44,632 bases of DNA from a virus. Under the pieces are notes generated by a model. The model had not been told where the DNA came from and did no database searches. It worked only from the letters and a program-made list of their open reading frames with translations. The position numbers and the translations under genes were made by a program. How positions within the stretch are numbered: position 1 is the stretch's first letter; every line of letters begins with the position of its first letter. Of this stretch, positions 1 through 44,632 are shown piece by piece. The stretch lies in UHGV virus genome UHGV-0179607. One strand, written 5' to 3'.

Positions 1-70
1 CGGGACAGGCGGGACAAAGCCCAGTCTTTCAGACTAGACGGGGGTCAATGGCCCCCCTCGTCTGAGACTG
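1..70. repeat. iterons plus conserved-stem hairpin upstream of the tape measure gene; copy 2 of the duplicated element
   Basis: Positions 1-18 carry two GCGGGACA units; 21-70 is an imperfect inverted repeat with the same arms as 28591-28640 but a different loop (TCAATGG vs TCTGGCA). Confidence 0.65.
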
Positions 71-138
71 AATAAGGTTTGTTTTAAATTCGCTGATACA
101 ATGACCGACGGCAACTGCATAAAAAGGGGGACTGCATA

Positions 139-2781
139 ATGGCAGATCAGGCAGCGGGCATCACGCTCAAGGCGGACGTCGCGCAAATTAAAACGGCTAA
201 TACTGTGCTGGACACATTTGCGCAGAAATCCGAGAACACAGAACAGAAAGTCAAAAAATTAAACGACACCCTCGGCAAGTCGAAAAAGGTCACGGGTGAC
301 GCCGCTGGCGGAATGGAAAAGTTAGCGACTGAATCTCAGCGTGCCGCCGACGGCATGACGAAACAGGAGCGACTCGCCAGCCGATTAGGCATGTCGACCA
401 AAAACCTGGGATTCGCATCGCGGAACGCCGCGTTCCAGTTACAGGATATCGCGGTTACGCTTGAGATGGGTATGCCGGTGCACCGCGTCATGCTTCAGCA
501 GCTACCACAGCTAACCGGCGCATTTGGCGGACTGGGTAACACGCTGCGTTATGTTGCAGGCTTCCTCGGCCCAGTAGGGATCGGACTTGCTGCCGTAACG
601 GCGACGTTAGGCGTGGGCGTGGCAATTACGTCACGGGCAGAGAACCAGGTAGCCGCGCTTAATAAGACGCTGGCGCTGTCCGGTAATATCTCCGGCCTCA
701 CAGCTAACCAGATCCTGGTGCTGTCCGAGAACGCCGAGCGCATGGGCGGGTCTTTTCGCAAGACGCGTGACACAATCCAGGCGCTGGCGGCGGCGGGTGT
801 GAAAGCGGGTGGTGACTTCGGCGCACTGGCGAAGGTAGTGAATGACTTCGCGAAGGTGTCCAGCCAGCCGATCGAGGATGTGGTAGCGGCGGTGGCGAAG
901 CTGTCAACCGACCCCGTTGGCGGACTGCGTGCGCTGGCGGATAAATATCACGTCGTAAACGAAGCGCAGATCCAGCAGGTACAGTCGCTCGTTGATGCGG
1001 GTCGTGAGACAGACGCAGTTGCGTTGGCTAACAAAACAGCCGCTGCGTCGTTCACCAGCATGACCAATGAGATCAAGGCGAACATGGGTACGCTTGAGCG
1101 ATCTATGAACGTCGTCACATCGGCAGCCAAATCAATGTGGGATGCCATCCTGGATGTGGGCCGCGCGCAGTCCTCCAATGAATCCGAGATGAAAGCGCGC
1201 GAATCACTGCAGCGGCTGACCACGGCTTACTATGCCGAGATGAAAGCGGTAAACGCTGCCGGTGGGGTAATGACTGAAGCGCAGAAAGCACGTATTAACA
1301 TGCTTTACAGCGAACTGGTCGCCCAGGAAAAAGTGGTGGCGTCGCTCACCCTGCGTAACCGTGCTGAGCGAGACAACGCCCGCGCCGCAGACGAATCCGC
1401 AAAGGCGAACGAGGAGGCCAACCGCACTGCCCGTGACCGCGCCGCGTTCGAGAAGGAATACGCCACCAACGCTAAGAAGCGCGCCGACGAGATCGCCCGC
1501 CTCAATTTGCTGAATAAGCGCGGCGTTATTGATGAGAAAGAACTTGCCGAGGCGGTGAAGCAGGTAAACGAGCGGTACAAAGACCCCGCCCCGAAGAAGG
1601 CTGCGGCTGTTCGCGTGGATGCCGGTATGAAAATGCTGGAAGTCGCACGGAGCGAACTGGCCCAGCTTCGAGAATCCGGCAAGCAGATCGAAGCCAACGC
1701 ATCTACGCAGACCCGCACGCAACGCGCTCAAGCGGCCTTAAACAAGCTGATTGCCGACAACGAACAGTTAATCGCGGCGAGCAAAGAAAGGGCGCTGACG
1801 GCGGCAGAGAAGCAGCAATTAGTCGAGTTCGGGCGCGTGAAGGAAGTGCGCGAGCAGATCGTCGAAGAAGCCAAATTGCTGGATGCGAAAGAGCAGCAGG
1901 TTAAGGCGCACGCGCAGATCGATGCCTTCGTTAAGAACCAGAACGCCGAACTAAAAGCCACCGCCGCGGGGTATGCGCTTTCCACTCGCGAAGCGGCAAA
2001 CCTGCGCGAAGAATTGCAGCTAATTGACCGCCTGAAGCGGGTTGGCGCTAACGATACCGATATTGACAAGGCGGTGTCTAAGCTGCGAGAAGTGCAGGAA
2101 GCACAGACCGGCGCTAACGCCTCGCTATGGGATGGATTCAGTCGCGGGCTTAAGGATAGCGTGGATGAAATGGGTAACGGATATACGCAGATGGCGACGC
2201 TAACGAAATTCACGTTCAGCGCTATGCAAGACACGATGAACGAGTTTTTCGAGACTGGCAAGCTGAACGCAAAGGATATGGTTAAGTCCATCCTTAGCGA
2301 ATTAATCAAGCTGGCTACCTCGCAGGCTTTCAAGTCGATCGTTAGCGCTTTCGGTGGCGACGGCGGCAAAAACGGATTGTTCGGCGCTATCTTCTCTGGC
2401 CTAACTAAGAATGCGGACGGCGGAGCGTACGCAGGAGGCAATCTCGCGGCCTATTCGGGGAAAGTGGTAAGCCAGCCTACCTTTTTCAGTTATGGCGTCC
2501 AGGCGTTCGCTAAGGGTGCAGGATTGATGGGCGAGGCTGGCCCCGAGGCCATCATGCCGCTGAAGCGCGGGCCGGACGGGAAACTGGGCGTTGCCGCGTC
2601 TGGCGCAGGCGGTGGTATGGTCGTGACGACTAACGTTTACACGGGGACCGGTAAGACGGATACCAGTGTTGGCGGGCCGGACCCACGTACCGCGCAGGCG
2701 TTCGGCAAGCAAATCACCGAGGCGGTGAAGGCCGAGATCGTGAAGGCGACGAAACCGGGTGGTGTACTTTACAAACGATGA
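139..2781 (+). CDS. tail tape measure protein
   Basis: 880 aa, largest ORF upstream of the L/K/I/J-like tail genes; long Ala/Gln/Lys-rich helical segments and Gly-rich C-terminal region; RBS GGGGG upstream of ATG at 139. Confidence 0.85.
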   Translation: MADQAAGITLKADVAQIKTANTVLDTFAQKSENTEQKVKKLNDTLGKSKKVTGDAAGGMEKLATESQRAADGMTKQERLASRLGMSTKNLGFASRNAAFQLQDIAVTLEMGMPVHRVMLQQLPQLTGAFGGLGNTLRYVAGFLGPVGIGLAAVTATLGVGVAITSRAENQVAALNKTLALSGNISGLTANQILVLSENAERMGGSFRKTRDTIQALAAAGVKAGGDFGALAKVVNDFAKVSSQPIEDVVAAVAKLSTDPVGGLRALADKYHVVNEAQIQQVQSLVDAGRETDAVALANKTAAASFTSMTNEIKANMGTLERSMNVVTSAAKSMWDAILDVGRAQSSNESEMKARESLQRLTTAYYAEMKAVNAAGGVMTEAQKARINMLYSELVAQEKVVASLTLRNRAERDNARAADESAKANEEANRTARDRAAFEKEYATNAKKRADEIARLNLLNKRGVIDEKELAEAVKQVNERYKDPAPKKAAAVRVDAGMKMLEVARSELAQLRESGKQIEANASTQTRTQRAQAALNKLIADNEQLIAASKERALTAAEKQQLVEFGRVKEVREQIVEEAKLLDAKEQQVKAHAQIDAFVKNQNAELKATAAGYALSTREAANLREELQLIDRLKRVGANDTDIDKAVSKLREVQEAQTGANASLWDGFSRGLKDSVDEMGNGYTQMATLTKFTFSAMQDTMNEFFETGKLNAKDMVKSILSELIKLATSQAFKSIVSAFGGDGGKNGLFGAIFSGLTKNADGGAYAGGNLAAYSGKVVSQPTFFSYGVQAFAKGAGLMGEAGPEAIMPLKRGPDGKLGVAASGAGGGMVVTTNVYTGTGKTDTSVGGPDPRTAQAFGKQITEAVKAEIVKATKPGGVLYKR

Positions 2782-2815
2782 TAAAATGGCCCTCACTACA
2801 ACGTGGGGGCTTTTT

Positions 2816-3415
2816 ATGTCACAAGGTACAATCACACTAACGAAAGGAAGTAAGACCGTTACAGGCGTGGGGACGGCGTTCCTTAGCGAGATCGGGAAGG
2901 TACTCGTATTCGCCCGCATCGACGGCAACGACTACACCGGCAAAATTGCGGCATTCAACTCGAACACGGTCATTACTCTGAAAGATAACTGGGCTGGGCC
3001 AACGAAATCCGGTGCGGCATATGAGCTAATCGAAGCACACGACCCGCGATCAAACGAATGGCCCTATTACTGGCACATGCAATTGCAGGGCGGTGGCGAC
3101 GTGCAGTTAGCTTTCCGGTCCGAGGAATTGCAATTCGGTAATGGCTACGGGCAGAACATCGCGGACGGCCCGAACGCCGAAACTAAACAGTTCCCCGTGC
3201 AATTCATAGGGCTGACTACTGACAAGTGGTGCAACCCTAAACTGGTTTACAACTTCCTTCGCGGGCACTTCGTCAAGCCGTTTGTCGTCACCGCGCCGGA
3301 TGGCGAAACAGGTTTATTCGTGGTCGATCGTTCGAGCTTGTCGTACACGGACAACGGACACCTCACGGCAACCGTATCCGCCACCCTTAAGACTGCTATT
3401 GGATTCGTAAGATGA
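2816..3415 (+). CDS. minor tail protein in the gpM position (hypothetical)
   Basis: ORF directly after the tape measure gene; start moved to ATG 2816 with GGGGGC Shine-Dalgarno. N-terminus (GTITLTKGSKTVTGVGTAF...WAGPT) resembles the N-terminus of the tail fibre at 10291. Confidence 0.5.
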   Translation: MSQGTITLTKGSKTVTGVGTAFLSEIGKVLVFARIDGNDYTGKIAAFNSNTVITLKDNWAGPTKSGAAYELIEAHDPRSNEWPYYWHMQLQGGGDVQLAFRSEELQFGNGYGQNIADGPNAETKQFPVQFIGLTTDKWCNPKLVYNFLRGHFVKPFVVTAPDGETGLFVVDRSSLSYTDNGHLTATVSATLKTAIGFVR

Positions 3416-4200
3416 ATAAACTTTATCGCGAGGCGACGCGCTTTGACCCATCGGGTCGCGTTCGCCTGATTCACATTGACGCGCAGGACGTGGAACCAGG
3501 CGACGGTGCGATCGGCGCGGGCCATCACTATTTCCACTACTGCTTTATTCCGCACACTGCCGAGGATATTGCTGCCGCCGGTGGTGACGAGGATAAGCTA
3601 AAGCCTAAATCAATCTTCTTCGGCGGGCAGGAGTTCGAATTTTGGCCCTTCGATTTATCCGGCCTTAACTTCTCCACATCGACGGCGGCAGAACCGCAAC
3701 TAACAATCGTCGATATTGGCGGCATAATCACCCGGCTGTCGCTGAATCACGACCAGCTACTTGGCGCGAAGGTTGAGATCATTGATACGTTCGCGAAGTT
3801 CCTGGACAACGGGACAGATCCAGACCCGACGCAGAAACGAGTTCAGGAGTATTACATCGACTCGCAGGTCGGGCGCAATCCGGGCAAGCAAATCACCTTC
3901 GCACTATCCTCACCTGCGGATATGGAAGGGCAGGTCGTACCCCGTCGCCAAATCATGAATATGTGCGAATGGGCGCTCAACGGGAAGTACGCCAGCGGGG
4001 ACGGGTGCACCTGGAACCTTGCGAAGCCTGGTATCAAGTATTACGACGAGCGAGGTAATGAAGTCATCGCGATGAACATGGACCGATGCGGCGGCTGTTT
4101 GTCCGACTGTTATCTTCGATTCGGGCAAGGGCTTGCGGACCCTAAAGCGGCGGTGCTGGACTTCGGCGGCTTTCCGGGGTCCAGATTAATTAAGGGGTAG
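3412..4200 (+). CDS. minor tail protein, lambda gpL-like
   Basis: Position between gpM-slot and gpK-like genes; C-terminal Cys cluster (CEW...CTW...CGGCLSDC) as in Fe-S containing gpL-type proteins; start overlaps upstream stop. Confidence 0.65.
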   Translation: MNKLYREATRFDPSGRVRLIHIDAQDVEPGDGAIGAGHHYFHYCFIPHTAEDIAAAGGDEDKLKPKSIFFGGQEFEFWPFDLSGLNFSTSTAAEPQLTIVDIGGIITRLSLNHDQLLGAKVEIIDTFAKFLDNGTDPDPTQKRVQEYYIDSQVGRNPGKQITFALSSPADMEGQVVPRRQIMNMCEWALNGKYASGDGCTWNLAKPGIKYYDERGNEVIAMNMDRCGGCLSDCYLRFGQGLADPKAAVLDFGGFPGSRLIKG

Positions 4201-4202
4201 TT

Positions 4203-4943
4203 ATGTTAACGAAGAAGGTTAAAAGCGATATCGCCGCACACGTCGCGGCCTGTCTGCCGGAAGAAGCCTGTGGCCTGGTTGTCATGGTGGGTCGTAAGCA
4301 AGTGTTCGTCCCATGTCTGAACGTATTCGAAGACCCGACCGGCGTGCGCTCACGCAAAGACGCTTTTACGATTAGTGATATGGCCTGGATGGATGCCGAG
4401 GATATGGGCGACGTCGTGCGCGTAGTCCACTCGCATCCGGGCCAGCGAGAGCTTACCCCCTCACTGGGCGACGTTAACGGATGCAACGGCAGCGGCGTAG
4501 TCTGGACCATCACTAACGAATATGGCGATTTTATCGAGATCGACCCTGAAGACCCTCCGCTGGTGGGGCGTCGATTTGTTCTCGGAATTACGGATTGTTA
4601 CGGCCTCGTCATGGACTGGCACAAAAAGCAGGGCGTAAACCTGCCAGACTTCCGCGTGCCGTATAACTGGTGGGAGACAGGCGAAAATCTGTATATGGAT
4701 AATTGGTACGGTGCTGGCTTCAGGGAATGCGAGGAGAATACGCCGGGGGCAATGGTCATCATGCAGATTAGCGCGCCAGTGCCTAACCACGCCGGGATAT
4801 TCCTTCCAGGCAACCAACTCCTGCACCATATCTACGGCAGCTTGTCGAGCGTCGTACCCTTCCGGGCAGGATTTTTCCGTGACAATGTGGTTAAATGGGT
4901 CCGTCATAAAGACCTACCGGGGAATATCACAGAATGGCAATGA
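4203..4943 (+). CDS. tail assembly protein, lambda gpK-like (MPN/JAB plus NlpC/P60-like)
   Basis: HSHPG motif typical of JAB/MPN metalloprotease domains in the N-terminal half; C-terminal half with a conserved Cys/His; synteny L-K-I-J. Confidence 0.7.
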   Translation: MLTKKVKSDIAAHVAACLPEEACGLVVMVGRKQVFVPCLNVFEDPTGVRSRKDAFTISDMAWMDAEDMGDVVRVVHSHPGQRELTPSLGDVNGCNGSGVVWTITNEYGDFIEIDPEDPPLVGRRFVLGITDCYGLVMDWHKKQGVNLPDFRVPYNWWETGENLYMDNWYGAGFRECEENTPGAMVIMQISAPVPNHAGIFLPGNQLLHHIYGSLSSVVPFRAGFFRDNVVKWVRHKDLPGNITEWQ

Positions 4944-5551
4944 CAACGTTTAAATTGTACGGCGTCTTAGGGCGTCGATTCGGTAAAGTGCATAGGCTGG
5001 ACTGTTTCACACCGGGCGAAGGAATCACCGGCTTGTGTGTGAAGTTGCCGGGGTTACAAGACTTTTTAATGTCCGCCCACCTGGATAACATGATGTTCAA
5101 GGTGCGCAAAGGCGACCACACGATGACCGGCTATGATGAGCTGGGCGAGTTCCACGGCAACCGCGTAGTTACCATCGCGCCGGTTATGACGGGCGCAAAA
5201 AGAGGGTTGGGACAATTGCTGGCGGGTGTCGCGATCGTTGTGGCGTCGTTCTATACGGGCGGACTTGCTACTGCCGCTTTCGGGGCTTCGGCTGCAACCG
5301 CTGCCGCTATCGGAACGGCGACGTTTTCGTTCGGGATGTCGATGGCGCTGGGTGGCGTTATGCAATTGCTGTCGCCACAACCGAAAGGATTGCAGACAAG
5401 GCAGGACGTGGATAACAAAGCGTCGTACGCGTTCGGCGGGCCAGTGAACACGACCGCGCAAGGTACGGCGCTTGGTGTATTATGGGGCGAGCGTGAGATC
5501 GGCGGCGCTATTATTTCAGCCGGAATCGTAACCGAGGATTTGAACGAATGA
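4934..5551 (+). CDS. tail assembly protein, lambda gpI-like
   Basis: 205 aa between the K-like and J-like genes; hydrophobic Gly/Ala-rich C-terminal segment; overlapping start/stop with both neighbours. Confidence 0.6.
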   Translation: MAMTTFKLYGVLGRRFGKVHRLDCFTPGEGITGLCVKLPGLQDFLMSAHLDNMMFKVRKGDHTMTGYDELGEFHGNRVVTIAPVMTGAKRGLGQLLAGVAIVVASFYTGGLATAAFGASAATAAAIGTATFSFGMSMALGGVMQLLSPQPKGLQTRQDVDNKASYAFGGPVNTTAQGTALGVLWGEREIGGAIISAGIVTEDLNE

Positions 5552-8500
5552 CGATTATTTACGACGTCACGGGCCATAAAGGCGGCGGTGGCAAACAGCA
5601 CACCCCACAGGAGACACCCGATAGCCTGCATTCTCTGGCTAAAATCCGCATCTTGCTTGCGCTGGGAGAAGGTGAGTTCGAAGGTATTCCAGACTCTAAC
5701 GAATTACGGCGGCGCGTATATCTGGACGGAACACCGATCCAGAATGCAGACCTGTCTGAAAACTTCCCTGGGGCGCGTGTGGAGTTCCGCCCAGGAACAC
5801 AGCACCAGGATGTGATCCACGGATTTTCAGCGGTGGAAAGTGAGCAATCTGTCGGCGTAAAACTGGAAAACGGCACGCCGTGGGTGCGCCAGATTAACGA
5901 TACCAGTCTGGACGCCGTTCGCATTCGCATCGGCATTCCGGCCCTGTACACTAACGAAGATAACGGCGACCTGGTGGGCGGGCGCATCGACTATAAGATC
6001 GTTGTGTATACGGATAACGCCGATCCGCGTGAGTTCAGATTCGCCGCCGTTGGTAAAACAATGTCGCTATATGAGCGCGACCACCGCATCGAATTACCAC
6101 CGAACGTGAATACCGGCTGGCGAGTGGAGGTGCACCGCATAACGGCAGACTCCACATCGGCGAAAGTGGTTAATGATATCCGGGTGCAATCCATCACTGA
6201 GATTATCGACGCCCGCCTGCGTTACCCGCTAACCGCGCTGTTGTTTGTGGAGTTCGACGCTAAAGCGTTCCAGAACATCCCGCGCGTGTCCATTAAGTGC
6301 AAAGGTCGCAAAGTTCTAATACCGAACAACTACGACCCGATCAATCATACCTATTCCGGGGACTGGGACGGCACGTTTAAACGCGCATGGACGGATAACC
6401 CTGCGTGGCACTGGTACGATATTTGTATTACTGAGCGCTTCGGCCTCGGTCGGCGTATCAAACCGCAAATGCTAAACCGATACGCGCTCTACCAGATTGC
6501 GCAGCGCTGCGATCAGTTGGTCAGCGACGGCAACGGTGGTCGAGAAATCCGCTTTAAGAATGATATGTACATTCAGTCACAGACGGATGCCTGGACCGTG
6601 CTTAAGGATTTAGCCGCCATCTTCGCCGGAATGACCTGGTGGGGTAACCAGATGTTGAATATCGTCAGTGACCAACCGGTCGCAGCAGTGTCGCACACTA
6701 TCACCAACGCCTCGGTAATTGATGGTCGATTCGACTACGCATCTGGCAGCCAGAAAACTCGCTATTCCACATTTGCGGTCGCATACGGCAACCCGAAGAA
6801 CCACTATGAAGATGCCATCGCAACGGGGCAGCGCGTCGAACTGGTACGCCGCCATAAGATTAACCGTCTTGATATTACGGCGATCGGCTGTACGCGTGAA
6901 TCTGAAGCGCAACGCCGCGGGCACTGGGCACTAATTTCCAACCAGCTTGACCAGCAAGTTAGTTTTAAGGTTGGCATGGAGGGGCTATTCTTTATTCCGG
7001 GTAGCGTAGTCGCGATCGCAGATACAAACATTTCTGGCGGCTTCGAGACACGCGGCGGTCGCCTGTTGTCGGACCCTGGCACGCGTACAGTGCTTAACAC
7101 GGACAGCGAAATCACGTTCCGCCCAGGTGATAAATTCCTGGTACGCACCGATAGCGGTAATGTAGAGACTCGCGAGATCGCCAGCGTCAACGGCAACAAG
7201 GTTACGCTAAAAACCGCACTGGACGCCGACCCGATTCCTGATCAGCCGTTTTGCGTCGATGGCAACGATATCCAGTTGCAGAAGTTCCGCATCACCGACC
7301 TGGAATATGACGACTCTACCAGCACTTTTTCAGTGCGCGGGATCGAGTACAACGATAGCAAATATGATGCCGTTGATAATGGCGCTCGCCTTGATCCGGG
7401 CATCTTTACTCAAGTGCCCGACGGTGTAATGAAGGGGCCAGAGTCCGTAACCATCACCCCGTCGCAGATTTCATCGCAAGGCCAGCTAATCACCAACGTG
7501 GATATTGTATTCCCTCCGGTGAAGGACGCCGTGGTGTATGAAATCCAGTGGCGACGTACCAGCTTGCAGAATATGAAAATCCAGTGGGGTAACGACTGGG
7601 TGAACATCCCCCGCACGGCCTCGAACGGCGCGCACATCCCTAACGTGTTCTCCGGTAACTACCAGGCACGCGTCCGCGCAATCGGTATGGGCGAGATTTC
7701 ATCCCCGTGGGTGTCGTCTGCCATCACGCCGATAGAAGGTCGTCTCGGCGGGCTTAACGCGCCTATCATCACCAACGCGATTTCGGGCCTCCACCAAATT
7801 TTGTGGAAGTGGAACCACAACAACGCCGCGACGGATATTTCGTACACCGAGCTTGAAGTGCGCAAGACCGGTGAAACGGAGTGGAAATTTCTTACCAACG
7901 TCCCATATCCGGGGGCGGAGTATGCGCAAACGTCACTGGAGTTCGGGATCTATCAGCAGTTGCGCGCCCGTGTAGCGGATAAAATCGGCAACCTGTCGGA
8001 CTGGTCGGCCCCGTTTGAAGGGCAGGTGAGTGACAAAGTTGACGAATACATGAAGGGGCTTGATGACGAGTTCTTGACTTCCGAGGACGGTAAACGCTTC
8101 CAGGAAGCGATCGACACCATGCCGCAAGGTATCTATGAGTCTATGCTTACGGACGCCCAGCAGCTATTCAATGCCCGCGCCGAGTATAAAGGGATTTATG
8201 CGGAAATCACGGTGGCGTATAACGTGGCGGCGGACGCGCATAAAGCCGTAGCGCAACTGGAAACGTTGATCGGCACGCGCCTTGATGACGCTGAAGCATC
8301 AATCCACACGTTGCAGACTGCGCAAAGCACACATGAACAAGCGTTCGCCCAGTACCAGCAAACTGTTGCCGCTAAGTTTTCGGAACAGGAAGCAGCCATC
8401 CAGCAGGTACAAACGGCAACGGCGGACGTGGCTGGCGCGCTGGCAGAGTATAAGACCCAGGTCGCGGCGCAGTTCGGACAGCAGTCCGCAGCTATCGAGC

Positions 8501-8994
8501 AGAAGATGACGTCTTCGTTTAACCATGCTGGTGGCAGCGCCACGTACAGTCTTAAGGCTGGCGTGACGTATAACGGGACTTACTATGACGCCGGTATGCA
8601 GCTTTCAGTTGTGACGTCTGGCAACGCAGTTAAATCGCGTATTGCGTTCAAAGCCGACCAGTTCTATATCATGCACCCATCTAATGGGTCGCTTTCGTCC
8701 GCGTTTATCGTTGACGGCGGGCAGGTGTACATCGACACGGCACGCATCAAGGATGCGTCAATCAACTTTGCACAGATCACGGACACGCTGCAATCAAATA
8801 ACTTCGCTTCAGGGTCACGCGGCTGGCGTATCCAGAAAGGCGGCGCTGCGGAGTTTAACGAAGTAACGGTCCGCGGCAACCTGTACGCCACATCCGGTAA
8901 CTTCGGATTCTCTGGTGGGACCGTGACGATTGACAAGACAGGAGTAAACGTGCCGTTACCTGGCGGGGGAAGGGTGAAAGTCGGGACGTGGTAA
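5548..8994 (+). CDS. central tail fibre / host specificity protein, lambda gpJ-like
   Basis: 1148 aa, last gene of the L-K-I-J block; followed by a rho-independent terminator. Confidence 0.8.
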   Translation: MTIIYDVTGHKGGGGKQHTPQETPDSLHSLAKIRILLALGEGEFEGIPDSNELRRRVYLDGTPIQNADLSENFPGARVEFRPGTQHQDVIHGFSAVESEQSVGVKLENGTPWVRQINDTSLDAVRIRIGIPALYTNEDNGDLVGGRIDYKIVVYTDNADPREFRFAAVGKTMSLYERDHRIELPPNVNTGWRVEVHRITADSTSAKVVNDIRVQSITEIIDARLRYPLTALLFVEFDAKAFQNIPRVSIKCKGRKVLIPNNYDPINHTYSGDWDGTFKRAWTDNPAWHWYDICITERFGLGRRIKPQMLNRYALYQIAQRCDQLVSDGNGGREIRFKNDMYIQSQTDAWTVLKDLAAIFAGMTWWGNQMLNIVSDQPVAAVSHTITNASVIDGRFDYASGSQKTRYSTFAVAYGNPKNHYEDAIATGQRVELVRRHKINRLDITAIGCTRESEAQRRGHWALISNQLDQQVSFKVGMEGLFFIPGSVVAIADTNISGGFETRGGRLLSDPGTRTVLNTDSEITFRPGDKFLVRTDSGNVETREIASVNGNKVTLKTALDADPIPDQPFCVDGNDIQLQKFRITDLEYDDSTSTFSVRGIEYNDSKYDAVDNGARLDPGIFTQVPDGVMKGPESVTITPSQISSQGQLITNVDIVFPPVKDAVVYEIQWRRTSLQNMKIQWGNDWVNIPRTASNGAHIPNVFSGNYQARVRAIGMGEISSPWVSSAITPIEGRLGGLNAPIITNAISGLHQILWKWNHNNAATDISYTELEVRKTGETEWKFLTNVPYPGAEYAQTSLEFGIYQQLRARVADKIGNLSDWSAPFEGQVSDKVDEYMKGLDDEFLTSEDGKRFQEAIDTMPQGIYESMLTDAQQLFNARAEYKGIYAEITVAYNVAADAHKAVAQLETLIGTRLDDAEASIHTLQTAQSTHEQAFAQYQQTVAAKFSEQEAAIQQVQTATADVAGALAEYKTQVAAQFGQQSAAIEQKMTSSFNHAGGSATYSLKAGVTYNGTYYDAGMQLSVVTSGNAVKSRIAFKADQFYIMHPSNGSLSSAFIVDGGQVYIDTARIKDASINFAQITDTLQSNNFASGSRGWRIQKGGAAEFNEVTVRGNLYATSGNFGFSGGTVTIDKTGVNVPLPGGGRVKVGTW

Positions 8995-9000
8995 ATGCGA

Positions 9001-9024
9001 TGGGGCCAGATGGCCCCATTTTCA
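9001..9024 (+). terminator. rho-independent terminator after the J-like gene
   Basis: Perfect 8-bp stem TGGGGCCA / TGGCCCCA followed by TTTTC; also lies at the 3' end of the convergent minus-strand gene. Confidence 0.6.
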
Positions 9025-9987
9025 ATACATATTCGGGATGACGAGTAGCGGGGTTGGTACTGCAATATTTTTACTTGGCATCTGGAATTGCTGCCGTGAG
9101 TAGTTGCCGATGACGCGGTTTTTAGCGACGCGCACATTATTACCCGCCATGCGTATGCCGTTCATGCGGACGTGGTTATAGCCACCGTTGTTCTGAATCA
9201 GTGCGCCGGTGTATGAAAGCTGGATCAGGCTGTTTCCAATATTCTGGTCGCCCGTTCCGATGTTAATAGTGCGGTCATATACGAACGGCTTGTTCACCGT
9301 CGAGAACGTAACCTGATTCTGGTTATTCGTCATGGTGATTCCGGCCCCCGGCGTGGGTGGTGTGTTGTTGAATATCACCAAATCCATGTCCACCGAAGCC
9401 GCCACATCGTCGATGCCTCCATAGGACGCGTTGCGGACGATAATACTGCCGCCATCGAAGCCTACTGATACGTTGCCATCATCCCATCGGGCGAACGGAA
9501 CACCGCCAACCGGCAAGGCCATACTACCGTTGACGCGCACGCGCTGTGCGTATCGGCAGGTCATTAGCTTAGACACGTTGGATATGGCGGTGAAGTCCGT
9601 CGAGTTAGCCACCAGTAAACCTGCGTTGCGCGAACCAACCGGCAGCACTTCCATTATGACGCCCGCCCATTGTGGTAAACCAGAGTACGCGCCATACGCA
9701 TCCTCCCCGCGCAGGGTGATACCACTATTACCGTTGCGAGTAACCGACGTAACGTAAAACGGGTCGGGAATTACCAGGGTCTGGTCAAACACCTCAATCA
9801 CTTCTACCGGGCGAGTTAGCGCGACGATGACCTGCGACCCATCCGTAAGCGGGGTGTTAATGGTTAGCGTCTTGTTGGACTGTGCCCGCTGGTTAAAGCT
9901 GGTGCAGTATGACGGCGCGCGGAGTCCCGCGGTTATCTCCATGCGCGGCCTTCCGTCGTTATAGTCGATAAGTATTCCAGCGCCCAT
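9022..9987 (-). CDS. putative receptor-binding protein (beta-helix-like, hypothetical)
   Basis: 321 aa from ATG 9987 with GGGAG SD; Asn/Gly/Thr/Ser-rich repetitive beta-strand composition; translationally coupled to the upstream lipoprotein gene; position between the J-like gene and the lateral tail fibre gene as in T5 (pb5/llp) and T1-like RBP loci. Confidence 0.35.
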   Translation of the reverse strand: MGAGILIDYNDGRPRMEITAGLRAPSYCTSFNQRAQSNKTLTINTPLTDGSQVIVALTRPVEVIEVFDQTLVIPDPFYVTSVTRNGNSGITLRGEDAYGAYSGLPQWAGVIMEVLPVGSRNAGLLVANSTDFTAISNVSKLMTCRYAQRVRVNGSMALPVGGVPFARWDDGNVSVGFDGGSIIVRNASYGGIDDVAASVDMDLVIFNNTPPTPGAGITMTNNQNQVTFSTVNKPFVYDRTINIGTGDQNIGNSLIQLSYTGALIQNNGGYNHVRMNGIRMAGNNVRVAKNRVIGNYSRQQFQMPSKNIAVPTPLLVIPNMY

Positions 9988-9989
9988 TA

Positions 9990-10211
9990 TTACCACTCCC
10001 GTGATTTAACTGATACTGTGCCTGAGAAATTGCCGTCGCTATCTGAAGACAGCCCAGTGAATCGCATGTCTACATCTCCTGCCGGTACTTTTTGCCCGTC
10101 AACGTAGCGCAACATGCAGCTACCGTAAGCAACCGTAACGCAATCGCCGTTGTTGCGTTCTACGGCGCAACCGGACAAAAGGACCGCACAAATCATAATT
10201 AAAGTTTTCAT
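9990..10211 (-). CDS. outer-membrane lipoprotein, Cor/Llp-like superinfection exclusion candidate
   Basis: 73 aa from ATG 10211; N-terminus MKTLIMICAVLLSGC has a signal peptide with lipobox LSGC; own promoter-like sequence upstream; adjacent to the receptor-binding locus. Confidence 0.5.
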   Translation of the reverse strand: MKTLIMICAVLLSGCAVERNNGDCVTVAYGSCMLRYVDGQKVPAGDVDMRFTGLSSDSDGNFSGTVSVKSREW

Positions 10212-10242
10212 GGTATCATCCCCTATATTTGGTTGAGTTTTA

Positions 10243-10270
10243 GTATTACACCGCTCAACCAGGATTGCAA
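10243..10270 (-). promoter_or_regulatory. sigma70-like promoter for the lipoprotein/RBP pair
   Basis: On the minus strand TTGCAA - 16 bp - TAATAC, about 35 nt upstream of the lipoprotein start; overlaps a copy of the TTGGTTGCA motif. Confidence 0.35.
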
Positions 10271-10290
10271 CCAATTACGAGGATTTAGCT

Positions 10291-12702
10291 ATGGCAGCGG
10301 GTACGCTATCCGTAACGAACAATAGCAAGGCGGTAGTAGGGGTCGGCACCACGTTTACCGCGTTTAAAGCTGGCGACTTCTTAACGTTGGTGGTAGGGCA
10401 AGTCCCATACACCGTGGCAATCGCGTCCATTGAAAGCGCAACCGCGCTTACGCTGGTGCTGCCGTTCGACGGCCCAACGGCAACCGGCCTTGCGTGGGAC
10501 GGCGTTAAGCGCGATACCATGTCACTGGCAACGATGGGCGTTACCGTACAGGCACAGAAAGCGTTGCGATTGATGATCGCAGATGAAAACAACTGGCGCG
10601 CTATCTTCGGCGAAGAAGAAGAAATCTCGGTCACGCTACCGAACGGTCAAGTGGTGCAGGGTATGTCGTGGGGCTACCTGTCAAAACTGCTTAAAGACGT
10701 AGATCCTGTTGAATTGCAGGCTATCGCGGACCAGACCATCACGGCTAAAAACCAGGCGCAAGGATTCCGTAACGAGGCGGAAGGCTTCAAGAACACCGCG
10801 AATACCGCGAAAGATGCCGCAGTAGCTGCGAAGACAGCGGCGGAGACAGCTAAGTCGCAGGCCGTAACCGCTAAAACGGCAGCCGAGTCCGCAAAGACTG
10901 CCGCGGAGACAGCTAAGTCGCAGGCCGTAACCGCTAAAGACCAGGCCAAAGGATTTCGCGACGAGGCTGAAGGCTTCGCCAACAGCGCGGACGCGTCAAA
11001 GAAAGTGCCGTATGCTGGCGTAACACTACCGGCACCGACTGGAGTAAGGGATATGCTCAAGCGGTTGCGCGATTCGGTTAAGGGCGGCTTCTGGCGCGTC
11101 GATGATATTGCGCAGTTTCCATCTGGCGAGATGACCCCTTTCAGATACGGACCTGGCGTATGTGGCGGCGCGGGGGATACATTCTTTGCAATCAACGTTG
11201 ACTGGCAAACCTCGCGCGTTAAAGTTTTCTCGGGAAACAACAACGCGATCAACGGTGCGTCGGGAAGTGTTAGCGCTATCGAACTGGCTAAGCTGGGGGC
11301 TAACGGGGACGTGGAGATCGGGGACGGCGGGACCGGTGCATCGAACGACCAGGGCGCGAGAAAAAACCTTCAGGCAATGCACGAGCGACAGGCATCGTTG
11401 AATACTGAAGATCTTAACGTCCTTCAGGGTGATAAGGCTGGGTTTTATTATCAGTCCATGTCGGCTAACGCCACCCCAGAGCGTAACTATCCTACTAACA
11501 TGGCGGGTTGTTTACTGGTGCAAAGATCCGGTGCTAACGACCCGAAGAGTTGCATACAGACGTACGCTACCTACGGCGACGGTCGGCGATGGATTCGATG
11601 GTTAGGCAACGCGGCTACGGGTACCTGGTCGCAGTGGTACGAGATGTTTAATGCTGGGTCATCTCCAGAATTTAACGCATACGTAAGAGCTAAAAGCGGC
11701 GATCGAATCGTCGAAATGTTTGTAGGCGGCATTGATGTTGGCGTTCGCAACCGCACGTCGCAGAAAGTGCTACAGCTTCGTGACAACGGCGAACTGGCGT
11801 ATGACAACAAGCTGATCGCATATAACGGACTTGAAGCCAGCGGCACATTTGCTATGCGAATTCCTAGTATGAAGGTAATAACAGCAAATGGTGGCTTCCG
11901 GATCGACGGAACAGTGTCAACAAACAACCAACCACTGCACGTAACAGGGTACAACTCAGCAGGCACGCGTCTTTGGTTTTTAGGGAAGGACACCGGGACG
12001 AGCGCGCTATTCCTGAACGATATAACGTCTTCTAAAGTTGAACTGATCACGGACGGCGTTGTGCTTGGTACGAAGGATTTCGCGGGAAAAGCATACGTTC
12101 AGGCCGCAAGTTTAGAGATCGACCGCCCGAGTGGCAAGTATTTCAAAATGCTGAACGACGGCAACTCGTCACACCCCGCAACCTTCAAATTATGGGGTAA
12201 CGGGTCTGATAGGGCGTCGGTTATTGAGTGGGGTTTTGATAACGGCCCTGGGTGGGTGTTTTACGCGCAATATAATAGCAACGGCACGCGCCAGATGAAC
12301 GTTAACGGAACGGTAAACTGTACGACGGTAAACCAGTCGTCTGACCGCGAGTTGAAGGATAACATCAAGCCGATCGAGAACGCCCGCGCGGGCCTTGCTA
12401 AGATGGGTGGCTATACCTACACCCTGAAGAAAGACGGTATGCCGTACGCCGGGGTGATTGCACAGGAAGTAATGGACGTTGTGCCAGAAGCGGTGAGCAC
12501 GTTTGAGGACTACGAATACCTTGCGGGTCCAACGCAAGACGGCGAGGAACTGGTAGGGCGTCAGCGCTTCTTCCAGGTGGACTACGGCGCTATTGCTGCA
12601 TACGCGGTGCAAGTGTGTAAAGAGCAGGAAGAGGAACTGGTGTCTTTGCGTAGCGAACTGGAGGAATTGAAAGCTGCCGTAGCGGCACTGACTAAAGCAT
12701 AA
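10291..12702 (+). CDS. tail fibre protein with C-terminal intramolecular chaperone (peptidase S74-like) domain
   Basis: 803 aa; C-terminal region SDRELKDNIKPIENARAGLAKMGGYTYTLKKDG...AGVIAQEVMDVVPEAV matches the self-cleaving chaperone domain of endosialidase and T5 L-shaped tail fibre type proteins; internal tandem repeats; strong RBS. Confidence 0.8.
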   Translation: MAAGTLSVTNNSKAVVGVGTTFTAFKAGDFLTLVVGQVPYTVAIASIESATALTLVLPFDGPTATGLAWDGVKRDTMSLATMGVTVQAQKALRLMIADENNWRAIFGEEEEISVTLPNGQVVQGMSWGYLSKLLKDVDPVELQAIADQTITAKNQAQGFRNEAEGFKNTANTAKDAAVAAKTAAETAKSQAVTAKTAAESAKTAAETAKSQAVTAKDQAKGFRDEAEGFANSADASKKVPYAGVTLPAPTGVRDMLKRLRDSVKGGFWRVDDIAQFPSGEMTPFRYGPGVCGGAGDTFFAINVDWQTSRVKVFSGNNNAINGASGSVSAIELAKLGANGDVEIGDGGTGASNDQGARKNLQAMHERQASLNTEDLNVLQGDKAGFYYQSMSANATPERNYPTNMAGCLLVQRSGANDPKSCIQTYATYGDGRRWIRWLGNAATGTWSQWYEMFNAGSSPEFNAYVRAKSGDRIVEMFVGGIDVGVRNRTSQKVLQLRDNGELAYDNKLIAYNGLEASGTFAMRIPSMKVITANGGFRIDGTVSTNNQPLHVTGYNSAGTRLWFLGKDTGTSALFLNDITSSKVELITDGVVLGTKDFAGKAYVQAASLEIDRPSGKYFKMLNDGNSSHPATFKLWGNGSDRASVIEWGFDNGPGWVFYAQYNSNGTRQMNVNGTVNCTTVNQSSDRELKDNIKPIENARAGLAKMGGYTYTLKKDGMPYAGVIAQEVMDVVPEAVSTFEDYEYLAGPTQDGEELVGRQRFFQVDYGAIAAYAVQVCKEQEEELVSLRSELEELKAAVAALTKA
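10840..10938 (+). repeat. 36-bp perfect tandem-type repeat inside the tail fibre gene
   Basis: GCGGAGACAGCTAAGTCGCAGGCCGTAACCGCTAAA occurs at 10840-10875 and 10903-10938, encoding repeated AETAKSQAVTAK units. Confidence 0.7.
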
Positions 12703-12706
12703 CGGA

Positions 12707-12730
12707 AAGGGGCCATACGGCCCCTTTTTC
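12707..12730 (+). terminator. bidirectional rho-independent terminator between convergent operons
   Basis: Stem AGGGGCC / GGCCCCT with loop ATAC followed by TTTTT; sits between the tail fibre stop and the stop of the last minus-strand early gene. Confidence 0.6.
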
Positions 12731-13304
12731 AGTTTGAGTTTTCCCAGTCCATTTTGCGCCTAACCAGCGGGCTTTCGTAATATTCCTTGCCTTCCACTTC
12801 CACTAAGGGCCAATCATTAACAATCACGTATGGCTCTGCGATATCCTCAATCACGCCGTGCGCGCTTTGCGGCCCTAACGATACACCCACCAGGATAACA
12901 CCGGCAACGCGACGTAACAGATACTCGCGAGCGCAACGCGCCTCAACCAGTCCGCGACGGATGCCGCTGGTAGCTTTGACCTCGTATGTCCAGACGGCGT
13001 CAATCACATGTTCGCGGAAGTCGGGGCCGGATTTTACCTTGCGCTTGCCGACCATGATAATATCGCCGCGGTCAATGGTGTTGGCGCTAAATAGGCCAGT
13101 ACGCATTAGCAAACCTTGCGGGATACAGCTACGCCCGCCAGCCTGCCCTTCGAGGTACATGCCCGCAAACATTTCACCCAGCACACCGACGAGTCTGCTT
13201 TGCTTGCAAGCGTCGGACTTGTATCGCCACTGGTCAAACTCGATGCTTGCTATCATTGCTGCAAGGTGGAATTGTTTACCTGATATTTCATATTCGCCGT
13301 ACAT
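12729..13304 (-). CDS. hypothetical protein (possible PD-(D/E)XK-like motif)
   Basis: 191 aa, ATG 13304 with GAGGG SD; segment GDIIMVGKRK...DAVWTYEVKAT loosely resembles a D...E-x-K nuclease core; assignment weak. Confidence 0.4.
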   Translation of the reverse strand: MYGEYEISGKQFHLAAMIASIEFDQWRYKSDACKQSRLVGVLGEMFAGMYLEGQAGGRSCIPQGLLMRTGLFSANTIDRGDIIMVGKRKVKSGPDFREHVIDAVWTYEVKATSGIRRGLVEARCAREYLLRRVAGVILVGVSLGPQSAHGVIEDIAEPYVIVNDWPLVEVEGKEYYESPLVRRKMDWENSN

Positions 13305-13346
13305 TGTGAATCCCTCATTGATGCGGGCAGAAGCCCGCTATTAGCA

Positions 13347-13868
13347 TTATTTAAGTGCGCTTTGTACCAGTGTTTTTTCCATGTTGCGGAAGTCTTCCGG
13401 CGTCATGAGGATTTTGGATCCGTCTTCTCCGGTGAGCACGACCATAGGCTGGACGTCATGATCTGCGATGCCAAAATTAGCGGCTTTAACCATCTTGCCC
13501 TCAGATGAAGAGGGATGCCACGTACCGGCGGAGGCGATGGGCCAGCCTTTGAGGCTTTCAAATTGCTCTGCCGTTGTATCGATCTGAATCTCGTCATGCA
13601 CGGTCATGTAAGACTCGCCCAGCAAGGCGGCATACGCAACCAGGTCCACGATGTTATCTTCCTGGTGCTTACGGCACTGTCGCACCAGCTTCAGGCAGAT
13701 CAGGAAGGTCCAGGCTTCTTGCTCGGACAGGTCGCGCCCGGTAAGCGCGTTAAACACGGCGGCGGTCTGTTTAGCGCTGCGTTCTTCTTTCGCGTTGTCA
13801 TAGCCGTTTTCTTTCCCGCGCTGTTCCATAGTGGTGGCGGCGTTTTTGCAGTATTCGTATGCTTTCAT
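13347..13868 (-). CDS. hypothetical protein
   Basis: 173 aa, ATG 13868 with AGGA SD; no recognisable motif. Confidence 0.45.
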   Translation of the reverse strand: MKAYEYCKNAATTMEQRGKENGYDNAKEERSAKQTAAVFNALTGRDLSEQEAWTFLICLKLVRQCRKHQEDNIVDLVAYAALLGESYMTVHDEIQIDTTAEQFESLKGWPIASAGTWHPSSSEGKMVKAANFGIADHDVQPMVVLTGEDGSKILMTPEDFRNMEKTLVQSALK

Positions 13869-13920
13869 TATGTTTTCCTTTTAGTGGGGGCGGTATTGCC
13901 CCCGACGTGATTAAGATACT

Positions 13921-13942
13921 GCAACCAACCTATTGGTTGCAA
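13921..13942. promoter_or_regulatory. perfect palindromic operator-like site TGCAACCAA-CCTA-TTGGTTGCA
   Basis: Both half-sites are the 9-bp motif found in most promoter regions of this genome; located upstream of the gene starting at 13868. Confidence 0.4.
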
Positions 13943-14400
13943 GTGAATTTTGCAACGTTTATCGCATAAATTTTCGGGACCAGATCGCCGCACGCCCGAC
14001 GAATTGCCGCGATGTTCTTCGGACAGTCTTCAATGATGACCAGTTCCGACACGTCCGCATAGCAGACCATTTGGAACACAGCGCACGCCTTAAACTCTGG
14101 TGGCGGGGTGTCGTCCAGCATGTGGCGCATAAACAACCGGCCTGTCGGGAAGATCTCCAATTGCTCGGCGGTAGTGTCCCAACATTCTCGCTGCCGGTTG
14201 GTCAGATACGCGATCTCGAAGCCACGCTCTTTGTACATGCGCAACAGCGGCAGCATATCCATGTTCAGGTCTTCGCGTACATGCGCTTTGTGCCACTTCG
14301 CCCAAAAGGTGGATTTAGTTTTTATGCCCGGCACCAGGTCGGCGCGCGCATCGCTTGAACCGTTAATAACTCCATCCAAATCGCAAATAAGTAATTTCAT
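13930..14400 (-). CDS. HAD-superfamily phosphatase (polynucleotide/nucleotide phosphatase-like)
   Basis: N-terminal MKLLICDLDGVING contains the HAD motif I DxDG(V/T); 156 aa; ATGA overlap with the upstream gene. Confidence 0.55.
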   Translation of the reverse strand: MKLLICDLDGVINGSSDARADLVPGIKTKSTFWAKWHKAHVREDLNMDMLPLLRMYKERGFEIAYLTNRQRECWDTTAEQLEIFPTGRLFMRHMLDDTPPPEFKACAVFQMVCYADVSELVIIEDCPKNIAAIRRACGDLVPKIYAINVAKFTCNQ

Positions 14401-14621
14401 TTTAGGCTCTCAATAAGGGTGGCTCGGGCGCTACGCGCGGTGTAAGAGTTGCACACGAAATGACAACGTCGGGTCATGACAAGCCAACCGGTGAGGTCAA
14501 GGCCCAGGATGTATTCGGGGCGAGACGCGCGCACCACACGATCGCGGCGTGGGTCGATGTTATAGTCTTTTTGCATTTGGTCTACGACCGCGTGGTTGCG
14601 GTCAACGATTAAGATATTCAC
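14397..14621 (-). CDS. hypothetical protein
   Basis: 74 aa; GTG start at 14621 preceded by AAGGAG at optimal spacing. Confidence 0.4.
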   Translation of the reverse strand: MNILIVDRNHAVVDQMQKDYNIDPRRDRVVRASRPEYILGLDLTGWLVMTRRCHFVCNSYTARSARATLIESLK

Positions 14622-15087
14622 GTAGTTCTCCTTCGCTCATTATTTCAATTTGTGCGCTGCCGACTGGCGGCGCTTCGTCAAATATTATTAATTGCTGACA
14701 CTTGTTATTGCTCGGCCCGACTTCACCGGTGACGGCGTGAATAAATCGGATACGCCAATCCAGAAGAATTATCAGGTTTGCAGTCTTCCTGGCCAGCTTC
14801 GCCCACTTCGTCGACGTGTCCTGATTCAGCAGCATGACAGTCCGGCGTCCGTGCGCTGCGCACTCGACCCACGGCAGCGGATCGGAATATGGCGGGTTGC
14901 ACCATTTCCACCCTTTCAACTCGGACCAGTCAGCATCAAGCGCGCTGTGCTCCGCAGTGAAGTAACGCGGTAGCAGGTGGTTGGTGTCGCTTGCCGCCAT
15001 ATCGTAACGGAATCGGTATTTCCGACGAAGCGGTTTAAATAAAGCTGGCGGCGTGCGCCAGCTATCTTTTTGTTCACTCTCCGTCAT
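14602..15087 (-). CDS. DNA N6-adenine methyltransferase (phage Dam-like)
   Basis: N-terminal WRTPPALF motif and catalytic CNPPYS (D/N-PPY) motif characteristic of phage Dam-type N6-adenine methyltransferases; start taken at ATG 15087 (ORF track begins at an upstream TTG). Confidence 0.7.
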   Translation of the reverse strand: MTESEQKDSWRTPPALFKPLRRKYRFRYDMAASDTNHLLPRYFTAEHSALDADWSELKGWKWCNPPYSDPLPWVECAAHGRRTVMLLNQDTSTKWAKLARKTANLIILLDWRIRFIHAVTGEVGPSNNKCQQLIIFDEAPPVGSAQIEIMSEGELREYLNR

Positions 15088-15538
15088 TCTGCGGGTCCAG
15101 TGCATACAGGGCAATTTTATCGCCGGTCTTGAGAATGCGTTGCACGCGCTTTGATTCCTCGAATCCCAGCGGTCTGTTGTCGGGGTAGTAGCTGCCGTTT
15201 GTGCCGTTACGCCACGCTATAAGCACCAAGTCTTTACGGTCGATCTTAGACTGGCGACCTTTCGGTCGTACGTACTCCTCCGCACGTTTGCAATGCTCGC
15301 GCAGACCTTCGGCAGTGATCCGGTTTAACGCCACGCTGGTGGTGTATCCGGTGCGCTGCATAATCCCCATCAACTCGAAAAGCAGTTCGAAGCGCTCCTC
15401 TAGCTCCTGGCGCACTTTCTTCTCGCCTTCATATAGCGCCTGGTTGGTGTCCGCCACCGCGTTCGCCCGTTCGGCCTGTTCACGGGCTTCGAGGCATTGC
15501 GCGGCCCAGTATGCTTTTTCTTCTTGTAAAATTTTCAT
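15074..15538 (-). CDS. hypothetical protein
   Basis: 154 aa, ATG 15538 with GGAG SD; charged, helical N-terminal half; no motif recognised. Confidence 0.45.
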   Translation of the reverse strand: MKILQEEKAYWAAQCLEAREQAERANAVADTNQALYEGEKKVRQELEERFELLFELMGIMQRTGYTTSVALNRITAEGLREHCKRAEEYVRPKGRQSKIDRKDLVLIAWRNGTNGSYYPDNRPLGFEESKRVQRILKTGDKIALYALDPQNDGE

Positions 15539-15781
15539 TTATTTAGTCTCCGTAGTGCGGATTTCATCGCGTGGAATAAATTTGCCGTCCATCTCAACCC
15601 AGCAGACACCATAGCGCCATTGGGTGTTACGACCTGTTTGCTCTGCGTACACAGTCCGGCATTCGTAGCGTTCCGAGTAGTAGACACCCGCGGCAGGTAC
15701 GAAAACACAAACTGCGATCATGAGGGTGAGGAGCACCCAAAATCGAAGGTCGCCGTCGTAGTCGAAAAATAATGATTTCAT
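15539..15781 (-). CDS. small membrane protein (hypothetical)
   Basis: 80 aa; one strongly hydrophobic segment WVLLTLMIAVCVFVPAAGVYY; GGAG SD upstream. Confidence 0.4.
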   Translation of the reverse strand: MKSLFFDYDGDLRFWVLLTLMIAVCVFVPAAGVYYSERYECRTVYAEQTGRNTQWRYGVCWVEMDGKFIPRDEIRTTETK

Positions 15782-15800
15782 CGTGTTGTCTCCAGGTATT

Positions 15801-15826
15801 AAAAAGGGCGTCCAAACCGGACACCC
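15801..15826 (-). terminator. possible minus-strand attenuator/terminator hairpin
   Basis: On the minus strand GGGUGUCC-GGUUUG-GACGCCC followed by UUUUU; lies between two copies of TGCAACCAA (15836-15861) and the gene start at 15781. Confidence 0.35.
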
Positions 15827-15862
15827 TCAATATAATGCAACCAATATGGTTATGCAACCAAT

Positions 15863-16186
15863 TTACGAATAAAAATTTGGGTCGCGCGCTACGTCTACCA
15901 GATACAGATTGCTGATTCGGTTGCCGTAGTGGCCTGGTGTGCGCTGGCGGCACACAACGGCGTAGCCTGGAGGAATTGTATTGCCAGTCTCAATAATCCA
16001 CGCCACGCGCGCGCCAGATAGCGTCTTGCCGTTGCACTCGATGCGCGTGCCACCATCGGCAGTGTTAAGGTTGCCGATCTTGCAGCCTGTGGACTTCAGG
16101 CGAATGACGCCGGTCTTGCTGTCGTAGGAAAAAAGCTGATTGGTCATTGCCACTGAAAAGTCGATGGCGTCGAATGCAGTATTCAT
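15863..16186 (-). CDS. hypothetical protein, possibly degenerate HNH-like
   Basis: 107 aa; pattern ...NGKTLSGARVAWIIETGNTIPPGYAVV...GNRISNLYLV resembles phage HNH_3-type endonuclease cores but lacks the canonical His; weak. Confidence 0.3.
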   Translation of the reverse strand: MNTAFDAIDFSVAMTNQLFSYDSKTGVIRLKSTGCKIGNLNTADGGTRIECNGKTLSGARVAWIIETGNTIPPGYAVVCRQRTPGHYGNRISNLYLVDVARDPNFYS

Positions 16187-16878
16187 TTTAAATTTTCCTC
16201 GTTAACCGCTATCGCGAAGCCGCGCGGGGTGAGCGACCTGATTAATTTTGTGCGGGCTGATTTGCCTCCGAGGCGACTATACTGCTTCGAGTACCCTTTT
16301 TCAACGAAAACAGGTTTCTTCTCTGGCATACGGAAGCCGTTGCCGGTCCATAAGCAGGTCAGCTTCGGATATGAATCGCGGGCGTTGATGTATTCCGGGA
16401 ATAACGGGTGCACGTCATCCTCCGGCAGATATCCGCCATACTCCCACGGATCAAACGAGTGGTCCGGCTTACGCCATTGAGTTGATAGCACGCTGCGCGG
16501 ATTCTCAATCATATATGGCACTTCGAAGAAGTCACCCAGGTAAGCGGCGATCTTCGCGGTGCGCACCGCCTTAAGCTGAAAGGCTGGGTCTTTTGCACGC
16601 TTGCGCGGGAAAGCTGGCGCACCGCTCACCGCCAGATCCGTACACGGCGGGAATGCGTAGATGATATCCGGCGCGCCGAAATCGCCATTCATCGCGCGGT
16701 CTACAAAGTCCAGATCGATAAACTCATTACGATAGCGGATCCCGCGACCATAAATCCGGTAGTCCAGGTAAGACCCATGATCGGCTTCGGAGTAGTTGAA
16801 GCAATAACACTTATGCCCCATCTCGGCAGCACGCTCAATCATCAAGCCGCTGCCGTCAAATAATGACCAGATAATCAT
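16183..16878 (-). CDS. putative DNA cytosine-5 methyltransferase-like protein
   Basis: LFDGSG (motif I-like), FPPCTDLAVSG (PC motif IV-like) and IENPRSV (ENV motif VI-like); only 231 aa, so a short or atypical member; ATGA overlap with helicase gene. Confidence 0.45.
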   Translation of the reverse strand: MIIWSLFDGSGLMIERAAEMGHKCYCFNYSEADHGSYLDYRIYGRGIRYRNEFIDLDFVDRAMNGDFGAPDIIYAFPPCTDLAVSGAPAFPRKRAKDPAFQLKAVRTAKIAAYLGDFFEVPYMIENPRSVLSTQWRKPDHSFDPWEYGGYLPEDDVHPLFPEYINARDSYPKLTCLWTGNGFRMPEKKPVFVEKGYSKQYSRLGGKSARTKLIRSLTPRGFAIAVNEENLK

Positions 16879-18299
16879 TTGCGCGCCTTTTTAGCTTTCA
16901 TGTATTCCATCAAATCGTCCTGAATATCCCGCTTACTGTCGCGACGCTCGGCGACCAGTTCGTCAAGTGTGCCGCGCGCCTGGATAATGTAGACGAATAC
17001 CGGACGAGGGTGTCCGGCTTGCATCTGGCGAACCGGCCCGATACGCTCCACGATCTGCGAAAAGTGCTCAAAGTTCCAGGTGTCTGAGAAGATAGCAAGG
17101 TGGTGTCCGCCATCCTGCAAGTTAAGGCCGTGACCCGCCGATGCCGGGTGTGCGAACATGATGGGGATCTCGCCCCTGTTCCACGCTTCCATATCCTTAT
17201 TGCCTTGCTTTCCCTTACCCATAGCGACGCCGTGTGGGAATTTCTTCTTAAGACGTGCCAAGTCATGCTTGTACTGGTATGCGACGAGCAACGGTGCGCC
17301 GTTCAACTCCTCCACGATACTTTCCAGCGCGTCCAGCTTAGCGTCGTGAATTTTCACCCATTCGTCGGTCCGTTCGCCGTCTTCGTCGACCTTATACACG
17401 GCCCCGGAAGCAAGCTGAAGGCACTTAATAGTCTTCGACGCAGCGTTCGCCGCCTCCACCGTTCCGCTTTCCAGTTCGGCAAATAGCTCCGCTTCGAACT
17501 GGTCATAAATCTTGCGGGCTTTCTTAGGCAGGTCCACAACAACAGGCGTATAGATTGGCTTGTCACATCCGAAGTATTCAGCCGCGTCAACGGTAAGGGA
17601 TACGTCGGACAGACGTTGTTGTATTTCTTTCTCGGAGTTTTTTAGCGGGGCGTGCTGCATAGTGAAGCTGCCAGGCTTAACAGGCTTGCTAATAAACCAG
17701 CGGTCTGTGAATGCCTTATAACTACTGCCGAGGCGTTCGCCACCGTCGACAAACCACGTCTGACCCCACAGGTCTTTCAGTCCGTTTGGCGCGGGTGTGC
17801 CGGTTAGGTTAATCCAGCGCTTGACGCGCTTATGTGCGATCGCTGCCAGCGCACGGGCGCGCTTACTCCCCTGCTTGCTTCGATAGCCTTTCAGCTTAGT
17901 CGATTCATCGGCAACCACGACCGTAAAGGGCCATTCGTCGCCGCAATACTCAACAAGCCACTCAACTACATCATAGTTGATACAAACCACGTTAGCGTCG
18001 CTCTCAAGCGCGGCGATGCGGTCCTTCTCCGACCCAGTGCCATCTACTACCAGCAAGGCGGGGAAGCGCCATTTTTCCTGTTCCGGGGGCCATGTGCCGG
18101 ATGCAACGCGCAGCGGGGCCAGCACCAATACTCGGTCCTCCTGGTTGGACAGGATACCAGTCTGGAACATTTTATTCAGCGCCCACATAGTCGCGCCGGT
18201 TTTACCCGACCCCATTGTCGCCCAAATATTGCAGCGCTTATGCTTGAGGATGAACGCGGTTATCAACTTCTGATATTCGCGACGTCGGAAACGTGCCAT
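16875..18299 (-). CDS. superfamily-2 DNA helicase
   Basis: Walker A GSGKTG and Walker B/DExx VVADESTKLK; start taken at ATG 18299 (MARFRRREYQ...), the track start being further upstream. Confidence 0.7.
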   Translation of the reverse strand: MARFRRREYQKLITAFILKHKRCNIWATMGSGKTGATMWALNKMFQTGILSNQEDRVLVLAPLRVASGTWPPEQEKWRFPALLVVDGTGSEKDRIAALESDANVVCINYDVVEWLVEYCGDEWPFTVVVADESTKLKGYRSKQGSKRARALAAIAHKRVKRWINLTGTPAPNGLKDLWGQTWFVDGGERLGSSYKAFTDRWFISKPVKPGSFTMQHAPLKNSEKEIQQRLSDVSLTVDAAEYFGCDKPIYTPVVVDLPKKARKIYDQFEAELFAELESGTVEAANAASKTIKCLQLASGAVYKVDEDGERTDEWVKIHDAKLDALESIVEELNGAPLLVAYQYKHDLARLKKKFPHGVAMGKGKQGNKDMEAWNRGEIPIMFAHPASAGHGLNLQDGGHHLAIFSDTWNFEHFSQIVERIGPVRQMQAGHPRPVFVYIIQARGTLDELVAERRDSKRDIQDDLMEYMKAKKARK

Positions 18300-18303
18300 A
18301 TCT

Positions 18304-18522
18304 TTATTCCGCCTTTTTCCAGACTTCGGTTTCACTGTTCCAATTCCTTTTTGTGGCGTCGTAGTTGGTGCGGTGCCCGATGTGCACACCCGTCGCCCGG
18401 AAGCTCTTAAATTTTTGCCAGCATACCGTCAACGGCAGCGGGTCATTCATGCCCGCGATAAACCATACGCGATCGCCCGGTTTACATTCGCCCAGCTTGG
18501 TGAGTCGGTAATGATCTTTCAT
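18304..18522 (-). CDS. hypothetical protein
   Basis: About 72 aa; GGGAG SD 9 nt upstream of ATG 18522. Confidence 0.35.
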   Translation of the reverse strand: MKDHYRLTKLGECKPGDRVWFIAGMNDPLPLTVCWQKFKSFRATGVHIGHRTNYDATKRNWNSETEVWKKAE

Positions 18523-18565
18523 CGTCATGTCTCCCAAAAATGGCGGGACAAGCCCGCCGTATTAA

Positions 18566-18739
18566 TTATTTTTGCTCTGCGCGGTAGCGGCGCTGCCGTT
18601 CGCGCTCTTTTTTATTGCGGCACGATTTGCACTCGGCACGATACCCGTCCGGGCTGCGTGCAGTCTTACCGGTGTATTTGTGGAACTGGGATAGCGGTTT
18701 AACGCAGCCGCAATTACTGCAACGTTTTTCTTCAATCAT
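18566..18739 (-). CDS. small zinc-ribbon protein
   Basis: 57 aa from ATG 18739 with GAGGA SD; CSNCG...CKSC four-Cys arrangement; preceded by promoter-like TTGCTG-17-TATAGT. Confidence 0.4.
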   Translation of the reverse strand: MIEEKRCSNCGCVKPLSQFHKYTGKTARSPDGYRAECKSCRNKKERERQRRYRAEQK

Positions 18740-18779
18740 CTCTAAAATCCTCGATATGGCTAACCGGCACACTATACCG

Positions 18780-19058
18780 CTATGCGACCAATTCAGCAAC
18801 CAATAAATCACAGTCGGCGATGTTGTCTATAACGCGAACGTCAGCACCGCGGCGGGCCATCCGCTCATGTTCACGTACCTGGTGCGGCTTCGGTTTTCCT
18901 CCGGGGCGCTTCACTTCGACGAACACTATTTTGCCGTTGATTATAATAATCAGGTCGGGCGCACCTGCGCGCCCCTCCCATGCCAGTTTGCGGCAGAATC
19001 CGCCGACCTCTTTCACCCGTCGCATCAGGTGACTTTGAATCTTGCCTTCTGGTGTCAT
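18780..19058 (-). CDS. VRR-NUC domain nuclease
   Basis: 92 aa; FVEVKRPGGKPKPHQVREHERMARRGADVRV matches the VRR-NUC signature (E-V-K core followed by Q); GGAG SD. Confidence 0.65.
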   Translation of the reverse strand: MTPEGKIQSHLMRRVKEVGGFCRKLAWEGRAGAPDLIIIINGKIVFVEVKRPGGKPKPHQVREHERMARRGADVRVIDNIADCDLLVAELVA

Positions 19059-19246
19059 TTGGTCTGCAACTCCACGTTACGCAGACGGAGGTCTACCGGT
19101 ATATCCGATCGCCCGGTTAGCGCCAGCGCCAGGTTTTCAGGCGTGACAAGTGCCGTTATGGTCTTGCCGCGTTCCAGTCTAATGACAATTCGAATCTCGT
19201 CATTGTCCGTCGCGCCAGCGCGCATTATGCTCATTTCTGCTTTCAT
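19055..19246 (-). CDS. hypothetical protein
   Basis: 63 aa from ATG 19246 with AGGAA SD placed 4 nt after the polymerase stop. Confidence 0.35.
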   Translation of the reverse strand: MKAEMSIMRAGATDNDEIRIVIRLERGKTITALVTPENLALALTGRSDIPVDLRLRNVELQTK

Positions 19247-19250
19247 AATC

Positions 19251-21542
19251 TTATTTCCTGTATCTGTACATAATGTCGCCTTCCGCGGCAAGCGGGAAGC
19301 CTTTCGCCCAAACAGGCAGGTCGCACATCAGCGCGCATAGCTCCTCGGTCGTGTAGTCGTCAGTATCCGGAACTTCGGTGATCAATTCATCGTGCACTGA
19401 CAGGACGATCTCATAGCCAGCAGCCTCAACGCCGGGCATGGACCACGCGAGGATATCGCGACACAGCGCCTGTACGATGTTTTCCGTCAGTTTGCCGCCG
19501 TAGGTATACTGGAAGCCCCACTGGCGCGTCGTCTGATTCTCGCCCTGGTATTTGATGCGGGTGCTGGTGCGCTTCTTGCCGGTGTCTTCGTCGATCTCGG
19601 TCGTGACAGACAGCGCGATGCCGGGGTAGCTCATGATGCGCCCTGACGGCAACTCAATTTTAAGCCACCACCCCGCCGCGTTCGGGTCGTCGCGCTCCTC
19701 GTCGAAGGTCGGGTCATGCTTCGCCTTCGTTCGAACAATTTTGAGCGCTTTCTTACCATCCGGGCGAACGTTCGCGCCAGCCCAGTATGCTTTGCCCGGA
19801 TTGCGGATTGCGCACAACACCGCGTCCTCAAGCTCTGCCCAAAAGGCTACCGTCTTCGGGTGGGCCTCACGCCACATACGTTTGATCGCGTCACACGTCA
19901 ACCACACGTTTTTCGGCAGTATGTAAGTTGGGCGCTCGTCTTTCTTGCCAGGCTTCGGCGGGCGCTTAGCTTCGTTAATGCGGGCGTATTCATAGCCCCG
20001 TTTCGCCGCTGCCCAAATATGATCGGGGAATGTGCCTTTCATGACGTCCGCCATCGCATACAGGTCGAGGCCCAGGTTTTTCGCGAACTGCAAGAATGCC
20101 GCCACGCCACCACCATAGCCCAGGCCCAATTCGCACGCCTTACCAATCTGGCGTAAGTCTTTGCGGTTGGCTTTGATGTATTCCGGGTCGAGGCCAAACA
20201 TCTTACCGGCAGTTTCACAATAGATATCGCGACCCGCCCTAAACACCATTAGCGCGGTTTTCTCACCAGCGATCCAGGCAAGCCCGCGACCTTCCACGTT
20301 GGAATAGTCCGCTACGACAAACTTCTTGCCCTTAGCCGGAATAATGCACCCGCGAACGGTCGAGGCCGTTAACTTCGATATGTCATACGCCCAGTGTGCG
20401 GTCCCGCGTAACAGGGAGTTGATGCCGTTGGTAAGCATGTGCGACCGCACCCAAAACGCGACGTCGCTCTCGCCTTCACGGCGCTTAATCTTCCCTTCGT
20501 GGTCGTCGCTATACTCGCCGCGTGCCAGGTTTTGCGGCTGGAAGCCTTTGCCAGCCCAGCGTAGCGTGCGTTTCGCCCCGCCATACTGGAGACACCCACG
20601 ACGGCGACCATCTGCGGATAAGCCATTAACGAGCGGATTGTACTTAGTCGATGCCGTTGATGACGCACCGAGGCGCATCTCTATAAGCACTTTGCCCTCG
20701 TCGGGGAAGTCCGGGTCTTCCAGCAGGTCGTTAAGTGTGGATTTCTGCGCGTTGTGGATTGTGAACGCAGGCGCGAGGTCGCGCAGCGCTGGCAGGAAGT
20801 CATTGCCTGTCAGCTTACCGCCGAAGCGCTCCCATGCTTCTTCCTTCAATTCTTCCTTATGCGCCTGCACCGCTTTGATCGCGGCGTTCGCCAGGTCAAC
20901 GTCCACATAGAAGCCGCGGTCGTTAATAATCTGGTCAATAAGCAGGATTTCATCTTCCTTCGGCGTGTTACCCCAGTCCGGTATGCGCCAGTAGACTTCA
21001 CGCATGGCAACAATATCCAGCGCGGCGTAGCGCAGGAATTTATCCCACTCCTCGGGGTGCGTCTCGCGCGTATAGCGGCGGATTTTGTAGGTCTTAGGGG
21101 TTGGCTTACAGAATCGTTTGATCAGCGCCTTGCCAGCCTTATCCTTCGCGTGCTCTGCATCAACACCCAACACCTGGCACTGCATATCGAGGCTACCCGG
21201 CAGCGCGTGGCGAAAGGCCATAATCATGGTATCTTCGATCTGGCCTACCGGCAGGTCAATGCCCCACTTCTCGCGAATAACCAGGCGGTCAAACAGGAGG
21301 CCGTTAGCCATAACGATTTTTGCTTTCTTGCGGGATACCCGGCGGAGCGCCTTGCGCAGTTCACGCGGCATTGTGGGGGATTCGGTGCAATCCCATGTCT
21401 GCACGCGGCCCTCGTCGATGGCGTATGTGCAAATCATAATCTCGGTAGTTGGGTGTTCCGCGTAGGCGTATGCGCCCACTTTCTTCAGATCCACCCCGCT
21501 AAATGTCTCGGTATCGAGAAAAAGTCGTTCGAAGTCTTTCAT
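19251..21542 (-). CDS. DNA polymerase, family A, with N-terminal 3'-5' exonuclease domain
   Basis: Exo I-like FLDTETFS; Pol A motif A DYSNVEGR; motif B RQIGKACELGLGYGGG; motif C LSVHDELITEV; 763 aa. Confidence 0.9.
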   Translation of the reverse strand: MKDFERLFLDTETFSGVDLKKVGAYAYAEHPTTEIMICTYAIDEGRVQTWDCTESPTMPRELRKALRRVSRKKAKIVMANGLLFDRLVIREKWGIDLPVGQIEDTMIMAFRHALPGSLDMQCQVLGVDAEHAKDKAGKALIKRFCKPTPKTYKIRRYTRETHPEEWDKFLRYAALDIVAMREVYWRIPDWGNTPKEDEILLIDQIINDRGFYVDVDLANAAIKAVQAHKEELKEEAWERFGGKLTGNDFLPALRDLAPAFTIHNAQKSTLNDLLEDPDFPDEGKVLIEMRLGASSTASTKYNPLVNGLSADGRRRGCLQYGGAKRTLRWAGKGFQPQNLARGEYSDDHEGKIKRREGESDVAFWVRSHMLTNGINSLLRGTAHWAYDISKLTASTVRGCIIPAKGKKFVVADYSNVEGRGLAWIAGEKTALMVFRAGRDIYCETAGKMFGLDPEYIKANRKDLRQIGKACELGLGYGGGVAAFLQFAKNLGLDLYAMADVMKGTFPDHIWAAAKRGYEYARINEAKRPPKPGKKDERPTYILPKNVWLTCDAIKRMWREAHPKTVAFWAELEDAVLCAIRNPGKAYWAGANVRPDGKKALKIVRTKAKHDPTFDEERDDPNAAGWWLKIELPSGRIMSYPGIALSVTTEIDEDTGKKRTSTRIKYQGENQTTRQWGFQYTYGGKLTENIVQALCRDILAWSMPGVEAAGYEIVLSVHDELITEVPDTDDYTTEELCALMCDLPVWAKGFPLAAEGDIMYRYRK

Positions 21543-21709
21543 TGCTTAATCCTCACTACGGCGTCAGCGCTGCCGATCATAGAGAAGATACCGTCGGAAA
21601 GGGTTATCTCCTCGCCGTTGTTGCGAATCTCGGCAACGGTGAAATATTCCCCCAGCAATTTGGACCATACCTGCATTCCGACTTTTACTTCGCTGGCTTT
21701 AATGCGCAT
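21539..21709 (-). CDS. small hypothetical protein (not in ORF track)
   Basis: 56-aa ORF MRIKASEVKVGMQVW...; AGGA SD; stop overlaps the polymerase ATG (ATGA). Confidence 0.3.
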   Translation of the reverse strand: MRIKASEVKVGMQVWSKLLGEYFTVAEIRNNGEEITLSDGIFSMIGSADAVVRIKQ

Positions 21710-21723
21710 TTTTCATTGTCCTA

Positions 21724-21749
21724 TTAAAAAGCCCGCATTAAGCGGGCTT
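21724..21749 (-). terminator. minus-strand rho-independent terminator/attenuator after the SSB-like gene
   Basis: Stem AAGCCCGC / GCGGGCTT (loop TTAA) followed on the minus strand by TTTTTAAT. Confidence 0.45.
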
Positions 21750-21767
21750 GAATAGTGGGCCTTGCCC

Positions 21768-22547
21768 TTAACGGCGGCGACGTTTGCGTGGCGCTTCGTC
21801 TTCGTCGTCGTCCTCATCTTCGTCATCGCGTGGCTTACGACGTTTGCGAGGTTTTTCATCTTCCTCATCGTCGTCGTCATCGCGGCGCTTGGACTTTTTG
21901 GACTTACGCGGCTTATCATCTTCATCGTCATCACGACGTTTTGACTTCTTAGCCTTGCGCGGTGCTTCGTCTTCGTCGTCGTTGTCCAGGTCTTCATCGG
22001 AGCAAGAAGACCCGCCACCGCCGAAGGCTTCACCGTCATCCCGGAAGCGTAAACCCAGCAAGCCAGCGCCGAGTCCCTTGCCGTTGGTGTTGTTCCACGC
22101 CCAAATATCCAGGGACACGTTGCAATAGCAACCGGAATAGATTTCCTGGCCTTCGATCTCGTCGCCTTCTACGGTAAGACCTTGTTCAGTCTGCTTCTCG
22201 CCGAGTGACGTTTGGATGTTTGGCTGTTTGAACGATTTGGCGTTGATGTACAACATGCCTTCGAACTCTTCGGTTACTTCATCGCGCTCGTCGCCGTCGC
22301 GAACTGCGCATTCCTTAGAATCCTGGGCGTAGTGGCGGTCCATCCACTTATCGGCATTCTTCTCGGATTTCAGCTTGTCGGTGAGCACTGCTCGCGCTGC
22401 CGCTTCCACTTTGTCCACCTGCGGATCTTCTTTATCAAGAAGAATCACGGCGCGGTATGCCGGTTTTTGTCCATCCTGTTTAGGGGTATCACGTTCCCAA
22501 ATTTTCAGGAAACATACGCGCACATTTTTCAGGTTGACTTTAGCCAT
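21768..22547 (-). CDS. single-stranded DNA-binding protein-like (T7 gp2.5-type) with long charged repeat tail
   Basis: N-terminus MAKVNLKNVRVCFLKIWE and FGGGG followed by an acidic stretch resemble gp2.5-like phage SSBs; C-terminal ~90 aa are tandem acidic/basic repeats (DDEDE.PRK.KKSKRRDDD); GAGGA SD at ATG 22547. Confidence 0.45.
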   Translation of the reverse strand: MAKVNLKNVRVCFLKIWERDTPKQDGQKPAYRAVILLDKEDPQVDKVEAAARAVLTDKLKSEKNADKWMDRHYAQDSKECAVRDGDERDEVTEEFEGMLYINAKSFKQPNIQTSLGEKQTEQGLTVEGDEIEGQEIYSGCYCNVSLDIWAWNNTNGKGLGAGLLGLRFRDDGEAFGGGGSSCSDEDLDNDDEDEAPRKAKKSKRRDDDEDDKPRKSKKSKRRDDDDDEEDEKPRKRRKPRDDEDEDDDEDEAPRKRRRR

Positions 22548-22637
22548 TTTCCAATTCCTCATTTTCACATGTATCGGGGTTATTGGAAGCCACCCCGTTC
22601 GGCTTGGTTGCTAATCTACTTGGTTGCGCCTAAGCGG

Positions 22638-22880
22638 TCAAGCATTTTCATTAAAAAGATTTCGGGTAACGTAGTTGGTGGCGTTCTCGATCCAGCTTAA
22701 CGGCGGTCGGTCGATGTTCTTCTCCACCCAGCCGACGGCAGCGTCGCTATAGCCGTCGTCAAGCCAGCGGGTCGGATGGCGAATCATCCACGCCACCATT
22801 AGCACGCCTTGCACGCAATGCAGGATAAAGCCCAGCGCGCCGAGCAAAAACATCAATAAGATTGCAAATACTTTATTCAT
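22638..22880 (-). CDS. small membrane protein (hypothetical)
   Basis: 80 aa from ATG 22880 with GAGGA SD; two hydrophobic segments (AILLMFLLGALGFIL, GVLMVAWMI). Confidence 0.4.
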   Translation of the reverse strand: MNKVFAILLMFLLGALGFILHCVQGVLMVAWMIRHPTRWLDDGYSDAAVGWVEKNIDRPPLSWIENATNYVTRNLFNENA

Positions 22881-24306
22881 CACTTAAGTCCTCGTCGGTA
22901 GCTTCGGACCACGCGGGGCGCGGGTCGTCGATTGGGGCTAATACCGGTTTAGCCGGTGCGCGCGTGATTTTATCACACAGCTTCGCCCACACTTTTGGTT
23001 TTTCGTCCTTCAATACCTTCTCGGCATCCGTAGGGCTGAGCAATGTTTCTTTGTACATCACATCGCGCTTGATCCGGGCCTTCGTGAAGATTTCAATAAC
23101 TTCGCTCTCGTCCGCCCACTTACGGATCCCTTCCTTACCGGCAACCATCTTGAGGCCCAGCGATTCACCATCACCCGCCATTACAGCCTTAAATACCGCG
23201 GACTCGATCGCTTTGATGTGCTGGCGCATTGCGTCCAGACCCTCATAAGCCTTGCGCAGTTCCGCAGCGCTCATAGCGCCAGGGGCCGCTTCTTTCTTAC
23301 CGCGCTTCGCACGTCGTGCCGCCTTCCTGGCTTCGCGGGCCATATTGCGGTCATGGTTGGCGCATTCTTCCTCTGTCGCAATACTCACGTCGTCGCCCAG
23401 GTCTTCGTCGGTTGCCGTTGGGGGTGTCATCGTGTCGATTGCGGCCTTAGCGCGGGCACTACACTGATCCGCAAATCGGCACCACTGGCACGCATCAACG
23501 CTGGGGCGGAAGTCTGCGCGGGTAAGCCCCTTCTTGCCTCGGGAATACGCCTCCAGTGCGGCAATAGCGCGCTTGGATGCAAACTTCGCGAATATCTCCA
23601 GAGCTTCTACCGAAATATCCCACTCCGACGCCCCACCGCAATACGGCTGGAAGATAACCAGGCGAACGGTCGTAATGTCGTACATAGTTTGCAGTTTGCG
23701 CAGCAGGCCGAGCGCGTACAACATAAGCTGTTTGTTCTCTTTCGCCTCGACCTTATGCCGCCCGGTCTTCAGGTCGCCAACAATCAGCATGTACGTTCCA
23801 TCGGTCTTTTTCATGACCATGACCATATCGGCAGTACCGAACGTTTTAATCCTGTTGCCGTCGATCTCGTAGCCTGAGTGAAGGACGCGGGTCAGATCGG
23901 CGCGCATCTCAAGCTGGATAAACTCCGCCACTTCGATGAGCGGTCGCCAGTGGTCGATGTACGCGTCGCACTGTTTCACCATGTCGTCGTTGACCAGTAC
24001 GCCGCCTTTCGGTGCTTTCGGGTGTGCCTTTACTGGCCCCTTGCCTTCGTTCTCGACGTAGCACCCTTTATACGTCTTCGCGGTTATCAGCTTCTCACCG
24101 GCGATAATGCGGTTTAGCACCACCTCCGATACGGTGTGCATACTCGTACCGTTAATCGCGGCTTGCCCGGATTCGTTCGGGATATCTTTTTCTACCACCA
24201 GGGCGGCGGGGCAACCCATCCATTTTTTAGCACCGGATGGCCCGAGTAATGAGTGTTCCGTATTGCTGCCGGATTGCGTCTTACGTTTTGGTTTAATCGC
24301 CATCAT
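22873..24306 (-). CDS. PD-(D/E)XK family exonuclease, Cas4/RecB-like with C-terminal Cys cluster
   Basis: Nuclease core GDLKTG...EAKENKQLMLYALGL and C-terminal CQWCRFADQC cysteine cluster typical of Cas4/RecB-type Fe-S nucleases; 477 aa. Confidence 0.6.
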   Translation of the reverse strand: MMAIKPKRKTQSGSNTEHSLLGPSGAKKWMGCPAALVVEKDIPNESGQAAINGTSMHTVSEVVLNRIIAGEKLITAKTYKGCYVENEGKGPVKAHPKAPKGGVLVNDDMVKQCDAYIDHWRPLIEVAEFIQLEMRADLTRVLHSGYEIDGNRIKTFGTADMVMVMKKTDGTYMLIVGDLKTGRHKVEAKENKQLMLYALGLLRKLQTMYDITTVRLVIFQPYCGGASEWDISVEALEIFAKFASKRAIAALEAYSRGKKGLTRADFRPSVDACQWCRFADQCSARAKAAIDTMTPPTATDEDLGDDVSIATEEECANHDRNMAREARKAARRAKRGKKEAAPGAMSAAELRKAYEGLDAMRQHIKAIESAVFKAVMAGDGESLGLKMVAGKEGIRKWADESEVIEIFTKARIKRDVMYKETLLSPTDAEKVLKDEKPKVWAKLCDKITRAPAKPVLAPIDDPRPAWSEATDEDLSDE

Positions 24307-24491
24307 TCCACCCGTGTAAATTGAGCAATGTAATAGTCATGTTCAACATTGGCCCGCTTAGCGGCATTGTTCATGGTAGCCGCCAGTCCTCGGGCTTGCA
24401 TCCAGCAGCAATTCCAGTTTTGATTCATAACAATTTCCGGTTGCTCGTCGCCGGTAATACGGCAACGAAATAAAACAAAGAATATAGCCAT
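24303..24491 (-). CDS. hypothetical protein
   Basis: 62 aa; ATG at 24491; overlaps the exonuclease start region. Confidence 0.3.
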   Translation of the reverse strand: MAIFFVLFRCRITGDEQPEIVMNQNWNCCWMQARGLAATMNNAAKRANVEHDYYIAQFTRVE

Positions 24492-24743
24492 TTATTTTGT
24501 CTCCCAGCGGTCAATTGTTTTTGCTTCGGATGCAACCGCGAAGCGAACATATTCCAGATTGGAATCCGCCCAAATATAAAAGTCGGGGTTAGTAAAGGTG
24601 GTGCGCTTAATTTGCGCGGGTGTGTTACGGCGTTTATCTATTACGGCAACGCGGGATTGAAAGCTGCCGATGCGTTCGAATAGCCAATAGTACGGGCGCT
24701 GGTCGCGGGAATCCACCGCCTCGATTAGCGTGAAGCGTGCCAT
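24492..24743 (-). CDS. hypothetical protein
   Basis: 83 aa; GAGGA SD upstream of ATG 24743. Confidence 0.4.
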   Translation of the reverse strand: MARFTLIEAVDSRDQRPYYWLFERIGSFQSRVAVIDKRRNTPAQIKRTTFTNPDFYIWADSNLEYVRFAVASEAKTIDRWETK

Positions 24744-24754
24744 TGTCTCGTCCT

Positions 24755-24783
24755 CTAAAAATAGGCCCGCAGATTAGCGGGCC
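24755..24783 (-). terminator. minus-strand attenuator/terminator after the first early gene
   Basis: Perfect 7-bp stem GGCCCGC / GCGGGCC, loop AGATTA, followed on the minus strand by TATTTTT. Confidence 0.45.
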
Positions 24784-24791
24784 GGATAATA

Positions 24792-25310
24792 TTAATCTTC
24801 CAGTTCGAAATAAGTTTCGACGATTTCTTTAAGATCTTTGTGGAAGTCTTCGACGTCGTCATCTTCCAGCTTGGCGATTGATTTGATCTCGAACGATTCC
24901 AGCAGGTCGTCGAATTCGTCGTTGGCATCGTCGTCGTCACCACCAGCGATAATAGCGGCATACTGTTTGATCTCGTCGCGCATCTCTGCCAGCGGATCGG
25001 CATCTTTCTTGCCTTTGCCTTTCGCCGGTGCTTTTTTACCCTTCGCCGGTTTTTCGTCTTCGGCTTCTTCATCGTCGTCATCTTCTACGACTTCTTTTTT
25101 GGCCTTACCTTTAGCCGGTGCTTTTTTGGTTTTCGCCGGTTTTTCGTCTTCGGTTTCATCGTCGTCATCTTCTACGACTTCTTTTTTGGCCTTAGACGGC
25201 TTCTTGTCTCCCGGCTTACCAACGGCAGCGCCAACGGTTTCATAATGCTTAGCGATGGTTTCCAGTGCTACTACGCCGCGAGTAATCAGGTTTACGATTT
25301 GTTCAAACAT
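24792..25310 (-). CDS. acidic repeat protein, first gene of the leftward early operon
   Basis: 172 aa; two tandem ~20-aa repeats KKEVVEDDDDE..EDEKPAK.KKAPAKGK and a strongly acidic C-terminus; encoded by ~60-bp DNA tandem repeats at about 25030-25200; GGAG SD. Confidence 0.5.
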   Translation of the reverse strand: MFEQIVNLITRGVVALETIAKHYETVGAAVGKPGDKKPSKAKKEVVEDDDDETEDEKPAKTKKAPAKGKAKKEVVEDDDDEEAEDEKPAKGKKAPAKGKGKKDADPLAEMRDEIKQYAAIIAGGDDDDANDEFDDLLESFEIKSIAKLEDDDVEDFHKDLKEIVETYFELED

Positions 25311-25509
25311 GTTTTATATCTCCGATTGGTTAAGTTTAGGTGTCGACAATTAACTTCGTCGGTGGCCTTAACATATTGCCTGGTTACGCGTTCTCCCGTT
25401 CGGGTAGTGGACCAGGTTATATAATCACGGTTGGGAATCCTGACACTTCGATCCGGCCCCTGCGTTGCCCCTCTCCAGTTTGCGTCCTGCATCCTGTCGA
25501 CGGAGGGAA

Positions 25510-25538
25510 TATTAGATTGGTTGCAGAAGGGAGTCAAC
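25510..25538 (-). promoter_or_regulatory. leftward early promoter (sigma70-like)
   Basis: Minus strand TTGACT - 17 bp - TAATAT; the spacer carries GCAACCAA; about 190 nt upstream of the first early gene. Confidence 0.45.
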
Positions 25539-25548
25539 AACTAATTTC

Positions 25549-25587
25549 AAAAAAAAAAAAAGCGCCGAGGCAAAATGCAACGGCGCT
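25549..25587 (-). terminator. minus-strand rho-independent terminator with 13-nt U-tract
   Basis: Stem GCGCCG / CGGCGC with 13-nt loop, followed on the minus strand by 13 T; upstream of the leftward promoter, so possibly the 3' end of a short leftward transcript. Confidence 0.4.
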
Positions 25588-25617
25588 AACCAATAAGAGA
25601 CAATGAGACGGGAATTA

Positions 25618-25645
25618 TTATTACACGCGTGCGCGCCCGTTTCAA
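25618..25645 (-). promoter_or_regulatory. candidate minus-strand promoter for a short transcript ending at the 25549-25587 terminator
   Basis: Minus strand TTGAAA - 16 bp - TAATAA; would give a ~60-nt RNA. Confidence 0.25.
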
Positions 25646-25656
25646 TATCCAAAGGA

Positions 25657-25685
25657 TTTGACACCGTGCAGTTTTGGGTGTAGTT
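25657..25685 (+). promoter_or_regulatory. rightward early promoter (sigma70-like)
   Basis: Consensus -35 TTGACA, 17-bp spacer, -10 TAGTTT, about 35 nt upstream of the HTH gene. Confidence 0.5.
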
Positions 25686-25717
25686 TCGTTGGTCATTAAC
25701 CAACTGAGGGCAGAGCA

Positions 25718-26047
25718 ATGAATGTAAACGACGCAATCGAAATGTTAACGAAGACTGTTAGCAGTGAAACAAGCCGGTCATGGGCTTATACCGATGCCGT
25801 TGGGGCGGTGCTGTTTGAGGTCGAGCGCCTGCGCAGTGTAGAAAAAGAATTACGCGCCAGGCTGGAATTGCTCAACGGTACGGCGGCGAGCAAGCTGCAA
25901 AAACACAATGAGGAAATGGAAGAATACAAAAAGCAGGTTATCCGTTTGCGCGCCGAGGGAAAGTCATGGGCGATGATCGCGGAGTTGACAGGGATTAACC
26001 AGAGCACCGTGCGCTCCTGGGTACGCAATAACAAAACTTCGAAGTAA
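25718..26047 (+). CDS. helix-turn-helix DNA-binding protein
   Basis: 109 aa; C-terminal KSWAMIAELTGINQSTVRSWV is a typical HTH; first gene of the rightward operon. Confidence 0.5.
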   Translation: MNVNDAIEMLTKTVSSETSRSWAYTDAVGAVLFEVERLRSVEKELRARLELLNGTAASKLQKHNEEMEEYKKQVIRLRAEGKSWAMIAELTGINQSTVRSWVRNNKTSK

Positions 26048-26057
26048 GGCCACGGCA

Positions 26058-28322
26058 ATGAGCTTAATTAAATTCGCTGTTACAAGACCCGCTAAAAAAG
26101 GCGAAAAAGCCAGGGCGGAAAACTTCCAGATGACCACCGATGAATTTTTCGAATTTATCAAAGATGCGAAAGAAATCTCCTCGGTGCATATCAACAAGAC
26201 GGAAGATAAAGCCGAGTATGCGCGCCGCAAGCGTAAGGCCGACGGCATCGTGGCGTATACCAGTGACGGATTGCGTCGTAAGACCAGTGCGGTGGACCGC
26301 TCGATCCTGTTCTTCGATATTGACCGTACCGACACCCGCACCCTACGCCGCTGCCGTAAGGCGTTCATTGACGCGGGGCTGGAACACGTATTTCACACCA
26401 CAACCGGCGACCGTCACCCACTGAAAGGCGGCACGCGTTGCGCTCGATTCCTGGTGCTCACTGACAAGCCTGTACCGGCTGAAGACCTGGGCCGCGTCCA
26501 GTATGCACTATTACACCAACTGGGTCTGTCAGATGTGGACTTCGACGATTGCACGAAAGACACAAACCGCCTGATGTACCTGCCACACCAGCAGTCTGTT
26601 ATTAAGTGCCACTACGGCAAGCGCGCCCGCGTCCGTCGTCTGCTTCGCCTGGCGGATAAGTTGGGCGCGGAAAAAGAGGAAGTACGCCGCGAGCTTACCC
26701 AGGGCGACGACGCAGTGGCAGACGGCATTCTGGACTGGTGCTTCCAGGCAGGATTCGAGGAGTTATCTTCCGGGCGGGGCTATGAAGTGCCGTGCCCTAA
26801 CGAACATCTACACAGCGGCGAAGGGTCCACCGCTATTATGGTTAAGGACGGCGAGATCCGTTTCAAGTGCATGCACACAGGCAACGAGTGTTGCTCGGAA
26901 CTGAATAGACACCAGCACCTGGCGCTGCGTCTTATCGGGATCCCGGACCACCTGAACGTCGAGCCACACAATATGTCCCGTAAGCAAATCGCCGCCATCC
27001 TTCCGGGGCTGGACGACGAGGAAGTCGAATCCTTATATGAACATATTGTTGATGCGGTTGGCGACGGCGAAGAATACGGCGTGTGCACCGATGCGGATCT
27101 GGATAACGAGCCGGTTGCGCTGTTCAGTAAGCACGACCCGATTATCGAGGGGTTGATTAACTTTAAATCGACCTGGTACATGGCGGGTGAGTCGAATATA
27201 GGTAAGTCTTTCTACGTGCTGGGCCAGATGGGCGCGGTTGCTGCCGGTATTCCGTTTGGCGGTGCGAAGGTCGTCCAGTCTCATTGCTTCTATTTCGACG
27301 CGGAAGGTGGCGAAGCCTCTAACCAGCGTAAAGAAGCATTGCAGATTAAATATGAGCACGACCTGGACAAGCTGCACATTATCGATCTGCAGTCACGCGG
27401 CTGGGATATCACCAGCAAATCGGGCTTGCGCGAAGTTATCAGCTTTATCAACCGCACCGCTAACGGCGAACCGGTTGGCCTGGTGGCGTTCGACTCACTC
27501 AACCAGACTGTTGCGTTGCGGTCCGCTGATGCTAAACCGTTCGACGAGAACAACGCCAGCGATATGGGTGAAGTGGTCAAAGCGCTGAAGGCCATCGCGG
27601 AAAATACAGGTGGTAGTGCGGGCGTCATCCACCACCCGGCTAAAGGTGCAAACGGCAGCAGAACGCCACGCGGGTCCGGCGCGCTGCATGGTGCTGTCGA
27701 TTCTGCGTTCTTCCTGGAACAGCCGGACGACAACCAGCCCGGACAATTGAACCTGTATCACGAAAAGTCACGTAACGGCATCAAGCAAGCGCCGCGCGGC
27801 TTCGTCCTGCTCAAGTGCAAGGTGAAGGTGGATCTCCGCAAGTCAGAAGCGTTCGAGGCGCACCAGTCCACCAGCACCGGGCCAGACTTCGGCGACGTGG
27901 TTGCCGGATGGGACGTCAAGCCGATTGCCTCCACGCCACGCGACGAGACTCTCTACCTCGTACCGGTTGCCCTGGCACCTTTCGCTATTGAACAGGCGAA
28001 GGCGGCGGGCAAGGCCGCGGTTAAGGAAGAGAACACCGCCGGACCGCGCAACGAAAAAGAGAAAGTGCTTTATGCGGCACTGGAAAAACTGATGGAAGAT
28101 AACCCGGACCATACTGGATTCAGTAAATCGGCAATCGTCCGCCAGGCGGGACTCGCAAAAGGGGGCACTTCGACGAAGGCAATCGACGATATGGTGGAGC
28201 GCGGGGTAATAGGTTTTTATACAGATCCGCACACCGGGGCCATCTATGGGTCTTCTAATTTGGTCATCAAATCGGATATCCCTATCACGCTTTCCGCGAC
28301 CGATGACGATTTAAAAGATTAA
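26058..28322 (+). CDS. primase-polymerase (AEP-like) / P-loop replicative helicase fusion protein
   Basis: N-terminal ILFFDIDRTD resembles the AEP/prim-pol DxD motif; central Cys/His cluster (CPNEHLHSG...CMHTGNECC); P-loop MAGESNIGKSF of RecA/DnaB-like (AAA_25-type) helicases; 754 aa. Confidence 0.55.
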   Translation: MSLIKFAVTRPAKKGEKARAENFQMTTDEFFEFIKDAKEISSVHINKTEDKAEYARRKRKADGIVAYTSDGLRRKTSAVDRSILFFDIDRTDTRTLRRCRKAFIDAGLEHVFHTTTGDRHPLKGGTRCARFLVLTDKPVPAEDLGRVQYALLHQLGLSDVDFDDCTKDTNRLMYLPHQQSVIKCHYGKRARVRRLLRLADKLGAEKEEVRRELTQGDDAVADGILDWCFQAGFEELSSGRGYEVPCPNEHLHSGEGSTAIMVKDGEIRFKCMHTGNECCSELNRHQHLALRLIGIPDHLNVEPHNMSRKQIAAILPGLDDEEVESLYEHIVDAVGDGEEYGVCTDADLDNEPVALFSKHDPIIEGLINFKSTWYMAGESNIGKSFYVLGQMGAVAAGIPFGGAKVVQSHCFYFDAEGGEASNQRKEALQIKYEHDLDKLHIIDLQSRGWDITSKSGLREVISFINRTANGEPVGLVAFDSLNQTVALRSADAKPFDENNASDMGEVVKALKAIAENTGGSAGVIHHPAKGANGSRTPRGSGALHGAVDSAFFLEQPDDNQPGQLNLYHEKSRNGIKQAPRGFVLLKCKVKVDLRKSEAFEAHQSTSTGPDFGDVVAGWDVKPIASTPRDETLYLVPVALAPFAIEQAKAAGKAAVKEENTAGPRNEKEKVLYAALEKLMEDNPDHTGFSKSAIVRQAGLAKGGTSTKAIDDMVERGVIGFYTDPHTGAIYGSSNLVIKSDIPITLSATDDDLKD

Positions 28323-28397
28323 ATTCTGCGCGCATTGGTTGCCGATATGGGAATTCCCATATCGGTAGATGATTAAATTCTGCGCGCATTGGTTGCC
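28317..28397. repeat. 27-bp perfect direct repeat flanking a 24-bp perfect palindrome
   Basis: GATTAAATTCTGCGCGCATTGGTTGCC at 28317-28343 and 28371-28397; between them CCGATATGGGAATTCCCATATCGG (28342-28365); copy 1 contains the primase stop codon. Confidence 0.7.
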
Positions 28398-28482
28398 ATT
28401 TTGCGTGCTTTTAGTCGGTCGTATTGGTTGCCGTGTAGTGTAAATATAGTGAATAGTTATGCAATAAAACTGCATAAAGTAA

Positions 28483-28639
28483 GCGGGACAAAAAGCGGGA
28501 CAGACCAGGGGCGGGACAAAGCGGGACAGCACCCCTGTCCCGCCCCGGATGACGCGGCCTGGCGAGGAGCGGGACAGCGGGACAGCACCCCAGTCTTTCA
28601 GACTAGACGGGGGGTCTGGCACCCCCCTCGTCTGAGACT
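28483..28639. repeat. iteron array (GCGGGACA x6-7, one inverted) plus ~48-bp conserved-stem hairpin; copy 1 of a duplicated element
   Basis: GCGGGACA at 28483, 28495, 28511, 28521, 28569, 28578 and inverted at 28536; large imperfect inverted repeat 28591-28640; same architecture at the window ends. Confidence 0.7.
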
Positions 28640-28799
28640 GCATAAAATCCAGGATTGCATAATACACGGCAACAAGATGCGAATTGCGGTCGTCGATGAA
28701 CTAGGCAACCAATGCGAGTTGCAGAATGGTGGGTGAAAAATGCAGTTTGCAGTTGCAGCAGATAGCGATCAACTTTTTCATACGCGTGATTAATATTGG

Positions 28800-28828
28800 T
28801 TGCACCCACTCCAGCACCCTGCTATATT
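28800..28828 (+). promoter_or_regulatory. sigma70-like promoter with conserved leader
   Basis: TTGCAC - 17 bp - TATATT followed by GGTTGCACACCAACA; the 22-mer 28822-28843 recurs inverted at 38936-38957. Confidence 0.4.
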
Positions 28829-28858
28829 GGTTGCACACCAACATGAGGACTGAACAAA

Positions 28859-29335
28859 ATGAAATTTCCAGTAATCATCAAAGACGGTAAATCAACTATC
28901 ACTTTCACCGGCAACGACCACGGCACTTACGAGAGCGGCGCGGCTTGCATGTCCACCCTGGAAGATATGATGATTCGTGTTAATTCCGGTAAAGCCTCAA
29001 TTATTACCCCCCTCGCGGAGAGTACCAAAATGAAAGCATTAATCTGGAATTACACAATGGCGGTGGCGAAGCTGTATGAAGCGAAGCACACAGACGGCAA
29101 CGCAGACGACGCGCGCCAGGTTGTCATCCTGGCCCAGCAGGGAATCAGGCACGCGTTCGACGATATGTTTGCCAGCCTGGACGAACTGGAACCGCTGCGC
29201 GTGGCAATCTGCGAATATGCGATGGCTTTTGCCCGCGAGCGCCTGGCGTATCGCTTCGGGATCGGCGAGACGGCAGTGACAAACGTCGCCCGGATTAAAG
29301 CCCAGCGCGAGCTATTCGACCAGCTTGCGAAATAA
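28859..29335 (+). CDS. hypothetical protein
   Basis: 158 aa; GAGGA SD; no motif recognised. Confidence 0.45.
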   Translation: MKFPVIIKDGKSTITFTGNDHGTYESGAACMSTLEDMMIRVNSGKASIITPLAESTKMKALIWNYTMAVAKLYEAKHTDGNADDARQVVILAQQGIRHAFDDMFASLDELEPLRVAICEYAMAFARERLAYRFGIGETAVTNVARIKAQRELFDQLAK

Positions 29336-29344
29336 GGGGCCAAA

Positions 29345-29614
29345 ATGGACCGCAGACGCGCGAAACAGCTTTCGTGGCATATCCCATTGCATTGCATACG
29401 AATATGGGCTAAGAATGCGAATGAGGGCGATTCTGTGTTCTGGTGCTACCGCGACGATGTGAGGCCATTAACGCAGACTCGGTACTTGCACCAGTTCGCA
29501 GCAAAGCACGGATTCTATGTGCGGACTTCCTTGCAACCAATGGGTGTTCGTATTACATTACGCCGGAAGCCTGCCATTGAGCGGGCAGGAAAACACTGGA
29601 GACTGAGCAAATGA
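29345..29614 (+). CDS. hypothetical protein
   Basis: 89 aa, basic; ATG 9 nt after the upstream stop. Confidence 0.4.
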   Translation: MDRRRAKQLSWHIPLHCIRIWAKNANEGDSVFWCYRDDVRPLTQTRYLHQFAAKHGFYVRTSLQPMGVRITLRRKPAIERAGKHWRLSK

Positions 29615-29775
29615 ACAAGCAACCTGAACGCTGGCGGAGTAAGGCCACGCGACTGACTTACTTCGTGACAGAAGAAGCAAACGGCAACGTGACTATTTCA
29701 CACCCTAAGTGTGGTACTCGCCGCACTATCTCGCGCCTCACATTAGTTCGTAACTACAGGAGATTGACAGAATGA
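29611..29775 (+). CDS. small hypothetical protein (not in ORF track)
   Basis: 54-aa ORF MNKQPERWRSKATRL... with ATGA overlaps at both ends. Confidence 0.3.
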   Translation: MNKQPERWRSKATRLTYFVTEEANGNVTISHPKCGTRRTISRLTLVRNYRRLTE

Positions 29776-30311
29776 AAATGATATTCCGCAATAAGCATAA
29801 TGGGAGATTCCTTACCCCGATTGAAGTGCTGCCGAACTATGTTCGCATGTACCATGAAGCCAGCGACCGCGTATTCTGGTACAAGAAAGCCACCCTGCAT
29901 GAGCATTTGCAGGTAGTGCACCATGACGTCCGCGTAGGTGATGTGCTGCGTGATGTGCGTGACGGGTCGCTGTTAGAGGTGCTCCGCGTGAGCACGGACG
30001 GCGTTATGCTGCGCAGTGGTAAAACACAACGCGGCGTTCTGCTCACGGGCCTGGTGAATTACGCCCGCATAGGCCGTAACTATAAACTTAAGCGCCCTGG
30101 TGTAGTGGCGAAAGAGATCACCCGTACGGAACACCCATATACCAAATACGACGAGCGCAAGGTGCGCGAGCATATCGACAACGCCAGGGCGCAAGCTGCC
30201 GCCATGATTCAGGCTGGCAACGATGCCAAACGATTTGGGATTGGTGTTATTCTGGTCTACCCCGACGGCAGCATGAAGTCTACCGATCCGCGCGGGGTCA
30301 TTCAGAAATGA
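29772..30311 (+). CDS. hypothetical protein
   Basis: 179 aa; translationally coupled to neighbours. Confidence 0.45.
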   Translation: MKMIFRNKHNGRFLTPIEVLPNYVRMYHEASDRVFWYKKATLHEHLQVVHHDVRVGDVLRDVRDGSLLEVLRVSTDGVMLRSGKTQRGVLLTGLVNYARIGRNYKLKRPGVVAKEITRTEHPYTKYDERKVREHIDNARAQAAAMIQAGNDAKRFGIGVILVYPDGSMKSTDPRGVIQK

Positions 30312-30432
30312 GTGCGACGATCCGGGATATGCTTCAGCATAACCGCTTTGAGATAGGCGGTCGGGTATTTCGCAATTACTTCGTGGCGCGTGCATGGGCG
30401 CGCCATATTGGAAAACCGGAAGGGGCAATTCG

Positions 30433-30720
30433 ATGCTACACGATTTGATATATTGGTTTGGGTTGGGGTGCGCGACACTCTTTGCTATGGTGCTGGCGCT
30501 GTTGGTGTGGGTCTTCCTGATTTGGCCCGCTGTGGAAGCTGCCAGCATTACCCGCATGACGTTCCAGATATACAAGCGCCGTGGAATCACGGAGCACCCG
30601 ACCAGGTTGCGCATGTGGTGGCTGTGGTATCGCGATATGATAGGGGGCCGGATGTTCGAGGCCGTCCGATCGGACGGGTGGGAGTGGAAAGGCGTCGGCA
30701 AGTGGTCCATTTTCGATTAA
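30433..30720 (+). CDS. small membrane protein (hypothetical)
   Basis: 95 aa from ATG 30433; hydrophobic stretch LIYWFGLGCATLFAMVLALLVWVFLIWPAV; a 46-aa ORF (30308-30448) overlaps its start. Confidence 0.35.
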   Translation: MLHDLIYWFGLGCATLFAMVLALLVWVFLIWPAVEAASITRMTFQIYKRRGITEHPTRLRMWWLWYRDMIGGRMFEAVRSDGWEWKGVGKWSIFD

Positions 30721-30738
30721 TTATGCAAGCGTGATATA

Positions 30739-30772
30739 GTCCCAGTGAGATAAAACTTACTGGGACTTTTTT
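30739..30772 (+). terminator. rho-independent terminator/attenuator abutting the holin start codon
   Basis: Stem GTCCCAGT / ACTGGGAC (loop 12 nt) followed by TTTTTT ending immediately before ATG 30773. Confidence 0.5.
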
Positions 30773-31063
30773 ATGGATAAGCTAAACGAGTGGTTATTCG
30801 CCCTTGCGTGTCTTGCTGGTGGCTTCGTAGGCGCACGCATTCATGGCGAGGCAACGAAAGGGCCGTTGAACTTCGTTTTATATATCGTGGTTGGCTTCCT
30901 GTGTGCCATATTTGGTGCGCCAGCTATTGCGGAGTGGTCTGGTTTGTCGGGTGAGCGTACTGTCGCCGGATTGGGCTTCGTAACTGCCATCTTCTGGATG
31001 CCAATAGCTGACCGGATCCGGGAGACAATTGCGACGCTACACCTTCCGGGGGGCGCAAAATGA
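30773..31063 (+). CDS. holin-like membrane protein
   Basis: 96 aa with three hydrophobic segments; immediately upstream of the endolysin gene. Confidence 0.5.
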   Translation: MDKLNEWLFALACLAGGFVGARIHGEATKGPLNFVLYIVVGFLCAIFGAPAIAEWSGLSGERTVAGLGFVTAIFWMPIADRIRETIATLHLPGGAK

Positions 31064-31305
31064 TTATCACCGTCCTGTTGTTTGTTATCATAGGGGCTTC
31101 GTCCCTGTTTAACGTGTATGCGCCGTCCGTCCAGGACGGCATCTTAGGCCGGGTGTTGTATCTGTTAACGGCAATGGTCTGTATTATCGGATTGTTGCAA
31201 ACAGGAGACGTATCAGATACCACCTGGACCGCGTTAATCTGGCTGTTTGCATTGCGCACCCTGCGTAATGCTGTTTTGAATGGGGTAAAACATGCGATTC
31301 AGTGA
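31060..31305 (+). CDS. second holin/antiholin-like membrane protein
   Basis: 81 aa, hydrophobic segments; ATGA overlap with the preceding gene; directly upstream of the endolysin. Confidence 0.4.
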   Translation: MIITVLLFVIIGASSLFNVYAPSVQDGILGRVLYLLTAMVCIIGLLQTGDVSDTTWTALIWLFALRTLRNAVLNGVKHAIQ

Positions 31306-31783
31306 CAACGGTCTACGATTTACGGCAGCCTGGGAGGCATTCAGCCCAGTGCCGTATTTCGCGACCAAGAAAGAGCAGGCCCGCGGCCTGTACACCTGGG
31401 GCTATGGTCACACCGGCACTAATCCGCCACGAAGCATTACCCGTGCGGAAGCGCTGGAACTGCTCAAGCGAGATGTGGCGTATGCCGAGGACTGGGTGAA
31501 CAAATACGCACATCCGAGCATTAACCAGGCGCAATTCGACGCGCTGGTGGATCTGGTAATCAACGCCGGTCCTGGTCCGATCGTGCCGGATGACGTCGCG
31601 AACGATTTCGATGATGCGGTGCGACTGGGCGACTGGGCGAAGGTCCGTGCTATTCTGCCGCAGTTCCGCAAGCAAGGCGGATCGGTGCTCTTAGGTCTGG
31701 TCCGTCGCGCAATCGGCAGGCAAGCACTATTCGATGGTAAGCAGTGGGACGTTGCCGAGAAAATCGGGCGTAACGCAGCATAA
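31292..31783 (+). CDS. endolysin, GH24 lysozyme (T4 lysozyme-like)
   Basis: WEAF...GLYTWGYGHT and ITRAEALELLKRDV...QFDALVDLVINAG align with the catalytic Glu/Asp/Thr region of T4-type lysozymes; no N-terminal signal-anchor. Confidence 0.8.
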   Translation: MRFSDNGLRFTAAWEAFSPVPYFATKKEQARGLYTWGYGHTGTNPPRSITRAEALELLKRDVAYAEDWVNKYAHPSINQAQFDALVDLVINAGPGPIVPDDVANDFDDAVRLGDWAKVRAILPQFRKQGGSVLLGLVRRAIGRQALFDGKQWDVAEKIGRNAA

Positions 31784-31798
31784 TACGAGGAACACAGT

Positions 31799-32212
31799 AT
31801 GTTAAAAAGCATTCTTGATCATAACGCCGACGCACTTGCTGCACTGGCTAAAACCGAAGACCCTGGCGCACGCGCTATCATCGCGGACACTATCAGCCAT
31901 GCAGGCGTCTTTGACGCGAAGCTGCCGAGTGTGCCGGAAAGAAAGCCCGTGGCAAGTGCGACCGTAACCATCACCCCAGTGTCAGCCGCAGTTGGTGCGA
32001 AGGCCACCGCTTCTGTTGCCGTCCTGCCATCTGACGCAACTAACAAGGCCGGGAAGTGGGTGTCCGCAAACCCTGACTGCGCGGCAGTCAACCAGACTAC
32101 CGGCGAAATCACAGCAAAATCGGAGGGTGGCGTCCACATCTTTTGGGTGGCATCCGATGGAGGCGGGGCGATGGCGTCCGCCATCTTCACCGTAACGGGA
32201 GCAGGAAAATAA
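31799..32212 (+). CDS. Ig-like (Big_2-type) domain protein
   Basis: 137 aa; C-terminal ATVTITP...LPSDATNK...VNQTTGEITA...VTG resembles bacterial Ig-like group 2 domains; followed by a terminator. Confidence 0.45.
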   Translation: MLKSILDHNADALAALAKTEDPGARAIIADTISHAGVFDAKLPSVPERKPVASATVTITPVSAAVGAKATASVAVLPSDATNKAGKWVSANPDCAAVNQTTGEITAKSEGGVHIFWVASDGGGAMASAIFTVTGAGK

Positions 32213-32219
32213 AACCACA

Positions 32220-32244
32220 AGCCCGGTTAATTCCGGGCTTTTTA
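32220..32244 (+). terminator. rho-independent terminator
   Basis: Stem AGCCCGG / CCGGGCT, loop TTAATT, followed by TTTTT. Confidence 0.6.
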
Positions 32245-32307
32245 TTGCTTGACTTGCAACCAACTATCAGACCATACTGCTACCAATCGACGAGAGGAGT
32301 ATTACAC

Positions 32308-32394
32308 TATGGCACGTAATGATATTTTGGTGTTGGCAATATGGTCCACTGCGGCATTCATTGGTATGGTTATTTGTGAGGTGATAAATGGCTG
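32308..32394 (+). CDS. 28-aa hydrophobic peptide (not in ORF track)
   Basis: MARNDILVLAIWSTAAFIGMVICEVING; strong GAGGAG SD; preceded by promoter-like TTGACT-18-CATACT carrying TGCAACCAA; a 24-aa ORF follows at 32386-32460. Confidence 0.3.
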
Positions 32395-32463
32395 AGTTAA
32401 TCCGCCTTATGGCGCGAGATGAACACGTAAAAGTCACATTCTACGATGGTGGGAAGTGTTGAG

Positions 32464-32676
32464 ATGATTAGACAAGTATTCATGAGCACGCAGGCCACAC
32501 GCCTGAAAGAGCTACGCAAACAACTCGAAGGCTTGCGCCGATTCGAACGAACGGCAACGGCAATAGGCATGTCTATCAGCGAACGGATTGAGATACTATC
32601 GCAAATACGCTACACAGAAGGCGCGATAAGAGAAGTACAAAGCATGTTAGCCCGATACTACGGGCGCGACGTTTAA
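32464..32676 (+). CDS. hypothetical protein
   Basis: 70 aa from ATG 32464 (MIRQVFMSTQ...); helical, charged. Confidence 0.35.
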   Translation: MIRQVFMSTQATRLKELRKQLEGLRRFERTATAIGMSISERIEILSQIRYTEGAIREVQSMLARYYGRDV

Positions 32677-32771
32677 CCGCACAGCCTGCCGATTTGGTGG
32701 GCTTTTTTGTGCCTGTTATAATCCCCCTTAGATGGCAGGGCCGTCTCCTATGTTGCCGATGGTCGGCGCAT

Positions 32772-33344
32772 ATGAACAAAAGGGCTTATATCATGGCAGA
32801 AATCAAAGTTAAGGGCCGACGCGCCAAACTGGACGGTAGAGTGGCAGTTACCCCGCGCCGTAAACCAGGCGAGCAAACAGAACATACCAATCTCGGACCT
32901 GAAATCGAGTACGGAAAGCGCCGCAAAGGCGGTAAATGTGGACGCCCTACGGACTACCGATCCGTTTACTGCGACCAGCTTCGCCGCTATTTTGCCGACG
33001 CAGACGCCTGGCAGGTCAACTACTCCGATAAAGGCGCTGCGCAAGTAATCCCTCGCAACAAAATGCCAACCTTCGGTCGATTTGCCGCGGAAATCGGTGT
33101 GGGCGTAGCTTGCCTGTATCGCTGGGCGCGCGCACATGAGGAGTTTGCCGAGGCGATGGCGGACGCAATGGAGTTGCAGAAAACTTTCCTGATGGAAGCT
33201 GGTGGCGTGACCATCGCGGCGGGCTTCGCGACCTTCCTGCTTAAAGCAAACCACGGCGTCCGCGACGATGTGCCGCTGGATGACGACGAAGATGATAACG
33301 GCGACGTCGTTGTCGAACCTACCGGCAAAGGCCAGGGCGAATAA
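32772..33344 (+). CDS. terminase small subunit
   Basis: Directly upstream of and overlapping the large terminase gene (TAATG); basic N-terminus, putative HTH PTFGRFAAEIGVGVACLYRWARAHEEF, acidic C-terminus; start could also be ATG 32793. Confidence 0.6.
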   Translation: MNKRAYIMAEIKVKGRRAKLDGRVAVTPRRKPGEQTEHTNLGPEIEYGKRRKGGKCGRPTDYRSVYCDQLRRYFADADAWQVNYSDKGAAQVIPRNKMPTFGRFAAEIGVGVACLYRWARAHEEFAEAMADAMELQKTFLMEAGGVTIAAGFATFLLKANHGVRDDVPLDDDEDDNGDVVVEPTGKGQGE

Positions 33345-34729
33345 TGCGTAACTATGCGGCGGAACACCGCGCACTTGAACGCGCGATCGCAAAGCGCAAC
33401 CGACCACCACGCCCGACACGTGTTGCACAGGCGGTGCGTCTTTACCAGCCTGATTGCTTGCCGCACCAGGTTGAACTATTGCGCGACACAAAGACTAAAA
33501 TCCTCGGCCTGTGTTCCGGCTTCGGTGGTGGAAAGTCGTGGGTAGCGGCGCGTAAGGTCATCCAGCTTCTGACACTGAACCCAGGTCATGACGGCATCGT
33601 GACCGAGCCGACTATCCCACTCCTGGTTAAAATCATGTACCCGGAATTGGAGAAGGCTTTCGACGAGGCTGGCTTCCGGTGGAAGTTCAACAAGCAGGAC
33701 AAGATCTATAGCGTTCTGGTGAAAGGCAAATTGACCCGCGTTATCTGCGAGTCAATGGAGAACTACACCCGCCTAATCGGGGTTAACGCCGCGTGGATTG
33801 TTGCCGACGAGTTCGACACCACGAAGCAAGACGTCGCAATGGCGGCTTATCACAAATTGCTCGGTCGTCTGCGTGCAGGACTTGTCCGCCAGTTCGTCAT
33901 CGTGTCCACGCCGGAAGGCTTCCGGGCGATGTATCAAATTTTCGAAGTGGAGAAGGATAGCCAAAAACGGTTGATCCGGGCGAAGACCACCGACAACCAC
34001 CATCTACCGGCAGACTTTATCGACACGCTTCGCAGCCAGTACCCGGCTAACCTGATTGATGCGTACCTGAACGGCATGTTTGTCAACCTCACATCTGGCG
34101 CGGTATACAAGATGTTCAACCGTGAGGAGAACGCCAGCACCGAGGAAGTGCAACCGGAAGACACGCTGATTATCGGTATGGACTTTAACGTCACTAAAAT
34201 GGCGGCGGTCGTGTATGTCAGACGGCAGCGCATCACAGAGAACAAGGAGTTCCGCGACGAGATTCACGCCGTGGATGAATTCGTGGACCTGTTTGATACC
34301 CCGGCTATGATTGAAGCGATCGAGGAGCGCTACCCCGATCATTGCGCTGCCGGTCGTGTTGTCGTTTACCCGGATAGCAGTGGTAAGTCTCGTAAGACTG
34401 TAAACGCTTCGTCGTCCGATATCGCGCAACTGGAAGACGCGGGCTTCGAGGTGGAATACGACAGCGTTAACCCACCTGTGAAAGACCGATTGATCGCGAT
34501 GAATACGATGATGTGCAACTCGAAGGGCGTGCGCCAGTATTTTGTCAACCTGGATAAATGCCCTACACTAGCGAAATGCCTGGAACAGCAGGTGTACGAC
34601 CTGAAGAAAGGCGAACCGGATAAAACTGCCGGTGTGGACCACATGAATGACGCAGCGGGATACCCTATTGCGCACTTGTTCCCTGTGATTCGTCCGATCG
34701 CCGTTGTTCCAACTGTAGACTTCTACTAA
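33344..34729 (+). CDS. terminase large subunit
   Basis: Walker A LCSGFGGGKSW and Walker B-like IVADEFD in the N-terminal ATPase part; 461 aa; followed by the portal gene. Confidence 0.85.
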   Translation: MRNYAAEHRALERAIAKRNRPPRPTRVAQAVRLYQPDCLPHQVELLRDTKTKILGLCSGFGGGKSWVAARKVIQLLTLNPGHDGIVTEPTIPLLVKIMYPELEKAFDEAGFRWKFNKQDKIYSVLVKGKLTRVICESMENYTRLIGVNAAWIVADEFDTTKQDVAMAAYHKLLGRLRAGLVRQFVIVSTPEGFRAMYQIFEVEKDSQKRLIRAKTTDNHHLPADFIDTLRSQYPANLIDAYLNGMFVNLTSGAVYKMFNREENASTEEVQPEDTLIIGMDFNVTKMAAVVYVRRQRITENKEFRDEIHAVDEFVDLFDTPAMIEAIEERYPDHCAAGRVVVYPDSSGKSRKTVNASSSDIAQLEDAGFEVEYDSVNPPVKDRLIAMNTMMCNSKGVRQYFVNLDKCPTLAKCLEQQVYDLKKGEPDKTAGVDHMNDAAGYPIAHLFPVIRPIAVVPTVDFY

Positions 34730-34740
34730 GGAAACCGACC

Positions 34741-36261
34741 ATGACCGTTAACGTTGACAACCAGCACCCGCTCTATGCGCGCATCGCGCCAGAGTGGAAA
34801 ATGATCCGGGATTGTGTAGCAGGTGAGCGCGCCGTGAAGGCGTGCGGCCCTTTGTATCTGCCACATCCAGCCAGCGGGGACAACACCGACCCTAAATCGC
34901 GGGCGCGGTATAAAGCATATAAGCAACGCGCTGTATTCCTGAACGCTACCGCCCGCACACTAAACGCGCTGTTAGGTGTTGCCTTTGCGAAACCGGTAAG
35001 TCTGGACCTTTCCGGGGCAATGGCTGACCTGATTGACGACGTAGACGGCAGCGGCATGCCATTACCTCAACTCCTGCGCGGTGCTATGTCGGAAGTGCTG
35101 CAATCGGGCCGCGCGGGCTTTATGGTGGACTATGACCGACAGGCGCATTTTGACGAACTGGGAAACGTAGTGCCGCAGACAGCCGCTGAGATGGCGATGC
35201 ATCGCCCGCTTATCCGCCTGTATACGGCAGAACAGATCATCAACTGGCGGCAGACCCACGGTGTCGACACGCTAATTGTGCTGAAGGAAACGGACGAAAT
35301 CAGCACCGAAGACCCGGACGACTTCGCAAACCACGAAGTAACGATTTGGACCGAGCTTCGCATGATTGACGGCAAGGCACACGCCCGCCGCTGGTTTTAC
35401 AACGCTGACACGTCCGAGGTGCAGATGGACTTGCCGCGGGGCTTCACCCGCACCGACCTTGTACCATTGGTGGATGCTGCCGGTAACGCGCTTACGCAAC
35501 TGCCCTTTTGCTGGTGTGGCGCGGTGGACAACAACGCGACACCGGACGCCGCACCGCTGGCGGATATTGCGTCCATCAACATTAAGCACTACAACGCCGA
35601 AGCGGACGTCGCCGAGATTGCGCACATCGTGGGACAGCCTACGCTCATTACAACCGGCCTGACTCAATCATGGGCGGACAAGAACCTGAAAGGAGGCATC
35701 GCGCTCGGGGCAACTAAGGGCGTTATCCTGGGCCAGAACATGGACGCTAAACTTCTTCAGGCGGAGGAGCGCAACCTGTCTGTTGCACTGTGTGAGCGCC
35801 GCGAATTGCAAATGGCTAAACTGGGCGCGGCCCTGGTCGAGAAAGGGACCGCACCTAAGACGGCAACTGAGGCGGCTTATGATGCGCAGACTGATAACAG
35901 TATCCTGTCGCTGATTGCCGGTAATGTTGAGAAGGCTTTCAACCGTGCGCTGCAAATCGTCCAGCTATTCACGGGGGACACCGCAACCCAGCGCGTAACG
36001 CTGAATAAGTTTTACACCGAGATCACGGTTGACGCGCAACTTATGACCGCGATGATGGCAGGTGTGCAGACCGGTACTGTCCGACTGGCTGACTTTATCA
36101 AGTGGATGATGGCCCAGGGCGTCATTGATGACTCGCAGACCGTCGAGCAGGTGGAAGACGAGTTGCGAAATCAGAATCCATTGCCTCAAATGTCCCCGGA
36201 TACGGTAGAATCCCCCGAAGAAGACCCGGACAAGGTAGCGGACGATGGCGAGAACAATTAA
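34741..36261 (+). CDS. portal protein
   Basis: 506 aa immediately downstream of the large terminase; acidic C-terminus. Confidence 0.65.
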   Translation: MTVNVDNQHPLYARIAPEWKMIRDCVAGERAVKACGPLYLPHPASGDNTDPKSRARYKAYKQRAVFLNATARTLNALLGVAFAKPVSLDLSGAMADLIDDVDGSGMPLPQLLRGAMSEVLQSGRAGFMVDYDRQAHFDELGNVVPQTAAEMAMHRPLIRLYTAEQIINWRQTHGVDTLIVLKETDEISTEDPDDFANHEVTIWTELRMIDGKAHARRWFYNADTSEVQMDLPRGFTRTDLVPLVDAAGNALTQLPFCWCGAVDNNATPDAAPLADIASINIKHYNAEADVAEIAHIVGQPTLITTGLTQSWADKNLKGGIALGATKGVILGQNMDAKLLQAEERNLSVALCERRELQMAKLGAALVEKGTAPKTATEAAYDAQTDNSILSLIAGNVEKAFNRALQIVQLFTGDTATQRVTLNKFYTEITVDAQLMTAMMAGVQTGTVRLADFIKWMMAQGVIDDSQTVEQVEDELRNQNPLPQMSPDTVESPEEDPDKVADDGENN

Positions 36262-37348
36262 TCAATATATGGCGGATCGCATGATTCGCCGTCACATCTT
36301 CACCCAGCGCCTGAGCAATGACCAGGCGCGGAGGGTGTTGGCTATGTGGGAGAAGTTCCGGCCAACGTTACTGGGTAAGCTGACCGAGTTACTTGATGGC
36401 AAAAAGTCCATGAACAACAAGGCACTTACCACTCTGTTAACGCAACTCGACAAGACCGTTAAAACAGAACTGCGCACCGAGTTTAAGGTACTGGCGGAAA
36501 GCCTTCAGGAGTTCGCCGACACCGAGGCTGATTATCTCGCCGACACATTAACGGCAGCGATCCAGCCTGTGGTTGCCGTACCGGCGGTCGAGGTGGTTGG
36601 CGTAGTGACCGGTGCGCAGATCGCAGCGACGGCAATGAAAAACCCGTTCCAGGGTAATACGATGATGCAATGGCCTGACTCACTTTCTGAGTGGACCAGG
36701 ACGCAGATCGGTAATCAGGTGCGGGCGGGATTCATCCAGGGCAAGCCAACGATGGAAATTATCGCGGACGTGAGGCGCGCGCTAGGCGGTCGTAGTGCGC
36801 AAGCTATCTCGAGCGTTGTTAAATCCGCAGTAAACCACTATGCGGCGACTGCCCGCGAACTAATGGTGAAAGCAAATGACGATATTCTCGAAGGTCGCCA
36901 ATGGTTATCTACATTGGACACGCATACTTCTCCCATGTGCCAGCTACGCGATCGCCTGTTTTATCCGGTTGATGTTACTCCCGACACCAAAGGAAAGCGC
37001 GGCGGGAAAGTGGTGGCTGGATCACAATATGGCGCTGGTCCGGGCAAGCTACATTATTGCTGCCGCTCGACGGAGACGTGGAAAGTCAAAGGTATGGAAG
37101 ATTGGCCCAGTGGTAAGCGTCCGGCACTGAAGGCCGACGCAGGCAGGTTGCTGAGTGAGCAGGTAGACGCGCAGACAGATTTCTTCTCATGGGTGCAGCG
37201 CCAGCCGCGCCACATCCTGGAGGAATTATATGGGGTGCAACGCGCCGACCAGATTATGCGCGGCGTGAAAGTGCCGAAGATGTTCACCGATTCAGGTGAA
37301 CTGATGACTATCGCACAGCTTAAAAACCGGGGGTTATGGCGTGATTAA
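36245..37348 (+). CDS. head morphogenesis protein (Mu F / SPP1 gp7-like)
   Basis: 367 aa directly after the portal gene with overlapping start. Confidence 0.5.
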   Translation: MARTINQYMADRMIRRHIFTQRLSNDQARRVLAMWEKFRPTLLGKLTELLDGKKSMNNKALTTLLTQLDKTVKTELRTEFKVLAESLQEFADTEADYLADTLTAAIQPVVAVPAVEVVGVVTGAQIAATAMKNPFQGNTMMQWPDSLSEWTRTQIGNQVRAGFIQGKPTMEIIADVRRALGGRSAQAISSVVKSAVNHYAATARELMVKANDDILEGRQWLSTLDTHTSPMCQLRDRLFYPVDVTPDTKGKRGGKVVAGSQYGAGPGKLHYCCRSTETWKVKGMEDWPSGKRPALKADAGRLLSEQVDAQTDFFSWVQRQPRHILEELYGVQRADQIMRGVKVPKMFTDSGELMTIAQLKNRGLWRD

Positions 37349-37670
37349 GTATGCAGCGATTGGACTGGTTATTGGTCTGGCGGTAGGATTCTGGCTAGGT
37401 GACTCCTATCGCGCTGGCGTAGTGGCGGAGGCGGCGCAAGAAGCGCAAGCACAAGCCCAACGGCAGCAAACTAAAGTTGTGGAGCGCTCCGTGCAGGCCG
37501 AACAGGCCCGCGACGTAGAATACCGGACTATCACGAAAGAGGTTGTTAAATATGTTACGCGCCCTAACCGCCCTGATTGTAGTTTTGATGCTGAGCGCGT
37601 GCGGATCAAGCAACGCGCCGTTGATGCCGCTAACGGAGTCGGCACTGCGACCGCCGTGCAAGTTCGATAG
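37341..37670 (+). CDS. i-spanin (Rz-like inner-membrane spanin component)
   Basis: GTG start with GGGGG SD; N-terminal transmembrane segment AAIGLVIGLAVGFWL followed by an Ala/Gln-rich helical periplasmic region; overlapped out of frame by a lipoprotein gene. Confidence 0.5.
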   Translation: MIKYAAIGLVIGLAVGFWLGDSYRAGVVAEAAQEAQAQAQRQQTKVVERSVQAEQARDVEYRTITKEVVKYVTRPNRPDCSFDAERVRIKQRAVDAANGVGTATAVQVR

Positions 37671-37782
37671 CCCGTCCGCAGACCCCGACGAGGATTTGAT
37701 GATTGACGTGAAAAATATGGAATGCGGGGCGAAGCTAAGGGCGCAGGTGCTGGAGTTGCAGCAAATAATTAAGGGGCCGTAA
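37552..37782 (+). CDS. o-spanin (Rz1-like outer-membrane lipoprotein)
   Basis: ATG 37552 with AAGAGG SD; signal peptide MLRALTALIVVLMLSAC with lipobox LSAC; Pro-rich mature part; overlaps the 3' part of the i-spanin gene in another frame. Confidence 0.55.
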   Translation: MLRALTALIVVLMLSACGSSNAPLMPLTESALRPPCKFDSPSADPDEDLMIDVKNMECGAKLRAQVLELQQIIKGP

Positions 37783-37794
37783 TAGCCCCTTTTT
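37772..37794 (+). terminator. rho-independent terminator between convergent genes
   Basis: Stem AGGGGC / GCCCCT, loop CGTAATA, followed by TTTT; includes the o-spanin stop codon. Confidence 0.55.
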
Positions 37795-37796
37795 CA

Positions 37797-38561
37797 TTAG
37801 CGCGGAATGCCGCAAATCTCGTTGAGTGTTTTCACGTCCAGCGCCACCGCCGTGGATTTTGGCTTGTCCGGGTATGGGATGAATTGCTCAACTTCAGGCC
37901 ATGCCTTAATCAGCTTCTTGTCAGTATTGTGCAGGTCCAGCACACCGGTAACGGTGAGTTTGAACGCGTCATACTTAGCACGCAACTCACGGCGGGCCTT
38001 ATCGTTACGGTCCAGGCGCTTGCAGAAGTCATGGTCCGCAGGGTAGACTATGCGACCGCGTGGCTTATATATCGGCAGCGCTTTCCCGTCCTCGTCCACT
38101 TCGCACACTGAAGCTAACATAATTTCCTCATACCCCGGTACGATATCGCCGAGATCGGGAGATAGCGTATTCATGTATTTATATTCCCAGTATCCTCGAT
38201 GTACTCGGTATTGGTATCCGTCGCCGCTCAATGACAAGGTGCGAACATTTCCGCCCGCGTTGATTTCGAAAGTGGCGTCGTAAACGCTGCCGATACCTTT
38301 CGGGCGGTCGGTGTTATAACTATACGTCGCCTTGTTGGTGTATACACAGACGCCGTACATCTGCGACGGGTCATCGCCGATTGCTTCAATTCGCGCGAGT
38401 AGCTCGGCGAACGTGCGAATGCCTTCCGGCATACAGTCAAGCGTAATGGCATAAGCCAGGTCGCGCGAGTCCATCATGATTTGTTTGGCTTCGGTTGCGA
38501 TTTCGTGGTCGCGCAGGATGTTAGCCAGAATCTGATTTTTAATGTCTTTAGTCAGTCTCAT
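37797..38561 (-). CDS. hypothetical protein (reverse-oriented cassette gene 2)
   Basis: 254 aa; GAGGA SD preceded by a GGGGC-GAAA-GCCCC hairpin; opposite orientation to the flanking morphogenesis genes; no motif recognised. Confidence 0.5.
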   Translation of the reverse strand: MRLTKDIKNQILANILRDHEIATEAKQIMMDSRDLAYAITLDCMPEGIRTFAELLARIEAIGDDPSQMYGVCVYTNKATYSYNTDRPKGIGSVYDATFEINAGGNVRTLSLSGDGYQYRVHRGYWEYKYMNTLSPDLGDIVPGYEEIMLASVCEVDEDGKALPIYKPRGRIVYPADHDFCKRLDRNDKARRELRAKYDAFKLTVTGVLDLHNTDKKLIKAWPEVEQFIPYPDKPKSTAVALDVKTLNEICGIPR

Positions 38562-38600
38562 TTTTGTGTCCTCGTTGTTGGGGCTTTCGCCCCGTTTGGC

Positions 38601-38915
38601 TTAGTTAAATTTGATGTTGCCATCGGTGGAAGTTAAGCGAGCGCATACAGCCTCAACGGCATCGACGCACATGAAATCGTTAAAGGCTTCTACCAGGGCG
38701 TTGATGAAAGATGCCGGAACCAGGCCGCAAGCCGGATTATCGAATGCCGCAGAGTTGATCGCCGCTTTTGCCGCTTCGGAAGCATTCATGCTCTGGCACA
38801 GATTCAGCGCTTCCGCGTTACGCATTGCGTGAAATGTAAAGGTATTCGCTACGGTAGCTTTATTGAAACGGGCCATTGCGGCGTCTACTGGAGTTGCTAC
38901 GGTCATGTTAGTCAT
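38601..38915 (-). CDS. hypothetical protein (reverse-oriented cassette gene 1)
   Basis: About 104 aa from ATG 38915 (MTNMTVATP...) with AAGGA SD; Ala-rich; track start at 38975 lies upstream of the predicted -10. Confidence 0.45.
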   Translation of the reverse strand: MTNMTVATPVDAAMARFNKATVANTFTFHAMRNAEALNLCQSMNASEAAKAAINSAAFDNPACGLVPASFINALVEAFNDFMCVDAVEAVCARLTSTDGNIKFN

Positions 38916-38950
38916 TTTGTTTTCCTTCATATCTCTGTTGGTGTGCAACC

Positions 38951-38980
38951 AATATAGTGCAACCAACATACGCAATGCAA
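38951..38980 (-). promoter_or_regulatory. sigma70-like promoter for the reverse cassette
   Basis: Minus strand TTGCAT - 18 bp - TATATT followed by GGTTGCACACCAACA, identical over 22 bp to the promoter at 28822-28843. Confidence 0.4.
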
Positions 38981-39069
38981 GCGAATTTTGCGATTATTTT
39001 TATCGCTGATAATATTAAGGCGTGAAGTCAAGCGGGTGGCCCGCTTTGCCACAATCCCAGGGGGATAGC

Positions 39070-39774
39070 ATGAAACTTACTAAAGCAGAATATGACGCGT
39101 TGCCGGAAGGTATGAAGGCGCTTTTTGTCGCCGATGGTGATGGGTATAAATCAACGTTCATGACCGCCGAAGAAGTACAGGCGGAAATCAAGGGTCTGAA
39201 AGACAACAACGCGAAGCTGGTGAGCGAGAAGAAAGCAGAAGCCGAACGTCGCGCCGAAGCTGAGCGCCTTGCGAAAGAGAAAGAGGAAGCCGCTGCGCGC
39301 AAAAATGGCGACCTCGAAGCGATCGACAAGTCCTGGAAAGATAAGTTTGCGAAACACGAAGCAGACACATCGGGAAAAATCGAAGCCTACCGCAAGCAGA
39401 TCCACGATCTAACCATCGGCAGCGCTGCCAAAGACCTGGCATCGAAGCTATTCGGTAAGAATGCAGGCATTATGCAACGCCACGTTATGGACCGCCTCAC
39501 GCTGGAAGACGGCGAAGACGGCAGCTTGAAAGTGCGTGTTTTGCAGGATGGCAAACCGTCCGCCCTTACTATGGAAGAACTGGAAAAAGAGTTCCGTAAT
39601 AACGCCGATTTCGCATCCGTCCTGGCGGGTACGCCTGCCGGTGGTGCTCCGAGTAAACCGACGCAGGTTGTCGAAGATGCGAAGCCCAAAATTACGATGG
39701 GCCATAGCTTCGGCATCACTGACCTTACGAAACAGGCCGGGGATATTATCGCTAAGATGGGCGACGACGAGTAA
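39070..39774 (+). CDS. head scaffolding protein
   Basis: 234 aa from ATG 39070 with AGGGGGA SD; highly charged Ala/Glu/Lys-rich coiled-coil-like sequence; immediately upstream of the major capsid gene. Confidence 0.55.
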   Translation: MKLTKAEYDALPEGMKALFVADGDGYKSTFMTAEEVQAEIKGLKDNNAKLVSEKKAEAERRAEAERLAKEKEEAAARKNGDLEAIDKSWKDKFAKHEADTSGKIEAYRKQIHDLTIGSAAKDLASKLFGKNAGIMQRHVMDRLTLEDGEDGSLKVRVLQDGKPSALTMEELEKEFRNNADFASVLAGTPAGGAPSKPTQVVEDAKPKITMGHSFGITDLTKQAGDIIAKMGDDE

Positions 39775-39780
39775 GCAGAC

Positions 39781-39804
39781 CGCCCGCGAAAGCGGGCGAT
39801 TTTG
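39781..39804 (+). terminator. attenuator-like hairpin between scaffold and capsid genes
   Basis: Stem CGCCCGC / GCGGGCG with GAAA loop followed by ATTTTG. Confidence 0.35.
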
Positions 39805-39871
39805 CGAGCACGTAAATCTAAGGTAACATTAACGTCACTGGGCGTATGCTCACAACTCAAAGGATTTAGAT

Positions 39872-40972
39872 ATGTCTTTAACAGTGTTCCAGCGTAAACT
39901 CGTTACCGCGGTTACGCAAATGATCCCCGATAACCTGAACGTGTTCAACGCCGCCGCTAACGGCGCTGTTGTTCTCGGTACGGGTGAAGTGCTGAAGGAC
40001 GTTGTAGAAAAAATGTCCGTAGGCTTGATCGCCAACCTCGTTACCGACCGTAACGCCTATGCCCCTGTCGGTACTCCGGCGACCGCAAAAGTGCTGGCGC
40101 GTATGCTGACCAACTCCGTTAACCTGTCTGCGAAAGTGGGTCCGGTGGCGATCACTAAGGCTATGATGGCTAAAATCGAAACCAACGTTAACAGCGTTGC
40201 GGCTGAGATTGCGGCACAGGCTACTCAAGCGATTATGCTGCATTACCTGAAGGCTGGCATCGGCGCAAGTAAAGCGGCGATCGAAAGCAACGCAGCGGCA
40301 AAATACACCCAACCGGCGCGCGTTGACGGCGTTGGCGGTCGTACCTTCCCGACCCTGGCAGACTTCCCGCTGGCGGCTTCTAAGTTCGGCGATCAGGCGT
40401 CTTTGATTAAGTCCTGGTTTATGGACGGCGTTACCTGGGCAAACTTCATTGCGTACCAGGCACTCCCTTCCGCTGAACAGGTATTCGCAATTGGCGATCT
40501 CCAGGTAATGGGTGATGGCCTGGGCCGTCGCTTCATTATCTCCGATGCCGCTGCCGATGCTATGGGCACGGGTAACATGCTGGGTCTGGTCCCTGGCGCG
40601 GTTGCAGTTACCACCAACGGTCTTGATATGCTGGCGCAGGAGAAAGGCGGTAACGAGAACATCGAACGTTGGTGGCAGGGCGAGTTCGACTTCAACGTGG
40701 CGGTTAAAGGCTATCGTCTGAAGGCGTCCGCACGTACTCCGGTCGAAGGTGTTCGCTCGTTCAAACTGTCCGACATCACCACTTCCGCTAACTGGGAACT
40801 GGACCAGGGCCAGGTAGACAACGCCCCTGCAACCGTGCAGGACGTTGGCGCTGTTGGTGATGGCGATACTAAAGGCCGTCGTAAGACCCAGGCCGCGCAG
40901 GAAGTGCCGACCCGTCACATCAAGGAAACGGCAGGCGTACTGGTTACGCTTACCCCGACCAAAGCGTCCTGA
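39872..40972 (+). CDS. major capsid protein
   Basis: 366 aa after the scaffold gene; strong RBS (AAAGGA); followed by a strong terminator; the equal-length antisense ORF is treated as a shadow. Confidence 0.7.
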   Translation: MSLTVFQRKLVTAVTQMIPDNLNVFNAAANGAVVLGTGEVLKDVVEKMSVGLIANLVTDRNAYAPVGTPATAKVLARMLTNSVNLSAKVGPVAITKAMMAKIETNVNSVAAEIAAQATQAIMLHYLKAGIGASKAAIESNAAAKYTQPARVDGVGGRTFPTLADFPLAASKFGDQASLIKSWFMDGVTWANFIAYQALPSAEQVFAIGDLQVMGDGLGRRFIISDAAADAMGTGNMLGLVPGAVAVTTNGLDMLAQEKGGNENIERWWQGEFDFNVAVKGYRLKASARTPVEGVRSFKLSDITTSANWELDQGQVDNAPATVQDVGAVGDGDTKGRRKTQAAQEVPTRHIKETAGVLVTLTPTKAS

Positions 40973-40991
40973 TCTACGCACATCCCAAATG

Positions 40992-41016
40992 GGCGGGCAT
41001 AAGCCCGCCTTTTTTA
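40992..41016 (+). terminator. rho-independent terminator after the major capsid gene
   Basis: Stem GGCGGGC / GCCCGCC, loop ATAA, followed by TTTTTT. Confidence 0.65.
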
Positions 41017-41030
41017 TAGGAGTGAATCTA

Positions 41031-41531
41031 ATGTATGGCGACCCGCAAACATTTGTTGTTTATGCCGCGGCGCGAGGCGTTGAAATTACGCAGAGCGACG
41101 CAACGCGACACCTTACCATTGTTAATGACTTCCTTAACGGCATCGACTGGATCGGCGAACAAGCGGACCCGACCGGAATTGACGCATGGCCCCGCGTCAA
41201 CTACCCGTCAGACGGTAAGCCGGTGCAAAACACGCTTACTGAAGATTTGACAGTAGTTCCGGCGGGGCAGATTGTAGACTTCGCATCAATCCCTGTTGCC
41301 GTTGAGCAAGCAGTTTACCGGCTGGCAATGTTGGTGGCGGACGATGTTGATATTTCTCCGGTCAGCGATGGAAAGGAGACTATCCGTGAAACGGTAGGCC
41401 CGATCACGATGGAGTATGACGCCGCGACGATTGGTAGCGGTGTGTCTTTCCCGTGGTGGGATGGCTTGCTGGGCTACTGGGTGAATGTAGACGGCAACGC
41501 AGCGGGTAATTTTGACGTATTCCGGGGGTGA
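41031..41531 (+). CDS. head-tail connector/adaptor protein (putative)
   Basis: 166 aa from ATG 41031 with AGGAG SD; first gene after the capsid terminator; call from synteny only. Confidence 0.4.
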   Translation: MYGDPQTFVVYAAARGVEITQSDATRHLTIVNDFLNGIDWIGEQADPTGIDAWPRVNYPSDGKPVQNTLTEDLTVVPAGQIVDFASIPVAVEQAVYRLAMLVADDVDISPVSDGKETIRETVGPITMEYDAATIGSGVSFPWWDGLLGYWVNVDGNAAGNFDVFRG

Positions 41532-41532
41532 T

Positions 41533-41649
41533 ATGAATCCTGCATTACTGGCGGCTATTATCGCCGCAAATACTAAACGCCAACCGGAACAGGAACCAGC
41601 GCCAGAACCGGAACCACCGGTACAGGAGGATGAAAATGGCGGGCTTTAA
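41533..41649 (+). CDS. small Pro/Glu-rich protein (not in ORF track)
   Basis: 38-aa ORF MNPALLAAIIAANTKRQPEQEPAPEPEPPVQEDENGGL; tightly packed between neighbours. Confidence 0.3.
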   Translation: MNPALLAAIIAANTKRQPEQEPAPEPEPPVQEDENGGL

Positions 41650-41989
41650 TTACACGGGATTAAAGCGGAAAGTCAATCCGCTGATTAAAAAGTTCGGCAT
41701 GACCGTTACGGTTACGCGTCCTGGGTCGGTTGACCGCGTAGACGGCGACGAAGTGGTCATCCCTGCGACCTCGTTTGACGTCATCGGGCTTCGCGAGGAG
41801 TACAAGCCGAGCGAGATCGACGGTACGCGTATCGTTGCCGGGGATGTGAAGTTTTTATGCCAGGCCGTCAAGGAAGTAAAGGTCGGAGATTTGGTTAGCC
41901 TGAACAATACAGACTACCGGGTTATCAACCCCAACCCCCTGCAACCGGCGGGCATTACCATGCTGTTTCAATTACAGCTAAGGGGCTAA
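41636..41989 (+). CDS. head-tail joining protein (putative)
   Basis: 117 aa from ATG 41636 with GGAGG SD; synteny. Confidence 0.4.
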   Translation: MAGFNYTGLKRKVNPLIKKFGMTVTVTRPGSVDRVDGDEVVIPATSFDVIGLREEYKPSEIDGTRIVAGDVKFLCQAVKEVKVGDLVSLNNTDYRVINPNPLQPAGITMLFQLQLRG

Positions 41990-41990
41990 C

Positions 41991-42584
41991 GTGGCTGAGG
42001 TCTACTCATTCGCGGCCACCATTGCAACATGGGTGGATAAGACGAAGGAGAACAACGATAAGGCGGTGCGGGCGTACGGTATGCAAATACTCGGACGCCT
42101 TATTGAGATCTCCCCGGTGGGCGACCCTCGCCGGTGGAAGATTAACAAGGCTTATGCGATGGCCCGCCAGCACGCGAACAAGGTGAACGCCGCACAGCGC
42201 CGCAAGAATGGCGGCAAACTGAAGCGCGGGCAGAAGAAGCACGCCAGTGTGCTCATCTCATTTAAAACTAAAAACGGCAACGTCACGTTCCGCCAACGTG
42301 GCTGGGCTGCGAAGAATTACACCGGCGGACGCTTCCGGGGGAACTGGCAGGTTACGTTCGACCGCCCGGCTGTCGGCGCTATTGACCGCGTGGACAAGGC
42401 CGGAACGGCGACATTAGCCGCGGGGCGTGAAGTGCTGGCGCATTACGATTCCGGTGAATACGGGTCTATCTGGTTTACTAACAATGTGCCGTATGCGCAG
42501 CGACTTGAGTATGGCTGGAGTAAACAAGCGCCCGCGGGGATTGTTCGCGTCGTAGCGGCTGAAATTAATTCTAAGGTGAAATAA
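41991..42584 (+). CDS. head-tail joining / tail completion protein (putative)
   Basis: 197 aa, GTG start with AGGGG SD; synteny. Confidence 0.4.
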   Translation: MAEVYSFAATIATWVDKTKENNDKAVRAYGMQILGRLIEISPVGDPRRWKINKAYAMARQHANKVNAAQRRKNGGKLKRGQKKHASVLISFKTKNGNVTFRQRGWAAKNYTGGRFRGNWQVTFDRPAVGAIDRVDKAGTATLAAGREVLAHYDSGEYGSIWFTNNVPYAQRLEYGWSKQAPAGIVRVVAAEINSKVK

Positions 42585-43006
42585 TGAGCAATACTCTAAT
42601 CCGCAAGGCGCTTAACCGCGTGGTTGAAGAATTAGCGGTTAGCCTGAGCACTAGCCAGCGTCCGATCCAGGTTAACTGGGAGAACGTGAGCGGCGACCAC
42701 GCTAACGGCAATGGTGTATACCTGGAGCCGTACTTGCTACCGGCCCCGACCCAGTTTGTTGGCTTTCAGCAGAAAGGCCGGATCTATGCAGGCGTTTATC
42801 AGGTTGCAGTAGTGTTTCCCGCGGGCACGGGGACACAGTACGCGAGCGAACTGGCGGACTCCATCGCCACGTCGGATAAGTGGCAGGCAGTCAAGATCGC
42901 TGGCGCAGCGTTCCAGCTTCAGGACGCGCCATACACCAGTTCCGTGATTGAGGATGTAGACCGCGCACGCATCGTGGTTACAGTCCCCTACACATGTTGC
43001 GCCTGA
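42584..43006 (+). CDS. tail terminator protein (putative)
   Basis: 140 aa immediately upstream of the major tail gene; synteny. Confidence 0.4.
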   Translation: MSNTLIRKALNRVVEELAVSLSTSQRPIQVNWENVSGDHANGNGVYLEPYLLPAPTQFVGFQQKGRIYAGVYQVAVVFPAGTGTQYASELADSIATSDKWQAVKIAGAAFQLQDAPYTSSVIEDVDRARIVVTVPYTCCA

Positions 43007-43067
43007 TTTGGCGCTATTCTGCGCGTGCTGTATCATTGAACCGTATATCTAAACAGGAGCGTTCATT

Positions 43068-43793
43068 ATGGGTTATCAACTTCCTAACGGGTCTAGCGTC
43101 CAGATTGGGTCCGTACTGGGCAACGGTATCGCTGTTACGGCAGCTACCAACGCCGCCGCGTCGATCTCTGATCTTACGAAAGGGTGCGTTATCACCTGCG
43201 CGGCTTCTCATGGCTTGAAAGTTGGCGACGTGGTTATGTTCACTAAAACCCCGTGGGTCCGTGCGCTGAACCGCGCGTTCATCGTGGGTAAAGTGGCGAC
43301 TAACGACGTTACACTGGCGCGCTTCGATACTCAAGACGTCACCAAATATCCTGCCGGTGCTTTTGGGGCGGGAACCCCAGGCGAAGTGGTGAAAGTGTCG
43401 AATTTTATCGACTTCCCGTATATCACTAACGTTGCCGTGTCGGGTGGCGACCAGCAGACCACCACCTTCCAGCCGTTGCAGGTGAATACCGCGATCAGTC
43501 TGAACACCACGAAAAACCCGTTGGTCCAGACCTACACTTTCACCCACGACGAAGAAGACCCGATCCGCCCGATTCTGGAAGACCTGGACGACACACAGAA
43601 AACCACTGTGATTAAGTTCACCAACCCGGCAGCGGCAAGCGGCAAAGGTGAGATCCGCATTTACCCGGCTAAGGTGTCTTTCCAGAAGATTCCATCGGCT
43701 GAAGTAAACAACGTGGAGACGGTGGAGTCCACTCTGACCATGCAATCCGATATGGTTATTTACCGTAAGGACCTGGTTGAAGCGCTGTCGTAA
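43068..43793 (+). CDS. major tail protein
   Basis: 241 aa; AGGAG SD; positioned before the G/GT chaperone and tape measure genes; followed by an attenuating terminator. Confidence 0.65.
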   Translation: MGYQLPNGSSVQIGSVLGNGIAVTAATNAAASISDLTKGCVITCAASHGLKVGDVVMFTKTPWVRALNRAFIVGKVATNDVTLARFDTQDVTKYPAGAFGAGTPGEVVKVSNFIDFPYITNVAVSGGDQQTTTFQPLQVNTAISLNTTKNPLVQTYTFTHDEEDPIRPILEDLDDTQKTTVIKFTNPAAASGKGEIRIYPAKVSFQKIPSAEVNNVETVESTLTMQSDMVIYRKDLVEALS

Positions 43794-43823
43794 TTTGGTC
43801 GCTTAAATAGCGGGTGTTAATAT

Positions 43824-43846
43824 GGGGCCAGTACGGCCCCTTTTTT
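43824..43846 (+). terminator. rho-independent terminator/attenuator after the major tail gene
   Basis: Stem GGGGCC / GGCCCC, loop AGTAC, followed by TTTTTT. Confidence 0.6.
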
Positions 43847-43862
43847 ATTGGAGAATACTACA

Positions 43863-44225
43863 ATGGCAAAAGCACCACTCTTCACACTTGACCCTAAGCC
43901 GACCTTTAAGCTGCCGATTGAGATCCCGCGCCCCGGTGAAAACGAACCGGGGAAAATGACGTTTACCGTGCGCCACCGCCCGATCGACGAATTTTCGCAG
44001 ACCATGCAGGATACTGAGCGCAAGTTGTCGGAGTATGACGACAATGACCCTGACGGCTTTAACGTTATGGTCGAGGCCATAATGCACGTCGCTGAAGGCT
44101 GGAATCTGCCGGACGAATTTAACGCGGAGAACGTCCGCCGCCTGGTGGTCAACTACCCGCGCGCGTTCGGCGTGTTCCACACGTCGTACTATCTCGAACT
44201 GATGGGGCTGCGTGAAAAAAACTAA
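43863..44225 (+). CDS. tail assembly chaperone (lambda gpG-like)
   Basis: 120 aa from ATG 43863 with GGAG SD; acidic; ends just after a slippery A7 run. Confidence 0.6.
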   Translation: MAKAPLFTLDPKPTFKLPIEIPRPGENEPGKMTFTVRHRPIDEFSQTMQDTERKLSEYDDNDPDGFNVMVEAIMHVAEGWNLPDEFNAENVRRLVVNYPRAFGVFHTSYYLELMGLREKN

Positions 44226-44539
44226 TTGAGGCGGCGCGACGCTTTTATGGCCCGCCGCCACCCTCCGAAGATTTAGCCGCAAGTTTATGGGGTGCGGCCC
44301 CCGAAGATGTTTGCCCGCCGGTTGCACTATGGCCCGACAATGCGAAGGTAGTCGCAGTCTTCACGGATTGCGCCACGCAATGGCGTACCGGATTCGGTGG
44401 CGCATACGGCATCGACTACGGCGTACTGGAATGGTTATTTAATATGCACGGCATCGAAAACGCGCAACGTGCGTTTAAAGATATCAAGCTAATGGAACGC
44501 GTTGCGCTGGATGAAATGGCGCGGCAGAACCCCGCATAA
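44216..44539 (+). CDS. tail assembly chaperone GT, -1 frameshift extension (gpT-like part)
   Basis: The -1 frame is open for 107 codons from the slippery site G_AAA_AAA_C (44214-44222) to TAA 44537-44539 and has no ATG near its 5' end. Confidence 0.55.
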   Translation, partial: KKLIEAARRFYGPPPPSEDLAASLWGAAPEDVCPPVALWPDNAKVVAVFTDCATQWRTGFGGAYGIDYGVLEWLFNMHGIENAQRAFKDIKLMERVALDEMARQNPA

Positions 44540-44542
44540 TGG

Positions 44543-44632
44543 AGCGGGACAGGCGGGGCGTCCCGTTTTGTCCCGCACCTCTAAAACTGCATATTTACTC
44601 ACCACAATTGCATAAATTAAAAGCGGGACAGG
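44543..44632. repeat. iteron-containing region at the window end, continuing at 1-70 with the conserved hairpin
   Basis: GCGGGACAG at 44543-44551 and 44623-44631, inverted copy at 44569-44576; the window then starts with CGGGACAG GCGGGACA followed by a copy of the 28591-28640 hairpin. Confidence 0.65.

Follow-up and report, generated by a model that had tools for sequence, protein, structure and literature searches.

A metagenomic Dhillonvirus genome whose given ends fall inside a box array and are very probably computational

The Dhillonvirus genomes of HK578, SO-1, SSL-2009a and phiEco273, headful-packaged and circularly permuted siphoviruses, form the group with which the present sequence was compared. 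Two further kinds of described system are relevant to the place where this sequence begins and ends. The first consists of breaks and bubbles that arise in the assembly graph at repeats when circular phages are assembled. The second consists of replication origins located next to the gene of their own primase-helicase. In P4, an array of short boxes in two orientations is found immediately 3' of the primase-helicase gene: the crr, made up of ten type 1 repeats pointing in either direction, begins 46 nt after the stop codon of alpha, and ori, 4.5 kb away, holds a second set. Origins directly downstream of a primase-helicase or Rep gene are also found in plasmid pRN1, Bordetella phage BIP-1 and PIME elements, with the pRN1 origin and the candidate BIP-1 origin both located just 3' of the primase-helicase gene (PMC4234260).

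The window, i.e., the whole stretch of 44,632 nt that was analysed, shared with the Dhillonvirus genomes its gene order, its length class of about 44-45 kb, and the non-coding stretch that separates G/T from the tape measure gene. Collinear blastn blocks, of 83-99% identity overall, covered 40,816 of the 44,632 nt when the window was compared with phiEco273 (92-99% identity) and 37,556 nt when it was compared with HK578, and the order of both genomes was collinear with the window all round the circle. Moreover, 158-159 phage records matched the window ends, nearly all of them Escherichia/Shigella Dhillonvirus. Both its nucleotide similarity to the type members over the whole genome and its synteny with them thus place the window in the genus Dhillonvirus, and it is a nearly complete genome of an HK578/SO-1-like coliphage, mapping as a circle. 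The closest matches in the phage collection were 99.8% identical for the right end (the identity also measured between this end and phiEco273) and 98.3% for the left end; these matches belonged to different phages, so the genome is mosaic, and a record identical to the window was not found in this collection. Pfam confirmed TerS, TerL, the portal, the major capsid protein, the tail tube, G, T, the tape measure, the primase-helicase and the lysozyme. These genes, together with the collinearity with phiEco273 and HK578, bear out the initial annotation, which had recognised the gene content of a whole phage. G is connected to T by the heptamer A AAA AAC (44216-44222), a canonical -1 slippery site that lies in the correct frame and gives a fusion product of 226 aa. 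As had also been stated, the tail operon crosses the ends, with G/T on the right and the tape measure gene on the left (Table 1). Unlike HK578 and most other records, for which the small terminase gene (window 32772) is the conventional start, the window opens inside the tail operon.

The GenBank records PQ843332.1, MG065648.1 and OQ221563.1 comprise phage P-GXEC-L2P5 and two entries labelled Campylobacter phage A144 and Acinetobacter phage NJ01. Phage P-GXEC-L2P5 (88,607 nt, five matching places) looks like a concatenated, double-length assembly. The two labelled entries share about 94-95% identity with coliphage Dhillonviruses, which points to contamination or to wrong host labels.

Table 1. 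Position, strand and supporting evidence of the features discussed in the text (window coordinates).
Feature	Position	Strand	Details and evidence
Initial 9-mer CGGGACAGG (right breakpoint), then box GCGGGACAA	1..17	+	Sequence, alignment
Stem-loop CAGTCTTTCAGACTAGACGGGGG-loop-CCCCCCTCGTCTGAGACTG	22..70	+	DNA fold -13.4 kcal/mol, z -3.5; alignments
Tail tape measure gene	139..2781	+	Pfam TMP_2, Tape_meas_lam_C
Primase-helicase	26058..28322	+	Pfam AAA_25 core, conserved C-terminal domain of ~100 aa
Box array (8 boxes, 28483-28585) and stem-loop (28591-28640)	28483..28640	+	Sequence alignment
TerS and TerL	32772..34729	+	TerS ATG at 32772 aligns to HK578 position 1; Pfam Terminase_6N/6C
Tail chaperone G	43863..44225	+	Pfam Phage_TAC_4 / DUF1799 (G+T)
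T frame	44225..44539	+	Stop codon TAA at 44537-44539
First box cluster after T-frame stop	44544..44576	+	GCGGGACAG, palindrome GGCGGGGCGTCCCG then TTTT, inverted box GTCCCGC
A/T-rich spacer	44586..44622	+	CTGCATA and TTGCATAAAT motifs; promoter-like by eye
Terminal 9-mer CGGGACAGG	44624..44632	+	Identical to window 1-9; left breakpoint of long/short junction

The 3' end of the window reads ...TTAAAAGCGGGACAGG (in a longer view, ...CATAAATTAAAAGCGGGACAGG) and its 5' end reads CGGGACAGGCGGGACAAAG... (in a longer view, CGGGACAGGCGGGACAAAGCCC...). The end bases quoted by the initial annotation were correct, and both ends lie in a genuine array of GGGAC-type boxes. The identity of the last 9 nt with the first 9 nt was the sole suffix-prefix overlap of the window. 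Positions 1..17 hold the last two boxes that the array has before the tape measure gene. The terminal 9-mer is located in a 12-bp hairpin, AAAGCGGGACAG-GGGTG-CTGTCCCGCTTT, within its left arm and its loop, where the 3' end of the window falls; this hairpin is complete in the parent contig (DNA fold -14.9 kcal/mol, z -5.8), and its right arm is absent from the window.

This parent is a MEGAHIT contig of 45,017 nt, ena:ERZ27227205:k141_22467 (L036), in which the window occupies positions 258-44889. It was traced through an exact-protein look-up; 33- and 40-mers specific to the window had no match in IMG/VR or in the JGI metagenomes. Window 1-5781 matched contig 258-6038 and window 40068-44632 matched contig 40325-44889, both with 100.000% identity; for contig 6039-40324, identity to the window rests on the matching lengths. 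Given these exact end identities and a contig span (44889-258+1) equal to the window length of 44,632 nt, the window is the contig trimmed by 257 nt and 128 nt. Both window ends were read through in the contig, which continues beyond the 3' end with GGTGCTGTCCCGCTTTGTCCCGCCCCC... (longer view, GGTGCTGTCCCGCTTTGTCCCGCCCCCAAAATG...) and precedes the 5' end with ...GGGTTTTAGCCGAT (longer view, ...GCCGCGGGTTTTAGCCGAT). Host flanking sequence in a larger contig, the finding that the initial annotation had named as decisive against a complete genome, was looked for: the 385 nt of the contig outside the window were all phage sequence, and the idea of a prophage with host flanks was therefore rejected. 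Moreover, the last 112 nt of the contig are identical to its positions 121-232, so that the assembly closes on itself, without unique ends, as a circle of 44,785 bp, i.e., the window plus 153 nt.

In this long form, 384 nt separate the T-frame stop codon from the tape measure start codon, and the 153 nt missing from the window carry five boxes, a promoter-like spacer and a hairpin. When the joined ends were used as a 600-nt query, all of the GenBank relatives among the matches listed (60/60) aligned as two pieces, spanning 742-908 bp (mostly 751-765) and thus exhibiting about 150-165 extra bp at the junction. In phiEco273, Psq-1 and SSL-2009a, about 153 nt were found between the last and first bases of the window. 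Thirty fetched loci spanned the junction region; in each of the 26 distinct sequences, the anchor-to-anchor distance was 430-452 nt, versus the approximately 287 nt that a short form would give. All other Dhillonvirus genomes compared thus have the 153 nt that the window lacks at its ends. Since the long form was present in the main path of the contig and in every relative, the genome corresponds to a circular map of 44,785 bp. The initial proposal of a complete circular genome was right as to a whole phage mapping as a circle and wrong as to completeness, the window being 153 nt short of the circle. Circularising the record by a simple join of its two ends is to be avoided, as this would create an unsupported junction of three units and omit these 153 nt.

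Beside the long form, a second version of the junction was observed, in which a 162-bp deletion fuses two CGGGACAGG direct repeats into one. Positions 1-122 of the contig carry this junction on the opposite strand: their reverse complement consists of window 44577-44632 and window 10-75, joined at one shared copy of CGGGACAGG, and differs from the main path by one SNP, located in a loop. The same fusion was found 33 nt from the end of a SPAdes contig of 44,218 nt (ERZ1034962 NODE_129), which came from an unrelated strain in another sample. It is exactly at the first and last bases of the window that the long version and the short one separate; the window thus holds what the two share, which accounts for the 9-mer at each of its ends. 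A perfect inverted repeat of 32 nt lies within the deleted segment. This repeat, or the 12-bp hairpin, could favour polymerase slippage in vivo or a template switch while the library is prepared, and the short form is either a real minority genome or a template-switch artefact. At the 5' tip of the contig (L036:1-122), the strand-switched piece meets the forward sequence at a 2-nt microhomology (between GAGGT and CCCGCC). Some reads or lower-k contigs must back this chimeric or foldback structure.

We conclude that the window was very probably cut from a circular-mapping metagenomic Dhillonvirus assembly, its ends being computational and not physical. These ends coincide, to the base, with the two points at which the versions of one non-coding region diverge, and the cut itself would stem from a software step. 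The strand-switched chimera at the 5' tip counts against this explanation, since the assembly is to that extent artefactual. The locus resembles the assembly-graph breaks known from circular phages in that the window ends fall at repeat copies, with a paralogous module 16 kb away, a 32-nt inverted repeat and two junction alleles, and in that several independent assemblies break within the same 400 nt. Indeed, other assemblies stop in this region of about 400 nt (L038, L040 and L041), and the GenBank record BEK2-2 starts inside it; three assemblies other than that of the window end inside the stem-loop at 22..70. The region between G/T and the tape measure gene is thus a recurrent break point in short-read assemblies of the genus. 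The locus differs from the known assembly-graph breaks in that the end overlap is only 9 nt and not k-1, which indicates that the window is not a raw assembler contig but was trimmed from one. Of the two possibilities raised by the initial annotation, an assembly break at a repeat was retained, and a true physical end did not withstand the read-through in the parent contig and the relatives.

An alternative is that the short form is a real genome, a circle of 44,623 bp whose array lost 162 bp when the two CGGGACAGG repeats recombined or replication slipped between them, and that a circularisation step closed the assembly through the short junction and left the 9-nt overlap untrimmed. The exact coincidence of the window ends with the short-junction breakpoints agrees with this scenario, as does the recurrence of an identical junction in an independent strain, sample and assembler. 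Moreover, the single SNP at the contig tip suggests a separate haplotype, and 9-nt direct repeats flanking a segment with a 32-nt perfect inverted repeat form a classic slippage substrate. However, both sightings were within 33-75 nt of a contig end, one of them in the strand-switched chimera, and fit a minor graph branch, or a library or PCR template switch across the hairpin, better than a dominant genome. In addition, the contig circularises along its main path by way of the long form, and complete records or contigs with an internal short form were not found. We therefore regard a short-form genome as an unlikely source of the window.

That the window ends are true virion termini, either a cos site or short terminal repeats with the array as the terminase recognition site, seems very improbable. 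Repeated boxes beside the cleavage site are known from the cosB and pac regions of other phages, and the 9 nt common to both ends would be compatible with such a site. However, both ends were read through in the same assembly, more than 150 relatives are continuous at this place, and the overlap of 9 nt is too short for a direct terminal repeat. The duplicate of the array adjoins the primase-helicase gene and not the terminase genes. Neither a terminal repeat or cohesive sequence nor the same ends in relatives could be identified, and full-length metagenomic contigs of the genus opened at many different positions. Published data on the genus also mostly indicate headful packaging with permuted ends: PhageTerm predicted headful packaging for Opt-212 (PMC9022532) and circular permutation in four out of five Dhillonviruses, with fixed termini scored for one Dhillonvirus (PMC8407724). 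A 10-nt cos site has been claimed for EE09 (PMC10673088), but its sequence, ATCTTAAGGG, was absent from the window. By extension from these relatives, the virion DNA is most likely headful-packaged, terminally redundant and circularly permuted, and would have no fixed end at this place. The pac site would be expected in the neighbourhood of TerS and TerL; TerL matched Terminase_6N and 6C (E 5.9e-14 and 1.4e-6), and TerS exhibited weak, sub-threshold matches to P22 GP3_package and Sf6_terminase.

Closure of the window as it stands, into a circle of 44,632 bp whose junction would carry GCGGGACAG three times in tandem (containing AAAAGCGGGACAGGCGGGACAGGCGGGACAAAGCC), is scarcely credible: its one argument is the literal concatenation of the ends, which does yield the three units initially described but does so with the 9-mer shared by both ends, while the three-unit junction (searched as a pattern with a spacer of 0-9 nt) had no match in IMG/VR, JGI metagenomes or GTDB genomes, was absent from the aligned relatives and every other sequence examined, and is contradicted by the parent contig. 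The sole relevant junction match in the JGI metagenomes and GTDB genomes was of the two-unit form. The pattern also matched a Desulfovibrio MAG from groundwater (JACRDI010000001.1, L171:7075-7101), where just two boxes, AAGCGGGACAGGGGCGGGACAAAGCC, lie by a tRNA-like sequence; there was no helicase homologue within 8 kb, and this match was therefore treated as chance, probably coincidental.

The finding on the genome ends is itself ordinary, and the array in which they fall is of greater interest. Allowing at most one mismatch, GCGGGACAG occurred 23 times in the window versus 12.3 expected, a number reached in none of 100 shuffles, and the copies clustered at 28483-28585 and at the two window ends. 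The restored 384-nt region and the sequence just before it contained 14 GGGAC/GTCCC cores, 12 of them in CGGGAC-type boxes, and 18 out of the 30 CGGGAC hexamers of the restored genome were located in the two bins at 28 kb and the bin at 44.5 kb. The boxes are thus short, clustered, present in both orientations and far above chance, as in an iteron-type origin. Box cores were 97.4% conserved, versus 88.0% for the other columns of the region (27 sequences).

Between the boxes, the restored region exhibited two A/T-rich spacers with TTGCATAAA motifs, the second of which lies in the missing 153 nt, as well as hairpins of inverted boxes and a conserved stem-loop. The stems of the latter, at 22..70, are invariant among relatives and its loop is variable; a paralogue of this structure is located at 28591-28640. 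In HK578, the palindrome GGCGGGGCGTCCCG-TTTT of the first cluster is annotated as a rho-independent terminator, and this cluster gave a DNA fold of -15.0 kcal/mol (z -3.9). Scans of the restored region for sigma-70 promoters and terminators did not return more sites than in shuffles; the spacer at 44586..44622 was not flagged by the sigma-70 scan, and the sole terminator-like match was the 12-bp hairpin, on the minus strand. An Rfam scan of the region in two relatives gave only chance-level matches to a microRNA and a fluoride riboswitch, well below gathering scores.

The module at the window ends was 84% identical, over 174 nt, to the module at 28 kb, about 16 kb away, and in phiEco273 the two paralogous modules have exact 25-mers in common. 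[quoted passage not shown] To see how arrays and genes were distributed more widely, IMG/VR was scanned for three closely spaced CGGGACA boxes, which gave at least 120 stretches, with 117 loci analysed; most of these loci, among the matches listed, were unrelated to Dhillonvirus. A primase-helicase homologue was scored as paired when its stop codon was within -172 to +329 nt of the array start. Among the matches listed, such a homologue accompanied irregular arrays in two orientations at 36 out of 57 loci, versus 3 out of the 60 control loci with regular or one-orientation arrays, i.e., the irregular arrays were coupled to the gene of the putative initiator. The irregular CGGGACA arrays were spread over unrelated viral contigs (L052-L168) with a GC content of 0.31-0.72 and often ended in a palindrome such as GGGACACCCCTATAGGGGTGTCCC; examples are L068:9313-9423, L078:3186-3337 and L093:1939-2049.

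Members of this primase-helicase family have in common an AAA_25 core, found rather than SF3 in 20 out of 22 members, and a C-terminal domain, some 100 residues long, in which one arginine is near-invariant. Their N-terminal primase modules are of different types, namely Prim-Pol, Toprim or D5-like. No Pfam family matched the C-terminal domain, a search with a 170-aa C-terminal fragment of the primase-helicase returned one partial protein only, and a single-sequence AlphaFold model of the domain was unusable (pLDDT 37.5). A partial protein encoded on a 284-nt contig of Photobacterium gaetbulicola (P0001, NCBI) was 95% identical to the C-terminus of the Dhillonvirus primase-helicase; it probably represents phage DNA contaminating that assembly.

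The resemblance to P4 lies in the position of a two-orientation array of short boxes immediately 3' of the primase-helicase gene and in the presence of a second, distant array, here the 174-nt paralogue with 84% identity, about 16 kb away instead of 4.5 kb. However, the boxes differ, with type 1 repeats in P4 versus the CGGGACA box in the window phage, and the P4 alpha helicase is of the SF3 type, whereas the window phage has an AAA_25 (RepA-like) core. No homology of the candidate initiator to P4 alpha was detected, the hhalign comparison with the profile of the 22-member family giving a probability of 2.8% (E 0.016, 37 columns). As judged from these comparisons, the system is P4-like in layout and not a member of that group by descent. 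The element of pRN1 is without iterons and its protein has a Prim-Pol and SF3 architecture; moreover, the origins of pRN1, BIP-1 and PIME elements are single and, unlike the array described here, not duplicated in a structural operon. In full-text literature, the box sequence was found in unrelated primers only, and a description of the array was not found in the literature on Dhillonvirus and HK578. The array appears to represent a hitherto undescribed cis-element that is widely distributed and accompanies primase-helicase genes.

On the basis of position and co-occurrence, i.e., the pairing of gene and array and the ori/crr layout of P4, both arrays are probably origin iterons bound by the primase-helicase, with the copy at the window ends as a second site. 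The cumulative GC skew tracked gene orientation only and was uninformative on the origin. A transcriptional role of the arrays is possible, since both modules head late gene blocks and carry promoter-like motifs. A more comprehensive reading, which we offer tentatively, is that the array at the window ends forms one half of a P4-like bipartite origin, that the CGGGACA box and palindrome are the origin signature of the family, and that the 162-bp deletion reflects real instability. Under this bipartite reading, the phage's own primase-helicase would serve both origin halves. The signature would consist of the CGGGACA box followed by a palindrome of two inverted boxes, and would go with helicases whose primase modules have been swapped, within a large, uncharacterised family of phage primase-helicases having the C-terminal domain in common. 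The recurrence of the 162-bp deletion in two independent samples would then represent instability of the array and not an artefact. If the array were confirmed as an origin, it would provide a simple sequence signature with which to locate origins in many uncultured phages.

Several short motifs were also observed in and around the two modules. Paired (A/C)TGCATAA motifs, 17-18 nt apart, are present at 116-139 (CAACTGCATAAAAAGGGGGACTGCATAATGG) and at 28639-28662, the latter pair coming after the paralogous stem-loop. At the left end of the window, the tape measure gene has its ribosome-binding site and start codon enclosed by two TGCATAA motifs, at 116 and 133, and such pairs could act as a translational or transcriptional control site. 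An extended -10-like element, TGATACAAT, is located at window 94-102, 37 nt before the start codon of the tape measure gene; it was invariant in all aligned relatives. This suggests that, beyond the terminator-like hairpin past the T frame, a promoter of their own may serve the distal tail genes. Finally, the motif ATTGGTTGC(A) was found in 14 copies versus 0.3 expected, mostly at intergenic or promoter-like positions (10267, 13932, 15837, 15854, 18796, 25516, 28334, 28388, 28423, 28705, 28795, 28826, 29533 and 38945). Three of these copies lie just after the primase-helicase gene, and the 20-mer CTATATTGGTTGCACACCAACA is common to the copies at 28826 and 38945; the motif is probably a phage promoter or operator.
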